DNA of 63,313 nucleotides, filler included, from Globobulimina sp. (lineage: Eukaryota): assembly GCA_003354225.1 (NCBI GenBank). It is 12 parts of 12 records of this genome, joined end to end, with 100 filler letters (N's around TTAATTAATTAA, not from the genome) between each part and the next. Parts side by side here need not be neighbours in the genome. Positions count along the whole stretch, not along the records: positions 15,894 to 21,087 come from PIVH01000677.1; positions 21,188 to 26,377 come from PIVH01000678.1; positions 26,478 to 31,660 come from PIVH01000679.1; positions 31,761 to 36,937 come from PIVH01000680.1; 8 more parts are not named here. One strand, given 5' to 3'. The position numbers and the translations under genes were made by a program. Each line of letters begins with the position of its first letter. Position 1 is the first letter of the stretch. Positions 1-63,313 of this stretch are shown piece after piece. The notes under the pieces were generated by a model. That model saw nothing but the letters and a program-made list of their open reading frames with translations. It made no database searches and was not told the DNA's origin.

Positions 1-611
1 GCATACTCATATGCAGAATGATCCGGTTTAATATCTTTCATTAAAACACATGCAACAGGCACTGCCATTGGTGTTTGATTAACACTGCCTGCTGGAAATA
101 CTGCAACAATATGAAAAACCTGAGAATAATATATACCACAACCCAATTTTGGTGTAGATTTGAATGAGCCATCAAATGCCAACCAAGGAGCATCTCTTAA
201 TATTTTTGCATGCTCGAAGTCACAAAATAATTGCACCGCATTCACCTCATCCGATCCCAAATAACTTAATCCTGCATTTTTTTCATATGATTCCCTTTGC
301 TTTTCATCCAAAGTCCCATCGGACGCAAGTTCTTTCATTTCCCATTCAATCACAACTGCATTTGCAGGTGTCTTTGGTGGACCATATTCACCCTTAATTC
401 TATAAATAAATAACTTCCATTTTTCCAAATTTTTGATATATCGAACCCAATACGGATGTTCACGTCGTGTGACTTCAAAATATTCATTTCCTGTGCTACT
501 TCCTTTATTTTCTCTGATTTTTCTCATCAAAGCACATTTAAATCCACGGCAAGCAAGTTCCTTGTCATCAATGATAGTATGACATGATTTGGCAAAATCA
601 TGCGTATCCAT
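1..611 (-). mobile_element. MULE/Mutator-family DDE transposase, N-terminal part (runs off contig start; absent from ORF track)
   Basis: Manual translation from ATG at 611 is open to base 1: MDTHDFAKSC...VQLFCDFEHAKILRDAPWLAFDGSFKSTPKLGCGIYYSQVFHIVAVF...PMAVPVACVLMKDIKPDHSAYEY. This matches the MULE first catalytic region (w..DGTFk..P..f.Q...i...P..f.L....Y). Confidence 0.85.
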
Positions 612-647
612 TTTATCTCCAAATGAATCAAATTGTAAAATTCCGAT

Positions 648-681
648 CGAAACGAAACAAAAGCAGCGAAACGAAACAAAA
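648..681. repeat. Direct repeat CGAAACGAAACAAAA x2 between the divergent transposase and SAM-like ORFs
   Basis: Identical 15-mers at 648-662 and 667-681. Confidence 0.8.
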
Positions 682-760
682 AAGATCCAAGTTCAGTGAC
701 TACATTTATTATTTGTAAAATATTACATAATAATATTTAGTTTGTAACGTACCGGCACGA

Positions 761-1912
761 TTGGATGAGAATGATTTTGATATACAATTTAATGCGGAGG
801 AGGCACCAAAACCACCTCAGAATTATTCAAAGCCGGAGAAAATTATGGAAATTTCTGATTTTATTTTGGATAATAATGATAATAAAAATGATAACGATAA
901 TAAAAATGATATGATTATGAATGATAAGGAGAATAAAAATGATTTGAATGATATGGAGAATAAAAATGATATGATATTTGAACAGGAAACGATTGAGGAA
1001 GCATTGAAACGAATGGAATTAAAACAATCTCAAATAAATAAAATGTTGGATGCAGAATTTGAGGATATCGATGATATTTTATCATTGGACGGAACTGAAT
1101 TATTACAGATGGGATTTAAAATGGGTGCAATCAAAGCTATTGAACGTAAATTGAATGCTGAGAAAAAGAGAAAAGGTGTCAACGCACAAAAAGGCGATGC
1201 AGAGATGAAGGATAATAATATGATGCAGCAATTATTGAATGTATTGCAACGTGGAAATAGGAATAATATGAATGTATTGCAACATGGAAATGATGAAAAT
1301 AATCAGGATAAAAAGGTTTGGTTTAAATTAGGAAACCGGCGATGTTATGTAGGAGTAATTAAGGAAAAATGGTTGAAAGCATATAATTTGAAAGCATTAG
1401 CAATGATTTTTGAATGGTTGGAATGTACCGATGCTTCAGTATTAAGATCGATGTTATTTCAGAAAACTCGAAGTGGAAACATGGACAAAGTTCGTTGTTT
1501 TTATGATGAAAATGCCAAAGAATGGCCTCATTCAAATATTGAGGAAGTGAAGAAAATATTACATTTTTTAGGTGGGATGAAATTTATTAAAATTTTTAGG
1601 GAGGATTTAGGTGGAAATGCATGGGGAGGAAGTACAGGATATACAGCAACATTTGGCAGGAATACAATATCAACTTCATTGGCATTGCAAGGTTCATTGG
1701 AAGAAGCTAAAAAAACATGGAAGTGGATGCAGGGAGTAGCAAATGATGTGGATTGGAATGGATTTGTTAATAAGACGCATGATGTAGATGCACATAGATT
1801 GAAGCTTGTAGATTTTATTGGAAATGGTCCAGATTGGGATGCATTCAGTGAATGGAAAAATAATGGGCCACAATTAAGGGAAGCTCAAGAAATTGAATCA
1901 GAAAGTGAATGA
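761..1912 (+). CDS. Hypothetical protein with Asn/Asp-rich N-terminus and SAM-like helical domain; possible MULE accessory gene
   Basis: 383-codon ORF with TTG start (true start uncertain). NDNKND repeats; QINKMLDAEFEDIDDILSLDGTELLQMGFKMGAIKAIERKL resembles a SAM domain. Confidence 0.6.
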   Translation: MDENDFDIQFNAEEAPKPPQNYSKPEKIMEISDFILDNNDNKNDNDNKNDMIMNDKENKNDLNDMENKNDMIFEQETIEEALKRMELKQSQINKMLDAEFEDIDDILSLDGTELLQMGFKMGAIKAIERKLNAEKKRKGVNAQKGDAEMKDNNMMQQLLNVLQRGNRNNMNVLQHGNDENNQDKKVWFKLGNRRCYVGVIKEKWLKAYNLKALAMIFEWLECTDASVLRSMLFQKTRSGNMDKVRCFYDENAKEWPHSNIEEVKKILHFLGGMKFIKIFREDLGGNAWGGSTGYTATFGRNTISTSLALQGSLEEAKKTWKWMQGVANDVDWNGFVNKTHDVDAHRLKLVDFIGNGPDWDAFSEWKNNGPQLREAQEIESESE

Positions 1913-1938
1913 CATTGATATTAATATATTATTTAAGT

Positions 1939-2139
1939 GATCACAGTTAGATCAACACATATCACAGTAAGAGCATACTCAAATCACAGTGAGAGCATAG
2001 ATCACATAGATCATAGTAAGATCACAGTGAGATCACAGTACGATCATAGATCATAGTCAGATCACAGTCATAGTCAGATCATAGAGCATAGAGATCACAG
2101 TGAGATCATGATCTGTCGATCTATCACATGGTCGAAACC
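1939..2139. repeat. Degenerate array of GATCAYAG-type short repeats; candidate transposon subterminal region/terminus
   Basis: Many copies of gatcacagt/gatcatag/gagcatag, ending abruptly at ...catggtcgaaacc (2139). Confidence 0.7.
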
Positions 2140-2197
2140 TTTCTAAATTGATTGAGCATTCCATGATCCTCTTTTTTCTTTTTCAACGTGTTGTATC

Positions 2198-2959
2198 CTA
2201 AACGCAGCCTCGCATGTCGCCAAATAGATGCTGTAATACATCCAGAATAACAGTATGTGTTTCTGCAGAGTCTGTGTCATTTGCAATTGACTCTAACTCG
2301 ACTCTGTAACATGGTACTTTTGGTACATCGTCACCGGTTATACCAAATGCTTCCAACTTTGGGTCAGGAAAAGAATCGATATATTCAATGATTTTACCTT
2401 TTTTATCCTGCGCATATTGAGGTATTCTATAATGAATTAACTTGGGTATTTCTAAGAAGTTTCGCCAGTTTTTACTTCGAATTACAACATCACCGATATT
2501 GCGAATACGGACATAATCGTTTGCTTTGAATTTTTGTTGCTGTGATTCTTTAATTTGCTGTTTATTGTTTGTTAAATATTCATTCAATTTAAAATGAAAT
2601 TCTTTTTCCGTAAATAAATTATAATTTAAACATAATTGAATGATGGAAAATGTCCATTCTTCATAATAGGATATAAACAAATATGTTGATTGAGGTAAGC
2701 TTTCCCAAATCCTTCGTATTTTATACGTTGAGACATTATATTTGCCATTTTTGTTTGTACCAATTTGAGACATTAATAACATGAGCAATGAATCAATTTT
2801 CTTTTCGTAGTCCGTTAAATATCGGTTATTCTTTGGTAATAACATCGATGGCGTCAATATTTTGTCATCATATCCTAAATCAGAGACTGATTGTTGATCT
2901 TTAGCAATGCATTGAGATGAAGTTAAATGTGACAGTATTTGGCGAAATCTGTTTGCCAT
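2198..2959 (-). CDS. Nitrile hydratase beta-subunit-like protein
   Basis: N-domain YEKKIDSLL...IRRIWESLPQSTYLFISYYEEW and SH3-like C-domain FKANDYVRIR...HYRIPQYAQDKKGKI...PDPKLEAFG...PCYRVEL...VILDV match NHase beta/thiocyanate hydrolase motifs. Confidence 0.85.
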   Translation of the reverse strand: MANRFRQILSHLTSSQCIAKDQQSVSDLGYDDKILTPSMLLPKNNRYLTDYEKKIDSLLMLLMSQIGTNKNGKYNVSTYKIRRIWESLPQSTYLFISYYEEWTFSIIQLCLNYNLFTEKEFHFKLNEYLTNNKQQIKESQQQKFKANDYVRIRNIGDVVIRSKNWRNFLEIPKLIHYRIPQYAQDKKGKIIEYIDSFPDPKLEAFGITGDDVPKVPCYRVELESIANDTDSAETHTVILDVLQHLFGDMRGCV

Positions 2960-3021
2960 TGTACCAAACGAATGATTATTTTCTAGTTTTCTGCTTTTAA
3001 TAGCCCCACTACATTATAATA

Positions 3022-4025
3022 ATGTCAGATGAGAAACAACTCGCAATGGAAATTGCATCGCATGAACAAAAAAACGAAACGACTGCTACCAACAGTGAAG
3101 CAACAAATAAAACAGATGCTGCAGCTGCTGGTGGTATGGGTTTTAAAAAATCATGTATGGCATCACCTCATTTAAAATCATGGTTTTTATCAGGAAACAA
3201 CTGTGTCATTGTGGTTCAGATGACATTATGATTCATAATGATACTTTTTATGATTGGGATGATTATTATAGTGATTATTATACTATTTGTTTTGATAATA
3301 TATTCACAGCGTACTCTAGTGACATCCCAGGTATTTGTCCACCACCATGCAATTTTGCCTTTTCCTGGTGGTGTTTAGGTGTTTTAGGTGGTCTATACTT
3401 AATATATTGGATTGAAACACTTTGTTCATCGTCAAGGCGTTATTTATCACATTCCTTTGCTACCGAGACAGTCCATCAATATGTAAATAGAATTAAATCA
3501 TATCCACCATCGATTTATTGGAGTGTTGAATGTTATCATTATGAGACGAGAACGAGAACAGTATATTATACGGATAGTAATGGGAATCAACAAAGTCGGA
3601 CAGAAACATATCAAGAAAAAGTTGTAACATGGACAAATTCAATGCATTATCATTTTAATTCATGGATGGATACATCAGCACCTTTATTAGGTTTAGAAAA
3701 TTATAAATTAACAAAAATAACATATACAAAAACGTATACTTTCGCGAATGAAGCAACAAGAAATGATTATAATTACCAATGGGCAAAGTTTAAAAGAGAG
3801 AATGATAGGGACGCATATCAATCAACGTGGCAAAAATTTACAGTAAAAGATTTTACAAAAAAAATGTTAGCTGAAGTTGAAGCAGGCACTAAACCATGTT
3901 GTTTGACATTATGTTTTTATTTATTATGGTCATTTGTCGGTTTAACATCATGTTATAGGGTATGGTTTGGAATGATTGTTGGGAGCAGAAAAAAATTTAC
4001 ATTCGTTAAGCAAATATCAATATAA
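3022..4025 (+). CDS. TMEM151-family membrane protein (frame discontinuity near 3190)
   Basis: YLIYWIETLCSS, PPSIYWSVECYHYETRTRTV, ETYQEKVVT, SWMDTS and LTKITYTKTYTFAN are TMEM151-like motifs. The N-terminal part lies in the 3022 frame and the rest in the 3153 frame. Confidence 0.75.
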
Positions 4026-4535
4026 CAGAAAATAAAATAAAAATATAATAACAAAGTCATGTGTTGACAGTTTATGACATTATTAGTTTAAATAACTTAT
4101 CTGAGTGAGTTTGTGGACTGAGTGTCCTGTATTCGTTTTTATAAATCCCTGTCCTTTGTTTTCCTTTTTTTTTTGTTACATTGTGTTTGTTTATCGTTTG
4201 CAGTGGATTTATATTGGTTTTTGTTTTCTTTTTTTGTGTTTTGTACATAGTATTGCTAAGCATAGTGTTTTTTCACTTGTTTATGTTAAATTAATCTAAT
4301 CTAATAGCAATGGATAAAATTGATATAAGTAAGACCTTTCTTCTTTGACAAAATCATTTGCAAGTCATCTAATCCAATCAGTGCATTGCATTTATTTTTG
4401 TAATTTACAGATGATTGGCGCTTTGAAGTTTCCATTGTTGCTTACTAAGACACTGCAGTGAAAAATCTGCGTACAAGTCATTCAACGATATATTCATATG
4501 TGATTATGTGTGCATGACTACTAAATTTAACTATA

Positions 4536-5168
4536 TTAACTACTAAATAAAAACATGTCAACATTAGATAACACAACACGATAATTTACAGCTACATTAT
4601 ATTCACTCAATACTATCACAATAAAACCATCATCATCCTCTAATAATAAATCCTGATAGATTCTAAATGTATTTCTTTCTGTTTTTGCAATTATGGTTAT
4701 TGTTCGATATTTAACCGTAATCTGATACCTCCCACAAATATCATCTTTATATTTTTGCAGAATTTGATTGTTACTCAAAACATCTTGCAACGAATCCTCT
4801 TTGTTGCACCAAATAAATAAAGGAAATCCAATAAACTGATTATGAATACGTTCGAAACGTTTCATATCATTCAAATGACCCTTCCATATAAATCTGATCA
4901 TTAACTTATGTTTTTCTGCTGTCGTTGTGCTGTGTTCTTCATTGGGTATCATAAATATATTTAGCTTTGTGACATTTTCATATTTGCTGTTTTTATCTTT
5001 TATACATTCTGTTGATTGCGATTGATATAAAACATTATATACTTTACAACTGCCATAATCCTCATCCTCCTCATCATCTACAAATTTATAATCATTAATT
5101 GTTGCATAACAATTGGTATAATTCTCATATGATTCTTTAATTTGTTTAATATGTCGAGGTCCAATGAG
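4536..5168 (-). CDS. Terminal exon of a gene truncated by contig end (weak resemblance to USP7-type C-terminus)
   Basis: Frame open from acceptor tttgacag|ctc (5168) to stop at 4536; FIGFPLFIWCNKEDSLQDV motif. Confidence 0.4.
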   Translation of the reverse strand, partial: LIGPRHIKQIKESYENYTNCYATINDYKFVDDEEDEDYGSCKVYNVLYQSQSTECIKDKNSKYENVTKLNIFMIPNEEHSTTTAEKHKLMIRFIWKGHLNDMKRFERIHNQFIGFPLFIWCNKEDSLQDVLSNNQILQKYKDDICGRYQITVKYRTITIIAKTERNTFRIYQDLLLEDDDGFIVIVLSEYNVAVNYRVVLSNVDMFLFSS

Positions 5169-5204
5169 CTGTCAAACATAAATTGAAATTTATTTGCAAT
5201 TGCG

Positions 5205-5304
5205 NNNNNNNNNNNNNNNNNNNNNNNNNNNNNNNNNNNNNNNNNNNNTTAATTAATTAANNNNNNNNNNNNNNNNNNNNNNNNNNNNNNNNNNNNNNNN
5301 NNNN
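5205..5304. other. Artificial contig linker N44-TTAATTAATTAA-N44 (also at 10500, 15794, 21088, 26378, 31661, 36938, 42215, 47492, 52767, 58041; each 100 nt)
   Basis: Identical six-frame-stop spacer at 11 sites; contig lengths fall monotonically from 5204 to 5173. Confidence 0.99.
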
Positions 5305-6273
5305 CCAATTAAGCCTCCAATTTGGCAGCGATTTCCAGTTTGTGGAAGGGTTGGATTACGATGTTGTATAACTGCAGATACGACAGACAGTTCTCACTAT
5401 GTACCTTTATATGGTCGTTGTTTTTCTGGTGAATGCATAAATGGACAATGTTTATGTATGCGGGAAACTGAATGTGCTGAAGAAGATATGTGTTGTGAGA
5501 GTGACAAAGATTGTTGTGCAACAGCACCATTTTGTATGTATGGCAGGTGTTCCACGCATATTATTATGATGGGCCGACCCTATAATTTATTGGATAATAT
5601 CCATGCTAACCTCCATGCAAATATCATTATTGATGAATACAATGAAAAATGTGCCACTTTATTAACTGATGAAGGGAATACAAAATATATTAATGCTTTA
5701 TTATCGGAGCATGCATCAATTGCTGCCTTTAATAAATTTGCCATTGAATTAATGAATTTAGGCGCGCCGTTATGGTTTGTTGAATTAACGCAAAATGCTG
5801 CCTTGGATGAAATTAATCATTCAAAAATTATGTTGAATATATTAAATGACAAAGTAACACCAAATAATACAGAAACGTGTATAAAAATTGGTAAATTTCC
5901 AAATCATAAATTAGAATTTCGTGAGGATTGTAATGCGATATCGTTAGATGTAGTAAATGGTGGTTGTTTTGGTGAAACAATATCAAGTATGGATACAATG
6001 GTCGAATCAATTAAAATTAACGAATTAGAATCAGTGGCAATGGATGAAGCAACGCATAGTGCATTGGCATGGATTTCTGCAAAATGGATGATTAATAATT
6101 GTCAAAATATTAAAATTGCAAATGTAGAATGGTGGCAAAATGCGTTAGCACAAAAACCATCTGTTATTGAAAATATATTTAAAGTTTTTTGGAATTTTAA
6201 AGGTGATGATTATCAAAGTTTATATAAAATCGTTAATGATATGTTAAATGCCAAGCTTTTGTCATTGAATTAA
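5305..6273 (+). CDS. Cys-rich N-terminus plus ferritin-like di-iron domain (myxobacterial type), 5' partial
   Basis: Frame open from contig start (PIKPPIWQRFPVCGRVGLRCC...). Motifs GRP, EHASIAAFNKFAIELMNLGAP, AALDEINH, GCFGET and DEATHSALAW give two ExxH ligand sets. Confidence 0.8.
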   Translation, partial: PIKPPIWQRFPVCGRVGLRCCITADTTDSSHYVPLYGRCFSGECINGQCLCMRETECAEEDMCCESDKDCCATAPFCMYGRCSTHIIMMGRPYNLLDNIHANLHANIIIDEYNEKCATLLTDEGNTKYINALLSEHASIAAFNKFAIELMNLGAPLWFVELTQNAALDEINHSKIMLNILNDKVTPNNTETCIKIGKFPNHKLEFREDCNAISLDVVNGGCFGETISSMDTMVESIKINELESVAMDEATHSALAWISAKWMINNCQNIKIANVEWWQNALAQKPSVIENIFKVFWNFKGDDYQSLYKIVNDMLNAKLLSLN

Positions 6274-6558
6274 TTTTCTTTTTTGCTTTCTTAATTTTAA
6301 ACTTTGTGTGTGTTGATTTATGATATTTTATGTTTAATTTATATTAGCATCTTTCTTATTTTTTTAGTAAAATATAGTGTTTCTTAGATTTGGTATACAA
6401 AGACTGCGACAGAAACAAAATAGTTATTTTGATTTCAAAACTGAAAAGTTTAGGTTTTTTTTTTAAGAATCTAAAACATAGCGTTTTGATAAAAAAAAGC
6501 TGTTTAAATTTATTCATTGTTTAAAGAAATGCGCATTAATTAATAATAATAGTAAAGA

Positions 6559-9500
6559 ATGTCGTATCATTTTACGAAATGTGTAGAAGCTCAAGCAGCA
6601 TTTGAAGGCGCTGAAGAATTATTTGTGAAATTTCTAGCATCTCTAATTTCCACAATAATTGATCCCTTCAAATCATTATCCTATTCAAAATTTAATATCT
6701 CAAAAAACGAAGTCTCGCAATTGCATCTTTTATTCGATGCCATTGCAGATTTATTCCAGTTTCATATTGATTCTCACGACAAACTAGCATCGCCACAAAC
6801 ACCCACCAAGTCCAATAGTAACAGCAGCAGCAACCTCACCTCGCCACCACCAAATTCATACAAAAATTTTAAAAACAATGCGTATAAACATGTACATCAC
6901 CGCAACACGCATGTTTCCACCAACACGCAATTCCAACAAAATCTAAATTCATTGATCTTCAAATACTATGCAAATCTCCCCGCGATGTATAGCAAATACT
7001 TTGATCGCGCCATTTTATCCTTACCTCATCTCTCCCATATCATCACCACTCGCACTGGCACCCACATTAAAAAATGGTTTCGTACCAAATGTGACAATAT
7101 CACAGACTTACATGACAGCAGTACGTCTTATAAGTCATTTGCGCACATTTTGCGTGACATATTGACCCACGGCAAGCAGCAAGCGGACAAATTGCATGAA
7201 ATCGCCAAATCTAAATACTTGACCAACAGCACTGAAGCAAATACGTTCGAAGAGAATAATCGAATGTATTTAGAAAATATATTTATCAGTTAAGTGTTAT
7301 TATATTTTTATACAAATGCAAATAACGCAATTTCGCAAAGCAGAAACATTAAAAAAACAAAAAAAAAAAATGAACCAGATAAATGGGAGGAACATAGACA
7401 AAAATTTGATTTGTTACATATGGAATGCACTTTAACCCAAAGCAATATTCAATTATATCACCAGGATCGCCGTTTAATGCTAACCTTTTCTGTGGATTTG
7501 CCGACGAGTAAACGCAGTACGAAGAATTTATTTGGTTTGAATAAAAATAAAGTGGCTCAACAAACGCAAGAAGGCATTTTTTACATTTTCAATGATATGG
7601 TTTTAATTTGTACCAAGGATGCAAAATATAAAGGTTGTTATCACTTAATTGACGAAGAAAATGTATTTATAAATGTCAATCAGGATAAAAAAATCATTAC
7701 CTTTGACACGGACATCAATGACAAGAAAAAAGTCACTGTATACATGCGCAAATCAGGTACAATATTCCCACCGTATACCGTACGCAAATTCGCATAAAAC
7801 ACACACCCAAATAAACAGAGGAATTGCGTGTGGCATTAGATGCCATTACAGAGTATCAAAATAATTTACGTCAAAGAAAATGGTCAGATGTGCACATAAA
7901 GAAATCGCCACCAATTCCAATCTCATCCGCCCACAAATCTAACTCGTTCCCGTCCTCTCATCCCTCCATTTATTACACCACGCCTCCCTCCCTCAACCAG
8001 TTAGTGGCCAATACCAAATACAACCGGGGTCGGGGCAGTGGCAGCGGCAGCGGTAGCGGCAACAAACAGAGAGCCTCCATGAACTCAGGAACTACCTTCA
8101 GCATTTTAACTGAAAACACCACATTCAACGATCTATCCGAACCACGCACCTCCAATGCGTACAATACACCGTTATCATCGCTGGTGATTTCAAACCAATC
8201 CAACACCACACTCAGCAGTGACAAGTCCATGTTCATTATGCAGGAAATCCATGATGACCCACACGAGGAAGAAGAGGCACACTTACATGTACACGCAAAA
8301 CCAGTCGAAAATTATGTACATGCACAAGAAAAACAAGACTCGCCACCACCTCCACCGCCACCGCCACAGATTAGTGATGATGAGTTGGAGAGCGACGACG
8401 AGGAAAACATCGCTCAAAAACACGCCAAATTTAAGTTATATCGCACGGAATCCTTGAAAAATGGACGTAGGTTCAGCGTGCCCTCCATATTATCCTCCAT
8501 CGCGTCGAGTGGTAAAGGCAGCAACGGCGGCACCAATACGAGTGACAGTAACAACGAAAAGATGGCGCCCAAAGAACCCTCGCCCAATTACCGAGGGATC
8601 AACTCATTGGATCCCAATGTATCTGACAGCGACGAGCATAAATCCGGTCACAAATTACGCAAACGGAGCAAGTCATTGTTATCCAAACAAGTCCGTTTTA
8701 AGAGCAATAACTCCTTCAACGATGATGACAACGCTGAAATTACGATCAATATCGCGCTAAAAGAAGGGAATGAATACTCCCATTTGGACGATGATATACC
8801 AATATACGAAGAGGAGGACATCTTAGGTAAGGACCAAATGAGTAATCCCTTGGAAGAGCAGTATTTGATTGAGGAGAATGCGGAGAAATTGCAGGAGAGA
8901 GCCGACATGACACAGATTGATCTGAGGGAGGATACGCCGGACAGTGAGCTGCGACCCGTCGACGATCCGCACGGTTTGGCCGATGTGCAGTTCAGTGATG
9001 AAGAGTATACCTCGGAGGACGACCATGCCTTTAAAATGAAAGTGTTATTGAAGCCGAACTGGGCGGTCCAGGACGAGGCAGAGGCGGGCGATATACGCGA
9101 ATATCCACGGTTGAGCTCGAAGGAGTACTATGCGGCACATCGGGAGATATTGGACAATGTCAAGTATTCGCAAAATATGCATGTGCATAAATTGCAACTG
9201 AAGCAACAGTTGCAAGCACGTTTTGAGCATAAAAAAAAGGAGATTATGGACGATGAGCAGATAAAAAACAGTATGAAAATGAAGATTATTCAACAAATGG
9301 AAGACTGTGTCCACACCGAAGAGGAAAAGAAACAGAAAATCGCGCCTCATCCGTTTGAAAGGTATTTAGATGAAATGCATGAGTATGAACAGAATGGAGA
9401 GCAGCAGATATTACATGATCGATATCGTTCGCAGGAACTGTATGTTTGGGATGACAACGATGAGGAAATCGACGATGAAGAGACTAATAATTTTTTAGAT

Positions 9501-10499
9501 ATCGAGAGCAAATCGAAGAGTAAATCAAAGAGTAAATCTGGGCTGGTTTTGAAATTAAAGTTGAAATTGAACCTATCATCCAATACAAGTAAGGGATCGA
9601 TGGCATCTACGTTAGGGCCATCGGCCAGTGTTGGTTTGAATGATGACGACGACGTAGCAGTGCGTGGTGGTGACACTTTGGTCGCCATTGACAACCCCGC
9701 CGATGCAGAGGGCATTGAATATGTTATCGCGTCACCCACAGAAAACGTATTAGAACGGTTCAATTTGCAAAATGATAAATTGTTGTTATTGGCTGAAATC
9801 CAGCGATTACGGAATATAATAATGGTACAGAAACATGATATGGATGGTATGGAGAATGAGGTGGAGCAATTGCACGAAAGTGTGGTGGATAAAGAAGAAC
9901 AAACCAAAGCGTTGCGGTCCACCAATGTGTCATTGAAGAGGCAAAATAATGAGTTGACTGATAAAATAAAGCAGGAAATGGATAGCAATGCAGAGTTGAA
10001 GCTAGATAACGAGCGCTTGAATGGATTGGTCCGTATGCGTGACGACGACGATGATGATGACCATGATGAGTATGACTTTGTGTATGATGACGATTCACAG
10101 AAATCGTGGAGTATGGTGCCACGGTTTCCGTCGCAGCCATTGACGGACATTCCGTCGCAACCATTGATGAAATCGAGCAAATCTGATATTTCGTTGGTGT
10201 CGTTTAAAAATTTAATAGCGCCGGAATTAGTCCATCATAGCAATAGCAGTGGCAACATGCACGGAGAGGGTAATAAGAAAAAGAAATTTGACGATTACAC
10301 GCAAATGACGCAGTTGAAGAAGAGTAACACGAACACGAACTTCAAAAAGAAAAATAAGACCTTTCAACGTCCGAAATATCATTCATTCGCATTGGGTCAG
10401 GCGAAAAAAGAGCGAATGCATAGATTACGCAATCAAAAACAAAAAAGCCACAACAATGAGGTGGAGGTGGCCTCGCCAGCACAGTCGCAGCCCGTTGAC
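6559..10499 (+). CDS. Multi-exon RhoGEF (DH-PH)-like protein with long low-complexity/coiled-coil tail, 3' partial
   Basis: DH-like start AEELFVKFLASLISTIIDPF; PH-like RRLML...FYIFNDMVLIC. Intron 7757-7818 joins ORFs in frame, with another intron near 7266-7343. Poly-Pro tract and coiled coil follow. Confidence 0.55.
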
Positions 10500-10922
10500 N
10501 NNNNNNNNNNNNNNNNNNNNNNNNNNNNNNNNNNNNNNNNNNNTTAATTAATTAANNNNNNNNNNNNNNNNNNNNNNNNNNNNNNNNNNNNNNNNNNNNT
10601 ATGCTAGAATCCTGGAAAAATCTATCCTCTGCACTGTCGTCTATGAGGTGAGAACCCTGATATTAAGATTTTCTTGAAGTGAGCTAGTCATCGGTCATCG
10701 AATACTTTGCTAATCGTTGAAATGAAACTAAGCCAAAAAAAGTATAGTTTCCATAAACAATGTTGTGTTTCACTAATCGGCCTTCGGATTTTGTACCTTG
10801 CATAGTTTGTACCTTCGGATTTTGTAACACGTTGGAAATAGTTTTACAATAAATAAATAAAATCAGAATTATGTGTTTTTTCCAATTAATGAGTTGATTT
10901 CCAATGCCTCTTTAAATAGGAC

Positions 10923-11993
10923 TTAATTACGAGTGTTTTCATGTACACATTTTATTCCATTGACAGTGACATTACATTTATATGGTTTATCACCTGTATG
11001 TGTACCAATGTGTGCTATAAAACACCTGGCTGATGACAATTTAACCGCGGCAGATACCGGGTTTGTTGAATCTTGTTTACATCCAAAATCACATTGCAGC
11101 CAGTTTTTATTTGGATGATTAGCGTAATGTTCTTTAATATGAGCTTTGTATCTATCAATATCATCAAAATGTATTTTACAAACATGACAATGCACTGACA
11201 CAAAATAACATTTTTCAAAATCCGATTCTGGTGTTGGTTCTGGTTCAGGTTCCGATTCTGATGTAAAATGATATTCTGATTCAGATTCTGACGTTGGTTG
11301 AGAATCACTTTCTGACGAAATATCATTCTGTGGTGAAAAATGTATGCAACACATTCAATAAAATACGCATTACGTATTACTTAACATCAATCTCCAATGA
11401 TGTTTTATTATTTGTTTTATTTTTTGGTTTATGGAAATATTGTGATGGCGGAGGTGTCGGGGATGGCGATAACTTATTATTTCTGTTATTTATGTCGATT
11501 TTGTTGATTTCTATTTCTATTTCAGTTTCATCGATGTCCATTTGAACGGATTCGGGAAAATTAATATTACCATTTGTTATCTGTCGGAGTTGTAAACTGT
11601 ATATTTAGTGTCATTAAATATTGTAATACATAGCAATGTTTTTGTAAGAATGTTAATTATTAACTATAATTGCATGAATTTTGATTTCCATTTCTTAGCC
11701 TCTTTTTTATAAATATTGATTCCTTCTTTATAAACATATTCTCGTTTTTTTAATTCAGAAATTTGTTTTTTTAATGATTGATGTGATTGAAACAATGCAT
11801 TTAGCTTATTATGGATACCACTTTTATTATATTTACTTTTTTTTCTATTTGCTCCATTCGTATTAGTATGCGCATCAACGTCATATACATACAATTTTCT
11901 TTTCTTGGGATTGGATTTGTTTTTCTTTGTGATTGTTTTGGATTTTCTTCTTTTGTATGCATGAGATTGCGATTTGATTATTGTATTTTCCAT
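10923..11993 (-). CDS. C2H2 zinc-finger protein (three exons)
   Basis: CHVC..HIKEH, CDFGC..HIGTH and linker HTGDKPYKC. GT-AG introns join the basic/coiled-coil exon, a middle exon and the finger exon in frame. Confidence 0.7.
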
Positions 11994-12043
11994 GGTAAAG
12001 ATAGCTGTTTGTCAGTGGCTGTTTTTTGTTGTTTATCCACACA

Positions 12044-13660
12044 ATGGTAGACAACGGAGAGCTGATACATATCATTATATCGACATCAATTCTTTGGTTA
12101 TGTTTCTTACCAATATGTATCATTTGGATGAAAAAAATTTACATTGTGCGAAACTCATTGATTATGAGAAAACGATATATTAACGGCTCATTATTTTGCT
12201 GTTTTTTCCTGTGTTGCTGGATATATTTGGAAACTCCGGTAACATCTTTGGTGATATTGTTGCGACCAGAATATGGAGAATATACTGCATTTAAAATATT
12301 TAATGCATTTCAAAAATTTATATATCCATTTTGTGCCCAAGGTGGAGTGTATGCGTTGTTGTTTAGATTCTGGATGATATATTTTGAATTTATTTACAAC
12401 GAATCGCTTGAAAATGAACAATGGAAAATACAGATACATCCATCCGGAGCTTCTTCAAACGAAAAATGGATTCTTCGCCATCGTAAAGATTATGGTAATT
12501 CTCAATGGATTTCTAAAAGAATCGCAATTATTTACCTTTCTGTTGTCTCATTAACAACAATGCTTCAAATGTTATCATTATTCCATACAATGGATGTTGA
12601 GATAGCGAATATGATTGATTCTGCATTGTATATTACACCTTTAGTCTGCATCTTTGTTTTATGGTGCAAAATGCCTGCATTTTATGACTCGTTTTTGGTT
12701 CGGAGTGAATTAAAATGGATTGTTATCATTTATATTATTGGATTAGCAAAAAATATTATATTAGTTACAACATTTGCAATCAGTGATGATCCAAATGAAT
12801 ATTGGCGGAATTCTATTTGGACAGAGGTCGTTTTTTTCGCTTGTTTTTCATTGGTATTTATCCAAACAAAATATATTTTAATTAGTATTCAAAGAGATGG
12901 CGATTATTATCGAAATATATTATATCACGAAACTGATTATGAATATTCACAAAGTGGAACTGCGACGAATATGATTACGTTTTCAAGCAGTTCTCATACC
13001 GGCAGTGCAATGAAAATGAGCAAAGTAAAAAGAAAACATAAATTATGCGACATTTTACAAGATAAGATTACATTTAATTTGTTTATGCGTCATATTTCGA
13101 CAGAATTGTCCACTGAATGTATATTTTCATTTATTGAATTCACGCAATACAGAATGTTGTTGGAATCAGACGATGCATTTATGAGCAAAATCAACGCGTT
13201 TTCGGATATAAAATCAAAAAATGAAACGGAAAGTGTTATTGACAGATTGTGCAGATTTGAAACAGTTAAAAGTAAAACACAAAGCAAAGATAGTTATGAT
13301 AAGATAAGATTGTTGGATGAGGAAATAATTCCTTTGTCATTTATTGTATATCATACAAGCATTGCGGAAGAAGCTGGAAAGGTAAATAAGTATAAATGCA
13401 TTATAATAAAGTTAGCACAAAAATATATTGCCGATTCTGGTGGTTTTTGCATAAATATCAATTATGGCACAAGATTAGATATAATGGAATGGATTGCTAT
13501 GTATTGCTGTGATAAAAAAGAATTAAAATTGCAGCAATATTGCGAAATGTATCATATATTTGAAAAATGTAGGAAGGAAATGTATAAACTCATGAAACAT
13601 GTATTAACCAGATTTGTTAAAACAAATCAGTTTTTATCTCTTACTAAAAATCCAAATTGA
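12044..13660 (+). CDS. 7TM-RGS protein (multi-pass membrane domain plus regulator of G-protein signalling domain)
   Basis: About seven hydrophobic segments, then LCDILQDKITFNLFMRHISTELSTECIFSFIE...KYIADSGGFCININYGTR...IFEKCRKEMYKLM...RF. Confidence 0.85.
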   Translation: MVDNGELIHIIISTSILWLCFLPICIIWMKKIYIVRNSLIMRKRYINGSLFCCFFLCCWIYLETPVTSLVILLRPEYGEYTAFKIFNAFQKFIYPFCAQGGVYALLFRFWMIYFEFIYNESLENEQWKIQIHPSGASSNEKWILRHRKDYGNSQWISKRIAIIYLSVVSLTTMLQMLSLFHTMDVEIANMIDSALYITPLVCIFVLWCKMPAFYDSFLVRSELKWIVIIYIIGLAKNIILVTTFAISDDPNEYWRNSIWTEVVFFACFSLVFIQTKYILISIQRDGDYYRNILYHETDYEYSQSGTATNMITFSSSSHTGSAMKMSKVKRKHKLCDILQDKITFNLFMRHISTELSTECIFSFIEFTQYRMLLESDDAFMSKINAFSDIKSKNETESVIDRLCRFETVKSKTQSKDSYDKIRLLDEEIIPLSFIVYHTSIAEEAGKVNKYKCIIIKLAQKYIADSGGFCININYGTRLDIMEWIAMYCCDKKELKLQQYCEMYHIFEKCRKEMYKLMKHVLTRFVKTNQFLSLTKNPN

Positions 13661-13846
13661 TATTACGCGGTCTATTTTGCTTTACATATTATTTAGTTAT
13701 ACGCCGCACATTTATATATATATATTATTTTTTGTTTGTTTGTGTGTTTGTTTGTTAAAAAGGACCGGACCGCCGTCAGGACGAAGACGCAAACGTTTTT
13801 GGAACGTTTTTGATATAGGCGGAAAACAAATGCTTGCTTGCTTACC

Positions 13847-15364
13847 ATGTTTCCTTTCACGTTGGACAATTTTAATCACGAATTTGTTGAACAAGACACT
13901 ATACATTACAGCAGTCATATATATGGTTTGATAAAGGTGTTGACTGTATTAAACAGCCATGATCAATGTATAAAGAAAGCCAAAATAAGAAGCAATGATT
14001 GTGATGTTCTATTAATAAATCAAATTCTTACTCATAAACATGTATTTCATACAATTGAATCATTGCATTTTGATTTAATAAATTATTCAAACAGCGTTCA
14101 ATATGAGTCAAACGTAGCTGAATGCAAACATTTATTTCTATCGATATTACCAAACCTGCCATCATTAAAACAATTGTATGTTTCAATAACAACAGAAAAT
14201 TCTGCAGTGTACAAATCTTTTGTTGAATCATTTAATTATGAATTAAACAGTAATATGTATCCAAAATTGATTTTTTTCATGATTTGTCTCAATGTTACTG
14301 TTGCAAATGTTTCATTTAAGCCATTGTCAGGATTTATACGCAATCACTCATTCTATAAACTTGGCATTGAGCTGTGTTCAAGATCATGGCATGAGGTTAT
14401 TGAGGTACCTCCATTTAATAATTACTCTCAATTAATGCGTGCATTGGTTGACAAAACATCAAACTTAGAATATTTGCATATTGAAGCTTCGGATTATTCA
14501 GAAATTTCAGATATGGATGTGATATTTTGCAAATTTTTGGCAGCCAAAGGAAATCAGTTAACAACATTCAAATTTCATGCAAATACTTTAATGTTTGATG
14601 CGATTCCTGATGAAAGCTCACTTTGTTTGATGCGAGCAATGGCAAATAATTTAATCAATGTTGATACGTTATCTTTAGATTTAAATATAAAAGAGATACA
14701 ATACTTTGTTGAATTATTGAATGCTTTATGTAGTTTACAAACGTTACATTTGAAGATTCCGAAGGAAAATATATTTGCAGTGGATGATATCGGCAAATTG
14801 TTTCATGCCATTTCAAAGCATGCAGTACTGAGTGATGTTACACTTAATAATATTTGGTTTCATGTTTTGTATATTCAACAACTTGGTCAGTTATTCACTA
14901 ACTATAATTTAAAGAAATTAAGTTTGGAGCTAAGCCCTGGGATGTCATGGAATTGTCGAACGATAACAGATGAACAAACTGCATTGGTGGAAAGCAAAAA
15001 AAATAAGGGTATCGGCACCAATATTAAGCAAATAATAAATGATAATATTATTGTGAAATTATTAGAGAATCAAATATTGTATGATTGTGTGATTGAAACA
15101 ATTGAGATGCAATTAGAGAGTGTATGGAATTTACCCAAAATATTTGTATCACAGATATTACAATATATGTTTGGAACAAGTCAATCCAATAAAATGGTGC
15201 TTTCTGTGTCAAAATATAATGCATTTGGAGCAGAACAATATGCGTGGAAAATTGGTGACGAATTTGAAGAAATGTGGAATGAAATATGGAAACAATACCA
15301 AATTGATAACAATGCAGCTCACGATTTTCATAGGGAAGTGCAAGCAGAGTTTAGTTGGATGTAA
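13847..15364 (+). CDS. Hypothetical RNI-like leucine-rich-repeat protein
   Basis: Repeated LxxLxL motifs (LPSLKQLYV, NLEYLHI, SLQTLHL, LKKLSLEL). Confidence 0.55.
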   Translation: MFPFTLDNFNHEFVEQDTIHYSSHIYGLIKVLTVLNSHDQCIKKAKIRSNDCDVLLINQILTHKHVFHTIESLHFDLINYSNSVQYESNVAECKHLFLSILPNLPSLKQLYVSITTENSAVYKSFVESFNYELNSNMYPKLIFFMICLNVTVANVSFKPLSGFIRNHSFYKLGIELCSRSWHEVIEVPPFNNYSQLMRALVDKTSNLEYLHIEASDYSEISDMDVIFCKFLAAKGNQLTTFKFHANTLMFDAIPDESSLCLMRAMANNLINVDTLSLDLNIKEIQYFVELLNALCSLQTLHLKIPKENIFAVDDIGKLFHAISKHAVLSDVTLNNIWFHVLYIQQLGQLFTNYNLKKLSLELSPGMSWNCRTITDEQTALVESKKNKGIGTNIKQIINDNIIVKLLENQILYDCVIETIEMQLESVWNLPKIFVSQILQYMFGTSQSNKMVLSVSKYNAFGAEQYAWKIGDEFEEMWNEIWKQYQIDNNAAHDFHREVQAEFSWM

Positions 15365-15893
15365 TGTCAGCAGTGAATCACATAACACAAAATTATTACT
15401 GACTCATTTAGAAATTGCCATCAATTGTTACTTTTACTTGCAAAACAGTCAAATGCAACTTCAGTCAAAAATAACTTGAGTGGGGACCATGTAATACTAC
15501 TTTACGTAAAAATTTCATAATATTAAAAAAGACAATATATGCCATTTATTTTGATTGCTGATCTAAACTCTAAGCTACTAACACTATCATCACCGAAGTG
15601 TTTGAAAATCACACAGCGTCAAGAAAGAATAAATATTTATTTAAAATTAGTGAACAACAAACAAATCAAATCATAAATTATCTTTTTTCATCTTCATTTG
15701 CTTTCCAATTACCAATTATTAGTCGTGTTTCATTAACGCCAGGATACATTCCAAGTATTTCTTTATCTTTGTCAAAATAATTTGAATTAAACANNNNNNN
15801 NNNNNNNNNNNNNNNNNNNNNNNNNNNNNNNNNNNNNTTAATTAATTAANNNNNNNNNNNNNNNNNNNNNNNNNNNNNNNNNNNNNNNNNNNN

Positions 15894-18102
15894 TTGATTG
15901 ATAATGTTGATTACTATGATCAGGTCTCCACTCACCGTCAGACCCTTCACCATTATTGCTTGAAAATGATTTTTCAGACAAATTATCTTCATTGTCGCAT
16001 AATGCGGACTTGTTCTCTTCAAATAGATACATTATATTCTTATTATTATTGTGAGCAATCTGTAGTTTCAATGTAATGCATTGTATGTTAATTTCTTTCT
16101 CAGTTTTATATTTCTGCTCCACTCTTTTCCGCCTAGTATCAATATTAAAGATTCTACGACCAGATTGATATGACAATATTATTTCTTTTTGTTCCCATTC
16201 AGTTCCGATAAGTGGTGATTTTTTATTCAATTTAATTTCAAGAAAATCAAATGAAGGGGTGCCTTTCAATGGCACCTTAGGTCGATAGTAACCATGTTGT
16301 TTTTCAATAGGTGGATTATTCCATACCGATGCAGACATTCCACCTTGACATACAATTTGCGATATATCACAAATTTGATAATATTCACCGAAACCAATAA
16401 AGTGCATTTCATATACATATGTAAACAGTAATGCATCTTTTTTAATACCGCGATTGTTATAACATATTGCTGGATAAAATTTTAAATCTGTGTTATCCTG
16501 TGTTGGATACACATGCTCTTTAATGCAGTCTGGTTTAAATATCCATCGTGAGTCTATCTCTGCGTCAGTCATCATGTGTCGATGATATATTTGCGTTTCT
16601 TCTTTGCTATTATACTTTGGTATACATTCAACATCATCTATCGACATAGCTCTCACTCTTTGTGCTGATTTAAATTAATATGTAAAATGTGCGATATTAA
16701 TAGGTAAAATAACAACACACAAACCCAATTCACTTATATCTAGAACTGCATTATTGTTACAGCGGCATTTGAATAGATGACAGCATTTACAATGATTTTG
16801 CAAAAATTCGTCACATTCTTTGTTACAACACACACATTCTTTGTTACAACACAAATCACGACAATTGATTCTTTGTATAAGCATTGCTGATAATGATCCG
16901 AGCCATTGTTCCGATGAATATGTCATAAAATTCGCGGATTGTGTGATATTAAATGACTCATTAAAGCTACAATGTAAACCGCCAGGTGGTATTATTACAA
17001 TATCTCCGGGTTTCTGAACTATACAGTGTACATTTACACCTAAACACGAAAAAATATATGGATCCATTATAATGTTTTTATGTTGTAGCGGTGTCAAACA
17101 GTTCGTGTAATATTGAAATTGCAAATTGAAATATTTCATTACTTTATTATAATCTGACGGGGAAACACAATACCATACCGTATCACCACCATACAACAAA
17201 TGACTAACGTAATGAAAACTCATAGGCTCTGTATACATACATACATACATACATACATTATTTTTGCATACTTCTAAGGAAAGCATACCATTATGCCATG
17301 CAAAAAATGTATTTGCTTCACCAACGTAAATAAATGGAACTTGTATTCCAGCTTTACATTCATTATCTTGCAATACTGCGAACGGGCCATAATTTTTTAA
17401 GTCTTCAGACTTGAAAGGACTGTTAACATGGTAACATGTGATATTTGATTTGCATTCGATATGTCCTAAACATGCACTATTTCCGTTATACAGATTTTGC
17501 AACAATGTTAGATATTTGTCTTCATTCGTTTGTTTAACATAATTATTGGCAACTGATACATTGTGGCAATTAATATATTTTGTAATATTCATGGTCTCAT
17601 AACTGTCACAAGTTGTTGTGATACAACAAAATCCGCGGAAAAATCCTAATTCTTTGCATTCGATATTTTTGATATTATTTTTGATATTATTTTTATATGA
17701 ATTTTGTTTTCGAATTGCTTGTTGATGATGTACATCCCATGCAAACAATCCTATGGGAAAAGCAGTCGCTTGCTGTTGTTCATATAATAAATTATTTATG
17801 TCCGCTATTCCGTGTAATGATGGTATTGCATCCCATACACTCCCAGTATTTGTTCCGTTTGTAAAAATGTCAACACCATTTGCCGGTCGAATAAACATAA
17901 ATCCACCACTATTTTGAACAATGTCTTTTTGTGCTAACTGCATTACTTTTGGGATGAAATTCTCTGTCAACAATCCGTTTTTACCAAACTCCATGGTATG
18001 GACTTGTACAGGGTTGAATCTCAGACCCCGACACAGCTGTTGTTTGCTTAATAACGCTGCGAAATGTTTGTTTGATGTTTTAGGTTGACATGGTGAAGCC
18101 AT
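15894..18102 (-). CDS. JmjC-domain (KDM4/KDM5-like) 2OG-Fe(II) dioxygenase with C-terminal extension, 3' partial
   Basis: GIQVPFIYVG..TFFAWHNE (after removing in-frame intron 17229-17288), VWYCV, LQHK, VQKPGDIVIIPPGGLHCSFN..FNITQSANF. Intron 16665-16724 joins it in frame to ORF 15894-16656. Confidence 0.85.
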
Positions 18103-18161
18103 GAGCTGTAGTCAAAGGTTTATAGTTTAATTTTACAACAAAACAATGAAAAACCACTCTC

Positions 18162-19496
18162 TTATTTTCGATTTTGAATTTGTAAATGACTCATTATTGA
18201 CATAATAGTTTCCCATCTATGAGATAACATTCCAGCTTCACCGTCACATTTACCAACACCATGATTGAATATCGTAGTTCCTGCACCAACAAAACCCATG
18301 CAACCGCCCTCTTTAAGACTTCGCACCACCATATGTGGCAACATATACTGATTTTTGCGATGTAAATGTTGTTTATGAGCCCATCCAAACGTTTTAGTTC
18401 CATTTGCTGTTTCAAATAACTTATATAAGATTGTTAACTTTGAAAACATTGCATAATCAATATGTCCACCTAAAGCACGGTTTAAATAGTATAAAAATCC
18501 AACGGAATCTGGTATACCCAAAGAAAATCCGTTTGCAGTAATAATCATTAGCGTTAATAAAGCAACTTTAATCATACAATCCCGCTCATATTCATTAATA
18601 CATAAATCATTCATATCCAATATGTTATATATTTTCTCGCCAGCTTCATTAAACCCAACACCATTACCTCCATTTTTAGTATTTATTTTTATTAATTTCT
18701 CTTTGCTTGATGGTTTATAGTTTTTGTTAAAATGAAACGTTTGCGGGGATTTGTTGTATAAAGGATTGGTTTTGGGACACATTTGTTTTGTGTTTCTTTT
18801 GCATATTTTGACAAGTGTCTTCAACATTCGCCCGGAAAGCACTGGATTGTTATATGAGAAAAATAAAAGTTGCCCAGTCACACAATACCAACTACAATGA
18901 AAAATTTTACCATAGAAACACTGTTTCAATGTAAATATTTTAGTGAAATGTAATTGGTCTAAAATATTGTTTCCGATCATTGATAATTTAAAGGTAAATA
19001 AGTTGGTTTCATGAGCACTTAACTCGCCACGTGATTTTCTCTTTAATCCGAACCCGTCAACGAAATGTAACGTGTTTGTATCATCCCCTTCATATCCGAT
19101 ATACGCAAACGATTCCATATCCGGTACACTCGTTGAGTCGAGTTTTATTTTTCTTTTGTAAATTGCACATTTTTTACACGTTGAGATACCATCAAAGCAA
19201 TGTAACAAAATCAAACAAAGAAAGCAAGACCTTCTATCACCAGAATGCTCCGGTTGTAAACAATACATTTGCCATGCTTGATACTTAATGGTTGTGCCGC
19301 CATGATATATGAAACAATAAACTGCATCTCCTGGATTTTTTTCTGTTTCATAAACAAAAATGTTATGCCGTAATGATGGATCTAATGTTACCCCATGTTT
19401 TACCACCAACATTTTCTCATTTTCAGTTAATTTGTGTGATGGTCTGATTTCAATTTTATTACGACTACGACGACATACAAAAGATCCATCCTTCAT
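18162..19496 (-). CDS. Divergent AlkB-like 2OG-Fe(II) dioxygenase
   Basis: IPDSVGFLYY...LGGHID (HxD), SLKEGGCMGFVGAGTTIFNHGV (distal His) and MLSHRW (C-terminal Arg) occur in AlkB order. Confidence 0.55.
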   Translation of the reverse strand: MKDGSFVCRRSRNKIEIRPSHKLTENEKMLVVKHGVTLDPSLRHNIFVYETEKNPGDAVYCFIYHGGTTIKYQAWQMYCLQPEHSGDRRSCFLCLILLHCFDGISTCKKCAIYKRKIKLDSTSVPDMESFAYIGYEGDDTNTLHFVDGFGLKRKSRGELSAHETNLFTFKLSMIGNNILDQLHFTKIFTLKQCFYGKIFHCSWYCVTGQLLFFSYNNPVLSGRMLKTLVKICKRNTKQMCPKTNPLYNKSPQTFHFNKNYKPSSKEKLIKINTKNGGNGVGFNEAGEKIYNILDMNDLCINEYERDCMIKVALLTLMIITANGFSLGIPDSVGFLYYLNRALGGHIDYAMFSKLTILYKLFETANGTKTFGWAHKQHLHRKNQYMLPHMVVRSLKEGGCMGFVGAGTTIFNHGVGKCDGEAGMLSHRWETIMSIMSHLQIQNRK

Positions 19497-20394
19497 TTCT
19501 GTCCTCGCGATAGGATTGTGAAATGTAATTGGTTCGGCAAATTACTCTCTTTTGCGGTGATAATTGTTGTGCTAATTGTTGTGATAATGTTTTAAAATAT
19601 AAAAAGCATTGTACTACAAAGGGATTACTATAAAAATAATTGCGAGAGTTTATGACTTCAGTCGGTAAATCTTTATGATACAACGAAATCAATTGCATAA
19701 CATCAATATCACTGCGAAACTCATTTGATTGCCATAAAATATTGCATGCAATAGCTGTTGGGTACGTCATCTCCTTTTCCTTTTTGCAAATAAAAGTAAC
19801 AATATCTAAATCATCTGACCTGCAACGTTTGTACTCACTCCAGATACCAACTCGATAGTCCGCAGTACTTATTTTTAATCGTATCGACTTAAAATGTTTA
19901 CTAAATCCAGACCCAACTGAACTGTCATTCATAAGTCTCTCTAAATCTGTTTTTGCTGAACTTAACGTTTTATTTATTTTTGACCGTACGTCACGACTAA
20001 ATCGATTGAGTGGATATCTTTGTTTCCATTTAATGATTTGGGCATGTTGATAAGCAAAAAAATCTCTACATTGTTGACGTGTTTTCTTTGGTGTTGCATC
20101 TATTAATTCTATACTCTCTAATGCGTGACATACTACACATAATGTATGCCCACTTTGACAATTTTGACTACAACTTGCCACATCCTTACAATCTTCACCT
20201 TCACATTTAGTTGAGCCATAACATTGTGTTCCACATTTGCTATATTTATATTATAAAAAAAATGAAATTTTACTATTTTTACATCAAAGCAATGCACTTC
20301 TTAACACAAAAGCATCCATGGTTTAGCAAACAGTTTTTTAGATCTTTTTGATAATTGAATAAACTCGCTATAGTAAATATGGGTTCTTGTTCAC
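19465..20394 (-). CDS. Cys-rich hypothetical protein (multi-exon; 5' end not located)
   Basis: Intron 20240-20282 joins the upstream exon in frame: ...GCFCVKKCIALIKCGTQCYGSTKCEGEDCKDVASCSQNCQSGHTLCVVCH. Confidence 0.5.
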
Positions 20395-21427
20395 CTATTT
20401 AAAAGCATACAAACATAAAAAGAGTTGGCATACTCACTTAAAAAAACACAGACACACAAAATAAAACAAGTATTCACACAGAAAAATGTATATTGTCATT
20501 AGTTAGTTGAGAATGGTGTTTAGTGAATTAGTTACACGCTTAAGTGCACGTTGTAGCGTTCAATGCTAAAACATCAGTACTCCATAATACTCAGATGATT
20601 GCTGTCTCTTTCAGTACAGAGGCAGTCCACATCTTTGCATATTGTTGTTTATAGTTTGAAACGAACGGAGAAACAGAGAAACAATATTTGTTAAGTGCAA
20701 GGATATGGTTTAACTTTGTGACCTATTTAACCCATTATTGTCCATTTATTGTTGCGCGCGAAGCATATCAATTGAAATTAGTGGATCAATGTCGTCGATT
20801 GCGAGATTGAATATGGCTTTGATTCTGGCACTGGTTCTCTGTTGTAGTGTTGTATGACCACCAAGTTGTACTCATTATGATGCAATATACGTAGAAAGGT
20901 TACATAGCGTTCAAATTCGATTTGATGTCAAGACAACATCGTCTTCACTTTGATTAATTAAAGTTTTTAAATTTTAAGTTTTTCAAATTAAGATACACTA
21001 ATGGCACGCACTAAAAAAAAAAGCATCACGCTAAATCTAAGAATACGATGCAATCAAACGCAGTTTAGACCGCCTACAAAGTGGCAANNNNNNNNNNNNN
21101 NNNNNNNNNNNNNNNNNNNNNNNNNNNNNNNTTAATTAATTAANNNNNNNNNNNNNNNNNNNNNNNNNNNNNNNNNNNNNNNNNNNNGAGACTAGGCTTT
21201 GGATTTCAGCAGTCATCGAAATTGGCAGTATGCGTATCTTCTCTCGATACTTTAATTCCACGCGACATCATTTCCTGTAAACCTAAAGCATGGATCGGTA
21301 GACGTTTCCAGATAATATGAGTAAAATTTAAGTTCCTGGAACGACCTAAAAATATGTGAATGTAAATCTAACAGATTAAAATATATTGTTATCTCACTGT
21401 TGCCTTAATGTGTGTTGTCAATGTTAA

Positions 21428-23310
21428 TCATAGAAACGAGATATCGGGAAAGATGAATGGAGTCGGTTTGTTATCAAATTTCTTCAAATTACGAGACTTA
21501 CAATGTGATAGAAACTTAGCTATGTCAAATCGTGATAAATCATCCGCATACAAATTCTCTTTTGTTTTAATGTAATTAATTTTAACTCTTAACTTATATT
21601 CAAAACAAAACCACACAGTCCATCTAATACAATCCATCAAAAACATATCATTCGTGTTTTTCGAAATAAAAACAGCTTCACAGTGCTGATTATCACATCG
21701 TAAATTGATATCAATATTCGGTTTAAAATAATTTTTAAATGTCCAAAGTCCAGCGACAATGGCTAAAGCCTCAAAATGTGCGATGTGTTGTTCTTGTGTA
21801 TATAACATCGTTTTGTTAACATCTAAATACTTCGAATAGATAGTCATAAATTGTGTAGGTACAGTATCAAATGCCCAATGACCTTCAAAGTACGCGCCAA
21901 TCCCAGGCTGCCAATTGGGTTTCTCTCCATTTGTCGCTCCATCCGTATAAAGATTCACTTTCGGCCTATCTCCATATCCAACGACATCATATACATTTAC
22001 TCGATCACAGATATACATATATTTTATCCACAAATTTGCATCTTTTATCTCATGATCACCGAAATACATCAAAGTAGTTTCGTCGCCGTATATTCGTTTA
22101 TGAGCAGTCATTTTCATTCTCATTCTACGTAAAAATGCTGTCCCCGGCCACATTAATGCTGCCATCCACGTTAATGTACCCATTAACGACTCATATTTGT
22201 CGCTCATCAGCATTCTGCAGCTAACTATAATGATCAAAATAAGTAAACATTTCTTCTTTTTATCTGGGCCGGGTCCTACTGTCATGTCTGTGGAATCATA
22301 AATTAATCCACAAACCTCCATAATCCATGACACTAATTTCCTTTTCTCCTTTTTTTCAATGTATCCGCACGAATTAATAAATTCAAAAAATTTGTTCATA
22401 ATAAACGATTCTCGTTTGCGATTTGAAAAAGGATACGATTTAATAAATCCAATATGGTCATCAATGTAGACCAAATTTTCGATTCTTTCATTATAAAATA
22501 AAAAGGGTCGAATCCATTGTTTGAAGGCTAATAAAAGTACATTCCCAAAGTCTTGAGAATGTTTAGACGCTCCTTTGCTTCCATAGATGTCACACGTGTC
22601 CACCAAATCGATGCCCATAAACTTATAACCCATATACCTCCATTCACTCCGTGCCATTCCTAATTGTCTGAAGGCATCGGAGCCATCAGTTTTAAACATA
22701 AGACAGTATCTGCCCATAATAATTAGTTGATTGCAGAAGTCTTTACATAAAGGAACCTGCATTTTAAAATCAATGGGAGCTGTTAACTCATTAATGCTGT
22801 ACGTCCATAACGATGAGAACGTCGCATGTCTGCAAATCCGTGCCTTGCTATTTCTTCTCGTCCACATTGTAAGCGGTCCACCAGTCTTTTTGTCGACTGC
22901 TACTAATTGAATAAAATTAAGAATATTTTCATTGTCATCTAATAATGCACTTTTTGGGCCAATTTTGCCTAATTCCATCTGTTCAGCCAAATTAGTGCCA
23001 ATTTCAATCAATTCCAAAACATTCCAATCTTTCATCCTTTTTACTTTATCATTCATGGGAATATTGTAATTGTTTGTTATTCCAAGCTTCCATCCATAAT
23101 TAAGGCAAATTAATGTTTGATTAATCAAAATATGCAATTTTCTGTCATTTATTATTGGAATTTGTTTGATTGCATTGATTAAAAATGAATTATAAGGCTC
23201 TTGATGTAATTTTGAATTTTTATATTTAAAATTCTTGCATGCCTTTTTAAATCGACATTTTACTATATCCCACAAGATATTGTTCCAAACTGTGGGATTT
23301 GTATGTAATG
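21428..23310 (-). CDS. Reverse transcriptase-RNase H (DIRS/Ngaro type)
   Basis: RT motifs KTDGSDAFRQL, IYGSKGAS, VYIDDHI, CGLIYDS and SLMGTLTW. RNase H motifs LYTDGA, GIGAY, HIAHFEALAI, LRCDN and ENLYADDLSR. Confidence 0.92.
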
Positions 23311-23843
23311 CTATGTAATTTGATACAAATTATCATAAATTTCTAATCTCACGATCTCGTTTCTATCATCCGGGACGATGTTGAAAGAGAGAGATAAATG
23401 AATTAAATGTTTACGCTGCGGACGTAAACTATGAATGTAATGACATAATAAAATAACGTTTGTTACAATCCGTTGGTGTGACTTAACGACTTAGTGCGGT
23501 TTTTACAAATAAAGTTAACTAAACTTTTTGAGTAAAAGTAAAATACTAAAAACGAGAAATAAAAGTTACTATACCTCAGTTATACAATACTGTGATAAGT
23601 AATATAAAATGATAAAATAGGCTCCCCCCAAAGCCTGTATGTTAATAAAATGTAATAATTCTAAAATAGTAATTTAAGAAATAAAAATGTCCACAAATCA
23701 AATACTAATCACCACAAATCAAATACTAATAAATTAATATATAAATATAAGTGTTGATTACTATGTACACTTTGAATAAAATTAAAAGAAAATAATAGTG
23801 TAATAAAATATAAAATAAATAGCAGATAAAATTCATGAATAAA

Positions 23844-26377
23844 TCAACGTCCATAGCCATAGACATTGCCACTTCCACGATGGTCACATTTATTTGATAG
23901 ATGTTTGTCGACAATAAAACAAAAACGACACATGTGATGCCAATCACATCTTTCATGCGATTGGCTGAAATAACATCTTCCTTTTTCATGAAAATTACAA
24001 ATGTATTGAACTAATTCTGGACCACCATATAATGCGCCATTTTTAACGTGGTAACAATTCATTTTTTGTGTATTTACCGGTTTCTTTCCTGCATATCCAC
24101 CGTTGCCATATTGATTATTTTGATGATTTTCTTCCACTCTTTGTCGTTTATATGGTCTTTGATTTGAATTCTGATCATATTGCTGTTGTTGTTGTGGTGG
24201 TTGTTGTGGCTGATACATATGTTCATATTTCGATGGATTATAATTTCCTTGGCCTTGGTTACTATAATTACCCCGACCGTTACCTCTATAATTTCCGCGG
24301 CCGTTTCCTCTTCGATTTCCACGTCCATTTTGTTGATAATTTCCTCGATGTCCGCCACGATAATTCGGTTGAAAATTATTTCCTTGATAGCCGCCTCTCG
24401 CATTGCCACCATAATTATTGTCATCATAGTTACTTCTGTGATAACTACGATCACGTCCACGTCCACGAAAACCTCTTCCTCGTCGTGGTCTACGTCGTGG
24501 GATATATTGCGGTTTTACTGTTTCTGTGTTGTGGATTGGTTGCGATGTTGCGGCTGTTTGTTGTACTTTGATTGCCGCATTGTACGATCGTGTCTCAATG
24601 CTATTCTTGTGCTCATTGGAGATAATGGACAATTTCCATTCATTTAATGTGCTGCGATCACCTAAATTCGTCCCGGCACTCACTCCACGTTTAAGCACCG
24701 CCTTTCTTCTCTTCAATAAAAAGTGATTGAAGGCTTTTAACCCTTCATTGCCAATTAAGTTTGTGCTGAGTTCATTTTGTACGAATTTCGCCAATTTCAT
24801 CCATTGTAATCCGGCTGCGGTTAAATATGCACTTTGTATTAATGACTCTAAATTTGTGCCTTTATTACGATGAATGTCTGCTAATTCAGTTATTGATGTC
24901 GATATCATCATAATCACTTTGTACGTCGCATTGTGATCTTCTTTGAATGATTTGATTGCTGAATCTATATTGGTGTGATTTTGCGACCAATTTATATCTC
25001 CTGTTAATGCCAAATAACGTAATATATCATTTAATGGCGCTCCTCCTGTTGTGCATAATCGATAATATCCAATTTTGGCCGACGTGCGTTTTTTGTTTGA
25101 TATGTTGCCATTGATCTCATTATTTAATTCATTTTGATCTTTTTGATATTCCATAAATTGATAATAATCTAAATTGGGGGGAATTAAGGGGATTATTTTT
25201 AAAGTATGTTAAAATTTGTACAAAATCAAATTACGCACTTTTACAAAAACGGATATCTGAAAAAACGGATTACGAAAAAAGCAGATTACTGAAAATGGAT
25301 AAATTGCACACCGAAAACACCGTTTTTATGCACTGACAATACATTAAATTGACAGAATATACACACAATAACATAGACACAGAAGATGTTATACATACTC
25401 TTCATTATCGAATGTTTAATGTCTTCGTCCGTTACATGATTACCACCGTATTTTTGCATTAATTCGGTGAAACAAATTGTATCTTCTTCGTCGTCAATGC
25501 CCGGATGCATAAAACTGAGGCCATCCACTAAGGCAGACTTGTTATTCGATTCTAAGTCGTTGTTGACTCTTTGTTGTATGTTCTTGGCGTTGGTCACCAA
25601 ATCATTGTTGAAGTTGTCATTTTCTATGTTCACATTACCATCGCGGTCAACTGTGCGACGACTACGTATATTCGTTGCTAATTCACGTTGTTTATTACGA
25701 TTGTTTAATTTATCTAATAATGATGATTTCGATCCTGTTGTCCCAATTCTGCCCCTTGCAGTATTACCGCCATTGCCAATTTTATGCAAATTGTCGATCC
25801 ACGAACTTCCTGTTTGTTCTTCTGTTTTGCTCTCAAACTCAGTTTTATCGCTCGTGAGATCGATGTTGGTGTTTTTGTTGGAATTCGTGTTGTGCGAATT
25901 GTTGGTATTCGACCTTGGCAATGAATTCAAAATCTTCTCTCTGTATAGTTCAAATTCTTCCGATTTATTCAGAGGATCTAATAATCGCTGAATCAATGCG
26001 GCCAATTTTGCAAAATCTGGCTTGAAATTTGATACTTTGTACGATACCGAGGTTTCTGATAAGCCGAAGTATAAATACATCTTCGCCTTCGGTGTATTTT
26101 TATATGTTGTGTTATTTGAATCACTCACAAATTGATTAAATTGATTTATCATCGTATTCCATGTAATTCTCGCAAAATTACAAAATTGATTAACTTGTTC
26201 TTGATCATAACTCGTCGGATTGCCTCGTGCTGAAATTAATAAGTTTTCCATGACTTGTAGTGATGCAAAGTCTTGCTGTTGAAAATAATCAATAAGCGTT
26301 GCAGCAATGATATTGATAGCCTGCGATTTGACTTTCTTTACAAAATCCCATTTAAAATCATCCGTTGAGTCCGGGAA
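23844..26377 (-). CDS. Gag-like ORF1 (exons 26377-25399 and 25168-23844), RGG-rich with C-terminal Cys/His knuckle, 5' partial
   Basis: Phase-1 intron 25169-25398 joins ORFs in frame; RG/NYRG repeats; ICNFHEKGRC..ERCDWHHMCRFC..HLSNKC. Confidence 0.7.
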
Positions 26378-26562
26378 NNNNNNNNNNNNNNNNNNNNNNN
26401 NNNNNNNNNNNNNNNNNNNNNTTAATTAATTAANNNNNNNNNNNNNNNNNNNNNNNNNNNNNNNNNNNNNNNNNNNNCGTTTCTCCCACAAAACAAATTT
26501 TGTTACATTCACTCATCATAAATACAATTTTGATGATGAATGTGAGAATATGAATAAAATCT

Positions 26563-26636
26563 GCCCACTTGGTCTAGTTGGTTATGACATCTGCTCCACA
26601 CGCAGAGGGTCGCGAGTTCGAGTCTCGCAGTGGGTA
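26563..26636 (+). tRNA. tRNA-Val(CAC)
   Basis: Acceptor stem GCCCACT/AGTGGGT, D-arm, anticodon stem TCTGC/GCAGA with loop TCCACAC, T-arm GCGAG-TTCGAGT-CTCGC, discriminator A, and a T-run terminator just downstream. Confidence 0.9.
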
Positions 26637-26786
26637 AATTCTTATTTTTTTGAAAGCAAATGATCTCAATTTATTAAATAATCGGAAAGTAGGAGTGTGA
26701 AATGGCAAATATTCATAGTCTTTGAATAACTTATATTAATAAATCAAATAGTTTTACGTATGAGCAAGGAGTGACATTTTATACTA

Positions 26787-28878
26787 TCAGTCATCATCTA
26801 CAAAATCCTCTATGTGGTGATCTTGATTGCCAATTGCAATTCGAGTGTCTTCTTTGAAATTAAAGCTCTGTTCCATAATCAAATGTTGATGCGCTCCATC
26901 GATATTGACATCGTGATCAATCTCATCTTCTTTCTTTTTATCATCACCATCATCATCCGAAGCATAGAATGTCTTTACATTCATATCACTCCAAACATCC
27001 CACATTCCAAAACTCGACTGGCCTCCAATAATTAGTATCGATGATATGAGTCTTTTTGGAGCAAATTCAATTGTAAATATACCACCCGTCACATCATTAC
27101 TTTCTTCGCTTAATAATATCGGTTTCTTTTCTGGCTTTTCCTGATGCCATAATTTAATTTTTTTATCCAACGAACCAGTTGCAAATAAATCCGATTTATC
27201 CTTATTAAATGACAACGAAGTCACTGCTTTTCTGTGTCCTTTTAGCCGCCATATTGATTCGTTTACATTGATCTTCCGGATATCAAAACATTCAATGTAT
27301 CCATTATCTAAACTGCAAACAAAGAGGTTATCATTGCCCGGATGCCAGGTCAATGTCTCAATTTCGCCCAAAACAGTCCATCGCAGTCTGGCTTTGTTTC
27401 TTTTCCGCGATCCTAAGAGGCTAAGATCCGATAAATATATATTTTTATCAAACCCTCCGCTTAATAGTACAGTCGGATCATTGGGTTTCAATTTAATTTG
27501 TTGCACTTTGCCACTATGATGATTCGCCGTATTTACACATTTCCTTTTATTCAAATCCCAAATTTTAATACTTTTATCGCTAGAACCACTAAATAAATAC
27601 GAATCATTTGATTTACTCCAATCTAAACACAACACAGCATCGGAATGTGACCCTTCTTTCAATGAACCTAATGTCATATTTTTCTGTTTGTCGTCCATGT
27701 CCGTATAATTGAACATAATGTCTTCATTCCATTTGCTTAATAATTGCAACCCCTTTTCATTTGCCATTCGACCGCCTAAACAACAGACTGGTTCCAATGC
27801 GTCCATTACATCCAAATTAAAGATCTCTATGCTTTCCTCCACACTCCCAATGGCTAATAAATTGGTACCCAAGCTATTGAATGATAGCCATTTGCAGCAT
27901 AACGGGAAAGCAGCCAATGTAATGTCATGATGCTCGTAAAAAGTGCGTAATTGAGTATCAAATACATTTACTTGCATAGAGGAGGATTCCCGGTCAGCAT
28001 CACAGCCCAAACATAAAAATATTTCATCTGTTGGCTTAATGTGAATGTCCTCAATTTCTGAATCATTTGCTGTGTCATAAATATTTTCGGCGTTGATAAT
28101 TCTAAGTCTCTTTTCTTTTGATCTGTTTTTTCTCTCTGAACTGTAGCTATAATCAATCGGACCAATGGCAATGCCGCCCTGCAAACCGCCGATTCGTGAA
28201 ATAAAATCTAACGCTAAAGTATAAAAACGGTATTTATTTTACAAAAACGAAAACAAAAAACATACGTTGATCATCATATCCTTCCATAACTGCCTTGGTA
28301 AAATCTTCCTCATTTTCAAAATCTATCAATTGTTCCTCATCTGATTCTTCCTCATCTTCCTCATCTTCCTCTTCTTCCTCTTCTTCCTCTTCTTCCTCTT
28401 CTTCCTCTTCTTCCTCTTCTTCCTCTTCTATCTGGTCAGTTTTGTGTTTTTTTGTGTTGGGATTATCTGAGTCAACTTTTTGTAAATCACTGTATTTGCG
28501 TTTGCGCAAATTGCTAGATTGAGATTCATCTTTTTTGTTGGTGTCGTTATCGTTGTTCTCTGTGATATCAAGGTCTTCATTTGTATCGATATCATCCTCG
28601 TCCAAGAATTGTTCCACTTTGTCTTCATTGACAAGCTTAGAATCATCAATGTTATCGTTGGAGTTATAACTTTCGATACCATCCTCATTTATTATTTTAA
28701 TATCATTTTGATGTATTTGTTTCATATCATCCTCGTCCAAGAATTGGTCGGCTGTGTCTGCATGGACAGGCATAAAACGATCAATTTTGACTGGGAGATG
28801 TTTAATTGGAATTGCATGTGTTTTGTCTGGCCATTCTTTGGCTGCATTTGGGGGAAGCCAAGTTACACAAGTTATCAT
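26787..28878 (-). CDS. PWP1: Periodic tryptophan protein 1 (WD40), two exons
   Basis: MITCVTWLP start, acidic tract, IKPTD, FYEHHDITLAAFPLCCKWL, LDVMDALEP, HSDAVLCL and WD40 repeats. Intron 28208-28265 is in frame. Confidence 0.9.
28345..28428. repeat. (TCTTCC)n coding microsatellite (poly-Glu of PWP1)
   Basis: Visible tandem hexamer. Confidence 0.9.
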
Positions 28879-29029
28879 GGTTCAAGTGAAAGTTTTCGAC
28901 AATTTAGAGCAAAATTTAAAATACGTTGTAACAAGATAAATCATTTGTTGATACAGTAAACGAGTGATGTATTTGCTTAATAGCAAAATTAAATGCAGGG
29001 TTCATGCATTATAGTGTAGTATTTTTATA

Positions 29030-29395
29030 TCAAAGAATTGGATGAATATTGTATTCATCTTCCATTTGTTCCCAATCAATTTCTGTGTCATACTGCTTTA
29101 CATCTAATTCCTGTATAAAATCTTGCAATAAATCACCAACTCTTTGTACTCTGCCACGGAACTGATCCATCAAAGCTCCCATATCATTGTCATTCATTAA
29201 GTGTTCAAATTGTTTGAAAACATAATCATAGGCCTCTTGTGCATCGTAATTACGATAATTGAGTTCATCATAGTAATTACGATATAAACCAGCGATGAAT
29301 TCATCAATATCATTCTCTAATTCCTGCTCATCTCTCTCTAAGCTCTGTTCTAACTCTCCAATTTGTGCAGAAGTGTAGTTAAATTTATACACCAT
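29030..29395 (-). CDS. Small acidic hypothetical protein
   Basis: 121-aa ORF with helical, coding-like composition. Confidence 0.45.
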   Translation of the reverse strand: MVYKFNYTSAQIGELEQSLERDEQELENDIDEFIAGLYRNYYDELNYRNYDAQEAYDYVFKQFEHLMNDNDMGALMDQFRGRVQRVGDLLQDFIQELDVKQYDTEIDWEQMEDEYNIHPIL

Positions 29396-29925
29396 TTCGT
29401 CTGATTATTAAATTTCATTTGCTTACATTTAAAAAAATAAAGATGATCATTTAAGGATACTAAACTGTTAAGTTTGAAAAAGTCGGGTATTTCAACCAGT
29501 ACAGCCTCTATATTCAGATTTTTACGATCGGAGCTGAGAATGTCCGATAATCTTCGGGTATTTTGTAATAATATCAAATCCAAAACACTTCCTGTCATCA
29601 TCATTAAAATTGAGAAAAACAATAATTGCAATTTGTTCAATTTATATTGATATTTGTTTTTTTTTGAGTTTAATTTATTGGTTCGCGTGGGATGACTACT
29701 CAATTTTTTTGAATCCGAATCAATAACAACTGATTGCAAAAAATATTCAACCAAATTAATTATAAGCTGTGTGAAGAGATCAATAACGGTTATGCATCGG
29801 TACTGATTCCGTAGTTTCATTGTTGCAAAAATGTTTTTTAATTTTAGTTCGGCGGAACTGTTTTTTAATTAATAGTTTGGATTCATAATTAACATTTTCA
29901 CAGCTGCAGAATCTGATAGTTTGGG

Positions 29926-31104
29926 TTAATAATCAGTTTGATTGCGTTCATTTGCAAGCCGGAGGTTGAGTTTAAACTCAGCAGTATGTGCTTTTCCATG
30001 GGTTCTATGTGTCCCAATATGAAAAGTTAAATTCTCAGAAGATTGAAATGATCGAAACCTTGCAGATCCTTTCATTCCTTGGTATGCCAAACTCACTTCT
30101 TTCCTCATAACACTTCCAATGGGTCCAAATCCAATAAAAGTATCTCCAAAGCTCATATTTGCGAATTTTTCTCTTTCAAATACGAAACAATCAAAGCCAC
30201 GATGGACCGCTCCGTTTGGTATCTCTTGATATATTTGATCCATTATATAGTCCTCAATACTTTTGTTCTTGTATTTATTCTCAACTTTCATGTCTTGCAT
30301 CAGATCTGCTGTGTTTTCAAATATTTTTCGAAATAAAATTTCTTTGTCAATGCAGCGTCTGTTTATGGTAAATCCTTTATATCCATCAATGATAAATTGC
30401 GCGATTCGAATGTAAAAGTTCAATGCAACGCCAATGTCGAAATTGGTGTAGATTATAAAATGACCATTGGATGCATAATTATGTGCAGATTGCAGGATAT
30501 CGTGAATGAATGGAATGTTGTTGATAAGCTTGCCTTTTTTCAGTTTTTTGGCAAATTCGGGAGCGTCAAAATACTCGGTTTTAACTGTTCTGTTTAGGTG
30601 AGGTTCTAAGATAGTAACTCCATTTGGAATGATCTCATCATCCTCTTTCAAATGGGCAGAACATAAACTTATGTTTAGTGAAAATAATATATTTCTGTGA
30701 ACATGTATTTTGCCCATTGCCTCTTTCTTTGCGTTTATCATTGACAAAAATGTATATGGTCCAGCGTAATATAGATAGGAATTGTGATCTTTATTATGCT
30801 TCAGATTTAAAGCATTGGTCACATGGCATATTGATATATGTACCACTTCGGCATCAATTTGTTTTGCAGAAACTGAGAGGGACATTGTATTTGGTGATTC
30901 TAAATCTACGTTAAAAAATACCAGAATTGTTTCATAAAATACCAACGCTAATACAGCCAGAAATGTTGCAAGGAGCTTGTATAGTGATAATCTACAACAA
31001 ATGGGTTTCGCTGCCATGCATGCAATATTTAGTACGTTGTAATTTAAAATGGAATGAAAACCTAGCTGATCATCACGGGTACTCACAATAGTAATTGTCA
31101 TCAA
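29926..31104 (-). CDS. Type II membrane protein, putative glycosyltransferase-like
   Basis: N-terminal TM anchor; IPFIHDIL, IIYTNFDI, TINRR, HRGFDCFVF, FIGFGPIG and TFHIG motifs. Confidence 0.5.
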   Translation of the reverse strand: MMTITIVSTRDDQLGFHSILNYNVLNIACMAAKPICCRLSLYKLLATFLAVLALVFYETILVFFNVDLESPNTMSLSVSAKQIDAEVVHISICHVTNALNLKHNKDHNSYLYYAGPYTFLSMINAKKEAMGKIHVHRNILFSLNISLCSAHLKEDDEIIPNGVTILEPHLNRTVKTEYFDAPEFAKKLKKGKLINNIPFIHDILQSAHNYASNGHFIIYTNFDIGVALNFYIRIAQFIIDGYKGFTINRRCIDKEILFRKIFENTADLMQDMKVENKYKNKSIEDYIMDQIYQEIPNGAVHRGFDCFVFEREKFANMSFGDTFIGFGPIGSVMRKEVSLAYQGMKGSARFRSFQSSENLTFHIGTHRTHGKAHTAEFKLNLRLANERNQTDY

Positions 31105-31660
31105 TGAATTGTGTTTTTTGTGGTGTAACCATAACGCAATCAGAATTCCAGACTGTATTACTTAATTCATGTTGATAAAAATAAGCAAGAATTGCTGTTT
31201 CCAAGTTATATGACGCATTTTGTTTCTTAAATCTCAACTCTCGCACTGTTGGTGATTTCCATCGCTTCCATGAGTGTTTATCAGGCTTAACTAAAATTCC
31301 TGTATCCCATAATTTAACTTCATTCCAAGCATCAACTGTCGAATTGGCATTGGATACCTTTACAGATATCGATGATAAACCATATTTAATTAATTCTCTA
31401 TTATTTACATTCAGGAATTGTGATAATATATCAATATATTTGTTGTTATTCACTGATAAATCATCATAATCCACCATAATCCAATATTTCTGTTTGATTT
31501 TTTGCAATTGTTGATCAATGATCATGGTTGCATTATATTTAGTTTTTACTCTTTGTTCACAAAATCCAAACCTATGAATACAGGAAGAAACCATAACTTT
31601 TACCCATTCACGTTTTAAAACAATATATCTCAAATCAATGTGATTATCGTTCCTTTCTTC
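31073..31660 (-). CDS. 3' part of hypothetical protein (possibly sulfotransferase-like)
   Basis: Open frame from near contig edge; WIMVDYDDL motif only. Confidence 0.3.
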   Translation of the reverse strand, partial: EERNDNHIDLRYIVLKREWVKVMVSSCIHRFGFCEQRVKTKYNATMIIDQQLQKIKQKYWIMVDYDDLSVNNNKYIDILSQFLNVNNRELIKYGLSSISVKVSNANSTVDAWNEVKLWDTGILVKPDKHSWKRWKSPTVRELRFKKQNASYNLETAILAYFYQHELSNTVWNSDCVMVTPQKTQFIDDNYYCEYP

Positions 31661-31760
31661 NNNNNNNNNNNNNNNNNNNNNNNNNNNNNNNNNNNNNNNN
31701 NNNNTTAATTAATTAANNNNNNNNNNNNNNNNNNNNNNNNNNNNNNNNNNNNNNNNNNNN

Positions 31761-32431
31761 TGCTGGGGCTGAAGCCACACCGTACGGTTGCTTACGATCT
31801 CTAAATCTGAGGCCAAATAATGAGTATCCAATGTAATCCGCATCTTCTTTTGGTAATGGAACTTGTCTGAAGAAGTCAGCTAAATCCCTCAAAGCAAAGT
31901 AATTTTTATCAATTAATAATTTTATGTATTGGATTATATTCGGTAAGTCTTTCATTTTACATTTTTCTTTATTTATCCATTGATTTATAGCCGTTTTACC
32001 TTTTTCGTGATATGATCCATTTCTTATCACTCTTACTTTGGTGTAAAATCCATTTCCGTCCTTTTTAGGTGTTCCAAAAATCATACAGTAATATTTTGCA
32101 TTATGATAAATTGGCTCAATTTGTCCATTTTTGACTTCTTCTGCTAATTTGTCAATAAATGCTTTTACGTCTTCTAAGGAATTTGCTATGTTATTGATAT
32201 TTGTTGACAGTTCGAGAGGTGATAAAGGTATGCCATTCGAGTCAGTTTTATTATGGGTATTAAGAAATAATGGAAATCCATTTTCAACATATTTTATAAC
32301 AAGTTTTGAATTCTGTTTTGTTTTTAAGTATTTTTTAAATTGTTTTATGTTTAAATTATTTTTGAATTTAGAACCTTCGCTATGTAATTTTTGAAGATTT
32401 TGTAATTTTTGGGCACATTCAGGTGATATTT
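31761..32431 (-). CDS. Reverse transcriptase, N-terminal half (truncated by contig end)
   Basis: YVENGFPL, IFGTPKKD..KVRVIRNGS, AINQWI, LRDLADFFRQVPL, GYSLFG and QPYGVASAP. Confidence 0.88.
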
Positions 32432-32737
32432 CTGAGTATAAGACAGAAATAAAAGTTAAGAGAAAATTACGCCACAACCACTGCGACAATTTTATAGAAC
32501 TTATTAATATATTTAACAAGATTTAAATTTTAAAGAAGATATATATTATTAAATAAGATTAAATTAAGAAATTTTAAATTGTTGGAATAAAGTTGGAATA
32601 TAAAAAACATTAATTAGCAAATATCAGAATTCGTTGATGATATTCAAATTGCAGCACATTTGAAGATATTAAATATTAATAAGAAATTTTGATAATTGAC
32701 AGTTAAATTTGTTACATTCGAGGCAGAATTTATTTAA

Positions 32738-35700
32738 TTACAAAGTAGGACATTTGCATAATGGATGATTGTCTCTTGGATGTAAAATACAATTATGATC
32801 ACGTTGACATTTATCGGCTCCTTTATAGCATGAATCATCTGCATTGAATGCTGCACATTGACGTGATTTGAGGGAATAATATTTCCCGGTTCCTCTCAAT
32901 AAATTTTTACATTTTTTTACAGCTAAAACTAAGACATTTTCCTGATTATTATTCGAACGATCATTATTTGAACGATCATTATTGCGATTATACGAACGTC
33001 TAAATTGTTGATCGTAATTACGATCATTATCAGAATAATCATTATTGTTTTCACTATTCATTCGATTGTAATTCCTGTCATAGTTTCTATTATTATTTCT
33101 ATTTGAGTCTTGATTATAATTTCGGCGATAATTATTCTGGTTAGGTTCATTTTGATGGTAAGTACCTTTTTTATTTGTGTCTCTATGTCGACGATCACGA
33201 CCATGTCGATGACGATAATTATTTCTATATCCTTGATTATGGCGAGTCTCATTTAATTCTCTTTGGCGGTTATAATATGGATCATTGTCTGCTGAATCTC
33301 GAGGTACACCATGTTTTTTCTTGTCTTGATTCTTATCATTTTTTGTTGTTTGAATAGATTTAATTTGTGTTTCAGCGCTGCTATATTTGTTAAATGTATT
33401 CGATAGAAATATATCCAAAGTTATTTTGCTGTTTTTTATACGATGATTATTCATGAAATTGCTTGTAAATATTACTGTAAAACATTGATTTTTTACAATT
33501 GCATCAGAAACACCGCTATCTACCCATGCTGCCATTAAATGGGGATCAAATTTTGTATCTTTTACTGAATATAATAATGTTTCCATTAATTTTTTTAAAT
33601 CATATGATTTATAATCAAACCATATACGGATCAAACGATATAATTCAGCTTCTTCAAAATCTTTCGGTATTAATTTATTAAATTTAATATTTAAATTATT
33701 AATATATTCTCTAATCCAACCAAATGTATTATAGATATTCCATTTATTATTAAATAATGATTTTAATTCAATTGAGAAATTTTCATGTAATAATTTGCAT
33801 TTTTTATTCATATATTTATTAATTTGATACATTAAGTTAAGAAAAGAAAAATCTTCGTCAATTGTGCCAGTTATAAACATTATTAAATCTGCTTTTATTG
33901 AGAGAATTATTTTTGATGTTAATACTGATTTAATATTGGCAGAAAGTGCTGGGGATTGCAATAATGCAATATTTGACATTGTTACATTTCCTTTAAAAGT
34001 TTAGATAACAAAATTTTTAATAAATTATTAAATTGTGTGGTTGCGGTGAAAATAAAAATTATTGATTTATAAAACAAACAAAGTTGAACTAAAATTAATT
34101 TGTAAGAAAGATTTCAGTCAAATCAAATCAAAAAAATTTAATAGCATTCAATTTGCGAATATAAAACGAATAAAAAATATTTTAAAATGTGTAAATGTAT
34201 ATATATATACCTTCTAATTGGCGGACAATATCTTTATTCGTTAATCTTTGGCCATTAATGCCAACTTTTGCATTTATCAAATTATTGACTAATACAACAT
34301 TTTTATTGCGATTATTGGTAATTGCTACATCGACTATTTTTAAAATACATTCTTGTTTCTTTTGTTTATCGATTACTGCAGCAATCATATCATTTGTATT
34401 AATTGAAATTAATTGATTTTGATTTGATTTATGTTCATTCCATTCAAAGGTAGGTTTCTTTGAATATTCTCTTCTATCTAAAGCTTGTTTTAATTGATTA
34501 AATCTTTCTGTTACAGATGAATTTATTTGATTTGTCATATTTAATATGTCATTTTGTGTTAATGGCTTGTTTGTTGTTGCTACAGTTAAAGGATTCGTAG
34601 TTCTCCGTCTTCTTGAATCGGGTTGGAATAAGTTGTCAAATAAAGGGGTACAATGATCTGGTTTTGGTCTTACACGCGATTTGGGGGAGAATTTGGTAAT
34701 AATTAAATGTGGGATTTTACGATGTTTAAGTATTGTTTTATATTTTCTTAAATTTATGATACAGCCATCATTGTCAATTATTCCTGTTTCAAAAAGTTGA
34801 TTTCGGACATAAGGTAATTGTTTATTTAAATTCGTAAATAATATATTTAAATTCTTTGTTTTTGCAATGACAGCAATATGTTTATGGATTGGAGATGATA
34901 CAGGCATCGAAGTGCTGAAATTAAATAAATAAATATTTGCTAATATGGCAATTAATAATTGTTGTCTGTATAAATCCGAATCATTGTTTAATATATTTAA
35001 TGTTTCGTCAGTTACTGAATCACAGAAATTTTCAAAATTGGTTTTATTTGTTATGTCACTTGTTGTAAATATAGGGAAAGAAGGAGAATGTATGGTATTT
35101 GTTCTTGATGCTGCTGATCTAACTGTACTCGTTGTGGTTGTTGCAGTTCTTACATTTGTTTTTGTGGTCGAAGTTGGGTTATTAACATTCGTTGTTGTTT
35201 GGGCTGTACGTTGGGCTGCTTTGGGATTTTTAGGTTTTGTTTGTGTAGACGACTGGGTTGACGTTGACTGATTTTTATTTAATGGATTACTATATTTATC
35301 AATATCTGGTAAAGGAAGGCCGGGAATAATAGGATTAGTAAAAGAGAAATCATTGTCAAATGAATATGATAATCCAATATAGTTTGGATGTTTAAAGTTA
35401 TCATTCTCCGCATTCTTAACTTCTTCTTGGGAATGGGATAAATTTAAATTTATTATATTACTATTTTTATTTGTTAATAATAGGTCTAAGTAATTAATGT
35501 AATCAAAAGAAGTGTTATATTTATATTTTACATTTTTTAAATTATTAAACTCTGCATTGGACACTGGTTTTGCGACAGAAAGTATTATGTCATTGATTGA
35601 GCGATAGGTATTATTGTAATCGCAATATTTGAATAAAGTATTAAGGAATAATTTCATTGATTCGAATGCCGTGCGAGTTTTTGCTGGAATAAAATAAACT

Positions 35701-35966
35701 TTTGATAAACCGGATTTTAAATAATATAATAATAATACTATTTCAATTTGTGTTAAGTAATTAATTTTATCGGAATTTGAGATATTGGAAGGTTTTGATT
35801 TTAGGACATTTTTACGGAAAGATATTATCCAATTTGATTCATTAATTTTTGCAATTTGATCTGCTAATCTTCCGTATAATTGTATTACATCAATTTCACA
35901 AAATTTTACTGGATCGGTTATGAATGTGTTTACTTCTTCTTCGATTTCATTTTTATTTGATGTCAT
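32738..35966 (-). CDS. Gag-like ORF1 (exons 35966-34211 and 33990-32738) with Asn/Arg-rich region and Cys/His knuckle
   Basis: Phase-1 intron 33991-34210 joins ORFs in frame; C-terminal QCAAFNADDSCYKGADKCQRDHNCILH..HPLCKCP. Confidence 0.7.
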
Positions 35967-36800
35967 TTTATTTTTAATTTTAATATGAATATATATTTCG
36001 GGCGTTGAGAAATAAGGGGAAGTTTAGTTAGTTTGTTTAAATTTGGAAGTTTGCTAATTTGCTAATTTGTATGTAGATGACTTTAGTTGTTTGGGTGTGA
36101 TTTCCTATCACTTATTCTTTTTTGCAAGGGGTCTGGTTTAAAGAGAGAGGCAAAAAAATTTGTTGAAGTTCAGTTCAAAGATAAAAAACTTCACTTCAAC
36201 AACAAATAAAAACACACTTCACACAAAGTCATTATAAGCAGAATAATTGCACTACGATTATTATTATGATTTATACAATTCCATAAATCTTGGTGCTTGA
36301 AATATGAAGGTGATAACATTAACATCACCACCGATAACGACATCGATGAATCAGAACAAGATTAAATACTCCATGATAAATGCAATCAATTCCATTTTAG
36401 TTAAATTAGGTTCTTTGGGTGTTACTGAAAGTGAAATAATCGAAGGTATTAAATCTATCGCACTAATCGCAGATTGCAATGTTGATGGTATTGTTGCAGT
36501 ACACACAAAAAGATTATTGGAATAGTAATAATGTGGATGTTATGAAAAGTAGAGCGAGTGGTACACATTTACGTGAATGGTATACCGGTTTAATGCATAA
36601 TATAGCAATCATAGAATGTTTTTATTATCATTGTAATTATATTATGTATTCATTTATATTGATATAAACATGGTATTAACCATATAATATTTATAATTAG
36701 TATATGTTTTGTAAAGTCCTATCAATATATCAACGTATAAATGATAGTATCTTGCGACTGATATAGAGATTTAGACCAATGAAGTCGAGAGTATTTAAAT

Positions 36801-36842
36801 CGTTGTGACGTTTCGGTCGAAACTATGACCTTTACGAACACG
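36801..36842 (-). ncRNA. Possible minimal hammerhead-ribozyme-like motif with variant core
   Basis: Minus strand reads CGTGT-TCGTAAA-GGTC(ATAGTTTC)GACC-GAAAC-GTC-ACAACG. Confidence 0.3.
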
Positions 36843-37353
36843 TTTGAGTTTTGTAAATTAAATTAGAAAAAACACTAAGTTCCACACTCACAAATAGTCA
36901 AACACACAATTCCAAGTTCAACGGAATTTAATTTGTANNNNNNNNNNNNNNNNNNNNNNNNNNNNNNNNNNNNNNNNNNNNTTAATTAATTAANNNNNNN
37001 NNNNNNNNNNNNNNNNNNNNNNNNNNNNNNNNNNNNNATTTCACCACAAACTCACAATTACTCCTTTCATAATTATATTAAAAATATAGTCAGATGCGTC
37101 TCCATATATCTGACGATGGTATGGTTACCACACCAAACATCAATATAGATTACAAAAATTATGCATATGAGGCGGGCAGATTTTAAACTGCAACATCGTG
37201 ACAAATTGATGTGAAACAATGGTTTTTGTCTTCTTTCTGTGAAAACCTCCCAAGCAAAAAAAGTGTCTTATTTGCTACATACAATCTACAAATGACTACA
37301 ATTTAGATGTTTTAGTTTTATATGCTACATTATGTGAAAAGGAATATATTGAA

Positions 37354-39918
37354 TTATTCAGCCATAATTGACAAAGTTCTTAATCTGCCCAGCACTTTTG
37401 TAAACATCTCAGGTGGATTGGCAGTGAACTGCCCAGTTCTTCCATTTATATGTTTAAATTTCAACAAATACGCATGTAAATAATGCATTTCATGAAAGTT
37501 CGTGATTTCATCGAATAATTCATTTTCATATTTTTTATATTCTTTTACATAATACACATTATCCCCAACCACTGGTATCTTCATATTATGGCAATGAACC
37601 CTCACTTGATGGGTTCTGCCTGTCGTTAACTTGCAATTCAACAATGAAAACCGATGCGTTTTCTTTTGTTTCTTTGGAACATATTCAAAAGTCTCCAATT
37701 CCCGAAAATGAGTCACTGCCAACTTAGCTCTGCCAACTCGTTTCTGTCTGTTTTCAAATTCATTTTTCCCTCTCCGCTGTTTCTGTGTCATCTCACATTG
37801 ATATTGTTGCAACATTTCCGTATTTACATCATTCTCATTCAATAATTTTAATTTTTTCATCAATTCCTTATCTTTTGCTGCATTTTTAGGAACATTCAAC
37901 GGGGTTTTATCTTTTTTCATTTGTTCCTCTTCCTCATAGGTCATCCGACCTAATTTGTGCCGCACAATATTTTCCTCTTTGATATCATCATTGGTCAATA
38001 AACTAAACGGTGATCTTTGTGGCTGTTCCATGACATGGAATTTTGTCCTATGCACCGGATGTCTCTCAATGTAATTCTCTTCGCTCCATAGCTCTTTTGC
38101 TAACTTATTGTGAGTGACTGCTAAATATTCCCTTCCAATGGAATGTTCTCCAAACTGCTGCTGCAAAAACCTGCAGCTTGCAATATTTTTGCCCACCACT
38201 AACAAGCCAGATGTATGCCTATCGATTCTATGCACAATGCCAGGTTTAATAATATCTTCCAACGGGGAGTTAATAAACATTTGTCTCTCTTCTTCATGAT
38301 CAAAATCACTGTCCTCGTCGCGAAATGATTGAACATCTAAATCTAAGTTTTTATTTTGTATATGCGAATAAAATAAATTTATGTCATGTTCATCTTCGAT
38401 GTTCGTGGATTGAAACAGCAAATCATCAAAAGTAGCATCCTTAAATGAGTTGATGGCATTGAATTGAATATCTCGTAATTTTGGACAATGGAATAATAAG
38501 AAATTCAGCAAAGAGTTTGAGAAATCGCAACCAGTGGAAAACGTTGGATGTACAGCGATGTTTGGTGGTTTATTCACAACCATAATATCATCATCTTCAT
38601 ACAATACAATATCATCTTTGGTATAAATTTTATTTTTTGTAATCAAGTTCGGTGAGGGAGCTATCTGTTGGCCAATTAATTGCAACCATTCATAAACATG
38701 TTGGTTGGTTACTGTCCGTGTCGTTAAACCCATCATTTTCTGCAATGTGTTATGATGTTCATCCACTTGTTCACTTTCATTTTCATCCTCATTCTCAATT
38801 TCATGTTCATGTTCATCTCCGTCAATGTCTGAATCATTTATAGCATCACGGATTAATTCAGCATCAATACGGCTTACTTCACGTTCAATGTCATACACTT
38901 TTAATCCTGTATCGCCTTCAACATTTTTATGCTCATTCTCGCTATCATTGTTTCCCTGTTTCTGCTGCAATGTATGGATGAATAACTGCGCAATTCTCTT
39001 ATGATACTGTTCCAATAAGAACGAATATGGAATATAACATATAATCTGATCATGTTGTTTGAGTTTATACGATGGTCTGAATATATGTACCAAATCATTC
39101 ACAATGGCTCCATTTTCTGTGACGAATCTGTTAATCATCGCGCGCGATAACCTCAGTTGCGTCAATGTCAATGGTGAAAATATTGACTCTTTTTCAACCA
39201 TTTCTTGCTCCTGTTTTTCTGCTCGAAATTTGCGCAATGTTTGTCTCGCTTTTTTCCTTGCTTTGCTGTCTGAATACAAAAGTTAAATCATATACAAATG
39301 AATACGGAAATTTCTATAAACTTCAACAGATGTTTTGCATTAATCGTACATACCGAATAAACGAAATCGAAGTTGGATTGGATCCATTAATGTGTCATTT
39401 GTTTTGTTTTGATTCGTATAATGAAAAACGGCAAATATTAACCTTCGGAATAAATAGTCATCCAATCGAGTTCGTTTCTTGTCTCGTAAATGCTGCTCAG
39501 TTACTTTTAATTGTATTTTTAATATATTTGAAGGTGTTTTTATAACTCCGCTTTCGATATTTATTAAACTTGCGTCTTCGTATTTTTTCGATAATGATAT
39601 TTGTGGGTTGAACTCGTCGGCATTCTCTACTTTTGTCAGCATGTTTTGGTATGAAACATTAAAGAATGATTCGCCGTATTCGCTGTAATAATCTTTAGAT
39701 GTCGGTTTTAGTGGTGATTTGGTGGAGGATATTAATTCAGAAATATCCCTTACTTGACCCAGATTGTCTTCGTTTAGTTCCTCGTCATCATAATTGAGCA
39801 ATGTAGTCGAATAGTGTCGTTTAGAAAGATTGCCAATATGGATTGCATAGTTTGTGTGGTGGGAACGCTGTCTTACCACAATGCGGAATTGATGAACAGT
39901 TTTGGATTTCCAACTCAT
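37354..39918 (-). CDS. RluA/RluD-family pseudouridine synthase, probably mitochondrial (two exons)
   Basis: S4-like RLDDYL..LSRA; LYEDDDIMVVNKPPNIAVHP; catalytic PGIVHRIDRHTSGLLVV; TGRTHQVRVH; PVVGD; LHA. Intron 39270-39353. Basic N-terminus lacking acidic residues. Confidence 0.92.
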
Positions 39919-39941
39919 TTATTTTTATTTTTACTTGAGAA

Positions 39942-40490
39942 ATGGATGACTTATCGGACTTAGCAGCGTTGCTAAACCCTGACTTTCAACCAAATATACA
40001 TTATCTATCACCTGTCAACAGGCCAATAGAAGCGGATGCAATTCCTCAATTTAGTATTATGGACTTTGCGATGCCCGTTGTAGAAGATGTTGATCATAAA
40101 TCTCAAGATGAACACTTTGTTGATGATGTTTATAAACAGTTACAAAATATTATTGAATCATTGAATCAGTTACAAAATGAATGTCCAAATGTTATTGAAG
40201 TAAATGAAAATTTAACTGGCATTCAGGTAAAAATAAAAATAAATAATTATAAAAACTGGAATTTGACCGATACGATGTTGTGGATAAAATATTTGGAAAA
40301 TGGACGATATGACAGGTATACAAATCAATTAATGAATGGATTCAAGGAATTGAAGATCACAGGACATTATTTACCTTATTTATCTACAGCAGATTTGAGT
40401 GTGTCTCCATTTAATATCAAAATATTTCGTGATAAAAGAGATTTAATTGCACACTTTAAGAGGTTGAAAAAAAATGTCTGTATAACATAA
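39942..40490 (+). CDS. SAM-domain protein
   Basis: WNLTDTMLWI...YDRY...FKELKITGHYLPYLSTADL...IKIFRDKRDLIAHFKRL. Confidence 0.7.
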   Translation: MDDLSDLAALLNPDFQPNIHYLSPVNRPIEADAIPQFSIMDFAMPVVEDVDHKSQDEHFVDDVYKQLQNIIESLNQLQNECPNVIEVNENLTGIQVKIKINNYKNWNLTDTMLWIKYLENGRYDRYTNQLMNGFKELKITGHYLPYLSTADLSVSPFNIKIFRDKRDLIAHFKRLKKNVCIT

Positions 40491-40710
40491 AACCGTTTAT
40501 TTTGCTGTTGACACTGATATTACAATACATGTTTAATTTGCTATGTTTTTAAATTGATTTGTATAAAGAAACGCGTTTCTGTAAACAAATATTTCTACTC
40601 AAGTCGCACCACAGCAGAAGCATTAAATAAATTTAAACTTTAAAGTGAAAAACTCAGTCAAGTGAACACCGTATTTGTATAGCTATATCACAAGCTCAGA
40701 AAAGCAACCA

Positions 40711-42214
40711 ATGAACTCATTAAGTCCAGGTCAAGTGACGGAAATGAGGAAAGTGTTTGCAATGTTTAACCAATCAGGCTCCAAAAAGCTAAACGCTGAA
40801 GAATTATCCATAGCATTGGAACGCATCTCTGGCAGTAAGCCATCGTTGGATGAAGTCCAACAACTAATGTCCACCTTCAATAAGAACAACGATGGCAGCA
40901 TTTCCTGGGACGAATTCTACGAAACCTTATCCACTTTCATCATCTCGCAGGAATCCGGCAGTTCTCGTTTTGACAAATCTGATATTTTCGACAAAAAGCG
41001 TCTCCATACAAACATTGCAGACTTTTTCTTACAACACAAAAAATGCGACAATTGGGATCAATTAAGACAGCGTCGTTTGCAAATCGCATCCTCCATAAAA
41101 TCCTCACTCACCGAGCAAGAAATCGTAGATGAAAACAAAAAACAAGAATCGCTCTCCAAATGTCAACGAATGTTCAACAAAATGCCAGATATCGTGTCAG
41201 AATTACATCATTCAGTCGGTGCCAATGACATTAAAAAAGCAACTGACTGTGTACAATATTTAGCGGATATATTATCCATTTTGAATGTATACCATACAAC
41301 GCAGGATAGACTGAGCATTGCTGAATTTTTAGCGACTTTATTCAGACGCATAAGGGATAGCAATGTGAGTAAGAAAATTATCAACTTTGTCTCTGAGGAC
41401 CAGGCACCGCAATTACAGTATCAATCCTGTCGCTTTGTAGTGCATTACTGCCAAGGTCCTCGTATCCCGAATACACCAAAACAGTCCACCTTGCATCCCA
41501 CCAATATGTACCATAAAGGGGTCTGTATTAATAATGGTGTTGTCCCTGCGTTGGAAGCACTGTTTCAATCAAAGCAGGAACAATTACGAAATAAAGTGTG
41601 TTTCTATTTCATTTCTGGTTTCTATGACTTTTTGTAACAAATTGATTCTATGTTAGGCGATTGAAGCCATTGGCAAAATTGCGTCGCATGATGGCGATGC
41701 CAGACAGTATGTGATTAATAATGGGATTACCATGGAACTATTGGCACTGATTCAAGCTTCTGCGTCCATCTCTACGCTGCGTTATGTCACTTGGACACTG
41801 AGCATTATTTTGGGCAATACGCATACTACAGAATGTGTGAAAAATGTTGATGCGAAATTGGTATGTTTTTCTTTTTTCTGTGCATATCCTTACACACAAT
41901 CGTGTGATATGATATGTGTTGGTTTTCAGTTACAAAACACATTGGAAAAGCTGGGCAAATTATTGTTTGAAATAGTGGCTACATTCAGGAAAGATTTCGA
42001 AGCGCAAAATAAAACAAATAACAGTAACGTCCGATTAGGTGACTCTCAAAAGAAAGAGTTGCAAATTGTATTAATGAATACATTATGTTGTTTATCATAT
42101 TTAATCCCTGGAATTCAGAATTTCCCCATGTTCTGGCGTAAATTTATCGAATTGATCACTTTCCCGGTACCTGCCATACAGTGCATGGTCTTGGACTGTA
42201 TGATTGATATCGTT
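40711..42214 (+). CDS. EF-hand plus importin-alpha-like armadillo-repeat protein, 3' partial
   Basis: EF-hand pair (FAMFNQSGSKKLNAEEL; FNKNNDGSISWDEF). ARM repeats PQLQYQS, NGVVPAL..LRNKAIEAIGKIA..ARQYVINNG and LRYVTWTLS. Introns 41596-41656 and 41861-41929. Confidence 0.75.
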
Positions 42215-42314
42215 NNNNNNNNNNNNNNNNNNNNNNNNNNNNNNNNNNNNNNNNNNNNTTAATTAATTAANNNNNNNNNNNNNNNNNNNNNNNNNNNNNN
42301 NNNNNNNNNNNNNN

Positions 42315-42451
42315 TGTAGTTGCCACTCAATTTTGGTGCGTTTACTCCCCAATATGGCGTATTATATTCATATAGAAACCTGTACCAAAATGTGTTATAA
42401 ACAATGTTTGCACCATTCCACAAATCGCGAATCATTTGCTGTTCTGTTGTA
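42315..42451 (-). pseudogene. 3' continuation of the GT8 gene beyond the transposon insertion
   Basis: Empty-site reconstruction reads KRGTTEQQMIRDLWNGANIVYNTFWYRFLYEYNTPYWG, matching GT8 DQ..LN...W..L...YN. Confidence 0.8.
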
Positions 42452-42559
42452 CTGTAACATCTTTAATTAACAAAATCATTGATTTTTCTCTGAAAAACTT
42501 TCTTTTCAACAAAACAATCTACTTTGCACTGAAAAGCACTACTTTTCATCAAAATTACA
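42452..42559 (+). repeat. Left terminal inverted repeat (108 bp)
   Basis: ctgtaacatc...caaaattaca; exact reverse complement of 46270-46377. Confidence 0.97.
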
Positions 42560-42633
42560 TAGTTTCCGTTTTCTGAGAAATTTCAACGAAAAACATATTT
42601 TTTCACAGCAAACAAATAACAATAAAAACATGA

Positions 42634-45600
42634 TCAACCTCTCCATATTTCTCGTGTACCATGATAATGCAATGTTTTTAGAAAACAATTGTAATATCTA
42701 TTATTTCTTGTTTTTACATGAATTTCACCATCACCCAAATCCGCAATGATAGTCCCTTTAATATCTCTATTATTCGTTCTTGTCCACTCAATTTTTCGCT
42801 TCCTTAAATCAAAAAAACATTGATTATTATCCAATCTCTGTTTATATCCGTCAAATTCCAATAACCATTCATCACTAACATCAACATTTATTGGTTCATA
42901 TGCAGGTACAATACCATATGCTGAATTAACAGGACACGTTTTATTATGTTGTTTTATTCTCTTTTTCTAATATTTGCTGCAATATCTCCAACCACAACCA
43001 CCCATATTTGCTTGATCTGCTATAGAACCATTGATTGGTGCACACAAATACGCTGTCTTTGGATTTTTATAAACCAATAAGCGATCATCAATCCCTTTAA
43101 AATCATCATTTTGTTTGTTTAAATAATATTGCTGCTTTTCAGGGAATAAATCTTGTTTAGTTTCAGTTTCTTTAAGTTTCTCATATCTTTTCAATTGTTC
43201 CGTGAGATGTTTGTCATAATGTTGCGGATCAAACTTATTTTTGAAGGCTTTTTGAATATTTTTCAATCCATTTTCTTTGTTTATATCAGCTATAACAGAC
43301 CCAATTATTTTATCCATATCTTTCCATGTAATTTTTGAAATTACTTTTTTTTTTTCGGTTTTATCTCGAAGTCCTTTGATAATTGCTTCTCTCACAAATG
43401 TCCTACCTTTTCTCCTTGTTTTCCGTTTGAATTGTCCGTTACATAATGGATGATCTGCAAGCTGTGAATATGCAGTGATATTGGGGGCAATTCTGTTGTA
43501 TTTTCCATGCAAAACTTCAAACAAATGTCTCATCCAATGTTCGTTGGTTTTATGTCCCGATGCAGAGTCATCCTGAAATAAAAACCATTCTCTTTCATTC
43601 AAATTATTAATATTTATATTTTTCATTTCTTCTCTTTTCAATCTAAAACAAAATAATATCAACAATTGATAAGTCCATTCATTTATCCACTTGGATGGAG
43701 TACGCATCCACCATAATCTTAAACCATTTATACGTTTTGGAATGAATTCAATTCCAAGTTTTGCATCGTATCTCTCAATGGTTAATCCAAAAAAATCCAC
43801 ACTAAAATTAAATTAAAAGTGAAAACATTTTTATGATTTTTCAATGTTTTAAACTTAACTGATCCCACCTCCAAATACCAATAAATGTAGTCGTATCTTT
43901 GTCATTTGGTACCCAGAATACCTCTGAATTTCTCCCTTTGTATGATATTGTTAAGTTTTTAATGCAAAAATCATGCCAAACCATGGTCTCATCCAAACTA
44001 TAAATATTTGTAATATTTATATTATTTTTGTTGAGTATATCCATGACAATTTCCTGTTGTTTCCCTACTTTAGCCGCAATATATTCCGGTTTAAATTTCA
44101 TTTTGCTGTTAATAGAATAATATTTGCTGTCATTTGCTTTAATCCATATTTGTGCATCTGCATATGATCTATGTGTTTTATATTCTGTATAATTAATATC
44201 CTTTGCTGTTTTAATAAAAAAATCTGCAATGTCATACACAGATACTCCGATTCTACATTCATATCTATAAAAATCAAAATATGTTTTCACTCCGTTAAAT
44301 AATTTATTTCGGATTTCTGTTCTTTTTCTACCTTGCCCAGGTAGGTTGCGTCTGTTTCCAGTCACTTGTTTACTTTTATATTTATCTTTTTTATTATATA
44401 ACTCTTCATAGATATACTTTTGTGTGAAATCTTCACATCTTTCTTTGCATAATTGCTCACAACAAAATCTTAGTGTTTGAGTCGGATTAGCAGCAATAAT
44501 CAGATCCAAACGTTTGAGTGACTGTCGTTTTTGCAGAACTGTTGTTGTGCGGTGGTGAGTACCTTTCTTTGTTTTGCGATGGTGAGACCTGGAATATTAC
44601 AACAAACATAAAATATTATTTCAAACACAAAAAAATGCAAAAAAACACGCTTAAAAATACACAAAAAATACACAAAAAAATACACAAAAAACACGCATAA
44701 AAATACACAAACAAACTACTTTTTATTATGATTACGATTACGATTATCATTAAGATCATGGTCATTTGACGAGTACGCGTATGATGAAAACGATATTGTT
44801 GATGCTAAGTCACTGTCAGAATAGGATCCGGATTCAGATTGTGAATCTGAATAAATCTCACTTTCAGATTCTGACTGTGAAAAATCTGAAGAGTCAGATT
44901 GTAAATTATTTGTATCCCCACGCAAACGACTCAATCTCTCCACAGCTGATTCCATATCAGGACTATTTTGCAAATTTAATTGTGGAGGAAGTCGGGGACG
45001 AGGTGCTGGAGGACGTGGTGCTGGAGGACGTGGTGGAGGACGTGGTGGCGGACCCGGTGGGAATAAATTATCTAAGCTGTCATCATTATTATTTGCTGAA
45101 TTATTATTTGTTGAAATTGAAATTGCATTGCTTGCAATTTCTAATTTTTTTGCTTTTTTCTTTGGTGGGGCTTCTTTGGCATATTTTGAGTAACGTCTTT
45201 TTCTGTTTTTCTTTCTTTTTCTGGGCTTTTCCTCCTTTTCTAAACCAATCCGTTTTTCTGGGCTTTTCTGTGCAAATCCAAATGATCCAAACCGTTTTTC
45301 TAAACCAATCAAATATGTATCTTTGGAATAAATTAATTGCCTTTTTTTATATGTTGGATGGACATAATATTTCCCGTTGTTGAGATATAAATATTTTTGT
45401 TCTGAAATTGATTGCAATATTTGCAATGTGTCATCCTTTGATATTTTAAAAAATTGTTCGATTTTTCGCCGTGAGCAGGTTTGTTTTTTGATGACCCAAT
45501 GTAAAATTTGATCAACTTTTCTTTCTAAACGCGGAGCTAACACAAAAATGCGCGAATTTGTATGGTTATTCGATGGATTTGGACGGTTATTTGATGAATT

Positions 45601-46230
45601 TGTTGTTGTGTTATTGATTTGAGTGTTATTGGTATTGTTGGCGCATTGCTTTATTTCTGTTTTTTGAGTGTTTCTAAGTTGTTTTATTTCTGTTTTCAAC
45701 GAATCAATGGCTGATTTCATCTCAGTATCTGGATATTATGCACATTTTTTTATGTTTGCATATAGAAATTTATATAATTAACATTGATTATTATCATTTA
45801 AAGACTGATTATTATCATTTAAATATTGATTATGTGATGGTATCGACTGATTTGATGGTTGAAAAGCAATCCGTTTTAACGGTATTCGAGGAGCAATTTG
45901 TGGTTTTTCAATATATCGTATTTGTGTTGGAATTCGTTGACGAGGGATATATTTTATTTGTGTTTCACAGACTGGATATTCTGTTTCGTACGCAATATCT
46001 CCTGGATTACCACCAAAATAACCAGGATGTACTGGCGTATCATCTAAATCATATGCAATGTGATGTGGATCAGTTATATAATGATTTGATTCATGCTCAT
46101 ATTGATATGGTATGTGTTGATTTTGATATGTTTTTGGATGTCTTTTAAATGTTATATGACTGCGATGTTGATTTGGCGGTGCATATTGCTTCGGCGGATT
46201 GTAAGCGTGATATGGCACTCTTCGATGCAT
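42634..46230 (-). CDS. Four-exon pogo-like transposase gene (~1,117 codons, one in-frame TAG at 42967-42969)
   Basis: Exons 46230-45783, 45728-44720, 44588-43860 and 43801-42634 join in frame through GT-AG introns. Catalytic motifs IYSLDET, FQDDSASGH and IAPNITAYSQLAD. Confidence 0.8.
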
Positions 46231-46269
46231 TATGATTATATACCAAAAAAGAACTAGTTTTACAGAGTG

Positions 46270-46377
46270 TGTAATTTTGATGAAAAGTAGTGCTTTTCAG
46301 TGCAAAGTAGATTGTTTTGTTGAAAAGAAAGTTTTTCAGAGAAAAATCAATGATTTTGTTAATTAAAGATGTTACAG
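46270..46377 (-). repeat. Right terminal inverted repeat (108 bp)
   Basis: tgtaattttg...gatgttacag followed by TA. Confidence 0.97.
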
Positions 46378-47293
46378 TACCTCTTTTATAATAATTTATT
46401 TCTAATTTATACAATGATAGCAATGCATCATAAATAATTTTATGTGGCCGAATAATTAAAAATCCTGCATTTAATGCATCATATTGATAATTATCATTTG
46501 TTGCCGCCAATAAATAATTACATGGCATATTAAATATTTCATACATTGGTTGCAATGGAAAATTATCTGCATCAAAGTATGCAATTTGTGCATATTTATT
46601 GTTTGTTGAGTTTGGATTAAATAAAATTAATTTTGTATAAATGTTTTGCCAATATTTTTTTTTGGCATTTTTATTATGTAATATATCATTATCGTTTAAA
46701 ATGATGATGTTGTCAGCTCCAAGAAATCGAAACCATTTTACAACACCGTCGCCATTATGATAATTATCATAATCTTTTAATGTATTTATGTCAATCATCA
46801 ATGTGACATCGATTGCTGTTTTGTGCAATTTATTTATTTGATAACACCAAATCAATGCACTTCTTAAATAATTCAAATTATAGGAATCTTCCAATAATGT
46901 TAAAAATGTCATCTTTGAAGCATTTTGCAAATTATTTAAATATTTATTATCAGAACACAAGAGATTTCCGGCTTTATTTCGAATGAAAGTCTGTCCGCTG
47001 TAAAATTTTTGATGCAACCTATTTATTTCTACCAATGACTCAAAATCAAATATAAATGTTAATGGATTTAATCTTATAAAATATTTGGCCATCACAGTAT
47101 CAACAATGCAGAGCATAATCATCAAAATGCATACGGCAAGAAACAACATGCAACAATTTTTCTTTTTTTTCCCGCCACAAATATATGACCATTTCTTTTT
47201 TTTTCCACCCCAAATATATAACCCATTTGAGTCCATTCGATGACATTTATCGCAAAGACATTGTTTGTGTTTGATACATTGCGATATATTCAA
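46378..47293 (-). pseudogene. Glycosyltransferase family 8 (glycogenin-like) gene interrupted by the transposon
   Basis: TM anchor; YLRSALI, YTKLILF, YAQIAYFDAD (DxD) and LNAGFLIIRP. The frame then runs into the TIR. Confidence 0.85.
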
Positions 47294-47379
47294 AGTACAG
47301 AAATCTTTTTGTTGCTGTTTGTGATTTGGTTTCCTTTTTTGTCTCTTTGTGTTGGGTGTACTTTGTCGTTTGCAGAGGA

Positions 47380-47491
47380 TGCATTGCTTGCAATTTCTAA
47401 TTTTTTTGCTTTTTTCTTTGGTGGGGCTTCTTTGGCATATTTTGAGTAACGTCTTTTTCTGTTTTTCTTTCTTTTTCTGGGCTTTTCCTCC
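47380..47491 (-). repeat. 112-bp exact copy of transposon-internal sequence 45124-45235
   Basis: tgcattgcttgcaatttc...gggcttttcctcc is identical at both sites and in the same orientation. Confidence 0.9.
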
Positions 47492-47591
47492 NNNNNNNNN
47501 NNNNNNNNNNNNNNNNNNNNNNNNNNNNNNNNNNNTTAATTAATTAANNNNNNNNNNNNNNNNNNNNNNNNNNNNNNNNNNNNNNNNNNNN

Positions 47592-50500
47592 TTTACATCC
47601 GATGAAACGCAATTTGATTTACGATGTCTTCATTGGGATGAATTTGAGCCATTTAATTGCAATGAATGGTATACTATCGACGGCAGTGTGGTTACTATGG
47701 ATCGACAATGCAGTGTCTCGCCCACTGTCTCACCCACACCACACCCAACCAGTCAATGTATTGAATATAATAAATATGTCTATGTAGAATCTGCTGCATT
47801 TACAAACCAAATCTTACAATCGCAAGAAGTGAATTTTGCGCCTTATAAATCCTCGACATTTTTCCAGGTAAAATTAGTATTATTTGAACCGCTGACGGAT
47901 ACGACGGGCAATCCATGTGATTCGAGTACCTTTGCGCAACCTGCTTCGTATTATGATAATAGTGTAGTTATGGTCCGATACAGTTCATTTTATGAGAGTT
48001 TGTGTTCCCCACAAGAATGGACTTTACGATTAGAAAACTATGCCAATGTGATTGGTGTTATTGTGGCGAATGATCGTGATTTCACCCACACCTATTCCTT
48101 AGCTGGTGATTCTAGTTTGGACGCACCACTCATAGCAACTCGCATGATCTCCCAAATGGCGGCTACTTTGTTAACATATGCCATGCAACAACAAGATGAT
48201 GTATTTGTGACCTTTGGTTGTTTTGACGACGATATTTCCTATCCATCCACCGTTTGTTTGGTGGACACAACTTTGGCTGGCGATCATGTCTATTTGGATG
48301 GTGAATACCAACGACAAGAGATCCTCATCAATGATCATCCGATATGGCTAAAAACCGGACATGAAGGCTTATGGCGTGATATTTATATGTTTTTAGATGT
48401 GGATAGCAGCAGCTCAGGAGATGCAAGTTGGAAATGGGCGATTGGAACGGATTATAATGACCGAGATTCAATCATTGCCGTCTGTGATCTTAATGGGCAA
48501 CACATTGATCATCCCGCATTATGTGATCTTGATTGGTCAATTGATGGTGAATTAGTGAGTAATATATCGACCAAAGGTACGCAATGCGCATTGGGGGACA
48601 ATTATGTTTGTGTGGAATCCAGTTCAGGTGGCTTTTTTGAGACTTATTTTGCGGGCAGTTATCGTCAAACTCATTCTGGTGTACCGTTATGGTTATTAGA
48701 GAGTGAATATTTAGATGCACATATTCGCATAGGATCGCTGTCCTGGCCAGAAATGTTTGGCGAGAATTCGAATAGTCGATACGTGTTTGCCTTTATGGTA
48801 AATCAAACGGATTTATATGCATTTTGTGTAATTGGTGAGACTTATCCAAGTAAAGCAGACGCATTGGCCCCGTATGAATGCAATACAGATTGGTATGTCA
48901 TTTCCTATGATGAAACCAATGGATATCAATGGGTCATAGATTTAGCTTTTGATATCGATGAATGTACCCATCCCAATGTTAGTGTCACCCCGGAGGTGAT
49001 CAGTTATCCTTCCTTGCTATGCCTCCGTAGTGATACCAGTGACTATTCCCATTTCCAAGGTCATTATGGCGTTTATGCACTGGATAGCTCACAAACCTTT
49101 GATGATAGATTCGTTTATAAAAACCAACGATTAGATGGTATGACTGGCAATGAATGGTATATGCTATGGTTCGAAGAGAAGGACGCCTGGGCCATCAATG
49201 AGATGATTCCCGGTGAAACTATTGTGCGTGCAATGGATGGTATTTGTCGAGAAGACGTACATACGCCTGATTTGTGTGTGAATGAATGTTGGCAATTTTA
49301 CCAAGGCTCTGCAATGGAGGATATGTGTGATGTGAAAGCAGTGGTTACGAGCAGTGATTTAGAATCCGATTGTATTGGCGCCTTACCAGTGAATAATATT
49401 ATACATTATACAAAAGAGATCAGTTTATGCTTTAATGATGGCAGCAGCAGCAATGATTGGGACATGCCATACAGTGGTAAATGGTACTTGGAAGAGAGCG
49501 AGACTTACGGCGGTCGAGCTTATTGGTATAAAACAGATAATAATGATGCATCACTTCCATTGGGTATAAATAAGCAATATTATATGTATTATGATCAATA
49601 TTTACGGTTTTGGATTCTTGATCGAATATTAGGCACTGAGAATGGAGGGGATTATTTACATTATTATTGTTTGCATTGGGATGAGTTTGAACCATTTAAT
49701 TGTACTGAATGGTTTTCTTCCATCTCTTATAAATTAAATAAATTAAGTATGAACAGTAAAGATTGCTTTTCCTCCGCACCCACGCAATTACCGACCCCTT
49801 CACCAACAATGGATTGTGATGCCAGAAATGCATGGATTTATGCAGAAACTGAGAATTATGTGTATGCGGAAGAAACATTGACCAGTATATATACAAATTT
49901 TGCACCGTATGTGTATACAACCTTTAATAAAGCCGAATTAGTGATCTTTGAGAATGATCGCGTAATGGAACAGCATTACAGTAATCCATGTGATTACAAC
50001 ACCTCGCAGGACTATCCAAGCTTTTATGAAAATAAAGTCGTACTTATAAAACATAATGAATTTATTGCATCGTTGTGTTTGGTTGAATTATGGACTTTAA
50101 ACTTAGAGAGCTATGGCAATGGTAAAATAAAAGCGGTGTTAATTGCAAATGATGCTGATTTAAATCATGTGTATCCATTGGCTGGTATATCTGATCCATT
50201 GTCGCAGAGAGCTGATCCAATAACACCAACTAGAATGATATCACAATTTGCTGGTATTGGGATACAGAGTGCAATTGAACAAGGCGAACATGTCTCTATT
50301 TCATTTGGTTGTTTTGATGATGTAAACGGCATCGATTATCCAGCCATTATCTGTTTAATTGACTCCTCCATTATGGGCAAACATGCGTATTTAGACGGTG
50401 AATATCAACGACAAACCGATATAATTAAAAATGAACATCCAGTGTGGATGAAGAATGGATTTGAAGGCATATGGAAGAATATTTATATGTGGCTGGATAT

Positions 50501-52304
50501 TGATCAGACTGTAAATGGATATTCATCCTGGAAATGGGTCATCGGCACTGATTATACGCGGACCCATTCCATCATTGCGGAATGTTTAGTACATGATGAG
50601 ATTGACCATCCCGCATTATGTGATGGTAATTGGTTCATTGATGATAAATTGGAGGGGAATATTACTACTTCAGACACTATTTGTGAATTAGGTGATGATT
50701 ATATTTGTGTAGAATCTGCGGAAGGTGGCCTTTTTGATACCTATTTTGATGGACAATATCGTCAAATTCATTCTGGTGTTCCACTATGGTTTTTAGAAGA
50801 TTCCTATCTCGACGCATATATTACTATCGGTCAGATGACATTTCCGCCATTATTTGAAAATGAATATGTATTTGCATTTGCATTAAATCAAAGTCAAATA
50901 TTTGCCTTTTGTCCAATTGGGAAAGAAGAGCCATCGCGAGAGGTCGCATTAGCGCCACAAGATTGTAATAAGAATTGGTATAAATTAGAGATATTATCCA
51001 CTGGGTATACCTGGGTCATTGACTATGCATTCGATATCGATGAATGTGCCTATAAATTATTACCTACACAGACTCCGCAATATATTGAATACCCAGAGAT
51101 ATTATGTATGTCCGATCCAACCAATGCAGATTCTCGTTATCAGGGTCATTATGGTGTATATTTATTGGATAAAACACAAACCTATGATGGGAAGTATGTG
51201 TATTACAATCAGAGATTAGCAGCCAATGGGAATGCAGATGAATGGTATATGCTATGGTATGATGAGAAAGACGCCTGGGTCTTAAATGAAATGGTCCCCG
51301 ATATTACGGTCGTGCGCGACAATGAAGCTATTTGTAGAGAGGAAGTATTTTCGCCCGATTTGTGTAGTGCATGTTGGGAGTTTTCCGATACTGTTGGTAA
51401 TTATGAAACAAATTGCAATGTGCAAGTAAGCGTAACAGGGAGTGCAACAGAGTCTGATTGTATGCGCTTGCCAGTAAATAATATGATGCCAAATGAGTAT
51501 GCCAGCAGTGTAGTGTTAAAGTTTGACGATGGGAGCACAGATATCGACGCCAATGCCTATAGTGGTGTATGGAGATTATCAACACAAGCAAAATATGGTA
51601 ATCGCGTGTATTGGTTTAAATATTTTGCATCGGGAATAACCAATATTGAATATTACATGTTTTATGATGAAAGCTATAGATATTGGGTCATTGACCGACA
51701 ATTAGGGAGCGCGGATAAAATGTCCTGGCATTTATATTGTATTAATTGGTCTGCATTTGAACCATTTAAATGTGATGTTTGGTATACAAATACTGTTGGT
51801 TTTAGTATGCAAATGGACGCCAGCTATCAATTACCAACAACTACCACTGCGACAACGACCAGTAGTACCACTGCGATAAATGGTGAAGATGGGAGAGATA
51901 CTAGTTCTGCATTTAATGTGTTACCATGGATTGTTTGTTCTATTGGATTTGTAGCATTATGTGCTAGTTTAGTAGTATTTTATTGTCGGAGGAAGAAAAA
52001 GCAAAGATTTATGTTTCAAGATGTATCAAAAGATGGTGTTTTTAAAACCGTGTATGGCGTAAATTATACAGAAACTGAAGACTTAAATGTGATACAAATG
52101 GAAAATGTAGGAATTGCAACGCGGACTGGGACTAAAGGGAAAGGTGAAATTATTGCGATGAAAGATGATGAAGAAGATTATGATGACGATGATGTTGTAT
52201 CGCATCGTATTATTGATTATGAAGGAACGTATACGGATACAAACCCATTAAATAAAAATACAAATAATAAAAAACCAAAAAATTGGGTTAAGTTTGAGGA
52301 ATAA
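47592..52304 (+). CDS. Very large single-pass surface protein built from ~700-aa tandem units, each starting with a PA-like domain; 5' partial
   Basis: Open from contig start. Two full units plus the tail of a third (CLHWDEFEPFNC recurs). Thr-rich stalk, TM VLPWIVCSIGFVALCASLVVFYC, then RRKKK. Confidence 0.8.
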   Translation, partial: FTSDETQFDLRCLHWDEFEPFNCNEWYTIDGSVVTMDRQCSVSPTVSPTPHPTSQCIEYNKYVYVESAAFTNQILQSQEVNFAPYKSSTFFQVKLVLFEPLTDTTGNPCDSSTFAQPASYYDNSVVMVRYSSFYESLCSPQEWTLRLENYANVIGVIVANDRDFTHTYSLAGDSSLDAPLIATRMISQMAATLLTYAMQQQDDVFVTFGCFDDDISYPSTVCLVDTTLAGDHVYLDGEYQRQEILINDHPIWLKTGHEGLWRDIYMFLDVDSSSSGDASWKWAIGTDYNDRDSIIAVCDLNGQHIDHPALCDLDWSIDGELVSNISTKGTQCALGDNYVCVESSSGGFFETYFAGSYRQTHSGVPLWLLESEYLDAHIRIGSLSWPEMFGENSNSRYVFAFMVNQTDLYAFCVIGETYPSKADALAPYECNTDWYVISYDETNGYQWVIDLAFDIDECTHPNVSVTPEVISYPSLLCLRSDTSDYSHFQGHYGVYALDSSQTFDDRFVYKNQRLDGMTGNEWYMLWFEEKDAWAINEMIPGETIVRAMDGICREDVHTPDLCVNECWQFYQGSAMEDMCDVKAVVTSSDLESDCIGALPVNNIIHYTKEISLCFNDGSSSNDWDMPYSGKWYLEESETYGGRAYWYKTDNNDASLPLGINKQYYMYYDQYLRFWILDRILGTENGGDYLHYYCLHWDEFEPFNCTEWFSSISYKLNKLSMNSKDCFSSAPTQLPTPSPTMDCDARNAWIYAETENYVYAEETLTSIYTNFAPYVYTTFNKAELVIFENDRVMEQHYSNPCDYNTSQDYPSFYENKVVLIKHNEFIASLCLVELWTLNLESYGNGKIKAVLIANDADLNHVYPLAGISDPLSQRADPITPTRMISQFAGIGIQSAIEQGEHVSISFGCFDDVNGIDYPAIICLIDSSIMGKHAYLDGEYQRQTDIIKNEHPVWMKNGFEGIWKNIYMWLDIDQTVNGYSSWKWVIGTDYTRTHSIIAECLVHDEIDHPALCDGNWFIDDKLEGNITTSDTICELGDDYICVESAEGGLFDTYFDGQYRQIHSGVPLWFLEDSYLDAYITIGQMTFPPLFENEYVFAFALNQSQIFAFCPIGKEEPSREVALAPQDCNKNWYKLEILSTGYTWVIDYAFDIDECAYKLLPTQTPQYIEYPEILCMSDPTNADSRYQGHYGVYLLDKTQTYDGKYVYYNQRLAANGNADEWYMLWYDEKDAWVLNEMVPDITVVRDNEAICREEVFSPDLCSACWEFSDTVGNYETNCNVQVSVTGSATESDCMRLPVNNMMPNEYASSVVLKFDDGSTDIDANAYSGVWRLSTQAKYGNRVYWFKYFASGITNIEYYMFYDESYRYWVIDRQLGSADKMSWHLYCINWSAFEPFKCDVWYTNTVGFSMQMDASYQLPTTTTATTTSSTTAINGEDGRDTSSAFNVLPWIVCSIGFVALCASLVVFYCRRKKKQRFMFQDVSKDGVFKTVYGVNYTETEDLNVIQMENVGIATRTGTKGKGEIIAMKDDEEDYDDDDVVSHRIIDYEGTYTDTNPLNKNTNNKKPKNWVKFEE

Positions 52305-52867
52305 TGACCATAAAATGTTTTTTTTTATATTTATTGACAATGTTTTGAATATTTTTTTAATTGTTTTGATAATTTTTTTGTGATTTATATTATGTGAATG
52401 TATGTGACAATGTCTTTTGATTTATTTATTCTTTGTGTCTATTATATTGATTATTATTTTATTACTTTATTATTTATTATTTGTTGTTTACGTCTCTTAC
52501 TATTTTTTTTCTCCTTATTTTTTTTCTCTAAATATAATAAGCAATATTATTATTTATTATTTTTACCACCTTCTTTTTGTTTTTGATTTATTTGTTTGTG
52601 GTCTTATTTATTTGTTTTAAAATTTATCTTATATAATAATTAAAACAAACGATGATTGGTTGCGATTTACAGAAAAGCATAAAACCTGACATTTTAGTAC
52701 TTTTATGTGGCGTCGCACTTTTCCAATTTATGTGGCGTCTCACTTTTTCATTAAATATGTCGCGCCNNNNNNNNNNNNNNNNNNNNNNNNNNNNNNNNNN
52801 NNNNNNNNNNTTAATTAATTAANNNNNNNNNNNNNNNNNNNNNNNNNNNNNNNNNNNNNNNNNNNNG

Positions 52868-55800
52868 GGCTATGACGGCAAAAGACTCTGTGCGTGGAAC
52901 GGTGGTCGGACTGCTTATGAAGGCTCCAAAGCGTGGTTTGCCGGCGATTATGTTGGCTTTGGCTTAGATTATGATAAAAAAACATGCGAGTTCTTCTTAA
53001 ACGGAGAATCAATGGGTATTGCTTTTACAAATATGAATATCGAGGGACACATCTATCCCACATTGACATTGCAGGGCAATAATACGGTTAAAATATTGCC
53101 GCTGCACAGAATGAAATATTATAATAAACACAAAGATAAATATAAAACTGCGATTGACCTCTCTTCAAATATTAATTCTGTCATTCAACCGGATATCATT
53201 CAATTTGGTTTTGACGAAAAAACACCATTAATGGACGAAAAAAAAAGTGATGACACCAAAGACGACTTAGATATCGATGACAGTTTTAGCGGCGCTGTAA
53301 ATTATTTGTGTGCCATAAAAACATTAAGCGGCGATTTAGAATTGAAGACAACAAATAATTCCTTACATTGCAAGGCTTTATCACCGTGCGTTTTTGCTGG
53401 AAATTTTACATTGCCGACCAACGCAAATAATAAATATATTTACGAAGTTATCTTAAATGCAATGCACGCCGAAGCAGAGGATATGGACAATGAGAATGGC
53501 AATGGATTTGGCTATGCAAATATATCAAATAATAAGATTACCGAATCGTGGACGTATAGAAATGGCGAATTGTATCATAACGAGCACGTCGTTCAAATTA
53601 AAACCGAACCACAAGAATTCCAACAACGAGAATTTAAATATGAGTCAGACTTCGATGTAAATGGTGTTATCTATGCGTTAGGCTCCAATTTTGGAAGCAG
53701 AGATTGGCGCAATCCGTACGAACTTAAATTAATTGAGATGACATCATCCAAATTGAAATCAGACAGCAAAGCCATATCCAATGTAATTGGCCGAACCGCG
53801 ACGAAATGTGTATGTGACGAAGATGAGCGAGGATGGATGCAAATCGATTTTAAAACTTTACAAATCCGGCCAACTGCCTATACATTACGCCATTATATCG
53901 CAGGCGACGAAGCTTTAAGAAATTGGAATTTGGAGGGCAGCAATAATGGAAGCGACTGGATTGTAATTAAGAAACATGAAAACGACCAAGCATTAAACAA
54001 AAAAACTGCAGCAAACACCTGGGATATCGACGAAAATGAATGTAAACAGTTGCAAGCATTCCAAATATTTCGTGTCCAAATTACGGGGCCGAATAGTGCT
54101 AATAACCATTGTTTGGCCTGTTGCGGATTTGAGATTTATGGATATTTATCCGGTTCGTTTAAATATGAGCGTTCGTTTGGTATCGATGAAAGCTATAAAA
54201 ATGAAATAGAAAATAAAGAATTTAAATATGAATCGGATTTCGATACAAATGGAATATGTTATAATTTAGGCACCAAATTTGATGCCAACAACGAATGGAC
54301 GAATCCTGCAGAGACTGGCTGTATAAAATTAAGTGCATCGAAATGGAAAAATGACAGTGTGCCCATCTCAAATGTAGTGGGCCGAGCCTCTGTGCGCTGT
54401 GTCAATGATGCGGAGAAGGATGGCTTCATTGTGATTGATTTTATGTCGATAAAGATCTTGCCGCGGGCTTATACGTTACGGCATTATGCCTCTTGGGATA
54501 CGGAAGCATTACGGAATTGGAACTTGGAGGGAAGCAATAACGGCGGAACCACGTGGCACTTAATCAAGAAACATGAAGACGACCAAGCATTGGCACAAAG
54601 GGGACAGTCCTTTACGTGGAAGATTTTGGAGAGAGATTGCAATGAATTTTATCAAATGTTCAAAATACAAATGACCGGCGCAAATAGGTACGTCCCGCTA
54701 GTTTTGTCATTTATGTTGTTAACATTTTATACGTAATGTGCTACACTCACAGCAATGATGCGTGGTATTTGGCGTGCTCTGGCTTTGAAATCTATGGTTT
54801 TACAAAATATGAAAAAGGTATCCTTGCACTCCACAGTCCACACATTGACAGACTCTGTAAACATTTCTCTTTATATTTAAGGCAAATACGTAGAAACATG
54901 GAATAACGGCGACCGGTTTACCTGTAAAATCGACTTAAAACAACGCAAATTAACCTATGGAATAAATGGAAAACAAACTGTTTCTCCGTATAAATTTTTA
55001 AGTGATTCGTCCACAAAAACCGCAAAATTAAATTATAATATCCCAGTATCGCCCATATTTTATTTATGTACAAACTCATCGATTACAATCAATTTGGACA
55101 GTAAAAACATGCGTAATGTGAACGAATTCGATGGCTACAAAGCTTTAAATATAATGGATAAATTTGATGAGATATTACACCCAAAAATCACTGTCGTGGA
55201 TGAGATATTTCCCGTTAAATTGACGCAAGGAAAGGGATTTATTGTCCAGGACAAAACGGGATATATAATTTGTTCGAGCCGCTCCAATGCGACGTGCACA
55301 TTTATGTCGTCCTTCTTCCTTCCCTCCAAAACCCGCTTTTATTATGAAATCATGGCAGAAACATCTGGCCGAATGGTGTTAGGCTTTTGTGTGGCACAGC
55401 AAACGGAGAGAATCATCGGTTGCGAGATCTATGAGTGCAAAGAGAATGATTGTATGGGCATTGTTATTGACCAATTATCGAATCAAGTCGTTATTTATAC
55501 CAATGGCAGCATTCACAAAATGCATGCATTCAATAGCAATATTACCAAAACAGAGAGCAAAATATTCCCCGCATTCGCATTAAAACGAGCCATGAAAGTC
55601 AAATTAATATGGAATAAATCGCAAATTAAATATTGCAATGAAATGATACATGGCCACGCCATTGATGTGGTGACCAATGAATATGCAGATTGTCTGAATA
55701 ATATACATTATGACATTGATAAGAATGAACTAAAACCGGTGCGCGAAAAGATTGGCGATGCGGTCATCACAATCAATGATCAAATAATCAACATTTCCGC

Positions 55801-58040
55801 CAGAAAGGATACGTTAATTGTCAGTAATTTTAAATTGCGAAACATTGCAAAGAATACGCAAACCGCAAAGAACTTTTATTACGAAGTGCAATTATTACAT
55901 CACAATGTGAAAGGAATCTGGATCGGATTTATCGACAATGTCAATCATCGCTCCATCCATCAGTACAGAAATGGCCATGGCGCCTTTTTATTCGATTTGC
56001 AACGCAAAGAGCTGTGTGGAAATGGCGAGCGATGCGTAAAATATCCAGTTGAGGAGAAGGAGAACAAAGAGGAAGAAAATAGCGATATCATTAAATGGGA
56101 GCAAGGGTCAGTGGTCGGAGTGGGTATAAATAATAATAATATTTCATTCTTTTTCAATGGCAAAGATTTAGGCGTGGCCTGGAAAGGCTTTATGAAACAT
56201 ACGAAAGGCGCGTTGTGTCCCGCTATCATCGTACCGAAAGAGAAGAAGCTGTGTATTATGTTCGATCGGTCGCGGCAACAATATCCAATGTCTTATCATT
56301 ATCCCATTAATGTGATGCAGACTTATTATGGTTTGATGAAGGCGGAAGCGGCCTGGATTAAAATCAGAGAGTCTGAGATTTATACGGAGCAACGCTATGC
56401 GCTGCATATGTTGGTCAAGCATTTGGATGCCAAGGAGGACCCAGATGGGATATGGTATAAGTTATTGGTGGAAATGAATGAGACATCACAGACGTATCGC
56501 AGTCAATGGATGAAGTCAAATGGGCAAAATAATATCAGTTTGGGTTTAAAATGCATTTACGAAGATGTACAGATCGGGAAAGATGCCATCTATCCAACCT
56601 TTACACTAACTCGCGAGGAGACGCATGAGGTACAAATTCCGTTGGAGATCAAAGCAGATATCAATAGCGTGAACTATGTGGAGGAAATAGCGTTAAATGT
56701 GAAACTATTTGGTGATGACTCGAGGCGTACATTACGTGATTTAGATAATGAAATTGCTGCGTATTACGACGCATTCCCAGATCTAAAATATCGGTTTCAA
56801 TTTTATCATTATTGCGTAGAGAATGATATATCGACACTCGATGCAATTAAAAAAACAATGACGTCTGAGTCCGATGGTTGTATTTTGGTTGAATTTGATG
56901 AAAAGTTCCCATTTGAACAAGAGCCATTGGATGAAGCTGCTAAAAAAAGAGCTATCTATCAATATTTGCAGAAAGTAATTAATGTCAACACGAGATATAT
57001 TAAATGTGTCTCAGGCGATGGAAGTATTGAATGTAACAATAATATGTATGAAATTACAGCAAAATCACATTTTCCAACCTTTAAAATCAATCAAAGCGTG
57101 CCATCTCAGGGCAAACATTTCTATCAAATGGTATTAGGAAATGGCAATTTAGCGCAGATTGGATTTGGCGACGATGAGTTCAAATGTTATAAGTCGCGCG
57201 GAAAAGGTGTAGGCGATGATAGTCATAGCTTTGCTGTGGATGGTTATAGACTTTATAAATGGTGTGGTAAATCCACCAAATATGGCGAAAAATGGAAACG
57301 GAATGATTTATTGACCTGCGCCATTGACATGGATGCAAAAACATGTTCGTTTTATCTCAATGAGAAAGAGTTAGGCATTGCCTTTACAGACATGCAGATA
57401 TCGGGTGACATTTATCCATACTTTACATTGGGTTGTTATTACCAACGAACTGTGCAATTATTGATACATCCAAAGAATACCAGAGAGGGACCATGGACTA
57501 AAGCTGGATACGAGCCACTTTGTCTTCCTTTGTCTGCTTTTGACCGAATGATTGGTAAATTATATGTTGACATAGAATATAAAAAATTGCCGCCCGCAGT
57601 TGGAACCTGCCAAAATTGCTCGAATGGACTGCAGCGATATTCCTACGACGAAGGCAATACTTTGGATAAACGCTGTACGAAATGTTTCAATGAACCGAAG
57701 ACATCGTCGCCTAATAACGAGGCGTTTGCATCGTTTAGAAACAAAGCAAAAGATATTGATAAAACAGAGTATGCCAATTATTATAGGTACAGTTGTAACG
57801 TGTGTAACAAGTATGATTTGTGCAGTGATTGCTATATCGATGATAATATTACGTGGTTGACAATCATTCATTATTTGAGCTCTCTGAAATTATTTGGCAG
57901 AAAAAAATTAGGCGTGAAGTTGATGTCTATTTTGGGCAAATCCGACGAGAATAGCATCAGCAAAGAGGATTTTGAGCAGTTTTGTTATCATTTAATACTT
58001 CCATTAAGACAGGAAATGAAAAAAAGACTCGGATACATTA
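52868..58040 (+). CDS. Internal part of a giant multidomain protein: several SPRY domains, two HECTD1-type discoidin/SUN-like domains and a ZZ-like zinc finger
   Basis: FKYESDFD.NG..Y.LG...YTLRHY..EALRNWNLEGSN x2; SPRY GVGDDSHSFAVDG..WKRNDLLTCAID..SFYLN; RYSCNVCNKYDLCSDC. Introns 54688-54752 and 54818-54881. Confidence 0.8.
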
Positions 58041-58140
58041 NNNNNNNNNNNNNNNNNNNNNNNNNNNNNNNNNNNNNNNNNNNNTTAATTAATTAANNNN
58101 NNNNNNNNNNNNNNNNNNNNNNNNNNNNNNNNNNNNNNNN

Positions 58141-59110
58141 TAAATGGAACAATGTGTTTTATGATTGACATAATCAATGGTATAATAGTTATGCGCCAAA
58201 TACCACTCATCGTAGTTTGTACACCTTTGAGCCAACATATTTGCATGAAACGGCGCAATCTCTCCTCTCGTTATCAATTTCCGCAGCAAGTGTTTATTCA
58301 ATGACGCATATTCCTCGCGATCAGCGTGTAAAACCTCAAAACTCGGCACGATAAAAATTGTCTTCTCACCAAATTTGCGAATAAGTTTCTTAATTAATAC
58401 ATAGGTGTTTTGCAGACTATTTGTAGAGAAATATTTGAAATCAATATCCACATTAAATAAGAATCGCGTATTTATTTGGTACTCGGCAAAGTTCCGCAAA
58501 GCATTGGTTGGTATTTTTAACATTAAAGGCGTGGTAGAGTCAAACTGCCGCCTTCGATATATATGATGTGTTTTATTAATGCAAACAATACCGATGGTGA
58601 TGTTGTACATATTATGAATATCGCCAAACATTTGTTCAAATAACTGGTATAAATGCAAACTGACTTCGGAACTTTCACACAACACAAAATGTTTATCAAT
58701 ATACACTGCGATGGAGATTGGTCCGATTGAGTGGTAATTTAAGGCAATGAGGCGAGCATCATTCAGCACATTCACGTCACAGATTGTTGCCAGTGATAGT
58801 AATACGTTATCATGCTCTATGAACATGCCTTGTTTTACTTTGTGTATTTTGTATTTTGTATATACGTATTGATGATGGAGTGAGACAGTGAGTGTTAAAA
58901 GAATTAACTGTAAAAAAATGGCTGCCCGACATATGCGCCGAGTGTTACCGGTTTGTCAGAATCGACAACCACATTCCCATCGAATCTTACTTTGCCACTC
59001 TTTGTAAACGGAGTCTCGAATGGCAAGGAGGTCAAAAGCAACGCATATAGAATAATTACTATTGTAAGCATTAAAATTGACCAGATGATAAATTTGTTTT
59101 TGCTTACCAT
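58141..59110 (-). CDS. Glycosyltransferase family 49 (LARGE/B4GAT1-like), 3' partial
   Basis: N-terminal TM; GPISIAVY, PTNALRN, FNVDIDF (DxD), FIVPSFE, PFH and TNYDEW. Probable intron 58908-58948. Confidence 0.85.
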
Positions 59111-59161
59111 GATGATGACGACTAGATCATGTACAAACTCATTACAGTGAAGTAGCTAGTC

Positions 59162-62100
59162 ATGTCAACATCACTACCATGTGACAGTGACACTAAAACT
59201 AATCCAGAACAAAATCAACAATATGAGGAGAAACTGGAGAAATACAGGAAACTCTCCTATGAAACGAATAGAAAACTGTCACGTTTATCACACGAGGAGC
59301 TAATGATACCATTAATTTATTGGCACAGTCCACCAAAACATAAGATCACAGCAATGTATATTCAAAAATCAATGCGATCGGGAGATATTATAATAACAGG
59401 CTCTGAAAATGGTGAATTTATCATTTGGAAACCATACAACACCATTCACCATCCACCACATTACAATGAACAGAAATCAAACACACTCAGCAACCATTGG
59501 ATCCCCATTGCCATGACCTTCTCCACAAACGCCAGTCCAATAATATCCATATTAGGTTCATTCCAACACAAAGAACAAGCCGCATTTATGGGTATATAAA
59601 TAATATAATCCTTGCACCCATTTCACATAATCATCCTTGCACAATGTACATAAATATAACATACATAGCATGTCACGCTGATGGTGAAACTGTGATATTT
59701 TCAGTTTACGGTGCTGGCGCTCTCAAAATTGGCTGTGGGGAAAGACCCATATTAAAAGAAGGCATATCCGGCATTTATGGCTATGGATTATCCAACGAAT
59801 CGTATCAATATTGTGTGTGTACCAATTTTTTCAATCATAACTTACATTTAATTGATTTACATAAAGGAAAACAAATAAATTATAACCTAAACATCAACAT
59901 ATTACCTATGTGCATCATTGATATCACCTTTTTCGAACTACAACTGTCCTCTCACTGCGTCATCATTGATGAACGAGGCAAAATTGCCACTTTTATCATC
60001 AATGAGAATAACAATACCATTCAACCACAATTAAATTTTGAGTCCCGCTTAAAAGACAAACCAATTAATATCGGCATCACTTTTGATAACGAATTCTTGT
60101 GCGCAATCTCCAAAAATCAATTTGTTTTATTTGCCAACGATCCGTTACGATTTATCTCCACATCATCGTGCAAGGAATGCAATGCGTATTGGGATGGAAT
60201 GATTGTATTAGACAAGTATTTGTATGGCATCATTCAATCCACACACAACCGACCCTTTTTCATCTTATTATGGCGCAATGGCTCCGCCCATCTCACCGTA
60301 TATTTGGTACAAGGCCAATGTGACGGCGATGTGTTAGAAGCTGTCATCCATTTATTAATACCACCATCGGCACGCAATAAATGGAATGTAGTCACCAATG
60401 ATAACAAAGGCAACATATTCATCGGCACTTTGGATTGTAAAATCATTAAATTCTCCATGGATGACATTGAAAAATGTATCAATTTGCAAGAGGAAAACAT
60501 CATAAATCTGCCTGGGAAATATGTTGGATGCATACAAGATGCGTTTATGTGTCATATTGACCCTGACACTCCGGCACAGGACGATAATGATATAAATATA
60601 ACCACTTCTTGCATGAATATAACGTCGCTGGGCTGCCTATTATGCATTGGTTATGACAATGGCGAGATATATATTTATAACATATCCGCAGGCGAAGCCT
60701 TAATGGAAATCCATACGCAATTATCTCGCGTCAATGCACTGTTATTGTTGTGTTCGGATCGCAGCTGCGATGGTGTCTTATTTGTGGGCTATGAGTCTGG
60801 CTACATTGAGGCCTTTAACTGTGCCAGCGGTGAATTGATAATTTCCTCCCAATGCCATACCGACAGTGTGACGCATATTGTGACTTTCGAGCAGGATTAC
60901 TATGTATTTTCGGCTGGCAAAGACAACGCAATGTGTTCGTTTTTGGTGTACTCCCAATTAAAGATATCTATTGGCGACGATAGCTCCGCTATTCGCATCA
61001 ATTGGTATCGCGGACATCCCTCCGCCATCAGCAACATCTATCGGAATGAATGGTGTTTAATCTCTGACTTAGTTTGTTGCGAATTGGTCACCGGCGAGTT
61101 ATATATATGGTGTGTGTCCACAGCACAATTAGAACGCAAATTTTTTAAAAATAAATCCCTGATTTTCAACATCGATCGCAAACTATTTTACCATTTAAAA
61201 CGCAATGAACTGCCGCATTTAACCTCGCATGAACGAGAAATGTATGATATGACACCACACGGCACGTACAATTGTAACATATTAATGTTAGATATCCGAA
61301 TTTTAGGCGATTATATCAATACAAATGATAACGGCAATGACAATGTGAAGGTGAATGATAAAAAGGATATCAACAAACTGTCCGATTTATTATCATTGTT
61401 ATTGGATTTCAATGAAGAATTTTCGGAGTATTGGCGCTTGTTTTTGGCGGAATTTAACTGTTTAATCTCAGACATATCGCCTTGTTATGGCTATTGTGGC
61501 GATTTCGAGTCACAAACGTTGCTATTTCCAATCGCGTCGCGTGCCGGCGGTCGATGGAGAATCCAACCCAAAGTCACTGCTATTTATATGTTGTCGATCA
61601 ATACCATTTGTATGTGGTTACTGCAGTGTGCGCCCAGCAAAAAGTTGCCAGTTTGTTCCCGATTGGTGACTTTTTATCATGTCATGTTACCGGATAAATT
61701 CGCGGGATTTGTGGAACCTTCGCGTAATTCCATGGCGCGATATTGCTTAAACTCTGTACAAGAAATAAGAGCGGCGTCCCGCATGTTATTGCATGGCATC
61801 GTCCAACGTATGACCAATGTCATGAGGAAATCATTAATTTTGAAATGGAAAAAGCGTTTTTGTGGCAGCAATAGTAATAAAACTGCCTTTTTTACAAACT
61901 CCAACAGCAATAAAGTGCCTTTAAGTGTGTTATTGGGCGCCATTGTGATTTGCATCATTCATTCGTTAAAACGCAATGTCATCGAAGACATTGTGTGTCA
62001 GTCCGTGATTGCAACGTTAATCGCGGTGTTGATGGAGAAATACAGCATTCATACGCATAGCGACATGATTAAGATATCGCTGTCTTGCGACTATTTAGGC

Positions 62101-63015
62101 AAAGTTATCATATCTTGGTTTAAATATGTCGACGATGTGGAATATTTATTAAAAACCTTGTTGGATTTACGCAATTGCGACCATTTATTATTGAAAAAGT
62201 CTGCCTCTTCGGCCTTGCTGCAATGCGGTGTGGCCGTCCCCCAATCTTTTATAAAAACCATGGGCAACGAAGCATTGATAATATCCATCCACAGCCACAC
62301 CAATAATATCAACAATGTGGAGGAAATTGATGTGGATGAAATTGATACAAAGCGACATGAACAGGCCTTGATGTGTATCATTAATTTAGTGCAGAAATAC
62401 CCGCAAGTCTTATTAAAGCATATCCCGTTGTTGGTGTCCACTATAATACGTTGTTTGGACCCCTCTGCGCCACGGAGACGGAAAGCATTGTTATCTGCAA
62501 CCACGGCCTCATTGCATGTGTTGGTGACAAAGTATCCGAATGTGGCCTTTCATCAAGAAACGCAACACTTTGCTATTGGCACTGGCCCAGCGAGGGATAA
62601 TTGTATACTCATTTATGATTTGCGAACTACGACACGATGGAAACAATTGAAAGGACATAGGGCGGCGGTGACTGCCATTGAATTTAATTACAATGGATCA
62701 TATTTAATATCATATTCGGCGTACGAAAGACCGCCGACTGTGAAATGTTGGTATATTGGCTCTGGCGGCTTCTTCAATTCGTTGTTGTCGTTAACCTATG
62801 CCTCTGGCGGTGGCTCTTCTCGATCCCATAATCATTCACTAACTTCACATTCAAAATGTATCAAAACCTGTCCTATGCCACCGTTAGATCGGCTGTATCC
62901 ACCCATTGATCATCTACAATATACAAAGTTAACATGGAACCATAAAGTTAAAGGTGCTGTTAAACTTCAAAGAGAAAACCAATCTGTTCTTTTTTTCACT
63001 GTATTACCAAAATAA
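59162..63015 (+). CDS. WDR7: WDR7/Rabconnectin-3 beta-like WD40 protein (two exons)
   Basis: IPLIYWHSPPKHKIT, IITGSENGEFIIW, IIRCLDP, YPNVAFH, IYDLRT..LKGHRAAVTA..SYLISYS. Intron 59592-59668. Confidence 0.85.
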
Positions 63016-63313
63016 TATCACAATGTTTACAATAACTTAACTCTATTAAATATCAATCTTGTTTGCAATTGTTTGATTAACTACTATTTGAGATTCGAAT
63101 TTTGATACCGCGAACTTTAACGATACTTCATTTTTTTTGAAATCATACACGTCAAACAAAAGTTAGAACTCAGTTGTCCCATCACATAGGCACTGACTCC
63201 ACCCGGTGGATATACTTGCAACATAAGTGCATATACTTGCAAGTTGCAGCAGAGAAGAATGTATATGCAGGTATATACTAGCAAAACACATGCATATACT
63301 ACCACATCACGTC

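Follow-up and report, generated by a model that had tools for sequence, protein, structure and literature searches.

Candidate alternative splicing in a putative tyrosine-recombinase retrotransposon family of Globobulimina sp.

How can a retroelement translate its reverse transcriptase (RT) when that reading frame has no start codon near its 5' end and is separated from the preceding gene by stops in every frame? This question is raised by two elements in the Globobulimina sp. assembly GCA_003354225.1. The window analysed, 63,313 nt in all, consists of 12 pieces, each ~5.19 kb, with N spacers between them. Element A lies on the minus strand of piece 21188–26377 and element B on the minus strand of piece 31761–36937; both are cut by the piece ends, and these boundaries bear out the placement of the two on separate pieces by the first-pass annotation. 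The best explanation we have, which taken as a whole falls somewhat short of probable, is that A and B belong, as distant relatives, to a single tyrosine-recombinase (YR) retrotransposon family in which ORF1 is followed by a gag-like gene encoding a CCCH zinc finger, by RT-RNase H and by YR, and that the downstream genes may be expressed by alternative splicing from the end of ORF1.

Reading frames and class of the elements

The features of the two elements, in the direction of transcription, are as follows.

25399–26377, minus strand: element A ORF1 (proposed exon 1), an open frame truncated at the piece end at 26377
25169–25398, minus strand: element A proposed intron 1, 230 nt, from GTATGT (25398–25393) to AG (25170–25169)
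23844–25168, minus strand: element A gag-like ORF, an open frame with a CCCH-type zinc finger at 23934–23999
23311–23843, minus strand: element A gag-to-RT spacer, non-coding, ending in the putative RT acceptor AG (23312–23311)
21428–23310, minus strand: element A RT-RNase H ORF, carrying YIDD and, where RNase H ends, a DxLSR motif
21209–21347, minus strand: element A start of the YR ORF (first ~46 codons) with a third putative acceptor (AG, 21347–21346)
34211–35966, minus strand: element B ORF1 (proposed exon 1), 585 aa from the ATG at 35966
33991–34210, minus strand: element B proposed intron 1, 220 nt, from GTATAT (34210–34205) to AG (33992–33991)
32738–33990, minus strand: element B gag-like ORF; zinc finger of CCCH type at 32795–32857
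32432–32737, minus strand: element B gag-to-RT spacer, non-coding, ending in the putative RT acceptor AG (32433–32432)
31761–32431, minus strand: element B RT ORF, 5' part, truncated at the piece end

The reading frames are long (585 aa for ORF1 in B, 420–454 aa for gag and 633 aa for RT-RNase H). Pfam searches with ORF1 of either element and with the gag-like ORF of A gave no match. Contigs from a DNA run sum to 2–3 times the depth of the exact copy of ORF1 of A, which therefore belongs to a repeated element. The gag-like ORF of A has an R/G/N-rich middle, and a low-confidence structural model, read for secondary structure only, predicts a helical N-terminal half. The YR ORF of A begins 85 nt after the RT-RNase H ORF and meets an in-frame TGA at 21208–21206, past which similarity seems to go on in another frame; the piece ends just beyond, at 21188. 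Because of this interruption, copy A is not fully intact. The YR region of B lies beyond the piece end, and only ORF1, gag and the start of RT are present.

RT had been described as separated from gag by non-coding, AT-rich DNA, and this holds for both elements. The spacer of A (536 nt, counted 23846–23311 with the gag stop codon included) has a GC content of 0.25 and 8, 13 and 14 stops in its three frames, and that of B (309 nt) a GC content of 0.21. Across the two spacers there are 5–14 stops per frame, and their GC content of 0.21–0.25 compares with 0.27–0.37 in the ORFs. The proposed intron 1 of A (GC 0.30; 2, 4 and 7 stops per frame) contains the tail of ORF1 with its stop codon at 25288–25286, and that of B (GC 0.18; 6, 3 and 7 stops) contains the ORF1 stop at 34184–34182. 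Readthrough or frameshifting between ORFs is ruled out by stops in all frames of every spacer.

A search with the RT ORF of A returned 501 proteins at E ≤ 1e-3. When this ORF and 41 of the 150 matches listed were aligned, RVT_1 was found in 22 of the 42 sequences and RT_RNaseH in 15; the ORF itself has no Pfam model at E ≤ 0.01, and the only one it matches is RT_RNaseH at E 0.038. Compared with solved structures, the family profile was closest to 8r0s, "Enzymatic polyprotein" (E 1e-25), followed by Ty3 RT (E 1e-22), and the residues invariant in the RT and RNase H of the family are kept in A. The predicted product is an RT with RNase H of the LTR-retroelement type. The RT fragment of B is 24% identical to that of A and up to 48% identical to other family members. 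For the YR ORF of A, the first ~50 codons are similar to the YR portion of P0006 (E 1e-3) and P0156 (E 3e-4), and PF00589 is present in four of nine relatives. The alignment of these relatives contains the motifs TG[LM]R.GE, NSK, H.LRKG, RWK and Y.Y, which we take to be the catalytic residues of a tyrosine recombinase; the catalytic domain of A falls beyond the piece end.

The elements had been called DIRS-like, a label that stands at the level of the DIRS order and fails if it is taken to mean DIRS1-like. In A, RNase H is not followed by a methyltransferase domain; the weak RT_RNaseH hit is the only Pfam match, and the ORF stops at 21428, ~35 residues after the DxLSR motif. Nor do any ORFs overlap, lying 85–536 nt apart with stops in all frames. 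In the available part of PMC3266345, a methyltransferase domain and ORF overlap are what distinguish DIRS1-like elements, and a long overlap between YR and pol is given for half of 28 elements. By gene layout alone, A is Ngaro-like (gag, RT-RNase H and YR in order, no methyltransferase, no overlap), and YR elements get misclassified by structure alone (PMC4157794). Pfam found no integrase or protease domain in the element parts present. Elements of the DIRS order have terminal repeats of either the ITR+ICR or the split-direct-repeat type, and Ngaro elements carry split direct repeats in an A1-ORFs-B1A2B2 arrangement; a repeat search inside each piece, both of which are cut within the elements, returned only short pairs as expected by chance.

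Splice-like sites and start codons

The first-pass annotation had reported six splice-like sites, and every one of them was recovered, in frame and in phase 1. Exon 1 of A would end with AAG A at 25399, directly before the phase-1 GTATGT, and the following exons would begin at 25168 (gag) and 23310 (RT). Exon 1 of B would end with GAA G at 34211, before the phase-1 GTATAT, and its acceptors would open exons at 33990 (gag) and 32431 (RT), with pyrimidines at 16 of the 20 bases preceding the AG of the latter. The third acceptor-like site in A, before the YR ORF, is also in phase 1 and follows catattttt. Strong donor hexamers are rare: on the sense strand of A, GTATGT occurs exactly once, 37 codons upstream of the ORF1 stop, and the GTATAT of B lies nine codons upstream of its own ORF1 stop. 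The broader GTA[AT][GA]T has eight sense-strand occurrences in A and three in B, and consensus donors phase-compatible with the acceptors are present only at the ends of ORF1. Six ORF starts were examined (gag, RT and YR of A, gag and RT of B, and RT of L001), and in all of them the AG that lies closest to the conserved start with the best pyrimidine tract has phase 1, the same phase as both donors.

Among 29 host ORFs (≥200 aa) used as a control, phase 1 accounts for 42% of all AG dinucleotides, and the best-pyrimidine AG in the first 30 codons is in phase 1 in 12 (0.41). Five independent ORF starts would thus all be in phase 1 with a probability of 0.42^5 = 0.013 (~0.01), a post hoc and approximate figure. 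The chance of GTA[AT][GA]T within the last 40 codons of ORF1, estimated from densities and equally post hoc and approximate, is ~0.18 for A and ~0.07 for B. Together these figures suggest, but do not establish, a non-chance origin.

Related sequences, like the third acceptor-like site of A, lend the splice model indirect support. L001, a metagenomic contig of 2414 nt whose RT is 40% identical to that of A, has a sole AG between the upstream stop and a conserved Pro; this AG shares the phase of that in A and lies at the same distance from the Pro, two bases plus four codons. Similarity of the B RT to P0064 and P0145 begins at residue 31, the first codon past the acceptor, and similarity of the A YR to P0156 begins at the predicted acceptor. 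One diverged paralogous contig (DNA run X1) aligns to A as far as 25393, the last base of GTATGT, and resumes at 25170, the A of AG; since it matches up to 25393, the alignment stops at the donor and not at the ORF1 stop 105 nt beyond. Many diverged copies exist, with 147 of the 211 contigs aligned from one DNA run less than 90% alike. The architecture is common to A and B despite the low identity of their RTs.

The absence of an early ATG from both RT ORFs, claimed previously, was also upheld: the first Met is residue 92 in A and residue 147 of the open frame in B. No ATG lies ahead of the conserved N-terminal parts of RT in A, L001 or B, nor ahead of YR in A, and conserved residues are found upstream of the first ATG of L001. 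Each gag-like ORF has an ATG shortly past its acceptor, five codons on in A (25154–25152) and four in B (33979–33977). With the chance of this in both estimated at ~0.01, it suggests that the gag-like ORFs may initiate on their own. Many predicted RT and YR proteins of relatives start with M within 0–6 residues of the same N-terminus (e.g., P0017, P0007, P0008, P0012, P0063, P0145, P0158 and P0160). These are not reliable ATGs, since L001, which is nearly identical to P0003, has a TTG codon where P0003 has its M.

A possible splicing route and its alternatives

We consider it plausible, with just under an even chance, that the donor at the end of ORF1 is spliced alternatively to the downstream ORFs. 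A single phase-1 5' splice site would be paired with phase-1 3' splice sites, each lying a few codons inside one of the downstream ORFs, at junctions 25399^25168, 25399^23310 and 25399^21345 in A and 34211^33990 and 34211^32431 in B, yielding fusions of ORF1 to gag, to RT/RNase H and, in A, to YR. The full-length transcript would translate ORF1 only and serve as the template for reverse transcription, a role we infer from the intervening sequence being kept in genomic copies. Splicing would thereby take over the role played elsewhere among retroelements by frameshifting or by overlapping ORFs. Counting against such splicing, all of its products would include ~590 aa of ORF1, an unusual arrangement, and the introns before RT and YR (2088 and 4053 nt in A, 1779 nt before RT in B) would span 1.8–4 kb, versus 52 nt (28265–28214) and 84 nt (39353–39270) for the host introns recovered in the window, both with a GTATGT donor. 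Longer RT proteins in fused form were looked for and none turned up, which is weak evidence. A search of RNA runs recovered none containing this stretch. More tentatively, and with the balance leaning against it, the two may represent an old YR lineage in which all downstream proteins (zinc-finger nucleocapsid-like, RT-RNase H and recombinase) are produced as ORF1 fusions from one donor and up to three phase-1 acceptors, conserved since before the split that left 24% RT identity. If true, splicing would here be the counterpart of Gag-Pol frameshifting.

Cis-splicing may be absent altogether, with ORF1, gag, RT-RNase H and YR separate cistrons expressed through internal promoters, non-AUG starts or reinitiation and the GT and AG dinucleotides coincidental. 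The ATG right after the supposed acceptor of both gag ORFs and the M often found at the conserved N-terminus of the relatives' RT and YR fit independent initiation; phase 1 is the commonest for AG anyway, and introns of the implied lengths would be long by the standards of this genome. We nevertheless think this unlikely, given that no ATG precedes the conserved RT N-terminus in any of the three elements or the YR of A, that A and L001 have their acceptor at the same, conserved position, that phase-compatible consensus donors occur only at ORF1 ends, and that the alignment of the diverged paralog breaks at the splice signals. It is less likely still that only the short ORF1-to-gag intron is real, an ordinary intron in one long gag gene, with RT and YR expressed otherwise. 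The best signals do belong to that intron (GTATGT or GTATAT and a pyrimidine-rich acceptor), as do a similar length in A and B, the lowest GC content, and alignment breaks in the paralog exactly at both ends; splicing between ORFs is, moreover, described for the LTR element Ogre in the available part of PMC3735527. However, no translation route would be left for the ATG-less RT and YR, and the acceptor-like AGs before them that share the donor phase, the RT one conserved in L001, would stay unexplained.

A and B might also be dead elements, their start codons mutated away and their signals due to chance. The in-frame stop and apparent frame change near 21206 in the YR ORF of A, the many diverged copies and the post hoc statistics would fit decay, but we hold it to be very improbable: the long ORFs are otherwise intact in AT-rich DNA, the family-invariant residues are kept in A, and the same pattern recurs in three elements with 24–40% RT identity. 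Polycistronic RNAs are resolved by spliced-leader trans-splicing in several eukaryote groups, and a leader added at the acceptors could divide a polycistronic transcript of the element into mRNAs of one gene each. An acceptor-like site does stand ahead of every downstream ORF, and the trypanosomatids are among the groups with such resolution, according to the part of PMC6681497 available to us. This account nonetheless seems scarcely credible, as the leader would need AUG plus one base to give a uniform phase 1, an in-phase consensus cis donor lies at the ORF1 end in both elements, and the window bears no sign of host trans-splicing, an Rfam scan returning only a tRNA.

Comparison with known retroelements

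The family resembles Ngaro in having gag-like, RT-RNase H and YR ORFs in one orientation without a methyltransferase domain or ORF overlaps, as far as the available parts of PMC3266345, PMC3783388 and PMC8547959 describe them. It differs in having an additional, long ORF1 ahead of the gag-like ORF with its zinc finger, in the non-coding spacers of 85–536 nt that part the ORFs, and in an RT and YR without ATG codons, accompanied by splice-like signals. DIRS1-like and PAT elements also belong to the YR retroelements, and their RT/RNase H is likewise akin to that of Ty3/Gypsy, whereas A has no methyltransferase after RNase H and no ORF overlap. We found no description in the literature of splicing of this kind in the DIRS order.

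Retroviruses join a major 5' donor to several downstream acceptors and use the unspliced RNA as genome, and foamy viruses make Pol from a spliced mRNA. The retroviral donor sits in the leader or early gag, and downstream genes use their own AUG, whereas the donor proposed here is found where a ~590-codon ORF ends, which would make all products in-frame fusions. If alternative splicing from ORF1 does occur, A and B would share with Ogre, copia, BARE and Bagy2 the use of splicing of their own transcript to set which proteins are made while the unspliced RNA is copied (PMC3735527, in the part available). Those elements have one intron each and DDE integrases, in contrast to a YR element in which, as read from sequence alone, one donor would putatively serve two or three in-frame acceptors. 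The zinc finger of the gag-like ORFs has CCCH spacing, unlike the CX2CX4HX4C box that the available part of PMC6681497 describes in some YR elements.

Two probable tyrosine-recombinase retrotransposons among host genes

The window consists of 12 pieces of ~5.19 kb each, separated by N spacers (63,313 bases in total). Two pieces hold elements A and B, divergent and probably both tyrosine-recombinase (YR) retrotransposons, and the remainder carry ordinary eukaryotic genes (JmjC, pseudouridine synthase, SPRY, Sad1/UNC and WD40 domains) at a GC content of ~0.26–0.45. The highest GC in the window, 0.447, was found in the piece around 8001–10000. Long ORFs of 459–1570 aa without a Pfam match at E ≤ 1e-3 lie at 7815–10499, 12005–15364, 18162–19541 and 47592–52304. 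The sole Rfam or ARAGORN match in the window was a tRNA gene at the start of the piece after A.

21188–26377, minus strand: piece with element A, cut at the piece ends
31761–36937, minus strand: piece with element B, cut at the piece ends
26562–26637, plus strand: tRNA-Val (CAC) gene
28265–28214: host intron of 52 nt, starts GTATGT, read from ORF structure
39353–39270: host intron of 84 nt, starts GTATGT, read from ORF structure

A 633-aa ORF in element A encodes a reverse transcriptase (RT) with RNase H. Among 1.84 billion representative proteins, 501 were related to it at E ≤ 1e-3 and 31 at E ≤ 1e-30. In an alignment of 42 sequences (A's own ORF and 41 of the 150 listed matches), RVT_1 was detected in 22 and RT_RNaseH in 15, and A's RT itself gave nothing below a Pfam E of 0.01 and RT_RNaseH only at E 0.038. 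As a lone query against PDB sequences it had no match; the family profile did, and placed 8r0s 'Enzymatic polyprotein' (E 1e-25) and Ty3 RT (E 1e-22) above retroviral RTs among solved structures. B's RT fragment shares 24% identity with the RT of A and as much as 48% with other members of the family. With no Pfam match whatever for ORF1 (the first ORF and proposed exon 1) or gag, the family is almost invisible to Pfam, and TE annotation pipelines would therefore overlook or split it.

A fourth ORF in A opens 85 nt past the RT stop. Over its first ~50 codons it resembles the C-terminal extension of P0006 (E 1e-3) and the N-terminus of P0156 (E 3e-4), two database relatives of the element's ORFs. 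The relatives of this ORF are proteins of 273–466 aa, four of nine with PF00589, and their alignment displays TG[LM]R.GE, NSK, H.LRKG, RWK and Y.Y, which we take to be tyrosine recombinase motifs. Atlas look-alikes of the C-terminal part of P0006 are eukaryotic recombinase clusters, a lead only. A's YR ORF meets an in-frame TGA at 21208–21206, followed by the piece end, and similarity past the TGA seems to continue in another frame. For the RT P0003, which is of the type of contig L001 (see below), and for the YR P0154 alike, the recorded source is an ENA contig of 8492 bases, probably one and the same.

Pfam detected no methyltransferase, protease or integrase domain in the parts of A and B present, and no terminal repeats were found within the cut pieces. 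RT-RNase H together with YR, and without those three domains, indicates the DIRS order and the domain layout of Ngaro, which differs from that of DIRS1-like and PAT elements (as defined in the available text of PMC3266345, PMC3783388 and PMC8547959); this is a placement by structure, and PMC4157794 warns in its available text that YR elements are misclassified when structure alone is used. The term "DIRS-like" applied to both elements by the first-pass annotation is thus right at the level of the order, but not for the layout.

By BLASTP, the two gag-like ORFs show no significant similarity to each other. In both, the N-terminal half is helical, the middle is rich in R, N and G, and the C-terminus carries a zinc finger, C-x7-8-C-x6-8-C-x3-H; only secondary structure was taken from the predicted fold of A's gag, the model being otherwise unusable (mean pLDDT 35.8). 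A zinc finger of this type also ends P0029, an odd protein of a third relative. Residues 1–284 of P0029 are identical to the RT P0005 and run into a CCCH zinc-finger tail resembling the C-terminus of gag in A and B; rearrangement of a copy, chimerism of the contig or template switching may account for it. For ORF1 (585 aa in B) neither relatives nor a family were found with Pfam or BLASTP of A against B, and Atlas gave nothing usable for B. When contigs of sequencing run X1 were aligned to A, their summed depth over the ORF1 region was 2–3× that of the exact copy, indicating that ORF1 belongs to the repeated element.

Predicted donors and acceptors

Re-reading the sequence bore out all coordinates and phases previously noted for splice-like sites in A and B, to which a third predicted acceptor in A, ahead of the YR ORF, can be added.

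Element A, minus strand: predicted donor, exon 1 end 25399, GTATGT at 25398–25393, phase 1
Element A, minus strand: predicted gag acceptor, exon start 25168, in frame, 230-nt intron
Element A, minus strand: predicted RT-RNase H acceptor, exon start 23310, in frame
Element A, minus strand: predicted YR acceptor, catatttttAG followed by GT, AG at 21347–21346, phase 1
Element B, minus strand: predicted donor, exon 1 end 34211, GTATAT at 34210–34205, phase 1
Element B, minus strand: predicted gag acceptor, exon start 33990, 220-nt intron
Element B, minus strand: predicted RT acceptor, exon start 32431

Neither RT ORF has an early ATG, as had been claimed: the open frame has its first Met at residue 92 in A and at residue 147 in B. 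A's YR ORF also has no ATG ahead of its conserved start. The AT-rich spacers proposed to separate the ORFs are real (85–536 nt, GC 0.18–0.30, with 0.27–0.37 in ORFs) and contain stops in all three frames, which excludes readthrough and frameshifting. The pattern GTA[AT][GA]T occurs on the sense strand eight times in A and three times in B; the sole GTATGT of A stands 37 codons ahead of the ORF1 stop, and the GTATAT of B nine codons ahead. Among 29 host ORFs used as a control set, phase 1 accounted for 42% of AG dinucleotides and for 12 of the best-pyrimidine AGs (one per ORF), and the 42% share gives a post hoc chance of ~0.013 for five independent in-phase acceptors.

Donors near the end of gag that might fuse gag to RT were rejected. 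The single consensus site in A, GTAAAT at 24077, falls in phase 0 relative to gag, and GTAATT at the gag stop of B in phase 2; both misfit the phase-1 acceptors. Elsewhere in A, GTAAGT (21496–21501, minus strand), in phase 1 relative to RT-RNase H, precedes the RT stop by 24 codons; spliced to the YR acceptor at 21347–21346, it would fuse RT-RNase H to YR in frame, with a 156-nt intron. Residues after this site (K-S-R-N-L) resemble those after the YR acceptor (R-S-R-N-L), with differing codons. The RT tail is coding, because it is conserved in relatives. The motif T-[DN]-x-D-I directly precedes the donor in both ORF1 proteins (25400–25450 and 34212–34265, minus strand), which are otherwise unalignable; by shuffling, the likeness has p = 0.04 for the last 40 residues, with no significance for longer stretches.

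Relatives and competing readings

A metagenome scan yielded one related locus, the 2414-nt contig L001, with an RT 40% identical to A's. Conserved residues stand ahead of its first ATG. Just one AG lies between the upstream stop and a conserved Pro, in the same phase and at the same distance before that Pro (two bases and four codons) as the AG in A. No related elements were found in viral contigs (queries A-type RT, B-type RT and YR) or in prokaryote genome contigs (queries A-type RT and YR). Alignments of B's RT to P0064 and P0145, further relatives, open at residue 31, the first codon past the AG, and that of A's YR to P0156 opens at the predicted acceptor. L001 has no YR ORF in the 400 nt after its RT stop (2010–2414), as against 85 nt in A; the YR of this type (P0154) must lie further off or elsewhere on the longer contig.

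A search for sequencing runs containing the stretch gave one, of unrecorded kind and stored as Logan contigs, and no RNA run. Of the X1 contigs, which are DNA, 211 lie on A, and 147 of these are <90% alike. The alignment of one diverged contig breaks off at 25393, where GTATGT ends, and picks up again at 25170, with the A of the AG. Such a break agrees with conservation that stops at the donor and not at the ORF1 stop 105 nt on, with the small weight of one contig in a summary table.

Taken together, the lack of start codons, the uniform phase, the conservation of the acceptor position and the location of the sole consensus donors make one donor with several in-frame acceptors the best single explanation, a tentative prediction from sequence signals that falls somewhat short of probable. 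Alternative splicing would join ORF1 in frame to each downstream ORF, and unspliced RNA would serve as the template for reverse transcription, an idea based on the retention of the intervening sequences in both elements. One diverged contig likewise keeps both splice-signal motifs.

Several observations count against the splice model. Both elements have an ATG 4–5 codons past the predicted gag acceptor (25154 in A, 33979 in B), a placement that is unlikely by chance and agrees with gag initiating independently. Many of the RT and YR proteins predicted in relatives start with M no more than a few residues from the shared N-terminus, and if these Ms are real, the family at large needs no fusion; in L001, the M of P0003 is TTG, so they may be gene-caller artefacts. 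A search for longer proteins (1109–3165 aa) carrying an A-type RT, that is, fusions, found none, which is weak evidence. Separate cistrons without cis-splicing are a serious but unlikely account. The predicted RT and YR introns would span 1779–4053 nt, compared with 52–84 nt for the host introns seen. We consider it rather improbable that the ORF1–gag intron alone is real. Copy A is not wholly intact. Chance signals in decaying copies are given little credence. Spliced-leader trans-splicing, set beside donors placed so near the ORF1 stops, appears very improbable.

Splicing in other retroelements and repeats within element A

Retroviruses control expression by splicing. Expression-controlling splicing is also documented in the LTR elements copia, BARE, Bagy2, CRR and Ogre, and in Ogre it takes place between ORFs (PMC3735527, available text); A and B, by contrast, are YR elements, with splicing predicted from sequence. 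The first-pass annotation knew of no description of such a strategy, and we likewise found no report of YR-element splicing in the titles or abstracts of the matches listed by full-text searches of openly accessible articles. The available text of four YR-order surveys (PMC3266345, PMC3783388, PMC4157794 and PMC6681497) reports overlaps and frameshifted ORFs and lacks the word 'intron'; 'splic' is absent from that of PMC3783388 and appears in unrelated contexts alone in PMC4157794 and PMC6681497. The sole intron mentioned in the available text of a DIRS-1 paper (PMC7192593) is an artificial marker intron.

Translation of downstream ORFs in YR retrotransposons is poorly understood. If confirmed, the splice model would place a known principle of expression in a retroelement class where it is undescribed, serving in-frame ORF1 fusions. 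Retrovirus-style alternative splicing would then reach a third major class of retroelements, and Gag-enzyme fusion proteins would arise via splicing in place of recoding. The element would have to shield its genomic RNA from the spliceosome, offering a natural system for how intron-retaining RNA is selected for reverse transcription.

Small repeats were also seen. An inverted repeat of 16 nt (15/16 complementary; 21427–21442 and 23354–23369) flanks the RT ORF of A, one arm standing 42 nt ahead of the RT acceptor, the other across the RT stop, with ~0.5 such pairs expected by chance in 5 kb. In the gag–RT spacer of A (23409–23429 and 23679–23720, minus strand), a 7-bp stem without mismatches closes a 7-nt loop (gtttacg..cgtaaac), and 21 nt are duplicated in tandem. 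L001 has a small stem of similar kind (aaacacg..cgtgttt) past its RT stop, at ~2250–2275.
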